64,000 nucleotides of DNA. Origin: Leptolyngbyaceae cyanobacterium. Its GTDB lineage: Bacteria; Cyanobacteriota; Cyanobacteriia; Phormidesmidales; Phormidesmidaceae. Shown one piece after another: positions 1-64,000 of this stretch. Where the stretch lies: NCBI GenBank assembly GCA_050331235.1, contig JBHJHA010000036.1, forward strand, positions 1 through 64,000, read 5' to 3'. Below the pieces are notes generated by a model, which searched no databases, was not told where the DNA came from, and was given only the letters and a program-made list of their open reading frames with translations. Position 1 is the stretch's first letter; the number at the start of each line of letters is the position of its first letter. The translations under genes and the position numbers were made by a program.

Positions 1-257
1 TAGCCTCCTGATCGGCAGGCAATATCTATGGCGAGATAGATTATCAAGAGAATGTCCCTGTATTCAATTGTATAGAGTAGACCAATCCATGATTCATTGT
101 GATAAAGCGAATTGAAAGCAATATTGCTTTGCTTCGCTTTATGTCGAAGGAACCATAATGGAGCGCGTTCATTTTTTGGAAACGCGTCCTTGTATAGTGA
201 TTCGACCCTAGTGGAGTTCTCTTTATCAATTGCTGCTGGCACGAAATCGATACTCAT
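1..257 (-). CDS. GNAT family N-acetyltransferase, partial (runs off the window edge); integron-type cassette gene
   Basis: Not in the ORF track. My manual translation from the ATG at 257 on the minus strand is MSIDFVPAAIDKENSTRVESLYKDAFPKNERAPLWFLRHKAKQSNIAFNSLYHNESWIGLLYTIEYRDILLIIYLAIDIACRSGG, open to position 1. LY.xAFP.xER and YLAID...RSGG (start of the acetyl-CoA binding motif A) are GNAT-like. Confidence 0.75.
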   Translation of the reverse strand, partial: MSIDFVPAAIDKENSTRVESLYKDAFPKNERAPLWFLRHKAKQSNIAFNSLYHNESWIGLLYTIEYRDILLIIYLAIDIACRSGG

Positions 258-310
258 AATCGTCTCATTCCGTTTAGTCCGTCTAACGGATTGGCATCAC
301 AGGCGTGAGC

Positions 311-415
311 GTCTAACGCTAAGCTAACGGGCAATAATACTGCGGTAAAGTGCGTAAGCATCGCAGTGTTATTGTCCCAGCGACCGAAGGGAGCGAGTTA
401 AGCGCCTTGTTAGGC
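311..415 (-). mobile_element. attC recombination site (59-base element) of an integron gene cassette
   Basis: The minus strand reads GCCTAAC-AAGGCGCTTAACTCGCTCCCTTCGGTCGCTGGGACAATAACACTGCG...CGCAGTATTATTGCCCGTTAGCTTAGC-GTTAGAC. This gives an RYYYAAC inverse core, an imperfect palindrome and a GTTRRRY core. The TAA stop of the upstream ORF lies inside the inverse core. Confidence 0.85.
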
Positions 416-814
416 ATCTACATCTTCACCTTCTAGGAATATCTGTACGCCATGTGGCATGACTTCCCAGTCAGCTTTTGAACCCACGTAAATATGTTTA
501 ACGCTATCTAATTCGGGACTGCCATCGACGCAACCTAACGTAACACCATGAATTGTGCCCTTACAAGTACCGCAGAGTGTAGAACCACAAACTTTGCAAA
601 ACTGCAGACCAAATCCTTGCTCACCCGTGTAAGTTGTGAGCAATTCTTCTCCACTGGTCCACATAAAGTCTGAGGGTTCAACAATTGCATATGCAGAAGC
701 TTGTGAATTGAATGCCTTTCGACACTGAGAACAATGGCAAGACCGTGGATCTTTTAGTTTCCCACTAATCCTATATTTAACTCTGCCGCAGAAACATCCA
801 CCTGTTACATCCAC
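410..814 (-). CDS. GFA (glutathione-dependent formaldehyde-activating / CENP-V) family protein; cassette gene
   Basis: Zn-binding motifs GGCFCG, CHCSQCRK and FCKVCGS, plus HIYVGSKADW. An AGGAG RBS precedes the GTG start, and a GTTAGGC core site lies just upstream (829-835). Confidence 0.9.
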   Translation of the reverse strand: MDVTGGCFCGRVKYRISGKLKDPRSCHCSQCRKAFNSQASAYAIVEPSDFMWTSGEELLTTYTGEQGFGLQFCKVCGSTLCGTCKGTIHGVTLGCVDGSPELDSVKHIYVGSKADWEVMPHGVQIFLEGEDVDA

Positions 815-988
815 AAATTTCTCCTGATGCCTAACAACTTATTAGAGAGAATCATTCCACATAACATGATAGAGTCTCGAAGCCATCAAAGTGACCGTAT
901 CACAGGGCTTTCAATGGCTTCTAAACCCATCTTGGAATGGGTGAATATGTGGAACGCATAGTGTTCTAACCCTACCAGCTATAACGTT

Positions 989-1160
989 AGCAAGTCGCTG
1001 TAGAATAATGCCGACTGTAGGCGATGTGGCGGTGGATGGCGCTGATGTTCTCTACAGTTGGCCTATGACCGACATGTTTGAGCGTTGAAGAGTGCCATGA
1101 GCTATCGGATGGATCGTCGTGCCTATGCCGAAACCTACGGGCCGACCATGGGCGATCGCG
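989..1160 (+). repeat. Diverged direct-repeat copy 1 of the ureC upstream region and first 21 codons (copy 2 at 1820-1992)
   Basis: AGCAAGTC...GTAGAATAATGCCGACTGTAGGCGAT...ATGAGCTA(T/C)CGGATGGATCGTCGTGCCTATGCCGAAACCTACGGGCCGACC(A/G)TGGGCGATCGCG is present at both positions with scattered substitutions. Confidence 0.95.
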
Positions 1161-1171
1161 CGAGATCATAA
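1097..1171 (+). pseudogene. ureC: ureC 5' fragment ([24 protein letters not shown])
   Basis: Matches the UreC N-terminus at 20 of the first 21 residues and is truncated right after the HIP1 site at 1152-1159. Confidence 0.85.
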
Positions 1172-1435
1172 TTGTTTCAGAAGCTCGTCGTATTTCGCGG
1201 GCGTACCAATCCAAAACCAATAGACGTGTTCTTTTTCCAGCAATCCAAGTGCTCTGTAGTTAAGACCGATACGAACTGAGTAGATGGGCTGACGCTGACT
1301 CACTCGCTTGAATTGAAGGCTCGGATGATAGGGATCGACTTTCCAAAGGGCATAAGCTTTGTTGGCTTGAGCCTTTACCTCAGTAGGCAACTGATTCAAC
1401 TGTTTACGGAAGTCTTTAATCGTGCTCGACTTCAT
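1166..1435 (-). CDS. RelE/ParE-superfamily type II toxin (ParE-like)
   Basis: 89 aa basic protein with FRKQL..LP, DPYHPSLQFK, YSVRIG.NYRALG and WFWIG motifs. It overlaps the upstream antitoxin stop (TAATG). Confidence 0.8.
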   Translation of the reverse strand: MKSSTIKDFRKQLNQLPTEVKAQANKAYALWKVDPYHPSLQFKRVSQRQPIYSVRIGLNYRALGLLEKEHVYWFWIGTPAKYDELLKQL

Positions 1436-1662
1436 TATTCAGTTGGGAAAACGTTGTCGAGTGGAACAACCTTCTCTGATACGATCTTCTCTCGGACTAA
1501 AGCGGCTAGGCTATCCCACTGATTATCTGTAGTAGCTTCAAAGCGAGTTTGCCAAGCCCGTTCATCTTCTAGCTCAGCTAAGAGCCGCGAGGCGATCGCA
1601 TCTTGCTGTTCATCAGACAGTTTTGATACTTCTGCAATAGCTTGCTGGAGAAGCTCAGTCAT
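1435..1662 (-). CDS. Putative antitoxin of the type II TA pair
   Basis: 75 aa acidic protein (MTELLQQAIAEVSKL..EQQDAIA..LLAELEDE..W...F), translationally coupled to the toxin gene. Confidence 0.75.
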   Translation of the reverse strand: MTELLQQAIAEVSKLSDEQQDAIASRLLAELEDERAWQTRFEATTDNQWDSLAALVREKIVSEKVVPLDNVFPTE

Positions 1663-1819
1663 AGATATGAGTGGCTAATGGTTATCGTCATTGTACTCAG
1701 TCAGCTACTTCAGATCATGAACCGCTGACGTAGAAACTTGAAGCGTTCGATTCACCTAGTTGCTCACCTCTCTGGTCTCATCTCATCGTTACAAATCGCG
1801 GCGAACAGCGTCTGCAGGC

Positions 1820-1992
1820 AGCAAGTCACCGTAGAATAATGCCGACTGTAGGCGATATGGCGGTGTCTAGCGCTGATGTTCTCTACAGTTGGCCTGTGAC
1901 CTACTTGTTTGAGCGTTGAGGATTGCCCATGAGCTACCGGATGGATCGTCGTGCCTATGCCGAAACCTACGGGCCGACCGTGGGCGATCGCG
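1820..1992 (+). repeat. Direct-repeat copy 2 (functional ureC upstream region and 5' end)
   Basis: Matches 989-1160 and also ends at a HIP1 site (1984-1991). Confidence 0.95.
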
Positions 1993-3638
1993 TTCGCCTC
2001 GCGGATACTGAGCTGATCATTGAGGTGGAGCGCGACTTCACGACCTATGGTGACGAGGTGAAGTTTGGCGGCGGCAAAGTGATTCGCGATGGTATGGGGC
2101 AGTCACCCATTTCGCGAGCGGATGGCGCAGTCGATACGGTGATTACCAATGCGCTGATCCTTGATTGGTGGGGTATTGTGAAGGCCGACATCGGCATCAA
2201 AGACGGGCGCATCACCAAAATTGGTAAAGCCGGCAACCCCTACATTCAAGACAACGTCGACATCATTGTTGGACCGAGTACCGAGGCGATCGCCGGTGAG
2301 GGCATGATTCTTACTGCGGGCGGCATTGATGCCCACATTCACTTCATTTGTCCCCAACAGATTGAGACGGCGATCGCCTCGGGCGTCACCACTATGATCG
2401 GCGGCGGCACGGGGCCAGCGACCGGCACGAACGCGACGACCTGTACCCCTGGCGCATGGCACATCGCGCGAATGCTGCAGGCGGCAGATGCCTTTCCGCT
2501 GAACTTTGGCTTTTTGGGTAAGGGCAACAGTGCGCTGCAGCCTGGGCTGGTCGAGCAGGTGCAGGCGGGTGCGCTGGGCCTAAAACTGCATGAAGACTGG
2601 GGAACAACTCCGGCGGCGATCGATACCTGCCTCAGCGTCGCCGACGACTACGACGTGCAGGTCGCCATTCACACCGACACGCTGAACGAATCGGGGTTTG
2701 TGGAAGATACCGTCGCAGCGTTTAAAGGTCGTGCCATTCACACGTATCACACCGAGGGGGCCGGCGGTGGCCATGCGCCGGACATCATCAAAGTCTGTGG
2801 CGAAAGCAATGTGCTGCCTTCTTCGACCAACCCGACGCGACCTTACACCACCAACACCTTAGAAGAACACCTCGATATGCTGATGGTGTGTCACCACCTC
2901 AGCCGCAGCATTCCCGAAGATGTGGCCTTCGCAGAATCCCGTATCCGTCGCGAAACCATTGCCGCCGAGGACATCCTGCACGATCTCGGTGCTTTCAGCA
3001 TGATTGCGTCTGATTCCCAAGCGATGGGCCGCGTGGGTGAAGTGGTCATCCGTACCTGGCAGACTGCCCACAAGATGAAAGTGCAGCGAGGCGCGTTGAG
3101 CGAGGACAGCGATCGCAATGATAACCATCGGGCCAAGCGCTACGTCGCTAAGTATACGATCAACCCGGCCATCACCCATGGCATCTCGAACCACGTTGGT
3201 TCCGTTGAGGAAGGTAAGCTTGCCGATCTCTGTTTGTGGAAGCCCGCGATGTTTGGCGTCAAGCCGGAAATTGTGATTAAGGGCGGGGCGATCGCCTGGG
3301 CCCAAATGGGCGACCCCAACGCGAGTATTCCAACGCCGCAGCCGATTCACATGCGACCGATGTTTGGCAGCTACGCCGGAGCGATCGCCGCCACCAGTTT
3401 TTCCTTCGTCTCCCAAGCCGGAGTAGACGGCGGTATTGGCGAACAGTTTGGATTGCAGAAACCTGTCGCCGCCGTCAGTGGCATCCGCAACCTCACTAAA
3501 GCGGATATGAAGCTCAACACCTATCAACCCCACATGGAAGTCAATCCTGAGACCTACGAAGTCCGCGCCGATGGCGAGCTGCTCACTTGTGAACCGGCGG
3601 ATGTACTCCCGATGGCTCAGCGCTACTTCTTGTTTTAG
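1929..3638 (+). CDS. ureC: Urease subunit alpha
   Basis: [51 protein letters not shown] and a C-terminal AQRYFLF. The ATG at 1929 is preferred to the TTG at 1923. Confidence 0.99.
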
Positions 3639-3691
3639 AAAAATGGCCGAGCGATCGCCATCTCTACAGCCGCACAAACGTGACGTGAACA

Positions 3692-4273
3692 ATGGCTAAA
3701 CCTCCGGATTTAGAACGGGTTGAGGTAACTTCCGTTGAGGCATTGCGTCAGTGGTTTGAAGCCCATCACAGCCAGCCAGACTCCATCTGGCTCGTGACTT
3801 ATAAGAAATCGGTGCCAGACAAGTCTGTGTCCATTCAGGCGGTGCTTGACGAGGTGCTGTGTTTTGGGTGGATGGATGGACGTCGCATGAAGCTAGATGA
3901 CGATCGCACGATGCAGCTACTCTCACCCCGTAAAACAGGTCACTGGTCCAAAACCTATAAAGACCGTGTGGCGCAATTGACTCAGGCTGGCCGCATGCAT
4001 GAATCCGGATTGCAGGCAGTGGCAGCGGCAAAAGCTAACGGCCTATGGGACTTTATGAATGACGTGGATGCCTTAATCAAGCCTGATGATCTGATTGTCG
4101 CGCTAGCCGCACATCCGCCCGCGATGGCTCACTACGAAGCCTTTCCAGATTCGGTTAAGCGTGACATACTGCGCTGGATTAAGCTGGCCAAGCAGCCCGC
4201 AACCCGAGCCAAACGAATTAAACAAACGGCGGAACTAGCAGCGCACAATCAACGAGCGTCTGGTACCCGTTGA
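3692..4273 (+). CDS. YdeI/OmpD-associated family protein
   Basis: LRQWFEAHH, IWLVTYKK, VLCFGWMDG, SPRK...WS..YK and WIKLAKQPATRAKRI. Confidence 0.9.
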   Translation: MAKPPDLERVEVTSVEALRQWFEAHHSQPDSIWLVTYKKSVPDKSVSIQAVLDEVLCFGWMDGRRMKLDDDRTMQLLSPRKTGHWSKTYKDRVAQLTQAGRMHESGLQAVAAAKANGLWDFMNDVDALIKPDDLIVALAAHPPAMAHYEAFPDSVKRDILRWIKLAKQPATRAKRIKQTAELAAHNQRASGTR

Positions 4274-4303
4274 GACTATAGCCCATTAGATTGAGTACTC
4301 CCG

Positions 4304-5366
4304 ATGCAAGATTCTGCGCCCACGATGCGAGGTGTCTGGTTGATCGGCCACGGCGACTTCGATCAGCTTGCGATACGAGATGACATTCCCCTGCCTCAGA
4401 TTGGGGCCACTGACGTCCTTATCAAGGTCAGTGCTGCTGGGGTCAACAATACTGATATCAATACCCGCATCGGCTGGTACTCCAAACAGGATCGGGCCGC
4501 GGAAGATGCTGCTTTGGGGGGGCACTCCAATTCAATTGCCTCGCATCCAAGGGGCGGATGTGTGTGGTCAGATTGTCGCCGTTGGCGATCAGGTCAATGC
4601 TGACCGCATCGGCGATCGCGTGCTGGTCGAGCCCTGTTTGTGGGAGGCGCAGGGCCAATCCCTTGATCAGCCCTGGTATTTCGGCTCTGAATGTGACGGT
4701 GGCTTTGCCGAATACACCAGGGTCGCCGCGCGCCATGCGCACAAAATTGAGAGTTCCTATAGCGATGTTGAACTGGCCTCTTTTCCCTGCTCCTACTCTA
4801 CGGCAGAAAATTTGCTCACTCGGGCCCAGGTCAGCGGCAGCGATCGCGTTTTAATCACCGGCGCCTCAGGAGGTGTCGGGTCAGCGGCAGTCCAGCTAGC
4901 TAAGGCCCGCGCCGCTGAGGTCATAGGGGTCACCAGTGCCGCCAAAGCCGCTAATGTACTTTCGCTAGGGGCAACGGCAACCGTTGATCGAGGCAAAAGT
5001 CTCATCGAGGCGCTGGGCAAAAATTCCGTGGATGTGGTGATTGATCTCGTGGCGGGTCCCCAATGGCCAGAACTGTTGGAAGTGCTCCGGCCAAAAGGTC
5101 GCTACGCCGTTTCGGGAGCCATTGCCGGGCCTATCGTTGAGCTAGATGTCTGCACGCTTTACCTCAAAGACTTGAGTTTCTTTGGCTGTACGGTTTTAGA
5201 GCCCGAAGTCTTTCCCAACCTGATTCGCCTGATCGAGACAGGTTCCATTCGTCCGCTGGTGGCACAGGTTTTTCCCTTGACCGAGATTGTGACAGCCCAA
5301 AAAGCGTTTTTGGCCAAGAACCATACCGGCAAAATCGTACTCCAAGTTACTGAGTTTGGAGCATGA
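4304..5366 (+). pseudogene. MDR-superfamily alcohol dehydrogenase/quinone oxidoreductase split by a +1 frameshift near 4513-4522
   Basis: The N-terminal MDR part (GHGDFDQL...DVLIKVSAAGVNNTD) is in the 4304 frame. The remainder (PRIQGADVCG, ITGASGGVGSAAVQLAK, GKIVL) is in the 4368 frame. The junction falls in TTT-GGGGGGG. Confidence 0.8.
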
Positions 5367-5668
5367 GCTTTGGGGATGTAGGGTTTGGTGAGCCCTGGTA
5401 GCGATCGCACCTTTGCGCTTGGAAAGCGCGCCCGCCATGCTGAGCCATTGGCAGCAAGGGCTACCAGCTAACTATTCTGTTAACACCCAGGCCCGCTTCT
5501 CACAAGCTTCATACAGACAGGGAGAAAATACCTAATCTTTATGCGGGTTGTCGCTTTGGGCGAAGTTTTGTTAAAAGGCCTTACCGTATAATTACGCCGA
5601 GGCAAGCTTTGCCATAGCTGCCCCTGATAGATTTACCCTAAAACACCCAAAGGCTCCTGGAGGTGCGG

Positions 5669-6571
5669 ATGTCAGCTTTATCATTTGCCATGGTCACTCC
5701 CACCTACGCCAATGATTATGAACAGTTTGCGCTACTGGCCCACACCGTTGAGCGCCGGGTGCCAGAGCATGTGCCCCACTACGTCATTGTCCCTAGTGAA
5801 GATTACGACCTGTTCCAGCCGTTGCGGTCATCGCGGACGCGCTTACTCAAAGACACTGAGGTGCTGCCCCGTTGGGCACAGGGACTGTTCAAAGTCGGTC
5901 GATACCGAGTGACCACCCGTAGCTTGCCGCTGCGCGGCTGGATTTTACAGCAGCTGATCAAACTGTCAGCGCCTTTGTTTGCCGATGAAGATGTATATCT
6001 GAATCTGGATTCAGATACAGCGTTTTTGCGCGATTTTGATCCTGCGATCGAATTTGTCAGGGACGGCAAAGTCAGGCTGTTTTGTGAACTCTCTGAGCCG
6101 TCTTGGCCCGATGCTGTGCTGGAGCAAAACCGTCGCTGGCGAGATAACTCCCTTAAGCTATTGGGCATTACCGGAGAAAAGGCACCGCGGGCGGGATATG
6201 TCGGACAAATCGTTCCCTGGCGGCGGAATGTTTTGGAGTCCATACACCAGCATCTAGATCGCGGCTGGGGCCGCTCTTGGCAAGAGCGCCTCGGTCGCTG
6301 CTTGACCCTTTCTGAATACACGCTGTATGGCGTTTATGTGGAAAATGTGTTGGGCTTTGAGGCCGCTGGACATTGTCCTGATGACACTAAGTGGGCTTTG
6401 GAGTCGTGGGCCGCGACTGAGCAGAGTCTAGATGACCTGCAGGCGTTGCGAGACGAACAGCTCAAGCAGCATCATATTGCATTGATGGTGTCGGCTAAGG
6501 GACATACTCCAGCGGAACGTATCAACCAGGTGTTTGAGCTGCGATCGCCCGAAACTGCCGGTCACAGTTAG
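5669..6571 (+). CDS. DUF6492-like protein (glycosyltransferase-like fold)
   Basis: VTPTY..D, GWILQQLIKL, a DxD-like LDSD motif and LSEYTLYG. Confidence 0.65.
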   Translation: MSALSFAMVTPTYANDYEQFALLAHTVERRVPEHVPHYVIVPSEDYDLFQPLRSSRTRLLKDTEVLPRWAQGLFKVGRYRVTTRSLPLRGWILQQLIKLSAPLFADEDVYLNLDSDTAFLRDFDPAIEFVRDGKVRLFCELSEPSWPDAVLEQNRRWRDNSLKLLGITGEKAPRAGYVGQIVPWRRNVLESIHQHLDRGWGRSWQERLGRCLTLSEYTLYGVYVENVLGFEAAGHCPDDTKWALESWAATEQSLDDLQALRDEQLKQHHIALMVSAKGHTPAERINQVFELRSPETAGHS

Positions 6572-6584
6572 CTGGTCGCGATTC

Positions 6585-9500
6585 TCATGTTGACTCATCC
6601 ATGGTGGGTGATGCCGTTGATATGACGCTGGCAGTAGCGGCCTTGTCTGCTTCGGCTTGGGCTAACTCTACTAAGAACTGGAGGGCATTAGCGATATACA
6701 GCGCACAGGCTTTGGGCGATCGCATGTAAAAGGCAGACCAAGCTGCACTTTTTTGGGCGTCGTAATCATCAATGCGATCGGGACGATTTTCCATCCAGGC
6801 TAGGCGCACGGCGTGCCCAATGAGCACATCAAGGGCAATGTAATCGTCAAACTGTAGATCAGGATTACCTTGGAAAATAGCTGCCAGTTCCCGCAGTGCT
6901 TCTACTGTTAGGTGACGATATTCAGGGGCATGGATTTTGGTCAACAGATGATCGAGGCGACGGGCAAAGTTAGCCTCGCCCGGAGTCATCTCCGAAATCA
7001 CAGAAGCGCTGTCAATCCGATTGCGCCGATCTAGCTTGTCGCCAATGATGAGGCCTTGGCAGTGGTGTAGTAAGTCCCAAACCTTGAGATAAAACTCCTC
7101 TGGCAGCCGAGTTAATTCGCCATCAATCTGCCGCTTACGCCACCAGTCATTGACCCGCAGGTCAACCTGCTCGACCTGCTCGGGCAAAACGCTCCACTTG
7201 ATAGCCGCGTTGGACTTGATGTGCAGCGATTCTTGCTGAAAGATCGCTTGATTGAGACCGGAGTATCCAACGAGCACCTGCCGCAATCGCATCTTGACCT
7301 CATAGGGGCTTAGGGCCGTGAGGCGATCGTAGGCTTCATCACGGGGTACGTGGTGCTCACGGGCCATTTCGCTGGTAAGCAATAAAATCAAGTAGCCAAT
7401 TCTCAGGGTCAGTAAGCCTTCGAACAGTTCAGGCTCAGATTTCATCAGCACGCTGAGATAAACGATGATCTCCTGGGTCAAAGCGCGATCGCGTTCATTA
7501 TCTCCGCAGTAGGCAATGATTTTCTCCATGATTTCGGAGTGAGGCATCGGGTCACGAATGAGTGAACCGTCGCTGTAAGATTTACCAACCGTGACGTACT
7601 TTTGCCGGACCAATAGCTCAGTCACGGCATCTGATAAATTGACATCGATCTTGTTCAGCAGCCCTGCGGTGCGACGAACAATCAGCCAGAGTTCTTGACG
7701 TCCGGCCTTGACGTAAACCTCTTCCAGTAGATCACCGATCGTAATGCCCCTTTCTGGATCGACCTTAGTATCAAAGTCAAAGCCTTCTAAAGATTGCAGC
7801 CGCGCTAGCACCTCGACCTGTTCGTAGAGATTGGTAGACCGCTCCAGGAGGCTGACCAAGTAGCCGCTATCTGTTTCGCGATCGATTTGAAATAGGTGCC
7901 ACACATCCAGGGCCTCTGAATGTGTGGGCACCACCGACAGATAGGCCGAGCGCCGGGTGATGTATCGTAACGGCTGTTGCCGTAGGGAGTACACGCCAAT
8001 GTCATCAATGCGTTCAGTATTGGCTGTGAGCAGCAACTGGTGAAGCGGCCCCAGCACCACCGGCACGCCTCCACAGTGGCCCGTTTTCAGTTCTTGAATG
8101 AGCAGCAGTAGAGGGGATTCGTGAATGGGTCGACGCCCCAGTTCGAACATCTCGTGGGTCAGCAGTAACGTCATAGTTGGACGGCCCACGGCGTTCCAGT
8201 GGTAGTGAATGTAGGACAGCTCACTGCGAATTTGCGCCACCAGAAAGTGGTAGTCGAGGGTGATATAGAACTTTTGCGGATCCAAAAAGGACGGCAGGAA
8301 AACCACCGTTTCCCCTTGAATGCGAAACGCCTGGGCCGTGGTTAACCCCCGGAGTCGGCGAATGGGCCGACCGGTAATCCCCAGCTTGGCATTAAAGCCG
8401 ATCTGCGCATAGACCGCCGAAAGTTCGGCGGACGGATAAATTTTGATCGGTTCAACCTGCTCGGCAATTTGGGTGGCAATGCCATAGTCTGCCAGTTTTT
8501 CCTGCAGCGCTTCATTTTCGGCAATCAGGGCAATTTGAACGATCGCTTTATGTTTTCGCCCCACCCGCGAGTGGCGTGCCAAGGGGTCAATGTCGCCCGG
8601 AGTCAAGACGCCGTCGTCGATCATTTGTCCCAGTAAAAACAGGCTTTGCGCCCAGACCAACGGTAGGTTGTCGTTGGGCACCCGAGCTTGACTGCCAGGC
8701 GTCTCACGCTCAGCCGCGATCGCCCCCTCGGGTACGTAATACAGCTCTGGCAGTAGCGAAAAACTACCCTGGGTCACCGCGATCGCCTCAAGCCGCTGTC
8801 GGTAAAACCGCGTGGCTCTGGCATCATGGCGAAATAACCCATCTAAATAGAGATATGTGAAAAACAGCGGCCACTCACACTCGATATGCTCAAACTGCTG
8901 CAACTCCGCCGGTTCATAATGCAGCCTCGTGGTGTCTTCAATGACCGTCTGATGGCCATCGCGCAAAAACCGCTTACAGCCATAGCGCCCCTGCAGCTTG
9001 TCGACAATTTTTTGCTGAGTCTGGAGCACAAGGCTGGCATCTTCGATCGCGAATCCAGGAAATCCAATAATGCTGAGTACCGCCGCATCGACCTCTTTAG
9101 AGCCCGACTCGCGCGGCAATAAAGATTCCAAAATCAGCCGCGCCCGTGATATTTCATCGGGCAAGACATGCACCACTGCCGCCTGCCCTCCCTGAATGCC
9201 AAACAGGTTGAGCCCATCCATGGCCTCCAAAGCGGCCTTTGCCATTCCCACAGAACTGGCGTTGAGCTCCGGTTTTCCGTGGTTAAGTTTGTTGCCGCGT
9301 TCCCAAATGCCGTAATCGGGGGTGCGATATGCCCTGCCGATGTAGTAAACGAGGTTCTGCACAAAGTTGACCTCGTCGAGAGTGAAGACAATTTGCATCC
9401 CAGACGCCGTCATTTGCGCCAACATCAAGAGGAATACTGAAGTGGCATCAATCTGTAGATGCCCCCATTCGTCATCCTCCACGACGGTACTCGCAGTCGC

Positions 9501-9875
9501 CGTATCGTACTTAGCGTGCAAAGCTTCCAGCGGGGCTTGAGAATCTTTGAACCGCTCAACCTTGTGAGCCTGCTGCATCATGGCAAACAGGAGCCCGCGC
9601 ATGAGCTTGACAACGCTTTGACTCAGCTCATAAGTGCGACCTTGGTTTTCATCAATTTTGCGATAGGCAAGGGCTAGCCCCCAAACGGCCAAAATGCTGT
9701 AAACATTGTCACGTACCCAGGCATCGGTGTAGTCACCGTGGGTAGTCACTGCTGTACTTGCCGGCAATAGCCCACTAACGGGATGTTGGCGAGTCAAGAT
9801 TAGCGCTTTGACCTGACGGTAGTACTCGTTGAGCCGATTCGTCAGTGCAGCAAGGGAAGATGTCGCGGAACCCAT
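6585..9875 (-). CDS. Glycoside hydrolase family 15 / phosphorylase kinase alpha-beta-like protein
   Basis: 1096 aa with AWVRDNVYS, WGHLQIDA, PDYGIWERG, LPRES.SKEVD, FEHIECEWPLF and PLVWAQSL. Confidence 0.92.
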   Translation of the reverse strand: MGSATSSLAALTNRLNEYYRQVKALILTRQHPVSGLLPASTAVTTHGDYTDAWVRDNVYSILAVWGLALAYRKIDENQGRTYELSQSVVKLMRGLLFAMMQQAHKVERFKDSQAPLEALHAKYDTATASTVVEDDEWGHLQIDATSVFLLMLAQMTASGMQIVFTLDEVNFVQNLVYYIGRAYRTPDYGIWERGNKLNHGKPELNASSVGMAKAALEAMDGLNLFGIQGGQAAVVHVLPDEISRARLILESLLPRESGSKEVDAAVLSIIGFPGFAIEDASLVLQTQQKIVDKLQGRYGCKRFLRDGHQTVIEDTTRLHYEPAELQQFEHIECEWPLFFTYLYLDGLFRHDARATRFYRQRLEAIAVTQGSFSLLPELYYVPEGAIAAERETPGSQARVPNDNLPLVWAQSLFLLGQMIDDGVLTPGDIDPLARHSRVGRKHKAIVQIALIAENEALQEKLADYGIATQIAEQVEPIKIYPSAELSAVYAQIGFNAKLGITGRPIRRLRGLTTAQAFRIQGETVVFLPSFLDPQKFYITLDYHFLVAQIRSELSYIHYHWNAVGRPTMTLLLTHEMFELGRRPIHESPLLLLIQELKTGHCGGVPVVLGPLHQLLLTANTERIDDIGVYSLRQQPLRYITRRSAYLSVVPTHSEALDVWHLFQIDRETDSGYLVSLLERSTNLYEQVEVLARLQSLEGFDFDTKVDPERGITIGDLLEEVYVKAGRQELWLIVRRTAGLLNKIDVNLSDAVTELLVRQKYVTVGKSYSDGSLIRDPMPHSEIMEKIIAYCGDNERDRALTQEIIVYLSVLMKSEPELFEGLLTLRIGYLILLLTSEMAREHHVPRDEAYDRLTALSPYEVKMRLRQVLVGYSGLNQAIFQQESLHIKSNAAIKWSVLPEQVEQVDLRVNDWWRKRQIDGELTRLPEEFYLKVWDLLHHCQGLIIGDKLDRRNRIDSASVISEMTPGEANFARRLDHLLTKIHAPEYRHLTVEALRELAAIFQGNPDLQFDDYIALDVLIGHAVRLAWMENRPDRIDDYDAQKSAAWSAFYMRSPKACALYIANALQFLVELAQAEADKAATASVISTASPTMDEST

Positions 9876-10459
9876 GAATTCTGTTGCCCTGCTTGAAATT
9901 GGAAAAATCTGAACCTAGAATAATGGATGGCGTAGTTTTCAGCTAGTAGTGACATAGTGCCGCCTGCAACGATGAAGAGCGGTAATCAAACACACTAGGT
10001 CAACTCCCGGTACCTCAGCGGGGGGGGGAGACGGATGGACATTAAGGTGCTTAGATGCTTTGCGATAATAGCCTCCTAGCAGGGCTCCGCCAAGATGCCC
10101 CAGCTATAGGCAACGCGCAAGACGCTCCCTGGACACATCAGCCAAGTGTAGAATTTCCCAATCGCGACTCAAGTTTTAGGGAACTTGGTTTGTGGAAAAT
10201 TCCATAGGCTGTTCTGTCTGATCAAGATAAAGAGGGTTGAGTTAATCGTTGATTTCGTAAGACATCTTCTGAAGTGATGAGTGATTTACTAGCCATTCAT
10301 CTATCAAATGAATGATGTGATCGCAGGATTAAAATGCTGACTAAGAAATGTCACGAGATGAACACCTGAAATTCGCCTGAACAATCCTGAATTTATCTGT
10401 ATAGCCATCAAATATAATTGATGAGATATTGATTGTATTAATTCAGGGCAGGCAGCATC

Positions 10460-13400
10460 ATGACTAGGGTTTTATCGCTCAATCTGTTAGGGTCTGAAAA
10501 TTCTTTCTTAAGTGAAATTGAAACGACTCTTTGTCATCTCCGCGAAGCTAATCAGCTATTGCTCAAGGAAGCTACCTCATTAGACGAAATTTGCTTGAGC
10601 GAAGACGAGAGCATTTTAGGCCTATCTCAGCACTGCCAGCACTACGGTAATATTCGTCTGAGAGATTACGATGTATTTTTGCTCGCTTTAGATGAAAGCA
10701 ATGCTGATCTGTGGCGCAGTATTGTCGATCGCCTTGACCAATATTCTGAGCTAGATTATCTAGGATTCATTGTCATCTTTGGCTTTTCTAAGGATCTTCA
10801 GATTCACTCTCGAGAAGCGGTGCAAAGAGGGCTTTCTGCCTTTGCTTGTCCGTTCAACCCCTTTGTTTTAGAAGCTCACATCCATGCTACTTTTTGGGCG
10901 ACCAAAAGCGATCAAGCACTCCAGTCTCTCAAGCATGAACTCTGCGAAGCAGAGACCTTAGCCGACATCGCTCAAATCACGTTTCGATGCCTTGATGCTG
11001 ATCCGCGTATTGGTTACGATCGCGCCTGCATTTCCCTAATTGAAGACTCTGGGCAGCGATACCTATTACAACATGATCCTTTTTTGCCAAATCCGGATCG
11101 CATGTTCTTTAAAAACATTCATGACGATGTTCTACTCACTCGGGTCGTCAAAAACCAGGTGGTCATTCTAGAGAATCTGATTGACCTCCGCACTCATCAC
11201 CCTGAGAGGTTGGCCGACATTGGGTGGGAGCAAAACAGCGCTACGAATGACGTCAATTCTTGGTTGGGCTTGTCAATTAAGCTAGGGAAAAAGTGTATTG
11301 GCATTATTACCCTAGATCATCGGACCCCCGGGCATTACCAAAAACACGACGATCGGCTCACCACTTATCTGACGGAACTTTCCCATATCTTAGCTAATGC
11401 GATTTATGATGTTTCGCAACAGCGTAATGAGAGAATTCTCCGAGAAATGTCCTACGAGATTGGCAATATGCTAGACAGTCAATCACTCATTGAGAAGATT
11501 CTTGAAAGGCTATTGCAAGATCTTGATTGCAGCCATTGCTCATACTTTAAAGTTTCATCGTCAATTAATAAGGAAGATGTCTTTTTAGAGGAGTGGTTTA
11601 ATGTAATCAGCCACGAAGACACACCCTTGAAGGTGGCAAGCCGTAAACGTATCTTTAGAAAGTATGAAGGCGTAATTGGCGCAGTTTTTGCTGATAGTCA
11701 AAGCCGCATAGTTCCCCATGCTCTAGAAGATGATGAGTTTCAACCAAGTCCTGGTTTTTCAGGGACCAATTTATCCATCTTAGCAGTGCCTGTTGCGACT
11801 AATAATATCCACAAAACGAGCCAGGGGCGTAAGGTTATCGGAGTGATTGCTTGCTATAAGCGTGAAAAAGACTTTTTTACTATCTACGATAGAGAATTGT
11901 TAGAATCCATCGCGCGATGTGCGGCGACGGTGATTGAGCGCACGATGACCCTTGAGTATCTCAATGACATCAGCAATAAGATGAATGAATTGGCTCTCAA
12001 GCCAGAGAAAACTATTTTACTCAAAAAGATTTGTGAGCATGCACTCAAGATTACTAGTGCCCGTGCCGCTGTTATTCATCGCTTTCAGCGCATGGGGTCG
12101 ACTGAAGATATCAACGAATATGCCTCGACCGGCGAGTATTATTCATTTCCTGAGGAAATTACTCCCGGACTGCCTCGTATGCATGGCGGAGGGACAACGG
12201 AAAAGATGCTTAAGAGCGGCGAAACTGCTGAATTTTCTCGTTTATTTGGTAACGAAGAATGCATCTCTGAAAACCTTAGAAATAAGGGTGTAAAGTACCA
12301 TATCGTTGTTCCGCTAAAGATTAGGAAGGGCACTGCGAAGGAGGAAATTATTGGGGCTTTGTATCTGAATAAATATAATGAACAGCCCTTTTCTGATATT
12401 GAGCGATTTGCGTTGGAGCTATTTGCTAACCAGGCTTCTAATATCTTGTACTACCAAGAGTTTCTTGCGCAAAAGCAGACGTGGGCCAGAGGTAATGCTG
12501 GTTTGGCTAAAGCTATCGAGGGGATTGCTAAAACGGACAACCCGAATCTGCTAATAAAAGATATTGCTCAGTACTCCTGTGCTTTGTCAGGTGCCACTTT
12601 TAGCTATGTCACTTTAAAGAACAGAGAGGGCGATTTAGAGATTAAGGCGACCTACCCAGAATACGTTTACTCGCAATTGGCTGACTTTTTAAAGGGTGAT
12701 TTGCCGAAGATAGAAAGTAAAAAGGGAATTGTGGGTCTGTGTGATGAATCTGCACAAACAATCTTGGTTGAAGATGTTCAGCGAGAGAAATCAGCTAATT
12801 CTAAGCTATGGCAACAGTACATAGAGTTCAATCCTGAAATTCGCTCTGAGCTGGCAGTACCAATCAAGGAAAATACTTCGGGTAAGGTGATTGGCGTAAT
12901 TAATCTTGAGCATAACCAGCCCTATATTTTTGGCGAGGTTCACAAAGAAGTTATTGAGCATTTTGCTAGACAAGTGGCGATCGCGTTTCAAAAGAAACAT
13001 TTAGTCGACTCAGTGAACAGTAAAAACAATATATTGATGGGACTTCAGCGATCGCTGCGCAAAATCATCGAGTCGCCCGCGCAAAATATGCTCGAAAACA
13101 TCGTGGCTTTAACCCGTGAAGCTATTGATGCCGAAAGCGTATTAATTTTTCCTGTTAGCCGTAAACAATGGTCGCCTAGTATTGCAGAAGAAGAAATTGC
13201 GCCTAGTATTCGTTCTCTTTCGAAGTCTGACTTTAAGCAACTCAAGGCAGTTTCCATGAAGGTATACGCCAGTCAGCAGTTGGAACTCTATCAGCCCCCT
13301 GCTGCTGATCCACATAAGTATCACCTCGGCAGCTATTTGTCGGTTCGTCAAAAAGCGAAGGCTTTTTCATTTGGCCTGTGTATTCCATTTTCATCCCGGG

Positions 13401-14008
13401 AGCTCAGAATGGGGGTGATGTGGATTCTATTTCCCCCTGATGGTCGTAGCTTGCCAACAGATGAGGAAAAGGCCATTTATCAGGTTTATGCCGATCAAAT
13501 TGCCCTGGCTTTTCACAATGCTCAAACCTCAAAAGCTCTGCAAGACAAGTTGGAAAAAAATAAGTTTGAGCTTACTAAAAACATTGATAAAAACTATAAC
13601 GACGCGCGTTCCCAGGCCGGGGTTTATTTTGTGCTATCGGTCTTTTCCTCTGTTGTCGGTCTGTTGTTGATTTTCTCGGGATTTTTCAATATGTTTATGA
13701 GCGAAGATTCTGACAATGCGACAACCCAAGCAGCCGAAAACTGGCCTGTACTGGCGGGCGTTTTGTTGCAGGGGGTGACCGTATTTGCCTTTACCCAAGC
13801 GGAGAAGGCTAACACGCGCATGGATAAGTATCACAAGGAACTGTTTGACGTGCGGCAGTTAGAAATTCTACTGTCGGCTACAGATCAACTCGATGATGAG
13901 ACCTCCACCAGCGTGAAGCGAGAGATCGTTAAAACGGCAGCAAATTCTTGGATTCAAGCGGCGAAACAGAGTCAGCCGCAACCGGAAAAGAGTGCGACGG
14001 TTGAGTAG
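10460..14008 (+). CDS. Multi-GAF (five GAF-like repeats) protein with a degenerate N-terminal receiver-like region and a C-terminal 2-TM domain
   Basis: Repeated (L/I)xVP(L/I)...IG(V/A)(I/L) strands and five closing helices: LANAIYD, IARCAATVIER, FANQASNI, FARQVAIA and YADQIALA. Two hydrophobic segments lie near the C-terminus. Confidence 0.8.
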   Translation: MTRVLSLNLLGSENSFLSEIETTLCHLREANQLLLKEATSLDEICLSEDESILGLSQHCQHYGNIRLRDYDVFLLALDESNADLWRSIVDRLDQYSELDYLGFIVIFGFSKDLQIHSREAVQRGLSAFACPFNPFVLEAHIHATFWATKSDQALQSLKHELCEAETLADIAQITFRCLDADPRIGYDRACISLIEDSGQRYLLQHDPFLPNPDRMFFKNIHDDVLLTRVVKNQVVILENLIDLRTHHPERLADIGWEQNSATNDVNSWLGLSIKLGKKCIGIITLDHRTPGHYQKHDDRLTTYLTELSHILANAIYDVSQQRNERILREMSYEIGNMLDSQSLIEKILERLLQDLDCSHCSYFKVSSSINKEDVFLEEWFNVISHEDTPLKVASRKRIFRKYEGVIGAVFADSQSRIVPHALEDDEFQPSPGFSGTNLSILAVPVATNNIHKTSQGRKVIGVIACYKREKDFFTIYDRELLESIARCAATVIERTMTLEYLNDISNKMNELALKPEKTILLKKICEHALKITSARAAVIHRFQRMGSTEDINEYASTGEYYSFPEEITPGLPRMHGGGTTEKMLKSGETAEFSRLFGNEECISENLRNKGVKYHIVVPLKIRKGTAKEEIIGALYLNKYNEQPFSDIERFALELFANQASNILYYQEFLAQKQTWARGNAGLAKAIEGIAKTDNPNLLIKDIAQYSCALSGATFSYVTLKNREGDLEIKATYPEYVYSQLADFLKGDLPKIESKKGIVGLCDESAQTILVEDVQREKSANSKLWQQYIEFNPEIRSELAVPIKENTSGKVIGVINLEHNQPYIFGEVHKEVIEHFARQVAIAFQKKHLVDSVNSKNNILMGLQRSLRKIIESPAQNMLENIVALTREAIDAESVLIFPVSRKQWSPSIAEEEIAPSIRSLSKSDFKQLKAVSMKVYASQQLELYQPPAADPHKYHLGSYLSVRQKAKAFSFGLCIPFSSRELRMGVMWILFPPDGRSLPTDEEKAIYQVYADQIALAFHNAQTSKALQDKLEKNKFELTKNIDKNYNDARSQAGVYFVLSVFSSVVGLLLIFSGFFNMFMSEDSDNATTQAAENWPVLAGVLLQGVTVFAFTQAEKANTRMDKYHKELFDVRQLEILLSATDQLDDETSTSVKREIVKTAANSWIQAAKQSQPQPEKSATVE

Positions 14009-14086
14009 CTCCCGGTCCGGGGGGCCGCGGCGTTGCTTGGCATGCTGCAGCCGGAGACCGTTTGGGAAAGTGGTGGACTGGTGGAC

Positions 14087-15934
14087 TCAGTTCGAGAGTT
14101 GCCATCCGGTGAGTTGCCCGGGGGTGGTGAGTGCTAGGAGGCGATCGCCCTGTTCCGTGTTGGCCGGTAGCCAAACCAACGATTGGAGGGGGCTGCCTAA
14201 GTCAACCGGCGGAGCATAAGCCTCACCGCTGACATGGGGGAGCAGGGCTGGTTGGGGTCGGCTCCAGGTTTGCAACTGTCCATCTTGACTGCCGGAAACT
14301 AGCCACGGTTGATCCGCCGGAGCAAGGAGCGATCGCACGGGTAAGTGAAATCCCTGGGCTCGCACGGTTTGATAGGTTCCCCCTGTCTCGGCCCAGCACC
14401 ACCGTAGAGAGACATCCCAACCGGCGATGGCCAGCGTCGCCTCATCGGGCAACCAGGCTATGGCGCTGATGCGACCGGCCTGCCGGCTCAGGGTCCGCAA
14501 ACCAACACCGGACTGATCCCACAGTTTGACCTGTCCTTGGGTGTCTCCGCTGGCTAGGGTTTGGCTGGCTTGGCTAAGTGCAAAGCAAGTGATTGCGTCA
14601 GCATGGGCCTGCCAAGTTTGGCGATGCTGGCCTGAGCCCCCATCCCAGCGGTGAATTGAGCCAGCGGTGTCAGCAATCCACAGCGATCGCCCAACGCGAT
14701 CAAATTGGAGTTGCGTTGGCTCAGTGGGCAGTGTGCCCCAGGAAGTCGGCTGCCAAGTCGGGGACACCCACCGCCAGCAGACGAGCTGACCTTGACGATT
14801 GACGGTGACCACAGCTGCCCGGTGGGGATGGGGCGCCATAGCGATCACGCCGTTCATCGGGAGTGTGGTGGTTGACGGCGACTCGGCTGAGTTGAGTGAT
14901 TGCGCGACTAGCTGACCGCTCGCTAGCAAGATCAAGAGCTGCTGTATAGCGGGTAGGGACTGCATATCCACGGCCACGGCACCCAATGAGACCATCATCG
15001 TTGCCTGCCAGCGGTGCTGGGGCCGATGACCAATGGGAGATGCCCTAGATACGGGCAGGGATAGACCAATCTGTGTCATGGCGGTGACGACATTAGGCAA
15101 GCGATCGTGAACGGCAGGCTGTACCATTTGGTCGATGAGTGTAGCGAGCGTCGGTGTCACCTCGGGGGCAATGCTGCGCCAGTGCCAACGGCTGTTGACG
15201 CTATCGAACAGGTCAAAGGGTTGCAGACCAGTCAACAAATGCAAACAGACAACCCCCAGGCTGTAGAGGTCGCTGGCATCAGTGGCCATTCCTTGGAGCT
15301 GCTCTGGGGCCGCATACTCAGCGCTGCCGACTAAGGTGCCTGGCTGTGCCGCCAATGTCGCGGTCACCGGCTTAATGGCTCCAAAATCGACTAGGTACCA
15401 ATCATCCTGCCCCGGCGGCTGGCGAAAATTGTCGGGCTTAATGTCCCGGTGAATCAGTCGGTTTTGGTGCAGATGATGCAAAACCGGCAGCACATTTTTC
15501 AGAAAAGTGAGCACTTCTTCGCTGGTCAATGGACCCAGCTTGACCTGGAGCTGTTGATCCAGGTGAGGCCCCACCAGAAACTGCTGCACCAGAAATTGGT
15601 CAGAGCTGCGCTCGTAACAGCCCAACAGTTCAGGAATCTGCGGGTGACGACTGGCGATCGCCAAATGGTCCATTTCGTGCCGCCATCGTTCTGCCGCCTG
15701 GAATCGCGCCCGTGCCGTATTGCCCATCGGGGCAAATTGCTTGATCAAGCATTGCGGATTGGCTAGGGTAGTGCAATCGCGACCGACAAAGGTGCGACTG
15801 TTCAGTCCCGAGCCCAAGGGATAAACGGCCTCAAAGCGATCGCCCAACCGCAGTCGCCAACCACAGCTTTGACAAAAGTGATGGTGATCGGAATTCGCTG
15901 GGCTGGGGCAGTCTCGATTCAGACAGTGGGTCAT
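14087..15934 (-). CDS. Hanks-type Ser/Thr protein kinase with an N-terminal Cys4 zinc ribbon and C-terminal WD40 repeats
   Basis: CLNRDC...FCQSCG, IKQF, HRDIKPDN, LVDFG and YAAPEQ; WD40 repeats such as LASGDTQGQVKLWD. Confidence 0.92.
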   Translation of the reverse strand: MTHCLNRDCPSPANSDHHHFCQSCGWRLRLGDRFEAVYPLGSGLNSRTFVGRDCTTLANPQCLIKQFAPMGNTARARFQAAERWRHEMDHLAIASRHPQIPELLGCYERSSDQFLVQQFLVGPHLDQQLQVKLGPLTSEEVLTFLKNVLPVLHHLHQNRLIHRDIKPDNFRQPPGQDDWYLVDFGAIKPVTATLAAQPGTLVGSAEYAAPEQLQGMATDASDLYSLGVVCLHLLTGLQPFDLFDSVNSRWHWRSIAPEVTPTLATLIDQMVQPAVHDRLPNVVTAMTQIGLSLPVSRASPIGHRPQHRWQATMMVSLGAVAVDMQSLPAIQQLLILLASGQLVAQSLNSAESPSTTTLPMNGVIAMAPHPHRAAVVTVNRQGQLVCWRWVSPTWQPTSWGTLPTEPTQLQFDRVGRSLWIADTAGSIHRWDGGSGQHRQTWQAHADAITCFALSQASQTLASGDTQGQVKLWDQSGVGLRTLSRQAGRISAIAWLPDEATLAIAGWDVSLRWCWAETGGTYQTVRAQGFHLPVRSLLAPADQPWLVSGSQDGQLQTWSRPQPALLPHVSGEAYAPPVDLGSPLQSLVWLPANTEQGDRLLALTTPGQLTGWQLSN

Positions 15935-16941
15935 CTTAGCCGCAAGCGCATGACCACGGGAAGATGATCCGAAGCCTGGCCTGCCGTCGTCAGTACTTCT
16001 ACATTCAAGAGTTCGATCCGGTTAGGATTGTAGAAAATATAGTCCAGCCTGAATTCAGGCTTATCTGCTGGAAAAGTTAGGTGCTCCGGCTCGGTGAACT
16101 GGTCTGGAGGGACGGCTGAGGTAAAGGTCGCAGCTTCGATCAGGGTTTGTATCGTCCGGGGTGTGCCTTCGGCGTCACGATTGAGGGCGCTATTGAAGTC
16201 GCCCAGTAGCAAGACCGGGTATTGCTCAGCGTAAGATTCGGCCAGAGCCAGCACAAATTCCGTCTGAGTTTGACGAGTTGACAGATCGAACGCCTCTAAA
16301 TGCAGATTGATGACGACGACGGTTTGTCCAGCGATATCAACTTGGGCTACTTGAGCCAGGCGATCAAGGTACAGCGCATTGTAAAAAAATGGATTGCTCG
16401 CCACCTGATCAAGAACGAATCGCTCATGCTGGGTAATCGGCCAGCGGCTCAAAATCGACTGTCCTGATAAAATTTGCCCGAACTGCACCGCTGGCGGCCA
16501 AAACGGAAACGGTACGTAGCGCTTGTCCCAGTTGATAGCGATCGCCCGTTGGGGATATTGCAGCGCTGCCCCTAACGCTTCAACTTGGTCAACCTGATAC
16601 GATCGCCGAGAGGCGAGATCAATTTCCTGTAACGCTAAGATATCTGCCTCTAGAGGGGCCAACGCCGCGATCGCGCTTGCTAGGTTGGTTTGGTATAAAT
16701 CAGCCGGTGGCCTCACCGCTTGGTTATTAGTCAGGCCAGACAGGTAGCCGATGTTGTAAGACACCACAACGAGTTCATTGGCTGCCGTCTTGAGGGGATA
16801 CGCGTCAGTTGTCTTGACTTGGGCATACTCTGCCGCTGACAAGCGCCCCGAACTGGCCCAGAAGTAGAAAATAACCAGCGCGATCAAGCCACCACCTAGC
16901 AGCATTAGGAGCACGGTCAATAGTGTTATCAATCCCTTCAT
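15931..16941 (-). CDS. Endonuclease/exonuclease/phosphatase family protein with N-terminal membrane anchor
   Basis: SYNIG, ALQEID, NLHLE, LLGDFNS, LDYIFY and ASDHLPV. ATGA overlap with the kinase gene. Confidence 0.92.
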   Translation of the reverse strand: MKGLITLLTVLLMLLGGGLIALVIFYFWASSGRLSAAEYAQVKTTDAYPLKTAANELVVVSYNIGYLSGLTNNQAVRPPADLYQTNLASAIAALAPLEADILALQEIDLASRRSYQVDQVEALGAALQYPQRAIAINWDKRYVPFPFWPPAVQFGQILSGQSILSRWPITQHERFVLDQVASNPFFYNALYLDRLAQVAQVDIAGQTVVVINLHLEAFDLSTRQTQTEFVLALAESYAEQYPVLLLGDFNSALNRDAEGTPRTIQTLIEAATFTSAVPPDQFTEPEHLTFPADKPEFRLDYIFYNPNRIELLNVEVLTTAGQASDHLPVVMRLRLR

Positions 16942-17047
16942 TGGCAAGCTCTATTCACAATTGCTGCGAAACGGTCCGACCGGCACAATAAAATGCAGTC
17001 CACCAGCTAACGTTGGTATTCTGACACCTTTCCCTATCAGGCTCGTT

Positions 17048-18166
17048 ATGTCGATCAAAAACCTTATTTTTTATGGTCTGCTAGTGTTTATTCCCATCTC
17101 CATCGCCGCACATTTTTTACAGTGGGGGGATTTGTTGGTGTTTATCACCGCTGGCCTGGCCATTGTGCCGCTAGCGGGCTGGATGGGAACGTCAACCGAA
17201 GAAATTGCCGGAGTTTTGGGACCGTCTTGGGGCGGCTTACTAAATGCGACCTTTGGCAACGCTACAGAGCTCATCATTGCCTTAATTGCCCTCAATGAGG
17301 GCTTGGTTGGTGTTGTGAAATCCAGCATCGTGGGCTCGATTATCAGCAATCTGCTGTTGGTGCTGGGGTTCTCCATGCTGCTGGGCGGCATTAAATACAA
17401 GGAGCAAGACTTTCAACCAGTGATCGCTCGGGTCAATGCGTCAGCAATGAACTTAGCGGTGATTGCCATCTTGCTGCCGACTGCGGTGGGCTTCACCACA
17501 GATGTCGTGCCTGAGGTAACCTTGCAAAAGCTCTCTGATGCCGTTGCCATTGTCCTTATCGCCGTTTACGGATTGACGCTGCTGTTTTCGATGAAAACGC
17601 ATACGTATCTTTATGAGGCGAGCGCTGCCAATACTGAGTCCGCTCCAGCGAGCAACTCTGCTCCCGACTCAGAGAGCCAGCCCGAGGCTGAGCACTCCCC
17701 TAATTTGAAGCTTTGGGTTCCAGTGCTGGTAGGGGCGACATTGATCGTCGCGGGAGAATCAGAGTTGCTCGTAAATGCCTTGGAACCAGCGACGGAGGAA
17801 CTCGGTCTGTCGCCGCTGTTTACCGGGGTGATTCTGCTGCCAATTATCGGTAACGCGGCCGAACATGCTACTGCCGTCACCGTCGCCATGAAGGACAAAA
17901 TGGAACTTTCGGTATCAGTGGCAGTGGGATCCAGCCTGCAAATTGCTCTATTTGTCGCTCCGGTGTTGGTGCTAGCGGGGTGGCTATTGGACAAGCCCAT
18001 GGACCTCAGCTTCGACTATTTAGAGTTAGTCGCCGTAATTGTGGCAGTCTTGATTACTAACTCCATTAGTTCTGATGGCCGCTCCAACTGGTTAGAAGGT
18101 ACGCTGCTCTTGGCCACTTACACAATCTTGGGCGCGGCTTTTTATTTTCGTCCGATTGCTGGATAG
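17048..18166 (+). CDS. cax: Calcium/proton exchanger (CaCA family)
   Basis: Alpha repeats GLLNATFGNATELII and PIIGNAAEH, plus GSSLQIALFVAP. The start is set at the ATG at 17048. Confidence 0.95.
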   Translation: MSIKNLIFYGLLVFIPISIAAHFLQWGDLLVFITAGLAIVPLAGWMGTSTEEIAGVLGPSWGGLLNATFGNATELIIALIALNEGLVGVVKSSIVGSIISNLLLVLGFSMLLGGIKYKEQDFQPVIARVNASAMNLAVIAILLPTAVGFTTDVVPEVTLQKLSDAVAIVLIAVYGLTLLFSMKTHTYLYEASAANTESAPASNSAPDSESQPEAEHSPNLKLWVPVLVGATLIVAGESELLVNALEPATEELGLSPLFTGVILLPIIGNAAEHATAVTVAMKDKMELSVSVAVGSSLQIALFVAPVLVLAGWLLDKPMDLSFDYLELVAVIVAVLITNSISSDGRSNWLEGTLLLATYTILGAAFYFRPIAG

Positions 18167-18243
18167 TGGCTGCCGTCTATGATCCCTTAGCTCCTAGCCT
18201 AATTCACTGCCCTTGCTGATTTGCGACGCTGGTCAACATATCA

Positions 18244-18495
18244 ATGTCTATTATTGTCACTGTCAAACTCTTTGCGGCCTACCAAGACGCCTACGGCCAA
18301 GCTGAATTGACTTTGGAACTGCCGGCAGGGGCAACCGTTGGCACTGTCCGCGATCGCCTGTTGGCCGAACATGCTGAACTTGAACCATGGCGTGACCTGA
18401 CACGCTTTGGCGTCAACTTTCAATTTGTCGAGGCGGACGCTCCCCTGCAAGCCGGCGATGAGGTGGTGCTGATCCCGCCCGTGAGTGGAGGCTGA
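18244..18495 (+). CDS. moaD: Molybdopterin synthase sulfur carrier subunit
   Basis: VKLFA, GDEVVLIPPVSGG with the C-terminal GG. Confidence 0.92.
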   Translation: MSIIVTVKLFAAYQDAYGQAELTLELPAGATVGTVRDRLLAEHAELEPWRDLTRFGVNFQFVEADAPLQAGDEVVLIPPVSGG

Positions 18496-18620
18496 CATTG
18501 CGTGCGAGCCGAGGGAGACATCTCAACGTGTCAGATGCCCGCCCCTACTAGCGAAACGAGCTTGGTTTTGTTCATGTGTCCCGAGTCCGTCCGTGGCGAG
18601 GGTTGACTTGCCCCCCAATC

Positions 18621-19268
18621 ATGAAACGACAAACGGTATTTAAGGTTCTCCTATATATCCTCGTTATGACGCTCATTGCGGTGGCGATCGCTCTAATTCA
18701 GCGATTTGGCGTCGCCCAATTGCGATCGCAGGTCGAGCAGTGGGGGGTCTGGGCACCTGTCGGCATCTTCTTGCTTCGGTTCACCAGCGTCGTGATCCCC
18801 GCGTTACCGGGCACCGCCTATGCGATTCTCGCTGGGGGACTGTTAGGGTTTGGCCAAGGCATTGCCGTGATTTGCTTCGCCGATCTGTGTTCCTGTGCCC
18901 TCAGTTTTTGGCTATCGCGTCAGTATGGCCGTCACTTGGTGCAGCACCTGGTTGGGCAAGCTTTTATGCACCGCATTGATAACTTCAGCAAACGTCACCT
19001 AGAGCGCAATTTCTTCCTCATGACCGGTTGCCTGATGACCGGTTTCTTTGACTTTGTCTGTTATGGCTTGGGGCTCACAAAGGCCCGTTGGCTCAAGTTC
19101 GCGCCCGCTTTGGTCATTAGCATTGCCCTTTCAAACCCGCCCTTTGTGGCACTGGGGGCCGGCATTTTAGAAGGCGGGGCACGCCTGGTGATCTTTGCCC
19201 TATTGGGTGTCTTTGGACTAGCGATCGTGACTTACTTCGTTCGGCGCGAAGGACAACCAACCGCTTGA
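18621..19268 (+). CDS. TVP38/TMEM64 (VTT/DedA-like) membrane protein
   Basis: VVIPALPG..Y..LAGGLLG, FWLSRQYGR and DFVCYGLGLT. Confidence 0.85.
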   Translation: MKRQTVFKVLLYILVMTLIAVAIALIQRFGVAQLRSQVEQWGVWAPVGIFLLRFTSVVIPALPGTAYAILAGGLLGFGQGIAVICFADLCSCALSFWLSRQYGRHLVQHLVGQAFMHRIDNFSKRHLERNFFLMTGCLMTGFFDFVCYGLGLTKARWLKFAPALVISIALSNPPFVALGAGILEGGARLVIFALLGVFGLAIVTYFVRREGQPTA

Positions 19269-19298
19269 GCGGCCATCGATGGACTAGTCTTAGATGCG

Positions 19299-20807
19299 TT
19301 AGTGCCAAATGAAATGGGCGTTTCGCACGATTTCTTTGACCTGGCTCAGGCTGCGGCCACCATACCAAAGCAGAATGGCAAAAAACTGTACGGTAAGCAG
19401 ATGGCTCCCATCCCGCTGCACGATCGCAGTGGAAACAGTCAGCAGGAGAAAAACGAACACCTTAAAGAACTGCTCTTTGAGCCGGTCGCGATCGCCGCCG
19501 CAGCGGTAAATCATGTAAGGAATCCAGTCTACAAATACCTGAGCAATCAGCAGTGCAAGCCCCACACTATTGATATTGGCAATGAGTAAAAAACCGGCAT
19601 ATTTAGCAAATTGCAATAGCGGATAGAGCCAGATGCGCGTGCTTTCGTCAAGATAGTTGTAAACCGTAAAGGTTAACCGCGTGCCGACGAGAGAGGCTAT
19701 CCACAGGCTGAGACTAGGAACAATAGCGCCCCACCGGAGCGCCGATGTGTAAGCCTGCCCGTCAAATACTGTCGTCCAGGTGAGGGTATTGCCCAAGGCA
19801 ACTAAGGCCAAGCCAGGAATGGCAAATCCCAAACTCACGACCCAAGGCATAAAGACATCCATTCGGTCTTTATACCGTTGATACGTGTCGGATAAAACGG
19901 GCTTTTTCTCGTATTTTTCTGCGACTAAGTCATTTTGAAAGTAACCGATTTCGTAGATACACCACCAAGAAAATGCGAGTAATGCGATACCCAAACCGTG
20001 AAACACTGGCATCGAACTGAGCCAGGTGCAGGCAAAAAGTAGGGCAATGATATGGTCCTTTAAGACAACGTTGATGAGAAATCTAGTGCCCGGTTTCTTA
20101 ACCTTTTCGATGTAAAAGAAAGGTAAGTATGCCCCCGACATGGCGCGAATATATTGAGCATTAGGCCATCGAACTAGAAAGGGATACTTGACGATTTCTA
20201 GCAAGGAGGCGTCATCGAGGGAGTCCGTAATCAGCGCCGAGTCTTGAATCTCAGCTGGAGCAAGCCACCGAGATAGCATTTCCTCTTTGCCAAGTTGGCG
20301 ATCGCCGCCGCCGTGCAAAAATCGACATCCGATCAATCGTTCGACCTTAAGGGGTGTCGAGGCTAGGAGGGGTCTAACAATAAACTCAAATCCGCGAGTC
20401 GCCACAATTATCCGAGCATGGCGACTCTGCTGCAAGCTGTTGAGCAAAGGCTGATTGAAATAATCGCGCGCTAATTTTTGAGCTCTATTTTTCCAAAGTA
20501 GAATTGTCCAAGGAAATAAGCAAGTCGCAATAACTACCCTAAGCCAGTCAATCGACTCGTGGCTTCTCAGAGGTGGAGGGAGTAGCTTCCAAAGATTTAA
20601 TTTTTCTAAGACAGTCAGCACAAGATTACCCAAAAGCTGAGGCTGGAGACTATCTAAATACTCCTCTGTCGAATTCCTCAGAAAAAGAGTTTCATCAAAG
20701 TCAACTACAACCGTTTGAGAGGCCGGTAAATTATGGATGAACTCGATGGGATCGGAAATTTCCTTTAGGTTTAAAGCATCCTGAGAATTTTGAATAACTT
20801 CTTTCAT
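19299..20807 (-). CDS. HAD-family hydrolase fused to a multi-TM (UbiA-like) domain
   Basis: HAD motif I VVDFDETLF and a later TDSLDD. The C-terminal half is hydrophobic with YEIGYFQNDLVA. Confidence 0.7.
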   Translation of the reverse strand: MKEVIQNSQDALNLKEISDPIEFIHNLPASQTVVVDFDETLFLRNSTEEYLDSLQPQLLGNLVLTVLEKLNLWKLLPPPLRSHESIDWLRVVIATCLFPWTILLWKNRAQKLARDYFNQPLLNSLQQSRHARIIVATRGFEFIVRPLLASTPLKVERLIGCRFLHGGGDRQLGKEEMLSRWLAPAEIQDSALITDSLDDASLLEIVKYPFLVRWPNAQYIRAMSGAYLPFFYIEKVKKPGTRFLINVVLKDHIIALLFACTWLSSMPVFHGLGIALLAFSWWCIYEIGYFQNDLVAEKYEKKPVLSDTYQRYKDRMDVFMPWVVSLGFAIPGLALVALGNTLTWTTVFDGQAYTSALRWGAIVPSLSLWIASLVGTRLTFTVYNYLDESTRIWLYPLLQFAKYAGFLLIANINSVGLALLIAQVFVDWIPYMIYRCGGDRDRLKEQFFKVFVFLLLTVSTAIVQRDGSHLLTVQFFAILLWYGGRSLSQVKEIVRNAHFIWH

Positions 20808-21615
20808 TTTTTTGAAGAAAATATTGAATATAGAGGATGAATTTAAAAGTCTATTAGACTTTTAAATATAGAATATTGGACTTTTCCGACGGATAGACCT
20901 CATATTGAAAATAGATGGGAACTCAGTTTGCAGACTCAATCAGCCGATCACTTTGAGTTCGAGTGATAATTTCCAACCAAGAAGAGCAATCTGCAACTAA
21001 ATGGGTATACACGCCTGCTGTCCTCAAATGCTGAAAATGTGACTGCCTATTTCCTCTGCACTGATCCCAAACTAATACCACTCTCGGTAGAAATACGGCC
21101 TGAGTAAATATTTTTCCCAATGCCTTACTAAATCTTTAACACCGGAGCTTCCAGCTTTCTGTTGGAAATTTATCATGTTCGTAGTCCCAGAAGACTAAAA
21201 CACTAGTTGGGCGCTGCGATCGCCTTGTGGGGAATCTTTATGATTTCTGCACATTAGGCTAATTGATAGGGAATGGGCCCACCTCGACCGCTATATAAAT
21301 AGAAGTACTCGGTAGCATCGGAGGACCGGACCAGTCGCGTCGTCATCGGGCGATCGTCCAAATTGTCCAATGGCCAAATTGCCAGATTGCCGACAGTTAC
21401 CCTTGGGGATGCCAAGTAAGCTAATGATAGGCAGAATGGTGGCGAATGGTTGAATGGCTCAGCCGTTATTAGCCACTAGGAGAACCGTACTCGAGTTTGC
21501 GGTGTTTACGGCTGTGGGGCCGACCAGCAGCCTTTTACCTTTCGTTACAATGAAAACACGAAAGCGAAATGACTTCGAGAAAGTCTTTCGCAATACAACT
21601 TTTGAGGTGCCTCAT

Positions 21616-22728
21616 ATGAATGGCAACTTACGGGCGGGTAACCTGTTTGGAATTCCCTTCTACGTCAATATTTCTTGGTTCTTGGTGCTAGCTTTGGTGA
21701 CCTGGAATTACGGTAGTGGTTTGGCGGCGGCGTTTCCTGATTTGCCCGGAACTATCCCTTGGCTTCTAGGTCTAGTGGCTGCCCTGTTATTGTTTGGCTC
21801 AGTCCTTGCCCACGAATTGGGCCATAGCTTTGCGGCTCTGCAGCAGGGGATCAGCGTCAAGTCTATTACGTTATTCTTGTTCGGCGGTTTGGCCGCCCTT
21901 GAGAAAGAGTCAGACCAACCCGGTGGGGCCTTAAAAGTGGCGATCGCTGGTCCGCTAGTGAGTCTTTTACTGTTTGCTGTGTTGTTTACGGCTGGCCAGG
22001 TGTGGGCGTTCGGTGGACCGGCAGGAGCCATTGTCTCCTTGCTGGCATATATCAATTTGGCGCTGGGCATTTTTAACCTTTTGCCAGGGCTGCCTTTAGA
22101 TGGCGGAAATGTGCTGAAGGCGATCGTCTGGAAAATTACGCAAGATCCCTACAAGGGTATAGCTTTTGCGAGTCGCACAGGACAACTGATTGGTTGGTTG
22201 GCTATTGGTACCGGTGCAGCGGCTGTTGCTGGCCTTAGCCCCATCGGTAATGTCTGGACCCTGCTGATTGGTTGGTTTCTGCTAAGCAATGCTAATCGTT
22301 CTGCTCAGTCGGCCTCTGTGCAGCAAAAGCTCAATGGATTGACGGCAGCGGATGCCACCGTGCGCGAAAGTCCGATCGTGGACCAGTCTGTTTCACTGCG
22401 AGCGTTTGCCGACGAAGTGATTCTCAACAGTGAAGGTCGCTGGAAAAAGTTTTTGGTGGTCGATGCCGCGGGGCAACTGGTGGGCACGGTGTCTGCCGAA
22501 GTGCTGCGGGAGGTGCCCCGCGATCGCTGGGCAGATACCTCCATTGCAGCCATCATGGACCGCGAAATGGCGCTAACGACAGTAGATTCTGACCAACCGC
22601 TGCTAGAGGTAGTGCGGACCTTAGATGAGAAAAAGCTCTCGGTGCTGGCAGTTATCCGAGAGAATGGCCAACTGCTAGGTCTATTGGAAAAACAGTCAAT
22701 CTCACAGCTCCTGCAGGGCAAAGCTTAG
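21616..22728 (+). CDS. Site-2 protease (M50) with CBS domains
   Basis: HELGH, AIAGPLVS, FNLLPGLPLDGG and a C-terminal CBS pair. ATG at 21616 follows a GAGG RBS. Confidence 0.95.
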   Translation: MNGNLRAGNLFGIPFYVNISWFLVLALVTWNYGSGLAAAFPDLPGTIPWLLGLVAALLLFGSVLAHELGHSFAALQQGISVKSITLFLFGGLAALEKESDQPGGALKVAIAGPLVSLLLFAVLFTAGQVWAFGGPAGAIVSLLAYINLALGIFNLLPGLPLDGGNVLKAIVWKITQDPYKGIAFASRTGQLIGWLAIGTGAAAVAGLSPIGNVWTLLIGWFLLSNANRSAQSASVQQKLNGLTAADATVRESPIVDQSVSLRAFADEVILNSEGRWKKFLVVDAAGQLVGTVSAEVLREVPRDRWADTSIAAIMDREMALTTVDSDQPLLEVVRTLDEKKLSVLAVIRENGQLLGLLEKQSISQLLQGKA

Positions 22729-22937
22729 CCATCTGGTCGCTCCGCTTCCCCGTCAAATTTTTATGACAAATCGGTGATTCTGCCCGTAGCTTGCCGTAGC
22801 GGGGAGAGTGGCAAGAAGGATAAGGGGACGGAGTACCTCAGCTATCCCGATTGCAGACAGTCGTAGGGGGAGAGTGGCTCAAAAATCCTGTCGTTTGGAG
22901 TGCCACACTAAACTCGCGCGACAGTACTCTCCAAAAG

Positions 22938-22973
22938 ATAAAGGCCCAGATGCAATTGCATCTGGGCCTTTAT
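22938..22973. terminator. Perfect 36-bp palindrome, probably a bidirectional intrinsic terminator downstream of the tRNA
   Basis: ATAAAGGCCCAGATGC-AATT-GCATCTGGGCCTTTAT lies directly 3' of the tRNA CCA, between convergent genes. Confidence 0.8.
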
Positions 22974-22974
22974 T

Positions 22975-23051
<77 letters not shown>

Positions 23052-23238
23052 TCGGCTTTCCTACTATAGCGAATAAATGTCTGCTCTAACAACTTTGTGG
23101 GTGAAAAAATCTGCAATGACCGATCAGTCCAGTTTGTGATGCCCTATTGGCAGGCAACACTGCCGGCGGTTGAACCGGCCAAAACCCCGGTGATAAGTGC
23201 GATCGCGCCATGGGTGCCTGGTTAGCCTACCGTGAAGG

Positions 23239-23742
23239 TCAGTTGTCCAAAGTATCCGGCGAGAATAGCTCGGGCTGAGCGCTGCCCGTGCCTGCATCAA
23301 AGGTATTTTCAGCCCGTTCTAGTTCATCGTCCAAAGCCTCTGCTGCTCGGTCATTCAAAGTCTCTAAGGTTTTTTGAAACGCTGCCTTCTCATCTTCGAT
23401 GAAGGCTTGCACTTCCTGCGTCTCGGTTTGAATGCTGGCTTTCAGATCGGCTTCGACTTCGGCTGCCGTTTGACTAGCTTGATCACTCAGGCGCTCCAAA
23501 TCATCCTGAGAAGATGCTGTCTGACTAGCAGGAATTGACAGGCCACGGTTAGGAACTGATTGCGGTTTCAGAGGAGCAGCGGGCTTGATGGTCTTGTCTT
23601 GTTGATCGAGCTGCTCGGTGACTGATCTCAGCTTAGGCAAATCTTCCGGCGTTGTCTGACTGCAGCTTAAGGTGCCTAACAACAGGACTATGAGACCGAT
23701 CCCCATGACGACTAACCGGACACACCGGGTGAACAAAGGCAT
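23239..23742 (-). CDS. Hypothetical lipoprotein (acidic, helical)
   Basis: Signal peptide with a lipobox-like TLSC. Confidence 0.6.
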   Translation of the reverse strand: MPLFTRCVRLVVMGIGLIVLLLGTLSCSQTTPEDLPKLRSVTEQLDQQDKTIKPAAPLKPQSVPNRGLSIPASQTASSQDDLERLSDQASQTAAEVEADLKASIQTETQEVQAFIEDEKAAFQKTLETLNDRAAEALDDELERAENTFDAGTGSAQPELFSPDTLDN

Positions 23743-23984
23743 TGTGATAAAGCTCCAATATCAATCGCGTATGGCTGACTTTTCCTAAAAGATGCTTTCA
23801 AGGTAGGGGCTTTGATCTGTTGACAACTCCGTGCAGAGATAGAAATTCACAAAACACTACAGATCAGTGCTGACTCCCCCTCTCGGGTTTTGCGAAGTTA
23901 GGCCAAAGCAGCCGTGATCACTCTGCAACTGACCGGTTATCTGCCCTCGACAGTTCTAGCCCAATGTGCTCAGTGAGCGTGGTC

Positions 23985-24647
23985 CTACCAGTCGCCGGAT
24001 GCTACCGATAGATTCGTTCCACTACTTTCGATGACCTTTACAGATAAGATGCTCTCACCGTCCAGGCGCTCAAACTGCACGAACTGCAAACCTGCGGGCA
24101 TTGCATCGACCGTGACTTGGTAATTCTTACCGGTCCAAACAAAATCCTTGATCTGGTAACCCATCAACCACATTTCGGCAAGTTCACCGTTATTGATGGC
24201 CGCCGGGCGATCGCCCTCGTAACAAGCTGACATTGCCTCGATCCCCGTCCAAACGCCGCTAAGGTCAATCGGTTCCGTGCGGGCGCTGAGTCCGTAAGTG
24301 GTAAACGTGATGATGGGCAGATGCCAAAACTTCTCAAATAACCCTTTTAGCGGGTCTGTCTCCAGAGCCTCTCCGTATCGAGGGTTCTGAGTGAGAGCTG
24401 CAGTTTGCGCTTCGAGCGTTGGCCGCTCCCAGCCGGCAATTTCTCCGCACACTTCAAAGGCGACGACACGAGCAGGAAAGCTAGATGCCGCCGTCTCTGT
24501 GGACGGCTGCTGAGCAACTGGGATCACCTTCTGATCTGGGGCTGGACCGAGAGCAGAGGTTACGGTTTCGGGACATCCTGCCATGCCGATGATTCCGGCA
24601 CTGAGAAGGACTGCTTTGACAGAATTTGAGATGGAAAGTGTGCGCAT
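23985..24647 (-). CDS. Hypothetical lipoprotein
   Basis: Signal peptide ending MAGC; 220 aa open frame. Confidence 0.65.
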   Translation of the reverse strand: MRTLSISNSVKAVLLSAGIIGMAGCPETVTSALGPAPDQKVIPVAQQPSTETAASSFPARVVAFEVCGEIAGWERPTLEAQTAALTQNPRYGEALETDPLKGLFEKFWHLPIITFTTYGLSARTEPIDLSGVWTGIEAMSACYEGDRPAAINNGELAEMWLMGYQIKDFVWTGKNYQVTVDAMPAGLQFVQFERLDGESILSVKVIESSGTNLSVASGDW

Positions 24648-25266
24648 TTGTACAGATTTCGGTTCCCTTGCAGCCGCGGTTGAAAGGAGGCATTAGCGAG
24701 TGTCGGTCCATGGTTAGAGGAGATGACACAGCGATGTTGCCCAAGTTAATTTGTCCCAAAGCTGACTGCCTTAGATGGAGCAATCAGGCTTCCAGCGAGG
24801 TGTTTGAAATTCCAGGATGAGGCTATCTGTGGAGATAATCCTCAAACTTGGTTGGTTATTGCCTGACTTGCTTAGCTACTGTCAGAACTTGATAAACATC
24901 TGACGTTGCCGAATAGATCGCAATGATGATTGCGGCCTGCTAGCAAAGAACAAGGAGTAGCTCACTTGGCTCACGGTCTACTGCTGATTTCAGCCTTCTA
25001 AAAGCTGAAATTGGAGATGACAATTGGGAAATGATGCGGTTCCGACAGCAGCTGTGATGACAGACAAATCAGCCAGCAATTGTATCGGGAGTAGACTCAT
25101 CTCACTCCAAAGGTCTGACAGCTTAGTGACAACCTAAATGATCGGGGCAATTTAAATACGTCTTACTTCTACCACAGCTTCTTCTCCGGAATGAATAGGA
25201 GATAAGGAAACTTTGGTAAAAACTTTTAAGGCCTTTACAAGCCAGCTCCGTTACCTTGTCGTAGGA

Positions 25267-26844
25267 CTACTGCTGCGATAGTTTCTGGGCCAGAACAAAC
25301 GGCAGAGTCGCCGCAAGCTGACTAGCTGGACACCCGAGCTCGGTCGCCACGTTGGCCAGGTGCTGTCCCGTTTGGGCGTGCCACCAGACTGCGGCGATCG
25401 CTGCAGTTAATAAATCGGCCGCCGGATCGGGCAGACACAACTGCGCTGCCAGGCCCGCTACTAAACCCGTGAGGACGTCGCCACTCCCTCCTCTAGCTAG
25501 GGCTGGTGAGCTGGCGGCATTGATCCAAACTTGACCATCAGCGTGGGCCACTGTGCTCATGGCCCCCTTGAGGACAATGGTGCAGCCAGTGGTCTGGGCT
25601 GCAGCGCTAGCCGCCACACTTGGCGTGGCAGCGACGGATAAATGATCGGGAAACAGGCGACGAAACTCTCCTGGATGAGGGGTCAATAAAGTAGTTCCTT
25701 GGCGTTGCCTCAGTAACGCTTGGGGATTGTCCTGGGCAATAATATTTAAGCCGTCGGCATCAAATATAGCGGGACGCTGACTCTGCAATACCTGATGGAT
25801 GACGGGAGCGGCTTCTAAAGTTAATCCGGGACCACAAGCCACGACGTCATAGTCGGCTAGCGCTACTGTCTGGGGGAGCGTCGCGATCGCGCCGGTAGCG
25901 GTTTCCTCCGCCCCCAGTATTAGTGCTTCTGGCATATGACTCAGCAGGGTCAACCGGAGGCTCTCAGGCACAATTAAGGTTAACATCCCCACGCCGCTGG
26001 CAATGGCTCCTTGACCCGCTAGTAGGGCCGCTCCCCCATACTGCCGTGATCCCACAATGAGTAAGGCATGGCCAACTTTGTATTTATGGGCAACGGGAGA
26101 TCTGGGCAAAGGCAATCGGGCGATTGCGGCAGTATCCGTGATACATCGAGGTGTCACAGCGGCTGACAACACAGTCTCTAAGGACGCTGCGGGAATATCA
26201 AAATCAATCAGATGCAGTTGCCCGATCCACGGTTGCGCCTGATCCTGTAAGAGTCCCTGCTTCCATAAACCTAGGCACAGTGTATGATCTGCGCGAATCA
26301 CGGTGCCCATGACGGCTCCGGTGTCGGTTTCTAGCCCTGAGGGTAGATCAATGCTGACAACGGGAGTATCACAGGCGTTAATCGCATCGATCCCCGCGGC
26401 AAACTCATCGCTTAAAGCTCGCGTCAACCCCACCCCAAAGCCGCCGTCAACAATCAAATCGCACTCACAAAGCGCCGTGCTGTCGACAGTTGCTACGGCC
26501 CCTAGATAGCTGATATAGGCTTGGTGCTGGGCTGTGAGTTCTTTTCCTTTCACGAGTGGTTGCCAAATCAAGACTTCATAGCCGTGGTGGAATAGCTCGC
26601 GGGCCACAACCAAGGCATCGCCCCCATTGTGTCCAGGCCCCACTATAAAGCCGACGCGAGCCACCTGTTCTCGAGGAAAATGCCGCACGAGCCAATGGGC
26701 AATTCTGCCGGCAACCTTTTCCATCAGCGCGGGGATCGGCAAACCGGCAGCAAACATCGCGGACTCGATGGCCTGCATCTGCTGGGCGGTGACAATGATC
26801 TCGTGTCTCATTGCCGAGGAATCGGCAGGTGGATAAATGTCCAT
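25267..26844 (-). CDS. nnr: Bifunctional NAD(P)H-hydrate epimerase/dehydratase
   Basis: LMEKVA, GPGHNGGD, SIDLPSG, DADGLN, LTPHPGEF and LARGGSGDVLTG. Confidence 0.95.
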   Translation of the reverse strand: MDIYPPADSSAMRHEIIVTAQQMQAIESAMFAAGLPIPALMEKVAGRIAHWLVRHFPREQVARVGFIVGPGHNGGDALVVARELFHHGYEVLIWQPLVKGKELTAQHQAYISYLGAVATVDSTALCECDLIVDGGFGVGLTRALSDEFAAGIDAINACDTPVVSIDLPSGLETDTGAVMGTVIRADHTLCLGLWKQGLLQDQAQPWIGQLHLIDFDIPAASLETVLSAAVTPRCITDTAAIARLPLPRSPVAHKYKVGHALLIVGSRQYGGAALLAGQGAIASGVGMLTLIVPESLRLTLLSHMPEALILGAEETATGAIATLPQTVALADYDVVACGPGLTLEAAPVIHQVLQSQRPAIFDADGLNIIAQDNPQALLRQRQGTTLLTPHPGEFRRLFPDHLSVAATPSVAASAAAQTTGCTIVLKGAMSTVAHADGQVWINAASSPALARGGSGDVLTGLVAGLAAQLCLPDPAADLLTAAIAAVWWHAQTGQHLANVATELGCPASQLAATLPFVLAQKLSQQ

Positions 26845-27007
26845 CGGTTAATTCCTGCTTCTAAGGCTGCCTGAGGAGGGGCCGATCGCCACGAAAATCC
26901 GGCCACGCTAAGCAAATTGCGGAGCATCGCTAGGTGTCCAGCGTCTGCAGGAGTCTAGGCGATACCGCCAGTCATTAGGGTTGCATCTGGCAAAATGCCA
27001 GCAGGCG

Positions 27008-27979
27008 TTATTCGAAATGCACACGGGAACCGGTAATCCCTGAATCCCTCAGATATCCGCTCCATTCCTGAGCGATGCCGCGATCGTTGTAGGGGCCAAC
27101 GGCAACGTGGGGACCCCGGGGAGACGTTCGGGTCCTGACTAAACTGTTAGGAGCTCCCAGCGCAATCACCTGATTCGCAATATTCGGGAGGTCGATCGCA
27201 TTACCCGGCACCACGACGTAATAGCCTGACGGTAAACCTTCATCCACAAAGGTCGGTGCTGCCAGTGGTGGCGGCGCTGTTGTATTGTTCACCGGGGGCG
27301 ATACGGTACCCGGGAAGGCCGACGATTGATCAGGCGGAGGAAAAGCGGCTGTGGAGGGCGGCACGGGCGACTGAAATGGAGCCGCTTCACCAAACTCAAT
27401 CGAAGACGGCGTAGCGGCTACGGTATTAGAAGGAAGCATGGATGGACTCACCACCGTGCTCGATGTCGGTGTCGGAAAGGCCAAGTCATAATCGGCCGGA
27501 GGGGCAAGGGCGATGGGCGCACCGGCAAAGTCCGTTGCCTGGACCTCCGCTCCTAACCCAAAGCTAGCGAGTTCGTTGGCGCGGGCCTGAGCGTTTTGAT
27601 AGGAGCTAAAGCGTCCCGCCTGAATCATGGAACGTCCATCAACATAGTTGACAAAGGCGCCAGGCTCAACTTGACGGACTTGCTGCAAGAGTAAATCGCT
27701 GCTGCCATTAATTAGTACGAGGTATTGTTCCCCTGTGGCTGGAGCCCCACTGCTAGCGGGTAGGGGGGGCAGAGGCGTGGGGAGGGCTTGGGCCACTGCC
27801 TCGACGGTGGTTGATGCGGTCAGTAAAGACGTCGCCATACTTGGTAAAGCCACCGCTAACGTCAAGCCGCCGCTTGTGAGGAGCGATCGCCGGAGCCGCT
27901 GCCCCAGCCTGAGTCGAGGTTGCTCGGGCGAGTCGTTAGTTGAGTCAAAAGTTAGCGGACCAGGAAGTTGTAGTTTCAT
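27008..27979 (-). CDS. Pro-rich exported protein with two SPOR-like domains
   Basis: IQAGRFSSYQNAQ and HVAVGPYNDRGIA motifs separated by a Pro/Ser linker. The start is uncertain (27979 or 28021). Confidence 0.65.
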   Translation of the reverse strand: MKLQLPGPLTFDSTNDSPEQPRLRLGQRLRRSLLTSGGLTLAVALPSMATSLLTASTTVEAVAQALPTPLPPLPASSGAPATGEQYLVLINGSSDLLLQQVRQVEPGAFVNYVDGRSMIQAGRFSSYQNAQARANELASFGLGAEVQATDFAGAPIALAPPADYDLAFPTPTSSTVVSPSMLPSNTVAATPSSIEFGEAAPFQSPVPPSTAAFPPPDQSSAFPGTVSPPVNNTTAPPPLAAPTFVDEGLPSGYYVVVPGNAIDLPNIANQVIALGAPNSLVRTRTSPRGPHVAVGPYNDRGIAQEWSGYLRDSGITGSRVHFE

Positions 27980-28121
27980 AGACGCATTCAGCTTAAGCTG
28001 AGGGCAAGAGGGCAATGTCACAGTGAAGCTATGAGCTGACCTCGGCCTTCCTACGAACAGTCGAGGCGGATGCTAGCCTAGGATAGTGACATTTATAGAA
28101 AAATTCCAGGCTTTTTTAGAG

Positions 28122-29249
28122 ATGGGCAAAATTGTTGTGGGCCTCTCTGGTGGGGTCGATAGTTCTGTGGCTGCCGCAACATTGCATCATCAGGGCCACG
28201 AGGTGATTGGTCTGACCCTCTGGTTGATGAAAGGGAAGGGGCAATGTTGTTCTGAGGGCATGGTTGATGCGGCGCGGCTGTGTGAGGAACTCAATATTCC
28301 GTATCACGTAGTGGACAGCCGGGACACCTTTCAGACTAATATTGTGGACTATTTAGTGGCCGGCTATGAGTCAGGGGTGACGCCATTACCCTGCTCACAA
28401 TGCAATCGTTCGGTAAAGTTTGGCCCGATGCTTGAATATGCCCGCACGGAGTTGGGCGCAGAGGAGATCGCCACGGGCCACTACGCCCGAGTCCGGTTCA
28501 ATGATGACACGGGACGATTTGAGCTGTTGCGAGCCGTCGACCGGAACAAAGATCAGTCCTACTTCCTATACGATTTGACCCAGGCAATGCTGGCGCAGCT
28601 GCGATTTCCCCTCGGCGAGCAAACGAAAGCTGAGACCCGGCAAGTTGCGGAGCGTCTAGGACTGCACACGGCGGCAAAGCCAGAAAGCCAAGACTTGTGT
28701 CTTATTGAACACCACGGTTCTATGGGTAGCTTCTTAGCAAAGTATTTGGCACCCAAACCGGGCGACATTATGGATACTCAAGGGCGAATTTTGGGGCGTC
28801 ACAACGGTATTCACAATTACACAATTGGCCAGCGTAAAGGTTTGGGCATCGCGGCTGCCCATCCGTTATATGTCGTCGCGTTAGATGTGGGGCGCAATCA
28901 AGTCATTGTGGGCGATCGCGCGAGCGTTCACTATCCAGAATGTACCGTTCACCGCGTAAACTGGGTATCGACAGCACCCACCCAAGAGCCGATCGAGGCA
29001 ACTGTTCAAATTCGCTATCGGTCTACCGCGGTAGCTGCCACCCTTTTTCCCATGTGGGAGGAGGGCCGTGATCCTACAGCGAGTACCCGAGTCAAAGTCG
29101 TGTTTGATGAGCCTCAGTTTGGGGTGACGCCAGGTCAGGCGGCAGTTTGGTACGACGGCGATCGTGTCCTCGGTGGCGGCATTATCGAGCCATTGCCGGT
29201 GCAGGCGCGAGTGGCGGCAGCGATCGCCCAGACCGAGTCTCTTGAATAA
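28122..29249 (+). CDS. mnmA: tRNA 2-thiouridine(34) synthase
   Basis: SGGVDSS, PCSQCN, ATGHYAR, KDQSYFL, ESQDLC, TIGQRKG and TPGQAAVWY. Confidence 0.98.
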
Positions 29250-29341
29250 TCGCGGCCAATGAACATTGGCCGCAATCGGAGAAAACCAGGTCAGCCGGGA
29301 ATAATGGGCACGTCTGTCTCGCAGTTTGAGAGGTTTTCGTT

Positions 29342-30517
29342 TTGACTACACCAGACATTAATGCCGCCCACGGCGGCCCCTTGGTAAACCGGATTGCCAC
29401 GCCTGAGCAGCGTGAAAAATTTATCGAAGCCGGTGCGAGTATGCCGCATATCACCATCGACGAGCGAGCAGTTTCTGACTTAGTCATGATTGCGATCGGT
29501 GGCTTTAGCCCGTTAAACGGCTTTCTGGGGCGGGCCGACTACGATACTGTCGTGACTACCATGCGCTTGGCCAACGGTGTCCCTTGGGCGATCCCAGTCA
29601 CGTTGTCGGTTCCGTCTAACGTCGCCGACCCCTTAGAGGAAGGCACGCAGATTGCTTTGGACGATCCCAATGGTGATTTTGTTGGCGTATTAGAGCTCTC
29701 CGAGAAATATCATTATGACAAGGCCAAGGAGGCTATCAACGTCTATCGCACCGATGAAGAGAAACATCCTGGCGTTAAAGTCGTCTATGACCAAGGCGAG
29801 GTGAATTTGGCTGGAGCCGTTTGGCTACTAGAGCGGACCCCGCATTCATTGTTTCCCAATTATCAAATTGATCCCGTCGTGTCCCGCGTGATGTTTGCTG
29901 AGCGGGGTTGGAAAACAGTTGTAGGATTCCAAACTCGTAATCCGATTCATCGAGCCCACGAATATATTCAAAAGTGTGCCCTAGAAATTGTTGATGGCTT
30001 ATTCCTACATCCGCTGGTGGGAGCAACGAAAAAAGATGATATTCCGGCCGATGTTCGGATGCGCTGCTATGAGATTATGATGGAGCATTATTTTCCTCAA
30101 AATCGCGTGATTTTAGCGATTAATCCTTCAGCAATGCGGTACGCTGGCCCTAGAGAAGCAATTTTTCATGCCCTTGTTCGTAAGAACTACGGCTGCACTC
30201 ACTTTATCGTGGGGCGTGACCATGCTGGGGTTGGTGACTATTACGGCACTTATGATGCCCAGCATATTTTTGATGAGTTTGAGCCGGGCGAACTAGGCAT
30301 TACTCCTCTGAAGTTTGAGCACGCTTTTTATTGCACTCGAACCAGCACCATGGCGACTACTAAGACTAGTCCCAGTGCTCCAGAAGAAAGAGTCCATTTG
30401 TCAGGCACTAAGGTCCGTGAAATGCTGCGCCGAGGAGAATTGCCTCCTCCCGAGTTTTCTCGCCCCGAGGTGGCTGCAGAACTGGCTCGGGCCATGCAGG
30501 TTACTCAAGAAGTCTAG
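29342..30517 (+). CDS. sat: Sulfate adenylyltransferase
   Basis: [28 protein letters not shown] and LSGTKVR. Confidence 0.98.
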
Positions 30518-30534
30518 AAAAGGATTGCCCTGCT

Positions 30535-32802
30535 GTGACGCTGGGACGACGAGATTTTTTGCAGCGTTTGAGCGTAGCCCTCGCCGCGCTCGGCGTCACA
30601 GATGGCTGGCTGGCTGGCTGTTCTGAAGCCTACCAGCAAGCTTTAGCTGATCCCCATCGCTGTTTGGCTATGCTAGTGGGGATCAATGACTATCCGGCAA
30701 ACACTTGGCAATCGCCACCGACCATGGATAGAGGGCCTTTCTTAGAGGGGGCTTTGACTGATGTTGAGCTACAGCGCGAGTTGCTCACTAGCCGATTTGG
30801 GGTTAACTCGCGGGATATCGTCACTCTGGTTAACCAAGACGCAACAGTCAATCAGATTTTAGAGACGATTCAAGGGCATTTGGTCGACTTGGCTAAACCA
30901 GGCGATACCGTGGTCTTTCACTTTAGTGGGTTGGGTAGTCAGGCGCAGATTGTGAGCCAGCCCGATAGCGTCTATCTACCCACATTAGTAGCCGCAGATA
31001 GCCGCTTATCCGGTGATGAGGCTCCGGTGATCCAAGACCTTTTTGAAGAAAGCATCTGTCAGCTGCTGTCCAACCTTAAAGGAGTCAAGGTTCTCACGGT
31101 CATTGATGCCAGTGTGACGTCTTCGCCGGTCATGCGCCGGGGCAACTTTCGAGTGCGATCGCGCCCGACTGCTCCTATTGGCGATTGGCAGGCCCCGTTT
31201 GATCCCCGTTTATCTGAACCGACCCAAGCTTGGGAAAGCCTATCTCGTAACTGGCCAGGGATTTTGCTCCAAGCTCAGACCGCTGAGACGCTCTCATTTG
31301 AAGGCAATTGGACCGATTTTAGTGCTGGGCTATTTACCTATGCACTGACCCAGCAGATTTGGACCAGCCTGCCCAATCGACGCCAAAGATGGTTCATTCA
31401 TCATATTGACCGTAAGCTTGGGCATTGGACTGGCTCAGAACAGTCTTCTAAACTTTTGGGCCGGCAAATCAATCAACGCCAAGGTCTGCCGCTTTTATCA
31501 GGGCGCTTACCCCAACCGGCTGCTCAGGGCGTCGTCAAATCAGTAGATGCCAAAACCAAAAGCGTGCTGATTTGGCTGGGGGGTTTATCGCCAACTCTAT
31601 TGCCGTACTGCGAGCTGGGCTTGCAGCTTCAGCCATTGCCGGGGTTGCCGGGTTTGGCAACGGTGCCTGAGACACCGCTGACGGTCAAATCAGTGGCCGG
31701 ATTGCAGGCCCAAGCCACGGTCTCCAGTACAGAAAATTTGTCAGTTGGGACTCCAGTAATCGAGACAGAGCGGCGTTTGCCTAAAGAAGTGACGCTGACA
31801 GTCGCTCTTGATCCTGACCTTGAACGCATTGAGCGTGTTGATGCGACAAGTGCCCTTGCCGGGATGTCCTACATTGACACGATCGCGCGGGGAGAGCACG
31901 CTGTAGACTGCCTATTTGGTCAGAGCCGCTCTACGTTAGAGGGCAATATCCTTTTGGGAAATTCCATCTCGATCTCCTCTGGTGAGAAGCCCTCGGTGAT
32001 TGCCAATTTTGATAGCCCGCCTTTAGGGTATGGACTATTTACGCCAGATGGGGCTTTGATCTCAGGTACCGCCGCCGAGTCAGAAGAAGCGGTCAAAACT
32101 GCTGTGAGTCGATTAACTGGCACGCTGGAACGACTTCTATCGGTCAAAATGTTGCGACTGACGACCAATTCAATTTCGTCTCGGCTACCGGTCCGACTCC
32201 TCCTAGAAACTCAACAGCCGAAAAGCCCGAGGCTTCTATTAGAAGAAACCCTCCGCGCCCGACAACTCAGCGGCACAGAAGCAAGTCAAGCAGATCAGCT
32301 TAGCTACAGTCGCTTAGCGCGTGATCACGCTGAACAATACCAAATGCGCTTGGTCAATGCTGGCGCACAGCGGCTGTACTATCTATTGGTTAGTCTGGTG
32401 GAGCGGACGCGTCTGGCCGTCTATTGTCCCCCCCTAAATTTGACCGAAGGTGGGGAAAAGACGGGCCAAGCGATCGCCAGCGAAAGTGTTTTGGGCAGCG
32501 ATACAACCCTCAGGTTTCCCCAGCTTGCAGACACTTCGTTTGCGATACAACCGCTACAAGATACTGAAGTATTCGCAATCGTCCTGACTCAGCCCTTTTC
32601 GTCAACCTGGAAAGCTATCCGAACGCCAGAATTTCGCCACCAAAGCGATCGCTGGTCCACCGTACCTAAACCGCTGGCAATGACCCAAGCCCTTTACACT
32701 GATATTGACCGGGCAAGTGCTGCGCTTAGAGATGCTCCCAACTCTTTGTCTGACAATGTTTTGTCTTTCAATACCAATGCCTGGGCGACATTGTCCCTGT
32801 GA
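30535..32802 (+). CDS. Peptidase C14 (orthocaspase) family protein, probably catalytically inactive, with a Tat-like N-terminus
   Basis: GRRDFL, AMLVGINDYP and LERIERVDATSAL. The dyad positions read FSGLG (normally FSGHG) and IDAS (normally LDxC). Confidence 0.88.
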   Translation: MTLGRRDFLQRLSVALAALGVTDGWLAGCSEAYQQALADPHRCLAMLVGINDYPANTWQSPPTMDRGPFLEGALTDVELQRELLTSRFGVNSRDIVTLVNQDATVNQILETIQGHLVDLAKPGDTVVFHFSGLGSQAQIVSQPDSVYLPTLVAADSRLSGDEAPVIQDLFEESICQLLSNLKGVKVLTVIDASVTSSPVMRRGNFRVRSRPTAPIGDWQAPFDPRLSEPTQAWESLSRNWPGILLQAQTAETLSFEGNWTDFSAGLFTYALTQQIWTSLPNRRQRWFIHHIDRKLGHWTGSEQSSKLLGRQINQRQGLPLLSGRLPQPAAQGVVKSVDAKTKSVLIWLGGLSPTLLPYCELGLQLQPLPGLPGLATVPETPLTVKSVAGLQAQATVSSTENLSVGTPVIETERRLPKEVTLTVALDPDLERIERVDATSALAGMSYIDTIARGEHAVDCLFGQSRSTLEGNILLGNSISISSGEKPSVIANFDSPPLGYGLFTPDGALISGTAAESEEAVKTAVSRLTGTLERLLSVKMLRLTTNSISSRLPVRLLLETQQPKSPRLLLEETLRARQLSGTEASQADQLSYSRLARDHAEQYQMRLVNAGAQRLYYLLVSLVERTRLAVYCPPLNLTEGGEKTGQAIASESVLGSDTTLRFPQLADTSFAIQPLQDTEVFAIVLTQPFSSTWKAIRTPEFRHQSDRWSTVPKPLAMTQALYTDIDRASAALRDAPNSLSDNVLSFNTNAWATLSL

Positions 32803-33246
32803 GCGCGTCTCGTCTGATGGAGACTGTGCCGGTTGAGAAAGGGCGATCGCTAATCCTCGGCTGGCCAGTGATCGCAGTGAGATACCAAGGACCATAACGA
32901 GCCAAAGCCAGATTTAGCTACCTGCAAGCGCTGGATTGACTGGGATGAGTTCATTCCCTACCCTTTGCATAAAGGGCTGGGGCCTGCCGATTTTCTGCTC
33001 TTGGGAGACGGGCAATAAGTAGCCCGTTGAACTGGTGTGAGACTGGCGACAGAGCTCAGGATAGGCCGAGCAACAGGAAGCCGTGAATCTCTTAAACGGT
33101 TTTCAGTGGGTTCTGCCCTAAATCGGTTGTTCACTCAATAGATACTATGGCGTGGATGAATCGTTCTTAAGATGTAAGCTAAGATACGATTTCGCTATTA
33201 AACTACAGCTGTATGTCAAGTCTTGTTACCAGCAGCACTGTCCTAA

Positions 33247-33453
33247 ATGTCTAATCAAGCCCGCTTAATTGAATACCTGATTCAAGAAGTAGGGCTAACT
33301 GAGCATGCGGTTGCGCTAGCGGCTCGACAAGCAGGTACACTGCCTAACCTTCTGCCAATTGCACTTTGGAAGTATGGCTTTGTCACCGCTGACCAGCTGA
33401 ATCAAATTTTTGACTGGCTTGAGTCTTTGCAAGTGAGTTCGAATTTCACTTGA
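33247..33453 (+). CDS. DUF2949 family small protein
   Basis: LPIALWKYGFVT.DQLNQIFDWLE signature. Confidence 0.85.
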   Translation: MSNQARLIEYLIQEVGLTEHAVALAARQAGTLPNLLPIALWKYGFVTADQLNQIFDWLESLQVSSNFT

Positions 33454-34643
33454 CCACATTCGAGCTATGTTTGAGCTCTCAATATTTGTCATGTTGTGTA
33501 GCTTCAACGCATCCGACAACTATCAATGTATGTTGCGATCTCTCTGTGTTGAACCGCAGGTCGCTCATGGCGCTACTGATCAGGATTCGCTGTGCAGCAG
33601 CCACTGTGGCCCTTTCGAGCGGAGACTGTCCTCTGATATCCTCGAAAATTTGGATGACAGAGCTCATCTAATCGCGAAGTCCTTAAGACTCTCAATGTCG
33701 CCTAAATATAAACATCTATCTCTAGATGGATTTTTCGTGGAGTTCATACCTAGGTATTCCATCTTTTGCACAGTTCAAGAAGTTTGTGTAAACCCTTGTC
33801 AGCGGATGAATATCAAATCTTTTGCTGATATTTGCTGCTGAGGACTCATCAGTGCGTTGAAATAGCTTGATTACATCGATGTATGAAAAATGTTGTTTTA
33901 GCAAGGTGCTTGTATTCGTTTTAGCCTTGCTTGACATCGCTCTCTTGCTGGAATGGTCGTCCTGTCAATACTATGGTGATTTTTATCTCAACTCGATCCT
34001 TTAATTATTATTCTATGTGCAAAGCTTTCTTGATATGTGGATGAGATTTATAACAGTGCTCCGTATGAAAGAAACAGTATGACTACAGTCACTAGTCGTT
34101 ACCTTAGATTAATTGAGGCAAATAACCCGGATGATGTCCATGAAATACTCTTAAAGCTTCTATGAAGTTCTAGGTCTCTAATTGCTGGCCCATCCGTGAA
34201 TTTGTATAGTCGAAAATATCTAAAGGTAGGCTCTCTGCTTTGCGGCTTTACGCCAGTTTTTTTGCTGAGTTTGCTCTAGGATTGCATTTTCTCTAGGTGC
34301 TTCTTTTTTTGCTAATAATTTCCCGGCTGTCATTAAAGATTTGTCGAGGTTAATCGAAGAGGATTTCTATGAGTACTTTCTCTGTCGGCATTGCCTGTTG
34401 ATCTGACTTCCCAAGTAATTAATGGGAATAGTCTATAGCTTATTGTCTGTGTCGATATTTTTGTCTGGGGGATGGTGACAGGGTTTCGTCAGTTTTGAGT
34501 GAGCGTTCCTAGCTGATGTAGGTATACGCGTAGCTATCGCTCAGTTCAATGGGATTTTTCTTCCCAGATTGAGCAAGAAGTTGTTTGCCATGATGGTCAA
34601 CTGCTTGGTTTGTTAAAGCTTTGTGTGAAGGGGATCGAAAGCG

Positions 34644-36134
34644 ATGAATGCGAAGTCAACGGTTATTATTGGGGGCGGCCCCGCTGGTCTTACAGCAGGT
34701 TATGAATTGATGAAGCACGGCTTGAGGTCCGTCGTCATTGAGAAGGCCGACAAGGTTGGAGGTATTTCGCGTACTGAGACCTATAAGGGGTACCGATTTG
34801 ATATTGGTGGTCACCGCTTTTTTACTAAGGTCGGTGAGGTTCAAGCCGTTTGGAAGGAGATCTTGGGTGACGATTTTATTCAAACCCCAAGGTTATCTAG
34901 AATCTATTACGGTGGTAAATTCTATGACTACCCATTGGCACTCTTTAAGACGCTGAAGAATTTGGGGCCGATTTGCAGTGCGCAAATTTTGCTGAGCTAT
35001 CTCAAGGCCAAAGCCAAAAAAAAGCTGAATCCCGAGTTCGAGCCGCAAACTTTTGAGGAGTGGGTAACTGACTGTTTTGGTGAGCGCTTATACAAGATCT
35101 TTTTCAAGACCTACACAGAAAAGGTTTGGGGAATTCCCTGTAGCCAAATCAGGGCCGACTGGGCAGCTCAACGAATCAAGAACTTATCTTTGAAGCAGGC
35201 GGTTATCAATGCTCTGTTTGGTAATCAAAACGCCAAAAGCTTGATTAAAAAGTTTGATTATCCCCGTTTGGGGCCTGGCATGATGTGGGAAAAGTGCCAG
35301 GATATCCTAGATAAGAATGGTTCGCCTGTACATCTCAATACAGAGATTGTGCGTGTGGTGCGAGACGGTACTCGAATCGAGAAGGTGATTGCAAAGCAGG
35401 GCGATCGTACATTTGAACTCCGCGGAGACTATTTTATCAACTCGATGCCTATCACTGCGTTAGTGCGCCGTCTCGACCCTTTGCCCCCAGATCACATCCT
35501 GGAAGCTGCTAAGGGACTGAAGTATCGCGACTTCTTAATTGTCTCTTTGATTATCAATCAAGAGCATCTTTTCCCAGATAACTGGCTATATATCCATAGC
35601 CCTGAATTCAAGGTAGGTCGCATTCAGAACTTTAAAAACTGGAGTGCTGATATGGTTCCTGATACTAGCAAGACGTGCTTAGGCATGGAGTATTTTTGCA
35701 GCGAGGGCGACAGTCTTTGGGAAATGAGTAATGAGGATCTCATCCAGCTTGCTACCCAGGAGATTGTGAAGCTCAATCTGGGTGTCTGTACTGAGGATGT
35801 AGAAGATGGCTGCGTCATCCGCCAGTACAAGGCCTACCCAGTTTATGACGGTGAGTATCGTGAGCATCTGCAGGTTCTACAGGACTACGTGGAGACTTTC
35901 GACAATCTGCAAACTGTTGGCCGTAACGGTATGCATCGGTATAACAACCAAGATCATTCCATGCTGTCGGCACTTTTGGCAGCTAAGAATATTGCTGGAG
36001 AAGAGCATGACATCTGGAATATCAACGTCGAGCGTTCGTATCACGAAAACTTTACCGATGAGGAATGGTCAAAGCTCAAGAAAGCTGCCGTAAGCCCCGC
36101 AAAGGAAATGCCTTCATTGACTCAAGCCGCTTAA
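34644..36134 (+). CDS. FAD-dependent oxidoreductase (HemY-like / UDP-galactopyranose mutase-like), polysaccharide cluster
   Basis: IIGGGPAGL, FDIGGHRFF, YTEKVWG, AYPVYD and GRNGMHRYNNQDHSM. Confidence 0.88.
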   Translation: MNAKSTVIIGGGPAGLTAGYELMKHGLRSVVIEKADKVGGISRTETYKGYRFDIGGHRFFTKVGEVQAVWKEILGDDFIQTPRLSRIYYGGKFYDYPLALFKTLKNLGPICSAQILLSYLKAKAKKKLNPEFEPQTFEEWVTDCFGERLYKIFFKTYTEKVWGIPCSQIRADWAAQRIKNLSLKQAVINALFGNQNAKSLIKKFDYPRLGPGMMWEKCQDILDKNGSPVHLNTEIVRVVRDGTRIEKVIAKQGDRTFELRGDYFINSMPITALVRRLDPLPPDHILEAAKGLKYRDFLIVSLIINQEHLFPDNWLYIHSPEFKVGRIQNFKNWSADMVPDTSKTCLGMEYFCSEGDSLWEMSNEDLIQLATQEIVKLNLGVCTEDVEDGCVIRQYKAYPVYDGEYREHLQVLQDYVETFDNLQTVGRNGMHRYNNQDHSMLSALLAAKNIAGEEHDIWNINVERSYHENFTDEEWSKLKKAAVSPAKEMPSLTQAA

Positions 36135-36150
36135 TCATTGGAAGGACACC

Positions 36151-37074
36151 ATGGCAGACTCTTTGCAACCCTTAGTTTCAGTCATCATTCCTGTCTATAA
36201 TGACGCCGCACGGTTGGCTTTATGTCTAGCAGCGCTAAACAAACAAACCTATCCGCGATCGCAGACAGAAGTCATCGTGATTGATAATGGCTCAGACGAC
36301 TCAGATGTCTTGCGGCGTATTACGCAACTCCATCAACAAGTCACCCTACTCTATGAGTCCACACCGGGTTCATATATTGCACGCAACCGGGGGCTAGACA
36401 ACGCCCACGGGGAAATTATTGCCTTCACCGACGCCGACTGCATTCCTGAAGTCGACTGGCTGGAGAAAGGCGTTAGTCGACTCTGTCAGACTCCGAATTG
36501 TGGTCAGGTAATAGGCAAAGTCAGTTTATTTTTTGCCAATCCTGACCATCCGACCGCTGTGGAGCTGTATGAGAGTTTAACGGCCTTTCCTCAGGAGCGG
36601 CTTCTGCGAGAGCAACGTGGTGGGGCAACAGCGAATGTTTTCACCTGGCGACGGGTGATTGAGCAGGTCGGACCGTTTGACACTCGGCTTAAATCAAATG
36701 GTGACTTGGAATGGGGAGGACGGGTATTTGAGGCGGGCTACGAGCAGGTTTATGCCGATGAGGTAAAAGTTCTACACCCGACCCGACGCTCCTTCAAAGA
36801 GTTGAATAAGCGAACAGCTCGACTCTCTGGTGGAGTTTTTGAACGCTTCATCAAACCGGATGACTCTTTCATTCAACGACAGAAAATGTTTGCTAGGTTG
36901 CTGGTGGATGACTTGACACCACCTGTCCATTTCTTCGTCAATACTTTCCGAAATCCTCATCTGAAGCACTGGCATTACAAACTAAAAGCGGCTTTAGTCA
37001 TTGTAATGGTGCGTTATGTCAGTGCGGGCGAGAAGCTAAGAATAAAGTTTGGAGGAGCCTCTAGCCGAGGCTAA
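36151..37074 (+). CDS. Glycosyltransferase family 2
   Basis: VSVIIPVYN, VIDNGS, ARNRG and FTDADC. Confidence 0.92.
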   Translation: MADSLQPLVSVIIPVYNDAARLALCLAALNKQTYPRSQTEVIVIDNGSDDSDVLRRITQLHQQVTLLYESTPGSYIARNRGLDNAHGEIIAFTDADCIPEVDWLEKGVSRLCQTPNCGQVIGKVSLFFANPDHPTAVELYESLTAFPQERLLREQRGGATANVFTWRRVIEQVGPFDTRLKSNGDLEWGGRVFEAGYEQVYADEVKVLHPTRRSFKELNKRTARLSGGVFERFIKPDDSFIQRQKMFARLLVDDLTPPVHFFVNTFRNPHLKHWHYKLKAALVIVMVRYVSAGEKLRIKFGGASSRG

Positions 37075-37081
37075 AACTGAC

Positions 37082-38377
37082 ATGAAAATTGCTTTTATTG
37101 TTGGCCAGTTTCCAGTCCTATCCGAAACTTTTATATTGAATCAGATTGTTGGTGTTATCGAGCGAGGCCATGAAGTTGACATTTTTGCTGAGCGCTGGGG
37201 GGATGTTGAGAAAGTCCATCCTGATGTCACTAAATATAGTCTCTTAGAGCGGACTTATGTCATGCAGTCAATTCCCAATAACCCTGCATTGCGGTTGGCT
37301 GGGGGAATTGGCCTACTATTCAAAACCGCTTGGAAAGCACCAAAATTTTTTCTGAGTGCATTGAATGTATTTGAGCATGGCCTTTTAGCGGCGGGATTAT
37401 GGCTTTTTCATGCAGCGGATGCCCTGTACGATAAACCTTCTTACGATATTATCCATTGTCAATTTGGTACTCAGGGCTATCGAGGTCTATTTTTCAAGCA
37501 CTTAATTCGACCAGAACCTAAGTTGATTGTGATGTTCCGTGGACACGACATCAGTCGCGTAGTCCAAGAACGTGGTAGCCACATATATGATGATTTGTTT
37601 GAGTCAGCAGATTACTTTTTGGCAAACTGCGATTTCTTCAGAAAGCGGGTGGTTGAGCTAGGTTGCCCTAGTAATCTCATTTCTGTCCATTTATCTGGAT
37701 TAGACTGTAGAAAATTTAAGTTTACACCGCGCCAACTGGCCCCACATGAGACCATTCGAGTGGCTACAACTGGCCGGTTAGTAGAGAAGAAAGGCATCGA
37801 GTATGCTATTAGGGCAGTAGCAAAAGTACTGAAAAACTATCCCAATCTGCAGTACGACATCATTGGTGACGGCCCCCTTAGACAAAATTTTGAACATCTT
37901 ATAAAAGCACTCGGTGTCGAGGATCAGGTCAATTTGCTTGGGTGGAGAAATGAACAAGAAATTATTCAAATTCTCAATCAAGCTCATATATTTATTGCTC
38001 CAAGTGTGACAGCTGAGGATGGCAATCAGGATGCGCCCATCAATGTGTTAAAAGAGGCCATGGCCATGGGTTTGCCAGTTGTGAGTACTTTGCATGGTGG
38101 CATCCCAGAGCTTGTACAGGAAGGAAAGTCGGGCTTTCTTGTACCTGAGAGAGATACTGAAGCCCTCGCAGAGAAGCTGAAGTATTTGATTTTGCATCCT
38201 CAGAAATGGGCCGATATGGGTCGAGCTGGCCGACATTTCGTGGAAGAAAACTACGATATCCACAAACTGAATGATCGCCTCGTGCAGCTGTACCACCACC
38301 TTGAGATCAAAAACTCCTGTAAAAGTGAGTTCGAACTGACTAAAAGCAAAAACGATTCTGTTATAGAAACCTTTTAA
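37082..38377 (+). CDS. Glycosyltransferase family 4 (WcaL-like)
   Basis: FPVLSETFI, IHCQFG, GRLVEKKG and LKEAMAMGLPVVST.HGGIPELV. Confidence 0.92.
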   Translation: MKIAFIVGQFPVLSETFILNQIVGVIERGHEVDIFAERWGDVEKVHPDVTKYSLLERTYVMQSIPNNPALRLAGGIGLLFKTAWKAPKFFLSALNVFEHGLLAAGLWLFHAADALYDKPSYDIIHCQFGTQGYRGLFFKHLIRPEPKLIVMFRGHDISRVVQERGSHIYDDLFESADYFLANCDFFRKRVVELGCPSNLISVHLSGLDCRKFKFTPRQLAPHETIRVATTGRLVEKKGIEYAIRAVAKVLKNYPNLQYDIIGDGPLRQNFEHLIKALGVEDQVNLLGWRNEQEIIQILNQAHIFIAPSVTAEDGNQDAPINVLKEAMAMGLPVVSTLHGGIPELVQEGKSGFLVPERDTEALAEKLKYLILHPQKWADMGRAGRHFVEENYDIHKLNDRLVQLYHHLEIKNSCKSEFELTKSKNDSVIETF

Positions 38378-38411
38378 GTTGTTTCAGCAATATAATTGGC
38401 GAGGAATAATC

Positions 38412-39446
38412 ATGTCAAAAAATAAAATTACCATTGTAGTAGTTCCCAGGGAGCGTTTCAGCTGTACTCAGGCTTCCTTAGAGAGCATATATCAGCACAC
38501 TCAAATGCCATTTGACCTGATATATATAGATGGAAACTCTCCTCCCAAGGTGCAATCTTACTTGCAGCACGAAGCTAGCGAAAGGAAATTCTCGATTATT
38601 CGTACTGAGCATTATTTATTTCCTAATCAAGCGCGAAACATTGGCCGCGTTCATGTCAAAACTCCCTATCTTGTTTTTATTGATAATGATGTTTTGGTAA
38701 CTCCTGGATGGCTGACAGCATTACTTCAGTGTGCTGAAAAGCATCAAGCTGATGTTGTCGGACCGCTGATGTGCCATCACGAACCTTTACATGAGGAGAT
38801 TCATTTCGCAGGCGGAGAATCTCATGTCTGGGTGGATAAAACTGGGCGTAGAAGACTCAGAGAAAAAATGTACCGTCAAGGTCAAAAAGTGGAGGCTGTA
38901 AAACACTTTTTGACCACTGAAGCCACTGAGCTGGCAGAATTTCACTGTGTTTTAGTAAAGCAGTCGATTTTCGAAAAGGTGGGTGCTCTAGATGAAGAAA
39001 TGTGTAATACCAAAGAGCATTTGGATTTTTGCATGGCTGTTAGAGAACAGGGCGGAACTGTCTATTTTGCCGCTGATTCTGTTGTGACCTATGTCCCTGG
39101 TCCCCCTCTGGAGTGGGGCGATTTGCACTATTACATGCTGCGTTGGAGCGATGACTGGACGCTCAGAAGTTTGCGTCGACTGAAAGAAAAATGGAACTTG
39201 TCAGAAGATGCTTATTTCACGACTAAGTATAAGAAGCTGGGATGGCGTCGCAAAATGACAGTGATTGCTCCTGTAGTTAAACGGTTAACCTTTGGGCTGT
39301 ATAGTCCCAAATTGGAAAGGATTTTGATGTGGTTGGATCACCGAATGAATTGTTGGCTAACCAATCGTCACGCCCAGGCACAGCGACGCTATCAGACATC
39401 TACCAGTAGCCTTTCCGAAGTAGTCGCCCGGTCTAAACAGGCGTAG
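38412..39446 (+). CDS. Glycosyltransferase family 2
   Basis: IVVVPRERFS, YIDGNS, ARNIG, FIDNDV and EHLDFC. Confidence 0.88.
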   Translation: MSKNKITIVVVPRERFSCTQASLESIYQHTQMPFDLIYIDGNSPPKVQSYLQHEASERKFSIIRTEHYLFPNQARNIGRVHVKTPYLVFIDNDVLVTPGWLTALLQCAEKHQADVVGPLMCHHEPLHEEIHFAGGESHVWVDKTGRRRLREKMYRQGQKVEAVKHFLTTEATELAEFHCVLVKQSIFEKVGALDEEMCNTKEHLDFCMAVREQGGTVYFAADSVVTYVPGPPLEWGDLHYYMLRWSDDWTLRSLRRLKEKWNLSEDAYFTTKYKKLGWRRKMTVIAPVVKRLTFGLYSPKLERILMWLDHRMNCWLTNRHAQAQRRYQTSTSSLSEVVARSKQA

Positions 39447-39489
39447 CGCATGTAAGTGATATGTGGGGTTTTGTCGCGGAGTGATGATA

Positions 39490-40335
39490 ATGCCATCTGA
39501 AATTGTATATACGCCGGATAGCCTGCTACGTCGACCGCGGTTTTTGTTAAAGATGATGTGGCGCGATTTATTAGCGTCTCGTGAACTTGCCTGGCGGCTC
39601 ATGGTGCGAGACATCAGTGCCCAATATCGACAAGCCGCCTTGGGTATTGTGTGGGCATTCATTCCGCCGATCGCGATGGCGCTGGGCTTTACCCTGGCCA
39701 AAGATGCCAATGTATTCACGGTGGGCGAGACGGATATTCCGTATCCAGCCTATGTCATGTTGAATACCGCACTGTGGCAAACGTTTACCGAGGCGGCTAC
39801 CGGACCCGTGCAGGCAGTTATCCAGGCAAAGCCAATGCTAGCGCGGGTCAACTTTCCCCGCGAGGCTCTCGTGCTTGCCAAGTTGGGAGAAGTCGGATTC
39901 AACTTTGGGATCAAGCTCATCTTGATTACTGGCCTGTTTCTATATTTTCGGGTGCCGGTTAGCTGGACTATTTTGTTGACCCCAGTGGCACTGGTGCATT
40001 TGATTATGCTGGGAACCTTGGTCGGCATTCTTTTAGCGCCCATTGGTGTGCTCTATCAGGATGTTTCCAAAAGTCTAAATATGGTTATGGGATTCTGGCT
40101 GTTTCTAACGCCAGTGATTTATCCGGTGCCCACGGAGGGGCTGTTTGGCGCACTTGTGGCACTCAACCCTGTTACGCCGTTACTGGTTACCCTCCGAGAA
40201 CTCGCGACAACGGGCCTATTGTCCAATTCGACTGGCTTCTGGGTGGTAAGCGCTTTGACTTGGCTAGGTTTATTACTGACTTGGGTTGGCTTTCGTATCG
40301 CGATTCCTTACGTTGTCGAGAGGGTGACGTCCTAA
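39490..40335 (+). CDS. wzm: Polysaccharide ABC transporter permease
   Basis: RDISAQYRQAALG..W, VNFPRE, FLTPVIYP and LNPVTPL. Confidence 0.92.
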   Translation: MPSEIVYTPDSLLRRPRFLLKMMWRDLLASRELAWRLMVRDISAQYRQAALGIVWAFIPPIAMALGFTLAKDANVFTVGETDIPYPAYVMLNTALWQTFTEAATGPVQAVIQAKPMLARVNFPREALVLAKLGEVGFNFGIKLILITGLFLYFRVPVSWTILLTPVALVHLIMLGTLVGILLAPIGVLYQDVSKSLNMVMGFWLFLTPVIYPVPTEGLFGALVALNPVTPLLVTLRELATTGLLSNSTGFWVVSALTWLGLLLTWVGFRIAIPYVVERVTS

Positions 40336-41658
40336 ATGCTGACTGATAACCAACATCAAACGACTACGCATCGTTCATCAGCCGACCAGCCAGTCGTCTC
40401 CATTGAAGGTGTCTCTAAGAAATTTTGTCGCGACTTGCGACGATCGCTGTTCTACGGTGTGCAAGATATTACCGCTGATCTGACCGGCCTTAAGCGCCAC
40501 AGCGATCGCCTGCGTCCCAAGGAGTTTTGGGCACTGAGTTCTGTTAGTTTTCAGCTATATCGTGGGCAAGCGATCGGCTTAGTGGGCAGCAATGGTGCTG
40601 GTAAGAGCACCCTGCTACGGATTATTAGTGGCCTGATTAAACCTGATATTGGAACAGTCAAAATTCGCGGTCGCCTGGCACCGCTCATTGCCCTAGGAGC
40701 CGGCTTTAATCCGATTTTGACAGGGCGTGAAAATATCTACGCCAATATGTCGATTCTGGGACTGACGACGCGCCAGATTGATCAGCGGTTTCAAGACGTG
40801 GTTGATTTTGCAGAAATTGCCGACGCGATTGATGCTCCGGTCCAGACCTACAGCTCTGGGATGGCGGCTCGTTTAGGGTTTGCCTGTGCCATCTACACTG
40901 AACCCGATATTTTGCTAATTGATGAAGTGCTGGCTGTTGGAGATGCTCGCTTTAAGGCCAAATGCTATCGCCGTCTGTATGAGCTGAGGCAGAAAGGCGT
41001 GGCCTTTATTTTGGTCAATCACAATGCCCAAGCTATCTTGAATATCTGTGATACCGCTGTTTACCTCGCTAAGGGAGCTTTAGTTACGCAAGGTGAGGTT
41101 AGTCAAGTCGTTGACCGCTATGAGCATGACTTATTCCTGAGCAATGTTGAGCGCTCTGAAAATCGGTTGGTGCTGCCGCCAAAGTCGGCAGCCGAAAGTG
41201 CCGGCATTGATATCCGCGAGCTCTGTTTTCGCGATGCTCAAGGGCAAGTTACCCAAACTTTACTGACCGGTGAACCGCTCAGTCTGTGCGTCAAATGTGA
41301 AGCGCACCGCAGATATAGTGACGTCGCGTTAGACATTCGTATCGCCAAAGTGGGTGGAGTGGAGACGGCTGGGTATGTTCTATCGCTGCGCGGACAAAAC
41401 GACGAGGCCTTCTTTGAGGTCGGTAAAGGTCTGTCTGAGATACAAGTCAACTTTCCCGAACTTGGACTTGCCCCTGGAACTTATACGGCTCAGATTCGAG
41501 TGCGCAAAGATGCGATCTATACCTTCGATTTGACAGAGTCGTTTCGATTTACAGTAACTTCTCTGTTCAACATCAATAAATGTCAGTTCTACCAACCTCG
41601 GACTTGGCACATCGTGCCCGCTGCCCAGCCTTTGTCAATCGGTCAGATTCATTCCTAG
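40336..41658 (+). CDS. wzt: Polysaccharide ABC transporter ATPase with Wzt C-terminal domain
   Basis: GSNGAGKST, YSSGMAARLGF and LIDEVLAVGD, followed by a beta-rich C-terminal extension. Confidence 0.93.
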   Translation: MLTDNQHQTTTHRSSADQPVVSIEGVSKKFCRDLRRSLFYGVQDITADLTGLKRHSDRLRPKEFWALSSVSFQLYRGQAIGLVGSNGAGKSTLLRIISGLIKPDIGTVKIRGRLAPLIALGAGFNPILTGRENIYANMSILGLTTRQIDQRFQDVVDFAEIADAIDAPVQTYSSGMAARLGFACAIYTEPDILLIDEVLAVGDARFKAKCYRRLYELRQKGVAFILVNHNAQAILNICDTAVYLAKGALVTQGEVSQVVDRYEHDLFLSNVERSENRLVLPPKSAAESAGIDIRELCFRDAQGQVTQTLLTGEPLSLCVKCEAHRRYSDVALDIRIAKVGGVETAGYVLSLRGQNDEAFFEVGKGLSEIQVNFPELGLAPGTYTAQIRVRKDAIYTFDLTESFRFTVTSLFNINKCQFYQPRTWHIVPAAQPLSIGQIHS

Positions 41659-41670
41659 TGGGTATTTCAC

Positions 41671-42597
41671 ATGGCTTCTCAACCCCAGCTAAGCATTATC
41701 ATTCCAACCCATAATCGACCTCAGCTACTGCCGATCGCTGTGCGGAGTGCGCTGGCTCAGACTTATCAAGACCTTGAGGTCGTCGTAGTGGATGATGCTT
41801 CGACCGAAGTGGCCCAGCTGCCGGACGATCGCCGTTTGCGGGTGATCCGATTGACCACAGGGGTCGGCGGAGCGGGTGCTCGCAATGTTGGTACCGAAGC
41901 CGCACGGGGACGATGGATCACGTATCTGGATGATGATGATTATTTGCTGCCGGAAATGGCTGAAATCTCCCTGGCGGCCTTGGCTAAACAACAGGGTGAT
42001 GGGCCAGTGGGGGTGATTTCGGGTATCAGGAAAGTCGATGAATATGGCAAAGTGCTGTCAACGCGATTGCCGCCTGACTGTTGCCCCCAGGGACGTCATT
42101 TTTTCCTAGAGCCTCTGCCGATTGGCCGCTCATACCACACAAAGCAAACGTTGGTTGTTGAGAAGAATATCGTGCTGAAAATTGGCGGCTGGGACGAAAC
42201 CTTCCGCTCCCGAGTACATTCTGAGTTTTTCCTCCGATTAAATCCTGTTTGCAAAATCGTTGGCTTGCCGACGGTGACGTATCATTTGCTGTCTCATTCA
42301 GGCAGTCGTGTTTCGGGTAACTCCGATTTGCGCCAAGCCAGTTTCACACAACTGATACAAAAGCATAAAGGTATTTTTTCCGCCCATCCCAAAATGTTCG
42401 CAGAGTTTGTCTATAAGCACGCGCTGAAATCTTACGAAGTGGGACAGGTCCGCTCAGCGATCTCGCATCTGTTCTGGGCGCTCAGACTCCATCCACGCCA
42501 TATTGCCGGTTTGCTGAAATGGTCAGTGGGGTCACAGTTCAATCAAACAATTCAATCGTCCCAGTTACCCTCAAAGACTGTGCCACCTAGCGAATAG
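41671..42597 (+). CDS. Glycosyltransferase family 2
   Basis: SIIIPTHNR, VVDDAS, ARNVG and YLDDDD. Confidence 0.92.
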   Translation: MASQPQLSIIIPTHNRPQLLPIAVRSALAQTYQDLEVVVVDDASTEVAQLPDDRRLRVIRLTTGVGGAGARNVGTEAARGRWITYLDDDDYLLPEMAEISLAALAKQQGDGPVGVISGIRKVDEYGKVLSTRLPPDCCPQGRHFFLEPLPIGRSYHTKQTLVVEKNIVLKIGGWDETFRSRVHSEFFLRLNPVCKIVGLPTVTYHLLSHSGSRVSGNSDLRQASFTQLIQKHKGIFSAHPKMFAEFVYKHALKSYEVGQVRSAISHLFWALRLHPRHIAGLLKWSVGSQFNQTIQSSQLPSKTVPPSE

Positions 42598-42648
42598 CCT
42601 GGGCCGCGCTCTTTTCTGGCATGACTTGATAATTATGCGGAGATTTCT

Positions 42649-44193
42649 ATGATCATTGATATTTTGGATCTTGAAGATCAACAACGACTGAAAGGACAGA
42701 TCGTCGTTGTGGGCTCTGGCATCGCCGGTGCAGAAGTTGCAACGTTTTTGGCCCGCCATAGCCGTGAAGTCATCTTGTTGGAAAGCGGTCGCGATCGTTT
42801 TGACCCCAAAATTCAAGCCCTCAACGATGTTGTTTTTCTGAGCAAGCGACATCGTGAAATGAATCCTGACTCTTACTATCATCGCTATTTGCCACCAGAA
42901 CTTAGAGGGGTTAGCCGAGTGCGCCAATTTGGTGGCACTAGCAATGTGTGGACGGGCAAATGGAAACACTTGCAAACCAGTGACTTTGCGGGACGCGACT
43001 GGGTGCCTAACAGCGGTTGGCCCATTGGCTATGAGGACTTGCTGCCCCACTACCGCTCTGCGGCTAAGGATTATGGTTTTGGCGATCTGGAAGCTGAAGC
43101 TCGCCGCCGAGAAATTGTCACCTTACGAAATCAAATTGCTGCCCACGGACTGAAAATGAGCAGCTTTTATTGGGAGGAAACACCGACCCGCACGGCTAAA
43201 CGGTTTGGCGACGAAATGCGGCGATCGCCTAACCTACGGGTCATTCTGGGTGCTACCGTCAATGAACTACGCTTAGATGAGGCTGGTGAACGGGTAACCA
43301 CAGTCGCCTGTAGCTCATTGGAAGGTCGCGAACTGATTGTTGAAGGGGATACCGTTGTGCTGGCCACCGGTGCATTCGAAGCGGCTCGTATTCTGCTTGC
43401 GTCGGATCGCCAGGTGCCTAATGGGATTGGCAATGAGCATGATCTGGTTGGCCGATTTTATACGGACCATCCCAAACACCATACGGGAACGCTCACGCCG
43501 GGGGCTCTGACACGCCAGTATGCTAACGAACTGCAATATGCACCCAAGCCTCGCTTCTGTATCTGTTTTGCGCTGGATGATGCTACGCAACAGCAGTATG
43601 AACTGCTGGAGCACGTTTTGTATCTAAAACCTCTCTACGAGAAGACCAAGGACCGTCTCAGTCGAATTATCCGTAGACGACCACTCTGTGTTGATCGCAA
43701 TGGCGCGATCGCGGCTTACAAGGTGAAATTTGTCACCGAGCAGGTGCCCCAGCAGTCGAGCCGGATCAAACTCGGGACCGAGCGCGATGCACTGGGTCAG
43801 CGCAAGTTAGAAGTCGACTGGTGCTTCACTCAGCAAGATCATCGGTCATTAGAGAAGACCCTTGCTCTAATGACTGAGAGATTTCAAACAGCTGGGTTAG
43901 GTCACTTTAACTTTGGAAATGAGCCTCCCAGCCTTGAAAATATGACTGATGCGGCCCACCAAATGGGCACAACCCGTATGGCCAGTTGCTCTGACGCTGG
44001 CGTTGTGGATCTCGACTGCCGAGTCTTTGGTACTGATAATTTGTATGTTGCTAGCTCAGCGGTCTTTCCCACCGGGCCTTCCTACTCCCCAACCTTTACG
44101 ATCCTGGCGCTGGCTCGTCGGTTAGGCCAACATCTGCTACAGACGACTGTCCAGTCTGTGAATGACTTACAGGTGAGTCCTGCCACTTTGTAA
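42649..44193 (+). CDS. GMC family oxidoreductase
   Basis: VVGSGIAG, FGGTSNVW, VGRFYTDHP, HQMGTTRM and NLYVASSAVFPT. Confidence 0.9.
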   Translation: MIIDILDLEDQQRLKGQIVVVGSGIAGAEVATFLARHSREVILLESGRDRFDPKIQALNDVVFLSKRHREMNPDSYYHRYLPPELRGVSRVRQFGGTSNVWTGKWKHLQTSDFAGRDWVPNSGWPIGYEDLLPHYRSAAKDYGFGDLEAEARRREIVTLRNQIAAHGLKMSSFYWEETPTRTAKRFGDEMRRSPNLRVILGATVNELRLDEAGERVTTVACSSLEGRELIVEGDTVVLATGAFEAARILLASDRQVPNGIGNEHDLVGRFYTDHPKHHTGTLTPGALTRQYANELQYAPKPRFCICFALDDATQQQYELLEHVLYLKPLYEKTKDRLSRIIRRRPLCVDRNGAIAAYKVKFVTEQVPQQSSRIKLGTERDALGQRKLEVDWCFTQQDHRSLEKTLALMTERFQTAGLGHFNFGNEPPSLENMTDAAHQMGTTRMASCSDAGVVDLDCRVFGTDNLYVASSAVFPTGPSYSPTFTILALARRLGQHLLQTTVQSVNDLQVSPATL

Positions 44194-44203
44194 GGAGCTA
44201 ATA

Positions 44204-44701
44204 ATGCTTTCAGAATCTACTACTCAGGCAACCAGTACTCCTACTCGAGCCTTGCTACTGACTAAGTTCGCCCTGGCTATCCTAATTTTAGGAATCTGTG
44301 TGGTCGGTAAGCGGGAGTCTACATGGCCAATTACTACTTGGGCCCTGTATAGCGGCTACTCTGCCCGTTTTCGCATCCCTGAGCCCACTGTTTCTGAGAT
44401 TCAATTACAAGTGTTAACCGCCGACGGCAATGCTCACCTTGTTAAACCTGAGCTCATCCTCTCTCTACCCTATGACAGTCTGGCCCATAGCGTCGTTGAG
44501 CAGGCCTTTTTAGGTGAAGATCCTCGTGTCAAGACCGCAAGTCAACGATATTTAGCTAAGGAAATTGGGAAAATTGAAGCTATTCAAGCAGAAATTGATG
44601 AAATACAGGCTTGGAAAATCACCTATCAAACTTACCCTTTACAGATTCCGCCGATACATAAAGATAATCCCCAGTCCAGGGACATGATTGGCAGTTTTTG
44701 A
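44204..44701 (+). CDS. Hypothetical membrane-anchored protein
   Basis: One TM segment followed by TWPITTWALYS; embedded in the operon with an AGGAG RBS. Confidence 0.65.
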   Translation: MLSESTTQATSTPTRALLLTKFALAILILGICVVGKRESTWPITTWALYSGYSARFRIPEPTVSEIQLQVLTADGNAHLVKPELILSLPYDSLAHSVVEQAFLGEDPRVKTASQRYLAKEIGKIEAIQAEIDEIQAWKITYQTYPLQIPPIHKDNPQSRDMIGSF

Positions 44702-44736
44702 GTTAACAAGATTAAGACCTCCGTTACTACCGAGCC

Positions 44737-45918
44737 ATGAAAAGAGATAGGGGAGATCGCTTTAGTATTAGGTTGAATTCCTGGTTGTTACAGCCTGAAC
44801 CTAATGCTGCTGGCAATATGGGACTTTGCAGAATCGTATACTCTCTGTTTTATCTTTGGTACTTGAGTACCCATTCTTCTGCCTTTCTGAGCGGGATGCC
44901 CAGCTTTTTTGTTGAGCAGAGAGTTTATTTGTTTAGATATATTTTTGCGGATTTTGGTGCATCTTGGTCGCCATTGGTCTTTCAAACGATTGAGTCTTTG
45001 CTAGTCGCATGTCTGATTTTGTTAGTCTTTGGATATAAAACTCGCTGGACTACAGCGGGAGTCTTAGTTTTAGGGTGCCTGCTAGAGGGGCTATCGAGTG
45101 CGATCGATTCCAAGAGAACGCTGCTGCCGCTCGTATTTTATGTGCCTTTTTTTATGACTCTAGCCAACACTTGGGGAAAGACTTATTCACTAGACGCCTT
45201 AATACAGGAACGTCGATTAAGTGTGAAAGTTGATCCTCATGCTGATGATGGCTTTTTCTTTCTACCCGCCCGTGCACTGTTGATTATCTTTTCGGTGCAG
45301 TTTTTCGTCTCGGCGATTTTTAAGGTGGCGTTTGGGGGAGCTTGGCTCAGCTACTCGGACATAATGGCCAACTTTTTTTTGAATCGGAATATTGAGGCAG
45401 CCATCTATGATCTACCCTTGAACTGGTTCGCTCCTCTAATCTCGAAAACACCAGTCATTTATCTTTCAATACATCTGACAACGCTGGTGTTTGAATTTGG
45501 TTTCTTTCTGTCTTTGATTAATAGAAAACTCAGAGACTTAATCATTTCTTTGGCGCTGATTTTTCATGCCGTGAACGCTTTGTGGCTCGTGGTTACAGTG
45601 ACGCCGATTTTGGCAGGATATTTGCCTTTTGTGAATTGGCAAAATGTTAAGGATCGGATGCCAGTTTCCTTGGTAGAAAAAAGCATTTTTGAAAAGCTAC
45701 CTTTAAGTTCGTCGATCTTTGGAATACTTTTCCTAGCCTCATTTGTTGGTTTGCTTTGGCATAGCCCAGTCGATATTAGAAGCTGCCTGAATCTCTTCGG
45801 AGTTATTAACTGGAGAACAATCTGGCTATTGGTTTTACCACCTGCTGCATACTGGTTTGTGGCTACGCTGATCCATTTTCGGCAGCCGGTTAGTAATTCA
45901 ACTTCGACTGCTGCGTAG
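44737..45918 (+). CDS. HTTM-like multi-pass membrane protein
   Basis: LLVFGYKTR, YSLDAL, FFVSAIFK and TLVFE...ALIFH pattern. Confidence 0.65.
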   Translation: MKRDRGDRFSIRLNSWLLQPEPNAAGNMGLCRIVYSLFYLWYLSTHSSAFLSGMPSFFVEQRVYLFRYIFADFGASWSPLVFQTIESLLVACLILLVFGYKTRWTTAGVLVLGCLLEGLSSAIDSKRTLLPLVFYVPFFMTLANTWGKTYSLDALIQERRLSVKVDPHADDGFFFLPARALLIIFSVQFFVSAIFKVAFGGAWLSYSDIMANFFLNRNIEAAIYDLPLNWFAPLISKTPVIYLSIHLTTLVFEFGFFLSLINRKLRDLIISLALIFHAVNALWLVVTVTPILAGYLPFVNWQNVKDRMPVSLVEKSIFEKLPLSSSIFGILFLASFVGLLWHSPVDIRSCLNLFGVINWRTIWLLVLPPAAYWFVATLIHFRQPVSNSTSTAA

Positions 45919-45980
45919 TATTGGCTGTTCGTAGACACCAGTTGAGGGGCATCGTATATTAACTCAAAGATTTTTTGGCT

Positions 45981-47204
45981 ATGGTTTCTATTCAAGCGCC
46001 GTTTAGACTGGATTTGCGATCGCTCGCTGTATTTCGCATTGGTTTAGCAATAAGTTTCATTGTATTGGCCTGCATAGATGATGCTCCTGGCTTGGTAGAA
46101 ACTGCTGGCCTTTGGCAAAGATGGGACTCCCTATTCGTCATTTCAGAAACCCTGGAAAAGTTCGGTCAGTACTTACTGACACCCTTACTAAGCCTTGTCG
46201 GTATCGTGCTGCTCGTCGGCTATCGGGCTAAAGTTGTTTTGTCTATCGGGCTGTTCCTGAGTGGGCTGGCATACTTTTTGAATGTTGGCTCTTTTCCCGA
46301 GTTAGAGCCTCTGTTCTTGCCGATAGTGTTTTGGAGTTGGTTTTTGCCCTTGGGCGCAAACTTCTCTTTCGATAGTGCGATGAATACCGCTATCCCAAAA
46401 ACGTTTGAGATTGTTTCAAGTGCTACGATCGCTCTGGCGCTGCAACAATGTTTCAATTACTGGATGCCCAACTCATCGTTCCTGGCCTTTGGTACGGAGA
46501 GTACTAGCATTCATAGCCTGCTGCTGCTGATTTTTCTGTTAGCAGCATTGACTTTATTGATGCCCTTACAGTCGGCAACTTTACGTGCAGTTCTGATCAA
46601 TGGATTTGTGCTTTTACATTTGCTTGCATGGCTGTTTTGGGGGCAGCCTATTCAGGTCGCGTGGCTAGCGATCTCGATCTGGCTAGCATTTTTACCTACC
46701 ATCGTTTGGGAATTTTTGGAAAAACGATTGCAAACCTCACAAAGAGAGGGATTAGTCGTTTACTATGATGCCGACTGTGGCTTTTGTAAGAAAGTCGTGC
46801 ACGTTTTACGTGCTTTCCTCATCTTGCCGGGGACACCACTGTTGACAGCCCAGAGTGATGACTCAATTTGTGCTGATATGGAGGCCTATAACTCTTGGGT
46901 GGTGGTTGACTGGCAGCAACGCCGACACTTTAAATTCGAAGCGATCGCGTATATCTGCAGTCTGTCTCCTATTTTTCGCATTTTGGTTCCACTGTTGCGC
47001 TGGTCACCTGTGATGTCAGTCGGGACTCGCTTTTATGAGATGATCGCCAAAAATCGTAAGCAAGCTGGCCTGTTTACCCGTCCCCTCAAGTTCAACGCGT
47101 ATTCGACTCGCTTATCTACAACAGAAAATTTCATGGTGGCAGTTCTGGCTACCATTTACTTCCTCATTATTACTGCCAAAATTGTGAGCTATTTAGCTCT
47201 TTAA
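45981..47204 (+). CDS. Membrane protein (HTTM-like N-terminus) with a DCC1-like thiol-disulfide oxidoreductase domain
   Basis: LDLRSLAVFRIG, FLPLGANFSFD and YYDADCGFC (DxxCxxC). Confidence 0.75.
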   Translation: MVSIQAPFRLDLRSLAVFRIGLAISFIVLACIDDAPGLVETAGLWQRWDSLFVISETLEKFGQYLLTPLLSLVGIVLLVGYRAKVVLSIGLFLSGLAYFLNVGSFPELEPLFLPIVFWSWFLPLGANFSFDSAMNTAIPKTFEIVSSATIALALQQCFNYWMPNSSFLAFGTESTSIHSLLLLIFLLAALTLLMPLQSATLRAVLINGFVLLHLLAWLFWGQPIQVAWLAISIWLAFLPTIVWEFLEKRLQTSQREGLVVYYDADCGFCKKVVHVLRAFLILPGTPLLTAQSDDSICADMEAYNSWVVVDWQQRRHFKFEAIAYICSLSPIFRILVPLLRWSPVMSVGTRFYEMIAKNRKQAGLFTRPLKFNAYSTRLSTTENFMVAVLATIYFLIITAKIVSYLAL

Positions 47205-47343
47205 GATTTGGCAACTATGGCAGTGTGTCTGATGGGGGCGATCTTTGGATTTCTTTAGCATTCCGGCATTTCTCAGCGGGCAACCTTCGAGAAATGGTCC
47301 CGATACCGGTAGAGTTTGAAACAATGAGCTGGATGCCTAGACT

Positions 47344-48630
47344 ATGGATGCATGCTACGACGTGAGTAATCGCGAGCGCATTGTAATTGTTGGTGCTGGG
47401 TTTGGGGGCTTCCAAGCGGCGCAATCTTTGGCTGGGGCAGCGGCAGATGTATTACTCATTGATCGCAACAACTACCACACGTTTATTCCGCTGCTATATC
47501 AGGTAGCTACGGGGCAGTTAGAGCCCAACTTGGTGGCTTACCCGATTCGGACAAAGCTGCGCCGGATGAAAAATGTTCGCTTTTTACAGGCGGATGTGCG
47601 GCACATTGATTTGGAGCATAAGGTTATCGGCGTTGGTGACGATCTGATTAGCTATGACTATTTGGTTATCGCGACCGGTGCTGAGTCTAGCTTTCATGGG
47701 GTGCCAGGGGCAGTGGAGCGAGCGTTTACCCTGCACAGCTTGCGAGACGCGATTGCCCTGCGTAACCGTTTTCTCTCCTGTTTTGAGCAAGCTGCAACTA
47801 CCCAAAATGATGAGGCACGGCGCCGGCTCATGACCTTCACCATTGTGGGTGGTGGGGCTACCGGGGTGGAGGTAGCAGGGGCGCTGGCCGAGTGGTTGCA
47901 GGGGGCGATCGCCCGAGATTTTCCCGAACTGCGAGGATGGGGACGCATTGTCTTAATCCAGTCCGGCTCGGGGCTGCTGCAAGAGTTTTCGCAGAAATTG
48001 GGGAACTATACGCACCGTCACCTGCAGCGGTTGGGGGTCGATGTTCGCTTAAATGTCAAAATTGCTGAGGTTTCAGCAACGACGGCTCAGCTCTCAGACG
48101 GGACTGTTATTCCCACCTCAACGGTAGTCTGGGCGGCGGGCATTCGGGCTGCAGAGCCGATGGTGGCCCAGCCCTTTGAGCAAGCGGCTAAGGGGAAAAT
48201 GGTGGTCAAGGAAACCCTGCAGCTAACGGAGCAGGCTAATGTGTATGCGATTGGCGACGTGGCGTACTTTGAAAAGTCTGGAAAGGTGCTGTCTGGGGTA
48301 GCCCCAGAAGCTCTCCAGCAGGGCGTTGCCGTGGCCCGCAACATTCGTCGGCAGCTCCAGGGCGAATTACCGCAACCGTTTAGCTATCTCAATAAAGGAC
48401 GGCTGGCAATTATCGGCGGCTATGGCGGCGTCGGTCGCGTAGCCGGCATCAACTTTGGCGGCTTTGTGGCTTGGTTAATGTGGTTGCTGGTACACGTAAC
48501 TTATTTGCCAGGGTATCGTAGCCGTCTTGTGGTGGTATTAACCTGGCTGCAAAACTACATTACGGGAGATCGCTCCCAGCGCCAACTCTCTGCACCGCCG
48601 CTGCCCGAATGCCCCGATTCACTACCTTGA
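47344..48630 (+). CDS. Type II NADH:quinone oxidoreductase (NDH-2)
   Basis: IVGAGFGG, FIPLLYQVATG, IVGGGATGVE, YAIGD and WLLVH. Confidence 0.9.
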   Translation: MDACYDVSNRERIVIVGAGFGGFQAAQSLAGAAADVLLIDRNNYHTFIPLLYQVATGQLEPNLVAYPIRTKLRRMKNVRFLQADVRHIDLEHKVIGVGDDLISYDYLVIATGAESSFHGVPGAVERAFTLHSLRDAIALRNRFLSCFEQAATTQNDEARRRLMTFTIVGGGATGVEVAGALAEWLQGAIARDFPELRGWGRIVLIQSGSGLLQEFSQKLGNYTHRHLQRLGVDVRLNVKIAEVSATTAQLSDGTVIPTSTVVWAAGIRAAEPMVAQPFEQAAKGKMVVKETLQLTEQANVYAIGDVAYFEKSGKVLSGVAPEALQQGVAVARNIRRQLQGELPQPFSYLNKGRLAIIGGYGGVGRVAGINFGGFVAWLMWLLVHVTYLPGYRSRLVVVLTWLQNYITGDRSQRQLSAPPLPECPDSLP

Positions 48631-48642
48631 TCAAGAACGCCT

Positions 48643-49194
48643 ATGCCCCGTCCCCAAACTGGTTTAAAGACGAATGATATCGCTCTCGCCTATGTGCTGC
48701 TGCGAGTAGTGGTGGGCATCAACTACTTCAACCATGGATTTACCCGCATTGGCAATATTCCCGGCTTTGTCAACGCGATGGTGGGGGCCATGGATAGAGC
48801 CTGGATGCCTGAACCTTTGGTTCGTACTACTGCTGTTCTCGTCTCCCCCGTCGAGCTCGTCTTCGGCCTGTTCCTGCTGTTGGGGTTGTTTACTCGGATT
48901 TCTGTGATAGTGCTCTTTGTGCTGATGGCGATATTGATGTACGGCGTCACCATCGTGCAAAACTGGGATTCGGCCTCAAGCCAGTTAATCTACAACATTG
49001 TGCTGTTTATTCTCTTAGCGGCCCAGGGGTACAACCGTTGGTCGCTTGACGATGTGTTGTTTGGGCGCGATCGCTCACAAGTCGTTGACCCGTCTGGCAA
49101 TCCGACCGATGCTGTCAATTCCCGTAGACGTGGAGCACGATGGCATAAGCCAGGCCGGATTTCATACTTCTGGCCGAAGGGGCCTTCACATTAA
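48643..49194 (+). CDS. DoxX family membrane protein
   Basis: LLRVVVG..YFNHG, VELVFG..LLLGLFTR and WSLD. Confidence 0.85.
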   Translation: MPRPQTGLKTNDIALAYVLLRVVVGINYFNHGFTRIGNIPGFVNAMVGAMDRAWMPEPLVRTTAVLVSPVELVFGLFLLLGLFTRISVIVLFVLMAILMYGVTIVQNWDSASSQLIYNIVLFILLAAQGYNRWSLDDVLFGRDRSQVVDPSGNPTDAVNSRRRGARWHKPGRISYFWPKGPSH

Positions 49195-49321
49195 CTCAAT
49201 TAGGATAAATCAGTGTTGATTTCCGTTAGCGGATTGGTGAGGAAAGTCTGTGGATTTTTCTCCGCGAAGAGTGTTTCCTTGACGCTAGTCAGGCATTAGC
49301 AGTTGCACTGAGATATTACTG

Positions 49322-49723
49322 ATGAAATATTTGCCCCTGGTTGCCCGAATTGCCCTTGCTTTAGTCTTTCTCGTATCTGGTGTTAAACATTTGGTCGGTT
49401 TTTCAGGATTTGTCGACATGATCGGACAAAGCCTGCCCCTTGCGCCGTTACTGGCGATTGGTACGATTGCGTTTCAGATTTTGGGCGCGCTTTCTTTGAT
49501 TCTTGGCTACAAAGTTAATATCGGTGCCACACTGCTGTTGGTTTTTCTGATTCCAGCGACGCTGGTCTATCATAATCCGCTCATTGACGGTAGTCAGATG
49601 ACTGCATTCCTCAAAAATCTTGGACTAGTGGGTGGTCTTTTGTTGGTGATTTATGCGGGTGCAGGCGCAGCCAGTGTTGATCGCAGTCAAAGCCGGTCAG
49701 AGCACTATCCAGAAGTCAGTTAG
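49322..49723 (+). CDS. DoxX family membrane protein
   Basis: ARIALALVFLVSG, FLIPATLVYH and FLKNLGLVGGLL. Confidence 0.9.
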   Translation: MKYLPLVARIALALVFLVSGVKHLVGFSGFVDMIGQSLPLAPLLAIGTIAFQILGALSLILGYKVNIGATLLLVFLIPATLVYHNPLIDGSQMTAFLKNLGLVGGLLLVIYAGAGAASVDRSQSRSEHYPEVS

Positions 49724-49760
49724 TGGATGGCAATCGCGGAATTTTGCATACTTAACCGCC

Positions 49761-49792
49761 AAATCCTACTTGTTGTTTCAGGTAGGATTTTT
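49761..49792 (+). terminator. Probable intrinsic terminator
   Basis: AAATCCTAC...GTAGGATTT stem followed by T-rich sequence, downstream of the second DoxX gene. Confidence 0.55.
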
Positions 49793-50067
49793 AATTTAAG
49801 GGCAACCACAGAAGATTCAGTCTGAGATTCCATGGGTGATGTATTGATAACCTGGCAGCGAGACCATCACTTTTGGAAAACTTAGTAAGAGTAGTCGCAC
49901 AATGCGTGGTGAATCCCGCATCCGTGGTCTACTAGCTACAAGCTTCGCCTATGAATAATTTGGCTGCGCGACACCTATCCTTCTCATGTCCTGGGTCAGG
50001 TTTTGCCCCGGCGAAATGTTGAGCCAAATCTTGCTTCCAAAACCGAATTTTCGGAAACTGACACCCC

Positions 50068-51543
50068 ATGGCTGACTCTAAACTCAAAAACTACATCAAC
50101 GGTGAATGGTGCGTCTCAAGCGCAAGCGATCGCTTGCCAGTGCACAATCCCGCGACCGCAGAGATCTTAGCGGAGGTGCCACTTTCTCCCGCGGCAGAGG
50201 TGGATGCGGCAACTGCTGCTGCTGTTGAGGCCTTTGCTGAATGGCGGCGGATGCCAGCGGTGGAGCGAGTGCAGTATCTGTTTAGACTCAAAGCCAGCTT
50301 AGAGCGTTACGCCGATGAGCTGGCTGAGTTAGTCACGTTAGAGTGTGGCAAAACTCTGAAAGAGTCTCGCGGTGAACTGCAGCGAGCCATTGAGAATGTT
50401 GAGGTTGCCTGCGGAATTCCCACGGCTATGCAGGGCGCTTTTTCTGAGGATATTGCCCGGGGCATTGACGAGTTTATGGTGCGTCAGCCTTTGGGAGTGG
50501 CGGCGGCGATCGCCCCGTTTAACTTTCCCGCCATGATTCCGTTTTGGTTCATGCCTTATGCCCTTGCCTGCGGCAATACCTATCTGGTGAAGCCCTCCGA
50601 AAAGGTGCCCCTGACTCTGCAAAAAGTGTTTGAACTGATTGACCAGGTTGGGTTTCCCGCTGGGGTGGTTAACTTGGTGAATGGGGCAAAGGAAACCGTC
50701 GACGCAATTCTCCAGCATCCTGATATCCGGGCCATTAGCTTTGTGGGTTCATCGCCGGTGGCTCGATATATCTATGCTCAGGCTGCAGCTCAGGGCAAGC
50801 GGGTGCAGTGTCAAGGCGGGGCCAAAAATCCGGTTGTCGTCTTGCCCGATGCTGATGTAGCCATGACGACTCGCATTGTAGCGGATAGCGCGTTTGGCTG
50901 TGCTGGCCAGCGATGTCTGGCTGCCTCTTTGGCGGTGACTGTGGGAGACGCTAAAGCTGAGTTTACCGACGCGATCGCGGCTGCCGCTGCTAGTCGGGTG
51001 ATCGGCAACGGATTAGATCCCGATGTGCAAATGGGGCCGGTGATCACTGCTCACAGCCGCGATCGCATTGCCTCCCTAATTCAAGCAGGGGTTGATGAAG
51101 GTGCTGAAGTGCTGGTTGACGGTCGTAGACCTGGCATTGCTGGCCTCGAACGGGGCAACTTCATCAAACCGAGTGTGCTGCAAGCGGTGTCACCTGCCAG
51201 CAAGATTGCTCAAACCGAGATTTTTGGCCCCGTTTTAGGCTTGTTGCACGTGGCCACCATTGATGAGGCGATCGCCCTTGTCAACCGGAGCTCCTGGGGT
51301 AATATGGCTTGTCTCTTTACCAGTAGCGGGGCCGCGGCGCGTAAGTTTCGCTACGAAGCTGAAGCCGGCAATATTGGCATCAATATCGGGGTGGCGGCAC
51401 CGATGGCGTTTTTCCCTTTCAGTGGCTGGAAAGAAAGCTTTTTTGGCGACTTGCACGGTCAAAGTCACCATGCGGTGGAATTCTTCACCCAAACAAAAGT
51501 CGTGATTGAACGCTGGCCTAAAGAATGGAGCCGACAGTTCTAA
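50068..51543 (+). CDS. mmsA: CoA-acylating methylmalonate-semialdehyde dehydrogenase
   Basis: [34 protein letters not shown] and EIFGPV. Confidence 0.93.
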
Positions 51544-51587
51544 CCTGTGACTGCTGCTGCGGCCGCTGAGTCCAGGGATGTCTAAGG

Positions 51588-52142
51588 CTAGCTGAGGTTA
51601 AACTTTTCTCGGTAGAACGGGACGTTTTTTAGCTGTTCCCGATTTTGTTGAATAAATTGTGCTTCCTCACTTAAAAACTGTCGAGTCTGAGACAAGATGT
51701 GTTGCGAACGGAGACTGCCCATGGGATATATCCGCACAAATCTCGGCTGAACCCGATGGAAAATCGAATGATAAGTCAACGGCGGCTCTCGAAACTGATA
51801 AGCGAAAGCGGCTTGTTGATTAATCGCGGCGGGTAGCGCCCGTGTACTTTGAATTTCAAATCGTAACGGAACTGCAGGCCCCAAGCGCTTGATCGGTTGG
51901 CAGAGCGGGCTGAATGTTGATGGAGCCTCAATGGTCAGGTGTCTGAGTGTGCCAACCATCCGTTCGTCATACACAACCCAGCCTTGCTGCGCGTATTGCC
52001 GTGGAGGGCTCACGTGTAAGTCTGAATCAGGCCAAGATAACGCCCCTTTAAATGTCGGCACCACGAATTGGAATTCATTGAGATCGGCGATCGCAATTTC
52101 GGTAGGGCTGACTTGGGACTGTAGACGGCGACCAAAAAACAT
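51588..52142 (-). CDS. Hypothetical protein (true start possibly upstream, across a frameshift)
   Basis: 184 aa open frame with no recognisable family motif. Confidence 0.45.
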   Translation of the reverse strand: MFFGRRLQSQVSPTEIAIADLNEFQFVVPTFKGALSWPDSDLHVSPPRQYAQQGWVVYDERMVGTLRHLTIEAPSTFSPLCQPIKRLGPAVPLRFEIQSTRALPAAINQQAAFAYQFREPPLTYHSIFHRVQPRFVRIYPMGSLRSQHILSQTRQFLSEEAQFIQQNREQLKNVPFYREKFNLS

Positions 52143-52409
52143 GACTACGACGACAAGGAACTCTCATCCAAACCAGTGTAGGATCGTCATCAATGACGCC
52201 CTCATATCTCACATTAATGGTCATTTGCTGGTTCGAGCGGATCAGTACTCTGGATGATTTCAAGGGCTCTTGCGATGGATTCCTGGCTCATAACAGGCAG
52301 CCGGCCCTACCGTTGCGTAGTAAAGCCGGCTGTTGGTAGCATTATTGGTTGTCGGGTGAATCACGCGGTGATGTCGGCAGCAATAGCGACATCGGCTACA
52401 GTTATTGAC

Positions 52410-52868
52410 TTACACCTTCAACAGTACTTGGTCGCCTTCAATTTTGGCCTCATAGGTTTCAAGCGGATCGGTTGCGGGACCGGACGCAACTGAGCCATCT
52501 GGGTTGAAGCTGGAGCCGTGGCAGGGACAGGTAAATGCGCTTGCTTCCCAGTCGACACTGCAGCCCTGATGCGTGCATAAAGAATTGACAGCAATCAAAG
52601 CATCGGCGTTGTTGGGGTCGCGGGTGACAACAAATTGGGTTCCACGAAAGTCTTTATCAGAGAGGGTCCCCGACGCATCGAGTTCGGATACCGAGCCGAT
52701 AGCGACAAAGCCATCTTCGCGGGGGGCCGAATCTGCGGCGGCGGTATCATCGGTAGCTTCAGTATCGCTGGTTGAGGTCGGGTCTGACTGACAGGCGGCG
52801 ATCGCGACCGGCAAAGAAGTTGCCAGCACCCCCACGCCCATCCAGTTGACAAAGTCACGTCGATTCAT
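52410..52868 (-). CDS. Small Rieske [2Fe-2S] lipoprotein with Tat signal (PetC3-like)
   Basis: NRRDFV twin-arginine motif, IAAC lipobox, and Rieske boxes CTHQGC and CPCHGS. Confidence 0.93.
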
Positions 52869-52901
52869 TGTTCCGTTTTCCTCGCAAAATATTGATGATC
52901 A

Positions 52902-54596
52902 TTACAAAGTATCGGCCGATGTCAATATTTGGGCGCGTTTCCAACCGCCCCAGCGGCGGAGGGCAGTGACACCGACCAATAGCAAGTCGGCACTGACGAC
53001 CCCGGCAATTAACAGCTCCGAGCCGCCGGTGCCAAAGCCGTAACTATGTAGACCTGTGCCCAGTACAAAGTTGACGCCATACCAAGCCATCAGCACAGCA
53101 TTGAATGACACAATGCTAGCGACATGGATGCCGAAGTCACCGATCCAGCCGACTAAACGCCCATGCAGAGGGGCAAGGTAGCAAAGCAAGGCTATGAGCG
53201 CCCAGGTTTCCTTTGGATCCCAACCCCAAAAGCGACCCCAAGAAAAATGAGCCCAAATCCCCCCGAGGATAATGCCAGCGGTGAGTAATAGCACCCCGAC
53301 TTGCAAAACGCGGTAGTTGAGCTGGGATAGAACTTTGAGGCGCTGGCTAGCCTGGGGGGTAAACAGATAATTGAATAAAGCTACATGGCCGACTCCCAGT
53401 GCCAAAGCGAAACTCGCATAGCTGAGGGTGATGGTGGGAACGTGGATGCTGAGCCAAAAGTTATCTCGCAGTACAGGCACTAAGGGCGCAATGCTCGGAT
53501 CGAGTACGGCGGGCAAACTGTCAGCTAACACCAAACAAACCACGGAGAGGGGGGCGGCGGCCAATAGGTAAAACCGCTTGCGAGAAAAGACCTCCAGCAA
53601 CAGGGCGATCGCCGTAATACCAAAACCACACCACACCACTGATTCGTACATGTTGGTGACCGGTGGGCGATCGGCAATCTGCATCCGCAGGAAAAAGCCG
53701 TAGCTTTGGACTGCAATCCCCGCTGTAAATAATCCAATGGCTGACCAGTAAATGGGCCAGCGCTGCATCCACTGACTGGTCAACAGCACCACAAAGGCGA
53801 TCGCATAGAGCTGCCAAGCTTTAGCAAACGGATGGAAATGGTTGAAATGGACTTCGCGCGCCATGATGCCATCAGTGGGATAAACTCCAGGACTAAGCTG
53901 CTGAAGTCCTGACTTAAGATCGGTGGTAAAGGCGCTAATCATGGGCACATGGGTCAAACCGCCTTGCAACAGTGCCTGCTGCATCGTGGTAAAGGTGGCG
54001 AGGAGAGGCGCCACCGACTCGGGACTGTAGAGCTGGGTAGCTCCCTCCAAGCCGACCCACTTACCTTTGCGATCACTGGGGTGGGGCACAATTGGTAAGC
54101 CACGATCGCTGACTGACTGATACAGCAGATTGAGCCGGTCTTCAACAGTCAAAGCTTCTCGTTCATTGCGACTGAGATCGAGCTCATTCAGTTCCTTTTG
54201 ATGGGCGCTGCTGACAATGGTCCCGAGTTCTCGATTTGCCATCAATTCCTGAAAGCTGAAATGTTTACGCTCGAGGGACAGTCCAGCCACCTCCTTTAAG
54301 GGCCGATAGTTTACCAGCACAAAAGGTTCCTCATTCCAGTTGCGAGTGTTGAACCACATCGCGAGATAAGTGCTGAGCGCTCTTTCGCGGGTGCCATCGG
54401 TGTGTTTATAAGTGGTTGAACCGTTGATTTTGGCGACGGTTTCCTGGGCCACCGTATCCAAGGGCTTCTTCCGTCCGTCTAGCTGCACTGCGAGCGATCG
54501 CAGCGACGCTAATCCATCCGGTTGCCACTGACTGACGGGCAACACCAGTAGCAAGCAACCAAGAATTAAACCGATGAAAAACGTAATCAGTTTCAT
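52902..54596 (-). CDS. ccsA: System II cytochrome c synthase CcsA with a large N-terminal extracytoplasmic domain
   Basis: PPVTNMYES, PVLRDNFWLSIHV, WWD motif WAHFSWGRFWGWDPKETW and GLHSYG. Confidence 0.93.
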   Translation of the reverse strand: MKLITFFIGLILGCLLLVLPVSQWQPDGLASLRSLAVQLDGRKKPLDTVAQETVAKINGSTTYKHTDGTRERALSTYLAMWFNTRNWNEEPFVLVNYRPLKEVAGLSLERKHFSFQELMANRELGTIVSSAHQKELNELDLSRNEREALTVEDRLNLLYQSVSDRGLPIVPHPSDRKGKWVGLEGATQLYSPESVAPLLATFTTMQQALLQGGLTHVPMISAFTTDLKSGLQQLSPGVYPTDGIMAREVHFNHFHPFAKAWQLYAIAFVVLLTSQWMQRWPIYWSAIGLFTAGIAVQSYGFFLRMQIADRPPVTNMYESVVWCGFGITAIALLLEVFSRKRFYLLAAAPLSVVCLVLADSLPAVLDPSIAPLVPVLRDNFWLSIHVPTITLSYASFALALGVGHVALFNYLFTPQASQRLKVLSQLNYRVLQVGVLLLTAGIILGGIWAHFSWGRFWGWDPKETWALIALLCYLAPLHGRLVGWIGDFGIHVASIVSFNAVLMAWYGVNFVLGTGLHSYGFGTGGSELLIAGVVSADLLLVGVTALRRWGGWKRAQILTSADTL

Positions 54597-54686
54597 AGGG
54601 CCAGCGATATTCAACAAAGATCAGGGCTATAAATTTGCGTGGGCGATCGCCCGGTGAACGGTTGTGGTGACAGTGCGATGCATTCG

Positions 54687-56498
54687 TTACTTGCCAAACA
54701 CCGCTAAAATTGGAATTGTTCCGCCAGTTTCCTCGGGCACCTCTTCCGCGACCGATGGGGCCTCGTCGGGGGAGGGCGATCGCCACCATTGGCGCCACCG
54801 CTTGAGCAAACTAGGTCCGTAAAACATGGTGGCGATACCCAGGACGACCAGCAACGAGCCGGTCCAAGTCAGGGCCGTGACCCACCAAGGTTCGCGCTTG
54901 AGCTGCAGAGTTGACTGCTGCAGGTCCCCCGGATTCCAAGACGCTTGGGCGAGCTTCCAACCCCGAAACCAAGTGGGGTGATTCATCCATACTGAGCGCT
55001 GTACTGCCGTATCCGTTTGCGGGTCAAACAGGGTCAAATCACTGGTCCACATGGCGACCGACTCGCTACCCTCGTTGCGCTCCACGATGAAATCGTTTAG
55101 CTTGACGTAAAACGGTAGCTCGAGCAGCTTGGGGCTAAACGCGGCAAAATATTGCCCAGCACTGGTTTCGAGGACTTTTGGTTCTCCCCAGGGGAGCCAA
55201 AAGTCCTCGCCCTCGGCGGTCGCTATGTGCAGCGCCGGAGTCCCTTCATTCGGGCGGGCATTGGCTGCAACCGGCATCACCGGTACAATCTGTCGCTGCA
55301 CCTGTGCGTGGTCAAGTTGTTCGACCAGCGTAATTTGAAAATCGGCCCAGCCCGGAATGACGGCTTCCCCGGGCTGGAATTTGCCCGTGCTGAAACCCTG
55401 GGCAGACGCGGCGGCGAAATACAGGTCCTGCCCAGGCGTTGTCACGATGCGAAAATAATCCGTAGGAGTCGCTACCGGCGGCTTATAGGCGATCGCTATC
55501 TCAATCCCGTCGTCCGAGCGTACCGGAGGCAGCCCTGGGTTGCCAAAGACAAACCATCGTTCCTGTTGACTTTCCTGGGAGACTAACAACTGCACCGCTG
55601 GATTGCGAAACTGCTCGGAGGCTGATGTGGGCTGCCCATCACCATTCAGGCGAAAATCGGGCCAGACAGCGGTGACTTCGACGTTGGTCCCCTCCTCCAA
55701 CGTGAGGGACTGTCCCTGGATTTGAGCGATATCAAAGTGGCGATCGCGCTGCTTAGCCGCAACGATGGCTATCTCGCCGAGGGGATGCTCAACCTCGGCG
55801 GGTGGACTCAACCACCGCTGCTGCTCAGCAGCATCGCCGACGGACACAATTTCAAAATGGGCAGGACCGATGTCTAACTGGCTATATCCTGCGGGAGCGA
55901 CGGCTAGCCAGCGGTCCAACGTTTGACCCATGCGATCGCTGTGCAGCTGAATCTTGACGGCTGGATTAGGAACCGTGCCCGTATTGTCAAACGCGACGGT
56001 CTTGATGGCGTTGTCGCTATAGCCCAGCAGCGAGAGCCCCGCAAATTGCTGAGGATATACTGACCCATCAGAACGCACAAAAATATCACTTTGCTGGCGG
56101 GTGCGATCGGGTGCAACGACTTCCAGCAGGTCACCCTGAATGCGAATTTGGGACCCTGGACCAGCATCCGTGCGTACGAGCAGCATCCCTTCCGTACTGA
56201 GATGAATTACAGCGGCTGAGCCAGCGATGATGATGACTAGGCCCCAGTGGGTTAAGGCAAAGCCCACCTTGCGGGGACCTTTCCAAGGCCAGCGGTTCAG
56301 GGTCGAGAGACCCAAATTAACTGCTAACAAAAACATCAGAGCGCCAAACCAAGCGCTCTTATAAATCTCTCGTTGAACGGTGAGTGGACCCACATTTGAT
56401 TCATAAAAAGTAGCACCAATCAAGATGACAGAAATCACTGTCAAGAGTGGTACTGCTAATCGAATAGAGCCTAAATATTGGATGAGTCGAGACTTCAT
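54687..56498 (-). CDS. ResB/CcsB(Ccs1)-like cytochrome c biogenesis protein
   Basis: LGSIRLAV.LL...IGATFYE, IYKSAWF, GFALTHWG (conserved His), LPFYVKLNDF, WMNHP...GWKLAQASW and a C-terminal TM. It is adjacent to ccsA. Confidence 0.88.
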   Translation of the reverse strand: MKSRLIQYLGSIRLAVPLLTVISVILIGATFYESNVGPLTVQREIYKSAWFGALMFLLAVNLGLSTLNRWPWKGPRKVGFALTHWGLVIIIAGSAAVIHLSTEGMLLVRTDAGPGSQIRIQGDLLEVVAPDRTRQQSDIFVRSDGSVYPQQFAGLSLLGYSDNAIKTVAFDNTGTVPNPAVKIQLHSDRMGQTLDRWLAVAPAGYSQLDIGPAHFEIVSVGDAAEQQRWLSPPAEVEHPLGEIAIVAAKQRDRHFDIAQIQGQSLTLEEGTNVEVTAVWPDFRLNGDGQPTSASEQFRNPAVQLLVSQESQQERWFVFGNPGLPPVRSDDGIEIAIAYKPPVATPTDYFRIVTTPGQDLYFAAASAQGFSTGKFQPGEAVIPGWADFQITLVEQLDHAQVQRQIVPVMPVAANARPNEGTPALHIATAEGEDFWLPWGEPKVLETSAGQYFAAFSPKLLELPFYVKLNDFIVERNEGSESVAMWTSDLTLFDPQTDTAVQRSVWMNHPTWFRGWKLAQASWNPGDLQQSTLQLKREPWWVTALTWTGSLLVVLGIATMFYGPSLLKRWRQWWRSPSPDEAPSVAEEVPEETGGTIPILAVFGK

Positions 56499-56560
56499 AT
56501 TTAGAAGAGATACCGCAGAAACTCGTATTCCAAATCATTCATTCGCTTTCCAATAGTTTT

Positions 56561-56576
56561 TGTAAAAAGCATCACA
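56561..56576. promoter_or_regulatory. Candidate CRP/NtcA-family binding site
   Basis: TGTAA-AAAGCA-TCACA with T4/A4 flanks. It is one mismatch from TGTGA-N6-TCACA and one from TGTA-N8-TACA, in the divergent promoter region. Confidence 0.4.
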
Positions 56577-57181
56577 AAAATAAATTAATTGGTGCGGAAA
56601 GCGATCGTGACCCATGCGAAAACCGCATCGATCATCCTAAAAATATATCTAAGACGCCTTTAAAATTCCTCCTTCAGAAGGATTTTTGAGTCGTCTTTAG
56701 AGATCGAAAGCTAACTCGATAACCGGATATGTACTGAATAAACGTATCAAAAATGCATTTATTGCATCGAATCAATGCGTTAAGCGTATGGTTTTTATGG
56801 GAATTGTGCTTGGTTTTACAAAACAAGAAATATACCTTCTCTATTGTCAAGTCCATGGTTCTGTTTTTGGTTTGCGAAAGAAAATCACGCTTTCGCTCTG
56901 AATATTTGAAGTCAGAGTCCGCGTCTGGCTTTCGAAATTTAGACGGTTTTGCAGTTGAATTTTTTGTTGATTGAGTATTGCCGTTCAGAGATTGCTTCAG
57001 GGTTGATTGGTTTTTCGGCTTCTGGCGCTGGAATTTGATTGTTCTGTTGGGTGCGATTTTTGGCGGTCTAGCTACTCAATGACTGTGTTTTTCTTTGGGA
57101 TATAGAGTTTCTTGGGAGACAGGGATTAATGGTTTCAAGTACGAATGACGCGTCTGAGGAGAAAGGATTACAGGTTAGCTA

Positions 57182-58150
57182 TTGGAGCGTAGCTTTGAGA
57201 AGGTGACTCCCCGAGCCGATGATTTTGTAGCGAGCTTTTACAGCAATCTATTCGCTGATTATCCAGACGCGAAGCCGCTGTTTGCCCACACCAATATGGC
57301 TAAGCAGCAGAAAATGCTGCTGGAATCTCTTGTCTTTGTTGTCGAGAATTTGCGCCAGCCCGAGGCTTTGTCGGGGGCTCTTCAGGGCCTCGGTGCCCGG
57401 CATATGAAATATGGGGCGCTGCCTGAGCATTATCCGTTGGTGGGCAACTCGCTGCTCAAAACGTTTAGCCAGTACTTGGGAAATGATTGGACTCCAGAAA
57501 CTCAGCAGGCTTGGGCTGAGGCTTATGGAGCGATTACGATGCTCATGTTGGAGGGGGCCGATTACGCCCCAGAGCAAGTCCAGTTGGAGCCGCCGGCTGA
57601 GGTGGATGAAGCCACAGGACTCAAGATTCAGCTGCTGGAAGAGAGCTTTGGTAAGGTGGCTCCCCAGGCTGATGCGTTTGTCGGCAGTTTTTACGACAAC
57701 TTATTCACGGACTACCCAGCCGCTAAGCCTTTATTTACCCATACCAATATGGGCAAGCAGAAAAAGATGCTGCTGGAGTCTTTGGTGTTTGTTATCGAAA
57801 ACCTGCGCCAGCCCGGGAAACTGACCGAGGCTTTGAAGGGGCTCGGCACTCGCCATGTGCAGTACGGCGCTTTGCCCGATCACTATCCGCTGGTGGGCAA
57901 CTCGTTGCTCAAGACCTTTGAGCAGTACCTCGGTAGTGACTGGACTGATGAAGTGAAGCAGGCCTGGGTGGATGCCTATGGTCTTATCACAACGGTCATG
58001 TTGGAAGGCGCTGATTATGATCGAGCCTCTGTCCAGCTACCCTCTACAGCTACGCTCGAAGCGCCAGAAAGCAACATCAATATGGGGGCAGCAGCCGGTA
58101 TTGCTGGCGGCGGCCTGATTGCCTTGATTGCGCTGATCTTGCTGGTCTAA
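57182..58150 (+). CDS. Tandem two-domain globin (flavohemoglobin/single-domain-globin-like) with a C-terminal TM anchor; 5' end probably at ATG 57129 across a 1-nt deletion
   Basis: Two near-identical domains, each SFY.NLF.DYP.AKPLF...KQ.KMLL...LG.RH..YGALP.HYPLVG...W..AYG. The tail is GIAGGGLIALIALILLV. Confidence 0.92.
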   Translation: MERSFEKVTPRADDFVASFYSNLFADYPDAKPLFAHTNMAKQQKMLLESLVFVVENLRQPEALSGALQGLGARHMKYGALPEHYPLVGNSLLKTFSQYLGNDWTPETQQAWAEAYGAITMLMLEGADYAPEQVQLEPPAEVDEATGLKIQLLEESFGKVAPQADAFVGSFYDNLFTDYPAAKPLFTHTNMGKQKKMLLESLVFVIENLRQPGKLTEALKGLGTRHVQYGALPDHYPLVGNSLLKTFEQYLGSDWTDEVKQAWVDAYGLITTVMLEGADYDRASVQLPSTATLEAPESNINMGAAAGIAGGGLIALIALILLV

Positions 58151-58177
58151 GTCGAGGATGCACACGGAGCAAGATTG

Positions 58178-58822
58178 ATGGCTTTGAGAAGCCGAATACT
58201 GAGGGGGCGATCGCTCCTGACTCTGAGAACGGCAATCGTCCTCGTTTGCATTATCCTGGTGGGCTGGTTTGGTGCGGCGTTTGCCCTGGACAACAAGCAG
58301 GCGTTCTTGCCAGGGGAGACCTCAGTCGGTCACTACCTGTTTGAAACGTCCTGCAGTTCTTGTCACGAAGGGTTTAAGCCCGTGAGTAACGACACCTGCA
58401 TGCGCTGTCATGAGGCGGAGATGGCTGAGGATAAGCACGGTGCGGCTAAGTTCCGGGATCCTCGGTGGGCGGGGGAGCTGCAAAAGATTGAAGCGCTGAC
58501 TTGCACCACTTGCCATAACGAGCATGTCCACATGTTTGGACGGGGGGTCCATTTGCAGCCCGATCTATGTATGAACTGCCACCAAGGCATCATTGAGGGC
58601 GATCTCAAGAGTCATGACGGCTTTGCCGCCGATGGGTGTTGGACGGCGGGCTGCCACAACTACCACGATCACCGCTCAATTTCGACTGGGTTTTTGATTG
58701 AAAATGTTGACCAACCGCCCATGCTGCCGGTGCAGCTGTTACCTGATCGAATCGTTTTAACCCAGGTGTATAGGGCACCGAGTCCTGATCTAAGTGACGC
58801 CTTTTTGCAAGGGGGGGCATGA
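58178..58822 (+). CDS. Membrane-anchored multiheme cytochrome c (4 CxxCH + 1 CX4CH)
   Basis: CSSCH, CMRCH, CTTCH, CMNCH and CWTAGCH, with an N-terminal hydrophobic helix. Confidence 0.92.
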   Translation: MALRSRILRGRSLLTLRTAIVLVCIILVGWFGAAFALDNKQAFLPGETSVGHYLFETSCSSCHEGFKPVSNDTCMRCHEAEMAEDKHGAAKFRDPRWAGELQKIEALTCTTCHNEHVHMFGRGVHLQPDLCMNCHQGIIEGDLKSHDGFAADGCWTAGCHNYHDHRSISTGFLIENVDQPPMLPVQLLPDRIVLTQVYRAPSPDLSDAFLQGGA

Positions 58823-59631
58823 TGTTGCAGCGACTCTGGGGTCGAGCGATCGCCCTGATGGTATTGCCGCTATTGCTATTGGGCAATGGGGGCCTGCCAG
58901 CCCAGGCTAACCCTGTTGATCGCGCTCAAGTTGAGACCGTTACTCAGCTTTGGCAAACCAGTGCCCATGCCCTGAATGAAATTAACTGCTCCAGTTGTCA
59001 TGAATCATCCGCGACTCAGGAATTTGTGGCCCGCCCGGGCGTCGAAAGTTGTCAATCCTGTCATCAGCAAGACGTCGATACCTTCTTACTCGGTAAGCAC
59101 GGCATTCGGCTGCTGGAGGGTGATACGCCCCTCACGCCCGCGATGGCTCGTCTGCCGATGCAGCCCGACGTGATGAACCAGCCCATGACCTGCAATAGCT
59201 GTCACGACGTTCACTCGGTCAATACCATGCAGGCGGCGGTCGATTCTTGCTTGGGGTGCCACAGCGACTCGCACTCGTTGAACTACGGTGATTCCCGCCA
59301 TGCGGACCTGTTTGCCGCTGATCGCGACTTGCCGCGCCCCTCGGCGACCTCGGTGAGCTGTGCTACCTGCCACCTGCCGCGTCATCAGACTGGGACGGGC
59401 GATAGCGCAGTTACGCTGATCAATCACAACAATACCTACACGCTGCTCCCCCGCGATCGCATGGTCAAGGACGTGTGCATGAATTGCCACGGTATGGAGT
59501 ACAGCTACAACAGCATTTTTGACGATGACCTCGTGGAGGCAAATTTTAACGCCCCACCGACCCTTGCCCTAAAAACTTTTGACCTTGTCCGGGCGTTTGA
59601 AGAGCGTCGCACTGATCAGGGTGAGAGTTAG
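58819..59631 (+). CDS. Exported hexaheme cytochrome c
   Basis: Signal peptide ending AQA; CSSCH, CQSCH, CNSCH, CLGCH, CATCH and CMNCH; distal-His motifs WQTSAH, GKHG and YGDSRH. ATGA overlap with the previous gene. Confidence 0.93.
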   Translation: MMLQRLWGRAIALMVLPLLLLGNGGLPAQANPVDRAQVETVTQLWQTSAHALNEINCSSCHESSATQEFVARPGVESCQSCHQQDVDTFLLGKHGIRLLEGDTPLTPAMARLPMQPDVMNQPMTCNSCHDVHSVNTMQAAVDSCLGCHSDSHSLNYGDSRHADLFAADRDLPRPSATSVSCATCHLPRHQTGTGDSAVTLINHNNTYTLLPRDRMVKDVCMNCHGMEYSYNSIFDDDLVEANFNAPPTLALKTFDLVRAFEERRTDQGES

Positions 59632-59755
59632 GGCGATCGTCAAATTCAACGTTCGCATCGACGAACAATTGCGCACATCGCGATCGCATCACCTTCGCAC
59701 AATTTCACGTTTCACGTTTGGCAGTTTCTGATTCTAAACAGAGGAGAAAAAGGAT

Positions 59756-60409
59756 ATGACACTTGTAGGAAGATGTATGAATACCCTGCGAACTCGCACG
59801 GTCGCTTTCATCGCGATCATCATGGCGGTTGCCGTTACTGCGATCTCTTGTAGCAGCAGCGGCACAACTGCAACCGCCGCCCCCGGCATCTCGCCCGAGT
59901 TGGTGGCTGATTACATTCACACGGTTATGGAGGCTGACCGCACTGCCTATACCAAGCACGTGGTCAACCGCGCCACCATGCTAGAAGGCAAAGAAAAGGC
60001 CGACGGCGTAGTTCCGGTTGAAGCAACTGAGGCTTGGCAGCAAGGTGAGGGCATTCCCCTGCCCGCCCAAATGTTCCGTCTGGGCTCTGAGATTGCCAAC
60101 GAAAAAGGTTATTTCACTTACAACCTCATCTCACCTTGGTATATCAATGACAGCCACGCCCCTAAAGGCGAGTTTGAGGAAACCGCGGTCGAAACCATGA
60201 TCGAAACTGGTGAACCCGTCAAAGACTATCAAGAAATTGGCGGGCAGCAGTACTTCTCGGCGATGTACCCCGACAAGGCGGTGGCTGAGGCTTGTGTATC
60301 TTGCCACAACACCCATCCCATTCACCTGGAGCGCTATCCCGATAAGCAGTTCGAGATGGACGAGGTGATGGGCGGCATCGTCATCAACATTCCCCTAGAG
60401 GGAGCCTAA
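59756..60409 (+). CDS. DUF3365 / Tll0287-like monoheme c lipoprotein
   Basis: Lipobox AISC, PLPAQMF, LISPW.IN..HAP...FE, ACVSCH and VMGGIVINIP. Alternative ATG at 59777. Confidence 0.85.
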   Translation: MTLVGRCMNTLRTRTVAFIAIIMAVAVTAISCSSSGTTATAAPGISPELVADYIHTVMEADRTAYTKHVVNRATMLEGKEKADGVVPVEATEAWQQGEGIPLPAQMFRLGSEIANEKGYFTYNLISPWYINDSHAPKGEFEETAVETMIETGEPVKDYQEIGGQQYFSAMYPDKAVAEACVSCHNTHPIHLERYPDKQFEMDEVMGGIVINIPLEGA

Positions 60410-60647
60410 CGCTAGTTCCAGACGACTAGCACTTCACATCTCCTAGTGAAACCACCGGAGAGGTTAATGGCCCGCGCCGTTGGCCTCTCCGGGGCCACGA
60501 TACCTACATTGAGCCTCCGCACTAGGTTTCTTTCGTCTGTTGGCAACGGTGACAGCGCCGTGATGGAGGCACCTGGAGTCGCTTAATGTGCCTTCAGGTG
60601 CTCCCTTAAACATATTTTTATTAGGACACTTACAGCCGGTTTGAGCC

Positions 60648-61376
60648 ATGAGTAGATCGCCTCGACCTCAGCATGTAGATCCCCCGTCTAATCAGCACTC
60701 CATCGAGTCACATGAGCCGCGGGTGGCCGATGCGGTGGCGGCGATCGCCCCCCAAAGGCAAAGGGCCTTTAAGCCGCGGGGTATCAAACCCAGCTTTAAG
60801 GTCCTGATCGGCCTGACATTGCTGACAGCGCTGCTGCTGACCCCATTTGTCGTGAGTGATCTATATCTCGATGCGCTTAGGGCGCGATCGTTTGATTTGC
60901 ATCAGTTTATCCGGGGGGAACTGTACAAGCAGTCGACCGGCTACGGAGCTTTGGTCTTGGTGTTAGTTGAGATGCTACTGACGGTGCGCAAGCGCGGTGG
61001 TGGCTGGCTGGCTCGGATCAAACTGCCAGGCTCAATGTTGATATGGCGGAGTACCCACATTTTTCTGGGCGTAGGGTTGCTGGGATTAGTGCTGGTGCAT
61101 ACTTTGGGCGCTAACGGCCTGAACTTTAACGCCATCTTTCTCTGGGTATTTTTTGCGACGACTTTGACGGCGTTGGTCGGCGTGGTCGCTGAAACTGGCA
61201 TTTTGGAATCCACCCAGAGCTACTTTGGCAAACTGCCGGGGTCAAACGTGGCTTTAACGAAAGGGCCACTCATTCGCGGGTTGAGAGCCATTTGGCTGAC
61301 TAGCCATATCTTTTTTGTGGCTGTCTTTGGTGTGATGCTGATTTTTCACATTGCGCTGGCTTACTACTATCAGTGA
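60648..61376 (+). CDS. Ferric-reductase-like (putative di-heme b) transmembrane protein
   Basis: Several TM helices carrying two H-x13-H pairs (WRSTHIFLG...LVH and WLTSHIFF...IFH) and a TGY motif upstream. Confidence 0.7.
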   Translation: MSRSPRPQHVDPPSNQHSIESHEPRVADAVAAIAPQRQRAFKPRGIKPSFKVLIGLTLLTALLLTPFVVSDLYLDALRARSFDLHQFIRGELYKQSTGYGALVLVLVEMLLTVRKRGGGWLARIKLPGSMLIWRSTHIFLGVGLLGLVLVHTLGANGLNFNAIFLWVFFATTLTALVGVVAETGILESTQSYFGKLPGSNVALTKGPLIRGLRAIWLTSHIFFVAVFGVMLIFHIALAYYYQ

Positions 61377-61464
61377 AGACGCTGACTTATTTAGCACGCT
61401 GGTTGGGTAAACGGGTGGAGTCTTGGGTGTCGCATTTTGTGTTGGTGTATTACGGATAGAGGCT

Positions 61465-61995
61465 ATGACGGATCAAATTCGTTTGTTGGAAACCAGTTTT
61501 GCCCAGGTCCGACCTAAGGCGATGGCCTTCTCAGATTGTTTTCACCGCCATTTATTTCAAAACCATCCAGACATCGAGCCCATGTTCAGCGACGTGAGCC
61601 TCGAATTGCAAGAAAAAAAGCTGATCGCTTCCCTTGCGCTCATTGTTGAAAATTTGCATAACCCGGCGGCTTTAGCCCATGCACTTCAAGCCTTGGGGGC
61701 CTATCACGTGACCAAGGGAACCCTGGCAGAGCATTACCCCTATGTGGGGCAGGCCCTGATGCAGGCCTTTGCCGAATTTTTGGGGGATGAATGGACGCCT
61801 GCTGTCGCTGAGGCGTGGCAGGCGGCCTATCGCACGATTTGCGATTTGATGCTGGAGGGGGCGGAGCATCCCCAAGCGTATCTAGAGGGTGAGCTGACCT
61901 TTTATGAATGGCTAGATCTATATGGCGAGTCTAGTCCGACGTTACACAAGCTTGTGGAGTCGACCACCCACTTTAAATATGGCGCTAAAGGGTAG
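61465..61995 (+). CDS. Single-domain globin with a C-terminal extension
   Basis: LLETSF, FHRHLFQNHP...PMF, QEKKL, LGAYH (proximal His), HYPYVG and WTPAVAEAW. Confidence 0.9.
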   Translation: MTDQIRLLETSFAQVRPKAMAFSDCFHRHLFQNHPDIEPMFSDVSLELQEKKLIASLALIVENLHNPAALAHALQALGAYHVTKGTLAEHYPYVGQALMQAFAEFLGDEWTPAVAEAWQAAYRTICDLMLEGAEHPQAYLEGELTFYEWLDLYGESSPTLHKLVESTTHFKYGAKG

Positions 61996-62051
61996 CGGCG
62001 TTGATGCAGACCTTTTGACCAAGCGATTTGATATTGATGGAGTCGGTAGTG

Positions 62052-62528
62052 ATGACGGTGAATCGAGGTTCTGACAACCCAGCGATGAATCGGGGCAGCC
62101 GGTGGGCGATCGTGATAATTGCCACCTTTGCGATCGCCGCATTTTGGCTAACTCGTCCGGTAGCGGATGCCCATTTTTCTCCGGTATCTGGCCTAATGTC
62201 GTTGAAAGCCAGTGCTCAACAGGCGATGCCCTATCAGGTCGCAATGCACAATGGCAAGCCGACGCTGATTGAGTTTTACGCTGACTGGTGTACCACCTGC
62301 CAGGGGATGGCCCCTACCTTGGCGTCTATCCACGAGCAATTGGGAGGGTCTGTCAACTGGGTAATGCTGGATATTGATGATCCCCAGTGGCGCGACCAGA
62401 TACAGCAGTTTCACGTTACCGGTGTGCCCCATCTGGTTCTGCAAACGGGGCAGGGGGCGATCGCTGACAGTTTTGTGGGTAAGGTACCCGGGCCCATTCT
62501 CTTACGGAGTATTGAGCAAATGTTCTAG
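62052..62528 (+). CDS. Membrane-anchored thioredoxin (TxlA/HCF164/ResA-like)
   Basis: N-terminal TM, GKPTLIEFYADWCTTC and VTGVPH. The start is uncertain (62028-62085). Confidence 0.88.
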   Translation: MTVNRGSDNPAMNRGSRWAIVIIATFAIAAFWLTRPVADAHFSPVSGLMSLKASAQQAMPYQVAMHNGKPTLIEFYADWCTTCQGMAPTLASIHEQLGGSVNWVMLDIDDPQWRDQIQQFHVTGVPHLVLQTGQGAIADSFVGKVPGPILLRSIEQMF

Positions 62529-62587
62529 GCCTTCTCAAGTTCTACTGCTGTAGTGGAGAAGCGCACGGTTAACTCAGAGGTGAAATC

Positions 62588-62800
62588 ATGTCAAAGCCAT
62601 CCGCCTGTTTCTCGTCCCCGGCATGTGAATGGGTCAATTCGCAGACCCAGCGCGGGGTGAGTGATTACGTGTCAGGGTTGCATCGCCATATGGTCCAGAC
62701 ATCGGTAACTGCACAGGTGCGCAGCAATCTGCAGCTGGCGAGCCTAGAGACTCAGTATTCTCGCTATCTCTCAACGGCGTCTTTGACCCGAAAGGTGTGA
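62588..62800 (+). CDS. Small hypothetical protein
   Basis: GAGGTG RBS before the ATG and a GTGA overlap with the next ORF. No family motif. Confidence 0.35.
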   Translation: MSKPSACFSSPACEWVNSQTQRGVSDYVSGLHRHMVQTSVTAQVRSNLQLASLETQYSRYLSTASLTRKV

Positions 62801-63024
62801 CCCAAATGGCAATTTTAAATCGGTTGCTGCTTTTACTGAAGTTTTTGGAAACCCTGGTTGAGTTCGGCGATTTTTTAACCACTCCGGTGGGAATTGCTGG
62901 AATCTTCTGCCTGATCAGCTATCCGGCGTTTACGTTAATGGGGTGCGACCCCACGGCGGCCGCCATTTTGGCGAGTACGGCAGCACTCACTGTACACTGC
63001 ACCGTAAATCATCCAAGCGATTAG
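62797..63024 (+). CDS. Small hypothetical membrane protein
   Basis: Hydrophobic 75 aa ORF coupled to the previous ORF, ending 10 nt before chaN. Confidence 0.4.
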   Translation: MTQMAILNRLLLLLKFLETLVEFGDFLTTPVGIAGIFCLISYPAFTLMGCDPTAAAILASTAALTVHCTVNHPSD

Positions 63025-63034
63025 GGACTGCTCA

Positions 63035-63916
63035 ATGTCAATCCGATTTCAACTTTGGGGTTGGGGCTGGGCCCTCGCGGGCACGTTGCTAATCACCGCA
63101 CCCGCCTGTTCTGGCGATGAGGCGATCGCCCCGCAGTCAACGCCGATGGTCCTCTCTAGTACTGAGGATGACGCCTTTCAAGCCTTACAGTCAGCCGATG
63201 TAGTTTACTTAGGAGAACGGCACGATAGCCCCCTTGACCACGCAGCTCAACTAGAGATCATTAAGGCCCTTTATGCCGCCGATCCAGAGATTGCGATCGC
63301 CCTAGAGATGTTTCAGCGGCCCTTTCAACCGGTGATTGATCGGTATCTAGCGGGAGATATTTCCGAGGCAGCCCTAGTCAAGCAGACTGAATACCAAGAA
63401 CGTTGGGGCTTTCCCTGGGAGTTTTACGCGCCGGTCGTGCGGTTTGCCCAGGCCCAAGACCTGCCTGTGCTCGCACTGAATGCCCCCGCGGAAATCACCC
63501 GACAAATTGCCCGCGAAGGGCTTACTAGCTTATCCGGCAATGACTTTCGCTATATTCCACCGGTTGAGGCGATCGACACCACTAACCCAGACTACCGCGA
63601 CTTTGTCACCGCTGCGTTTGGTGCTCACGGGGCCCACGGAGATTTTAATTTCGACAACTTTTTTGCGGCGCAGGTGACCTGGGACGAAACGATGGCCATG
63701 ACCATTGCTGAGTTTAAGGCCGATAATCCCGATACTCAGGTCGTCGTATTGGCGGGTAATGGACACGTGATCTACGGCTGGGGCATTCCTGACCGGGTAC
63801 AGCGCCGACTGGGCGAGGAGCTGATACAGCAAATTGTGGTGCTGAATCCGAGTCCTGAGGTGGAGCAGGCAAAGGGGGCGATCGCCGATCTCTTTTGGTA
63901 CAGCGAAGGGCCATAG
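63035..63916 (+). CDS. ChaN family heme-binding lipoprotein
   Basis: Lipobox APAC, VVYLGERHD, IALEMF, WGFPWEFYAP, ALNAP, AQVTWDETMA and LAGNGHV.YG.GIP.R. Confidence 0.9.
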   Translation: MSIRFQLWGWGWALAGTLLITAPACSGDEAIAPQSTPMVLSSTEDDAFQALQSADVVYLGERHDSPLDHAAQLEIIKALYAADPEIAIALEMFQRPFQPVIDRYLAGDISEAALVKQTEYQERWGFPWEFYAPVVRFAQAQDLPVLALNAPAEITRQIAREGLTSLSGNDFRYIPPVEAIDTTNPDYRDFVTAAFGAHGAHGDFNFDNFFAAQVTWDETMAMTIAEFKADNPDTQVVVLAGNGHVIYGWGIPDRVQRRLGEELIQQIVVLNPSPEVEQAKGAIADLFWYSEGP

Positions 63917-64000
63917 GCTTCGCAACGCCCAGATTGACAACCTGGTGTTGCTAGGCCAAATTCAGCGCCCCTTGGCGGCGTAACGCCTGCTTTTGTTCGG

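Follow-up and report, generated by a model that had tools for sequence, protein, structure and literature searches.

Hmc, Tmc and Qrc of sulfate reducers and CbcL of Geobacter are transmembrane complexes in which a multiheme c-type cytochrome is combined with a b-type cytochrome in the membrane and a redox subunit in the cytoplasm, and Wolinella has System II synthases, NrfI and CcsA1, that are dedicated to special heme sites. The locus described here shares with the former complexes a periplasmic bis-His multiheme cytochrome c, a predicted b-type membrane carrier and a cytoplasmic partner; it differs from them in that this partner is a globin in the cyanobacterial locus and a NirB-type reductase in its relatives. 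A parallel for the globin, in the portion of the source drawn on here, is the Bradyrhizobium narK-bjgb-flp-nasC cluster, in which a single-domain FHb-type globin and an NAD(P)H flavoprotein remove NO during nitrate use (PMC4724949). Two of the remaining proteins belong to described families: Tll0287 and DUF3365 form the 'sCache_heme' family, which includes a stand-alone class with no gene association in the sections of the report used here (10.64898/2026.02.01.703092), and a mutant of the Rieske protein PetC3 has been described, in the part of the account available, as having disturbed nitrogen-related proteins (PMC10172866).

The window (the whole 64,000-nt stretch of DNA analyzed) contains at 52410..63916 an island of 11 genes, all verified as present by open reading frames (ORFs), Pfam and NCBIfam, 10 of them named by Pfam. 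ORF, motif and Pfam analysis gave 12 heme-c sites, three globin domains and one four-His membrane protein. The gene positions and the count of 12 c-heme motifs and three globin domains in the original prediction were thus borne out. That prediction also knew of no functional description of such an assembly, and literature searches, including ones aimed at the cluster, likewise found no published description. The features are as follows.

52410..52868, minus strand: PetC3-like Rieske [2Fe-2S] lipoprotein (PF00355, 54.7 bits)
52902..54617, minus strand: CcsA2, enlarged second System II heme-handling subunit (571 aa; PF01578, 114.5 bits)
54687..56498, minus strand: CcsB2, divergent ResB-like partner of CcsA2 (603 aa; PF05140, 50.6 bits)
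56499..57128, no strand: AT-rich divergent intergenic region (GC ~43%) separating the maturation genes from the globin-cytochrome arm
57129..58150, plus strand: tail-anchored di-globin (two PF00042 domains, 127.8 bits, and a hydrophobic C-terminal tail)
58175..58822, plus strand: MHC5, exported 5-heme cytochrome c (four CXXCH and CWTAGCH, a CX4CH site)
58819..59631, plus strand: MHC6, exported 6-heme cytochrome c (six CXXCH; 4-nt overlap with MHC5)
59756..60409, plus strand: Tll0287-like (DUF3365, 'sCache_heme') mono-heme c lipoprotein (PF11845, 76 bits)
60648..61376, plus strand: Mem4H, four-His five-helix membrane protein (four conserved His; AF2 model)
61423..61995, plus strand: second globin, single-domain FHb-type, accessory (PF00042, 57.8 bits)
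62028..62528, plus strand: membrane-anchored thioredoxin-like protein, WCTTC (PF00085, 57.4 bits)
63035..63916, plus strand: ChaN-family heme-binding lipoprotein, accessory (PF04187, 241 bits)

The original prediction treated these genes as one system and proposed a search for the neighborhood in other genomes. Using MHC6 as the query, we counted co-occurrence in 45 cyanobacterial loci with full 10-kb flanks. Globin, MHC5, the Tll0287-like protein and Mem4H each accompanied MHC6 in all 45; CcsA2, CcsB2 and the thioredoxin were each missing from only two of the loci (43/45) and the Rieske protein from five (40/45), and the window's genes flanking the island were not conserved among relatives' loci. 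This co-conservation supports the view that the island genes constitute one co-inherited system in cyanobacteria. ChaN (16/45; its lipobox Cys25 is conserved among homologues) and a separate second globin (7/45) are accessory to it.

MHC5 and MHC6 appear to be two parts of a single cytochrome. All five MHC5 heme motifs were kept in 80/80 sequences and all six MHC6 motifs in 15 sequences, conservation that argues against chance occurrence. MHC6 has 622 relatives at E <= 1e-3, and 188 species genomes carry one. In each of 11 non-cyanobacterial ORFs examined, MHC5 and MHC6 were fused, with an invariable motif pattern of four CXXCH, CX4CH and six CXXCH, from which MHC5 is best read as the N-terminal half, and MHC6 as the C-terminal half, of a split 11-heme cytochrome. 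Five additional His of MHC5 (His53, 88, 117, 147 and 164) were kept in 12/12 sequences, distant fused forms included, and six non-motif His of MHC6 were likewise invariant in 12/12 sequences that included distant forms. Because a second His is kept at all 11 hemes, the pair is, on sequence grounds, a wire rather than a catalyst; the only hemes with room for a ligand are those of the globins, inside, and of the Tll0287-like protein, outside. Membership of the QrcA, DmsE or ExtN families was rejected, as the NCBIfam models matched one paired-CXXCH stretch only and scored far under their cut-offs.

The original prediction included a di-heme b membrane subunit. The four His of Mem4H (His137/His151 and His220/His234) were kept in 76/76 sequences and in 12/12 distant relatives, and lie as pairs spaced 14 + 14 on two helices of a five-helix AF2 model (pLDDT 75); the conserved core of the protein begins near residue 46. 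On this pattern Mem4H is predicted to bind two b hemes. It gave no match to a cytochrome b family in Pfam, to a solved structure by profile search or to a known fold. In distant relatives, the Mem4H-like domain is joined to cytoplasmic reductases of the NAD(P)H-flavin/[2Fe-2S] kind, as would be expected if it carried electrons across the membrane.

These relatives come from outside cyanobacteria. The core module is widespread in Proteobacteria-type metagenomic contigs and is not confined to cyanobacteria: a Mem4H-like protein, MHC5, MHC6 and a Tll0287-like protein occurred together in 25 of 43 non-cyanobacterial loci, and 15 of the 43 also had a globin. In 24/43 metagenomic loci, the Mem4H-like domain formed part of a longer ORF (550 aa or more), with the Pfam order Pyr_redox_2, Rubredoxin_C, BFD [2Fe-2S] and Mem4H-like domain. 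Mem4H is 35% identical (E 1.1e-7) to the C-terminal domain of one such fusion protein, P0156. The N-terminal part of the fusion scored 438 bits against positions 1-466 of the NirB model and 153 bits against NorW. The reductase part therefore resembles NorW and the N-terminal FAD/NAD(P)H and BFD [2Fe-2S] module of NirB, but where NirB has its siroheme half the fusion has the four-His membrane domain, and the window's Mem4H consists of the membrane domain alone. The cyanobacterial form encodes no cytoplasmic reductase, and its own genome offers only generic flavoproteins (25-27% identical). Since only 6 of 13 roomy non-cyanobacterial cassettes encode a globin, this protein is not obligatory for the core. 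No Rieske match was found in the 43 non-cyanobacterial loci.

The di-globin starts at ATG 57129 and not at TTG 57182. The latter is listed for the ORF owing to a G that is missing from the record after 57176 and is present in the contigs of 3/3 public runs; with the G restored, the N-terminus agrees with those of homologues. An NCBIfam flavohemoprotein model matched over the globin part only. Conservation extends to both proximal His (His74 and His225), to Tyr B10 and to Gln E7, and 64/76 globin ORFs carry the C-terminal tail. The second globin, whose start is likely Met15 (at 61465), has a proximal His95 conserved in 12 sequences. All the globins are of the FHb type, and none has a signal peptide, in agreement with the cytoplasmic location first proposed.

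The exported lipoproteins resemble described proteins and also depart from them. The Tll0287-like protein has a CVSCH heme motif and lipobox Cys32, and its PF11845 match exceeds the family cut-off; among homologues Cys32, C180xxC183H184, His187 and His190 are conserved, with no further Cys. It resembles the stand-alone sCache_heme class in having a single CXXCH, being exported and lacking a signaling domain, but it has no distal Cys, is a lipoprotein, and its gene sits in a fixed cassette, unlike those of that class in the portion of the description used here (10.64898/2026.02.01.703092). The Rieske protein has a Tat signal (RRDF), lipobox Cys26 and the cluster boxes CTHQGC and CPCHGS; its Cys and His ligands and Cys26 were kept in 46/46 sequences. 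Its best solved relative is Synechocystis PetC3 (5CXM, E 2.7e-18), with which it shares a Tat signal with lipobox and Phe in place of Tyr after the second cluster box. It differs from PetC3 in keeping Ser after the second box and, with respect to the parts of the PetC3 account cited here (PMC10172866), in being linked to a multiheme island.

The island also encodes a heme-c maturation set. CcsA2 has an N-terminal extension of ~290 aa and scored 153.5 bits against the NCBIfam model TIGR03144, under its 187.6 cut-off; the WWD stretch WGRFWGWDPKETW and His179, 392, 411, 457, 485 and 524 are invariant in 53 sequences. CcsB2 matched PF05140 only at profile positions 204-273, had no NCBIfam match and conserves His84, 99 and 507. 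The thioredoxin, with a likely start at Met9 (62052), keeps W87-C88-T-T-C91 in 70/70 sequences, and we infer a ResA/HCF164-like role for it. A housekeeping CcsA is encoded elsewhere in the genome in a 352-aa frame, as is a housekeeping ResB (G000:C36:79843-81075, 217 bits) adjoined by the genome's single CcdA (G000:C36:79041-79571); no CcdA lies within the island. The island thus holds a second, dedicated System II set that is not fully self-contained, and the original description of it as self-contained was overstated, all the more as it has no cytoplasmic reductase gene. Of 400 other genomes sampled, 6 have a CcsA2-type gene: three hold the island, two hold decayed islands and one has the gene at a contig edge. 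The arrangement recalls NrfI and CcsA1 of Wolinella in that a divergent CcsA-type gene, additional to the housekeeping copy, adjoins the cytochromes it would serve, and, as in the special-site case, one of these has a non-standard site (CX4CH); unlike in Wolinella, CcsB and CcsA are encoded separately, each in an enlarged form. We propose that CcsB2 and CcsA2, working with the WCTTC thioredoxin and drawing on the housekeeping CcdA, would carry out the attachment of all twelve c hemes, that at the CX4CH site included.

Several observations bear on a link to nitrogen. Nitrite/nitrate assimilation or NO-sensing neighbors were present in 5 of 21 inspected non-cyanobacterial loci: a NirA-family protein (838.7 bits, above cut-off), a NirA/NirD-like fusion, NarI with a hemerythrin, an ANTAR regulator with an NrtA-like binding protein, and H-NOX. 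The other 16 had unrelated housekeeping neighbors, so that only a minority of loci speak for this link. Also in its favor are the Tyr B10 and Gln E7 of the globins, whose best match is the flavohemoprotein globin domain, and the disturbance of nitrogen-related proteins reported for a PetC3 mutant (PMC10172866). The NtcA-type motif GTAN8TAC occurs upstream of the globin in 34/68 related loci (40 sites versus 4.0 +/- 2.0 in shuffles), but its exact form is absent from 56499..57128 and from the window's closest relatives. Promoter and terminator scans of this intergenic region gave chance-level results, and the window contains no other gene related to nitrate assimilation. As in the Bjgb-Flp system, relatives pair a globin with a NirB-type flavoprotein, in locus L102 beside NirA; in contrast to that system as presented in the cited part of the report (PMC4724949), their flavoprotein carries a fused membrane domain, predicted to be di-heme, and is coupled to exported proteins with 12 c hemes, and the cyanobacterial form lacks the flavoprotein and has a duplicated, tail-anchored globin. 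Among the roles first listed, the comparative context thus favors NO or nitrite, whereas sulfur chemistry and extracellular electron transfer gained no support.

The same parts could instead form an outward electron sink in dark anoxic mats, with Mem4H and the 11-heme wire delivering electrons to a periplasmic or extracellular acceptor such as O2, S0/polysulfide or Fe(III) and the globins serving as an O2-sensitive entry or gate. Outward flow is implied by the NAD(P)H-oxidizing module on the cytoplasmic side of the relatives. Bis-His ligation of all 11 cytochrome hemes is likewise a feature of electron conduits, the window derives from a stromatolite metagenome, and many carriers, going by their record titles, form benthic mats. 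We nevertheless consider such a sink unlikely. An Alginate_exp-type barrel gene adjoins the cassette, but in only 2 of 21 relatives; tblastn found no outer-membrane cytochrome or porin-cytochrome genes in the island or the 45 cyanobacterial loci; the terminal protein is a small one-heme lipoprotein; and no role is left for the conserved NO-dioxygenase-type globin pocket. That pocket, together with the 11 distal His, is conserved as in working redox proteins, which also makes it very improbable that the globins and ChaN buffer and deliver heme while the cytochromes store heme or iron. The unusual density of heme proteins, the heme-binding ChaN lipoprotein and the dedicated heme-export and ligation pair would suit such trafficking, but ChaN is present in only 16/45 loci and the relatives' fused NAD(P)H reductase points to electron transfer.

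The Rieske protein raises the possibility of a small Rieske/b-type quinol oxidoreductase, in which Mem4H oxidizes plastoquinol, the Rieske protein takes one electron and the multiheme chain forms an alternative branch. A PetC3-kind Rieske protein in 40/45 loci, two His pairs on two helices with the 14-residue spacing of cytochrome b, and nearby c-type cytochrome genes agree with this arrangement. It is made decidedly improbable by the failure of Mem4H to match any cytochrome b family, a solved structure (by profile) or a fold, by the non-cyanobacterial core, which has no Rieske match in 43 loci and draws its electrons from an NAD(P)H reductase rather than from quinol, and by the lack of a membrane helix in the Rieske lipoprotein. 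Redox chemistry of sulfide, thiosulfate or polysulfide in sulfidic mats is very improbable. The mat habitat and an NDH-2/SQR-like flavoprotein with two DoxX genes upstream (47344-49723) would fit it, but these neighbors are not conserved (one weak NDH2 match and no DoxX in 80 loci), the distal Cys responsible for His/Cys ligation is missing from the Tll0287-like protein, and the neighbors of the 21 inspected relatives include no sulfur enzyme other than an ATP sulfurylase in one.

We therefore favor, tentatively and at slightly less than an even chance, a single transmembrane electron chain composed of the 11-heme cytochrome, the Tll0287-like and Rieske proteins, Mem4H and the tethered globins, and probably concerned with NO or related nitrogen oxides. 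The two b hemes would lie between His137/His220, on the cytoplasmic side, and His151/His234, on the outer side of Mem4H, where electrons would cross a membrane that, alike by sequence, could be the plasma membrane or the thylakoid. Published potentials of +123 mV for a stand-alone sCache_heme and +135 mV for PetC3 would make these proteins poor donors to an FHb-type globin, which argues against a simple inward supply of electrons to the globin. In the non-cyanobacterial relatives, the fused NirB-type FAD/[2Fe-2S] module would be the entry point for NAD(P)H and flow would be outward; cyanobacteria lack that module and have the Rieske protein and the tethered globin in its place, so that electrons there could enter elsewhere and run in either direction. 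The tail of the globin would hold it at the cytoplasmic face of Mem4H.

The island comprises two divergent arms, three genes on the minus strand and eight on the plus strand, as annotated from ORFs, Pfam and NCBIfam.

52410-52868, minus: Rieske protein (PF00355) with a twin-arginine signal and a lipobox
52902-54617, minus: CcsA-type protein, CcsA2, 571 aa (PF01578, 114.5 bits against a cut-off of 29.9)
54687-56498, minus: ResB-like protein, CcsB2, 603 aa (PF05140, 50.6 bits, above the cut-off of 24.6, yet a partial match covering only profile positions 204-273 of 486)
from ATG 57129, plus: di-globin, two Globin domains and a hydrophobic C-terminal tail
plus: 5-heme cytochrome, 215 aa, four CXXCH motifs and one CWTAGCH
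plus: 6-heme cytochrome, 270 aa, six CXXCH motifs; the gene overlaps that of the 5-heme protein by 4 nt
plus: Tll0287-like lipoprotein (PF11845, 76 bits against a cut-off of 24.1) with CVSCH
plus: membrane protein, 242 aa
plus: second globin, a separate gene
plus: membrane-anchored thioredoxin with WCTTC
plus: ChaN (PF04187, 241 bits)

This inventory contains the 12 c-heme sites and three globin domains counted in the original prediction. Relatives of the 6-heme protein numbered 622 at E <= 1e-3, and a scan with one genome per species found one encoded in 188 genomes. We retained the best 80 loci of these 188 genomes, 74 titled as cyanobacterium and six as 'uncultured bacterium', and used tblastn to compare the window proteins with the 45 loci that have full 10-kb flanks. 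The globin, 5-heme protein, Tll0287-like protein and membrane protein were each present in 45 of 45 loci; CcsA2, CcsB2 and the thioredoxin in 43 each; the Rieske protein in 40; ChaN in 16; and the separate second globin in 7. The neighbourhood search thus bears out the proposal that the island is one unit across cyanobacteria. The unit is rare: an even sample of the phylum yielded the 6-heme protein in 3 of 400 other genomes. Its cultured carriers include Leptolyngbya sp. PCC 7375, Halomicronema sp. CCY15110 and Coleofasciculus. In an unrooted tree of the 6-heme part, 22 cyanobacterial rows fall on one side of a branch with support 99/97. Two loci, L129 (G334:C47:5000-23000) and L130 (G074:C1:1388000-1406000), are remnants of the island. 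One retains ChaN, the thioredoxin, a membrane-protein fragment and CcsA2; the other retains the maturation genes (CcsA2 with two in-frame stops), the Rieske protein, ChaN, the thioredoxin and the membrane protein, and is without the cytochromes, the Tll0287-like gene and the globin.

Upstream of the island (47344-51543) lie genes for an NDH-2-type flavoprotein, two DoxX-family membrane proteins and an aldehyde dehydrogenase, and a 184-aa ORF without a family match (51588-52142, minus) adjoins the Rieske gene. None of these flanking genes is conserved with the island. The upstream NDH-2 and DoxX genes prompted the idea of a role in sulfur chemistry, which was rejected when they proved not to be conserved together with the island in the 80 related loci. 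Beside the island remnant of genome G334 lies a relative of the 184-aa ORF with 36% identity; loci L033 and L062 have weak relatives. Elsewhere, the window encodes a urease alpha subunit (1923-3635), a 1182-aa multi-GAF protein followed on the opposite strand by a Ser/Thr kinase with WD40 repeats (10460-15934), and a glycosyltransferase and ABC-2/Wzt export cluster (36151-42594), which is adjoined by an ORF for the C-terminal domain of a GMC oxidoreductase (42649-44190).

The heme motifs of the two cytochromes are invariant, all five in 80 sequences of the 5-heme protein and all six in 15 of the 6-heme protein. In all 11 non-cyanobacterial ORFs examined, both cytochromes form a single protein of 437 to 496 aa with the same motif order (four CXXCH, CX4CH, six CXXCH). 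The histidines outside the motifs that are kept in 12 of 12 sequences (the window pair and the 11 fused proteins) number exactly five plus six. This count supplies one distal ligand per heme, including all six hemes of the 6-heme protein, and leaves no heme open to substrate; the cytochrome pair is thus predicted to be a wire. At the end of the N-terminal helix of the 5-heme protein is a conserved AFA, probably a cleavage site. Identity of this protein with NapC/NirT/NrfH was rejected, as no such Pfam family matched at E <= 0.01. The 6-heme protein weakly matches the hydroxylamine oxidoreductase/octaheme nitrite reductase family (6h5l, E 1.4e-4); a Foldseek match to 1fgj (E 0.033) came from a poor model (pLDDT 64.7) and was left out of the evidence.

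Four histidines of the membrane protein, His137, His151, His220 and His234, occur without exception in 76 of 76 sequences and again in 12 distant relatives, and its AF2 model has five long helices. With the N-terminus inside, we infer that His137 and His220 lie toward the cytoplasm and His151 and His234 toward the outside. This topology agrees with fusion proteins in which cytoplasmic domains precede the first helix. Searches for a known fold gave nothing at E <= 0.001 (Foldseek against the PDB), no match at E <= 10 (PDB profile search), only unnamed clusters in the ESM Atlas and, with VIA-align wide, only helical hairpins (best Z 9.2 over 77 residues). Resemblance to the cytochrome b of Rieske/b complexes is limited to the placement of four histidines on two helices, and no cytochrome b family in Pfam matched at E <= 0.01. 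The window protein scores 17.3 bits against DUF4405 (PF14358; cut-off 26.7), and P0132, a distant stand-alone relative, scores 39.3 bits.

When 1.84 billion representatives were searched with a profile, 252 relatives of the membrane protein were recovered at E <= 0.001. Many are proteins of 640 to 690 aa in which Pfam places Pyr_redox_2, Rubredoxin_C and a BFD [2Fe-2S] domain ahead of a C-terminal membrane domain; others carry BFD with FAD_binding_6 and NAD_binding_1. The window protein aligns to residues 505-673 of one fusion at 35% identity (E 1.1e-7), and the N-terminal 460 residues of the fusion match positions 1-466 of the NirB model at 438 bits and NorW at 153 bits. These fusions provide strong comparative evidence that the membrane family would link a redox partner in the cytoplasm with the outside as an electron carrier.

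The di-globin required a correction of the record. Its listed ORF opens at TTG 57182, right after a stop, and ATG 57129 opens another frame that resembles the N-termini of homologues. No RNA run is listed for this stretch; the only runs that contain it are three public DNA runs from one stromatolite study, one of which may have supplied the sequenced DNA. In the contigs of each of the three, position 57176 is followed by an extra G that the record is without. With this G, the di-globin reads MVSSTNDASEEKGLQVELLERSF... from 57129; without it, the first 17 codons fall in another frame (57176-57182). The agreement of all three runs on the G means that this assembly has either an error or a rare variant at the break.

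Over its globin part, the flavohemoprotein model PRK13289 gives a match of 151 bits (cut-off 432), and the proximal histidines (His74 and His225), the B10 tyrosines (Tyr20 and Tyr171) and the E7 glutamine of the di-globin are conserved in 53 sequences. The island globins can accordingly be assigned, on sequence grounds, to the flavohemoglobin lineage, whose known chemistry is NO dioxygenation. Flavohemoglobin (Hmp) has a fused FAD/NAD(P)H reductase, whereas the di-globin ends in a hydrophobic tail, and neither island globin protein matches FAD_binding_6 or NAD_binding_1. Of 76 globin ORFs, 64 encode a tail anchor. Elsewhere in the genome, a fourth globin domain lies on another contig (L131 989-1957, in G000:C34, minus) within a 322-aa protein that joins an FHb-type globin to a C-terminal domain with a CPGC motif; a 213-aa ORF (L131 376..1017, minus) adjoins it.

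In the Tll0287-like lipoprotein, C180xxC183H184 is kept in 78 of 78 sequences. It contains no cysteines besides the lipobox Cys32 and the CXXCH pair, as in five non-cyanobacterial members; Tll0287 itself has His/Cys axial ligation, for which the window protein is without the needed extra cysteine. A preprint gives a potential of +123 mV for a stand-alone sCache_heme protein. The 2026 preprint on the DUF3365 family (10.64898/2026.02.01.703092) reports no gene association for stand-alone members, for which its supplementary tables may list neighbourhoods. The closest solved relative of the Rieske protein is PetC3 (5CXM, E 2.7e-18). The two share the Rieske boxes (PF00355) and a Tat signal with a lipobox, and 46 of 46 sequences keep the RRDF motif and Cys26. 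With regard to the low midpoint potential and plasma-membrane location of PetC3, the window protein shows only the replacement of Tyr by Phe after box II. The midpoint potential of PetC3 is quoted as +135 mV in PMC10172866.

The WWD stretch of CcsA2 (WGRFWGWDPKETW), His457 and His485 are invariant in 53 sequences, with six histidines kept overall; His84, His99 and His507 of CcsB2 are also kept (the set of 53 being that of CcsA2). CcsA2 falls below the cut-off of the housekeeping equivalog TIGR03144 (153.5 versus 187.6 bits), and CcsB2 has no NCBIfam match; the two genes adjoin in 43 of 45 loci. The genome encodes a housekeeping CcsA (G000:C94:34767-35564, 247 bits in Pfam) and a housekeeping ResB (G000:C36:79843-81075, 217 bits), and its only DsbD_TM match, CcdA (G000:C36:79041-79571), lies beside the latter. 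This ccdA and ccsB pair (G000:C36:79041-81075) is on the island's own contig, ~15 kb past the end of the window. CcsB2 and CcsA2 are thus most probably a second, dedicated maturation set. Of the System II parts, the island encodes CcsA2, a candidate ResB-family partner in CcsB2 with its partial profile match, and a thioredoxin-like WCTTC protein; CcdA is absent from the island. Contrary to the proposal, maturation is not fully self-contained: the housekeeping CcsA and ResB and the sole CcdA are all encoded elsewhere in the genome, and the island thioredoxin would depend on that CcdA. At E <= 1e-80, genes of the CcsA2 type turned up in 6 of the 400 genomes sampled, three of them island carriers. 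The other three are without the 6-heme protein, two holding island remnants and one having its gene at a contig edge, so the CcsA2 type is seen only in the island or its remnants.

We used distant stand-alone relatives of the membrane protein as queries in a metagenome scan, which returned 43 non-cyanobacterial loci. The membrane domain, both cytochrome parts and the Tll0287-like gene occur together in 25 of them, the rest being mostly short contigs. The membrane domain lies in an ORF of at least 550 aa in 24 of the 43 loci and stands alone in 11. A globin is found in 15 loci, and in 6 of the 13 cassettes with room on both sides; these globins are tailless, soluble proteins that have Tyr B10 and Gln E7. 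No locus among the 43 matches the island Rieske protein, CcsA2, CcsB2, thioredoxin or ChaN, which therefore appear to be cyanobacterial additions. Hosts of the fusion proteins include Thiothrix, Noviherbaspirillum sedimenti and Gammaproteobacteria. Outer-membrane barrel genes of the Alginate_exp type lie beside two cassettes (L102 6948-8402 and L127 12048-13745).

Nitrogen-oxide genes adjoin the cassette in 5 of 21 loci inspected: a NirA-family protein (838.7 bits, above cut-off); a NirA-like protein fused to a NirD-type Rieske domain; NarI with hemerythrin; an ANTAR response regulator with an NrtA-like binding protein and a permease; and the heme-NO-binding protein H-NOX (L090 9159-9695, minus). 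The other 16 have unrelated neighbours, and we treat the five as a lead, not a statistic. In 34 of 68 related loci, the NtcA-type motif GTAN8TAC is found upstream of the globin gene at a distance of <=560 nt, with 40 sites against 4.0 +/- 2.0 (maximum 10) in 200 dinucleotide shuffles, an excess that is overstated because related loci share sites. The intergenic region of the window and those of its closest relatives contain no such site, the whole window has 7 against 5.1 expected, and a promoter and terminator scan stayed at chance level. No nitrogen-oxide or nitrate-assimilation genes are found in the rest of the window. The closest described logic to the island's globin/N-oxide link is that of the Bjgb-Flp pair, encoded in a Bradyrhizobium nitrate-assimilation operon (PMC4724949). 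Such pairing of a globin and an NAD(P)H flavoprotein among nitrate-assimilation genes is found only in some relatives (e.g., L102 and L128); the window has neither a flavoprotein partner nor nas genes.

Against this background of gene content, conservation, bis-His pattern, four membrane histidines, fusions and tails, the membrane protein would hold two b hemes, and electrons would pass between the globin, these b hemes, the 11 c hemes and the Tll0287-like heme or the Rieske cluster. CcsB2, CcsA2 and the thioredoxin would mature the 12 c hemes, and the role of the system may be the handling of NO or a related nitrogen oxide. In relatives with the fused reductase, electrons from NAD(P)H would flow to the outside. 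The cyanobacterial form is without a reductase, and the genome offers only generic flavoproteins at 25-27% identity. The potentials of the sCache_heme protein and PetC3 agree better with electrons running downhill to the outside than with their delivery inward to the globin. Given its constant presence and frequent tail anchor, the globin may be the cytoplasmic entry, the exit or a side branch of this chain. We regard as possible, though rather improbable, a reading in which a hemoglobin is wired directly into a respiratory-type electron chain: in cyanobacteria, a tail-anchored globin of the NO-dioxygenase type would have replaced the NirB-type NAD(P)H reductase where a 13-16-heme membrane wire meets the cytoplasm. 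On this reading, electrons would be gated or driven across the membrane, to the Tll0287-type heme and the PetC3-type Rieske protein, by O2 or NO binding to the heme of the globin.

In the literature we found no published description of the island cluster, as had been supposed, or of the fused-reductase module; an Idiomarina paper and a tar-patty preprint contain nothing on the module. The wider module, with its NirB-type reductase/di-heme membrane fusion, 11-heme cytochrome, sCache_heme protein and globin, seems to be a proteobacterial system, so far undescribed, that is linked to nitrate/nitrite assimilation. In soils, sediments and mats it may constitute an additional route for the turnover of NO or N-oxides. 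In the textbook view, cyanobacteria have only mono-heme c cytochromes; the island would add an 11-heme wire and its own heme-attachment enzymes in about 190 species. The PetC3-type Rieske protein and the stand-alone Tll0287/sCache_heme protein, whose function has so far been unassigned, now share one fixed gene context, which makes their function testable. A globin-gated wire, if true, would give these two cyanobacterial proteins a function, and a membrane electron chain with a globin among its subunits would be a novelty in globin biology.
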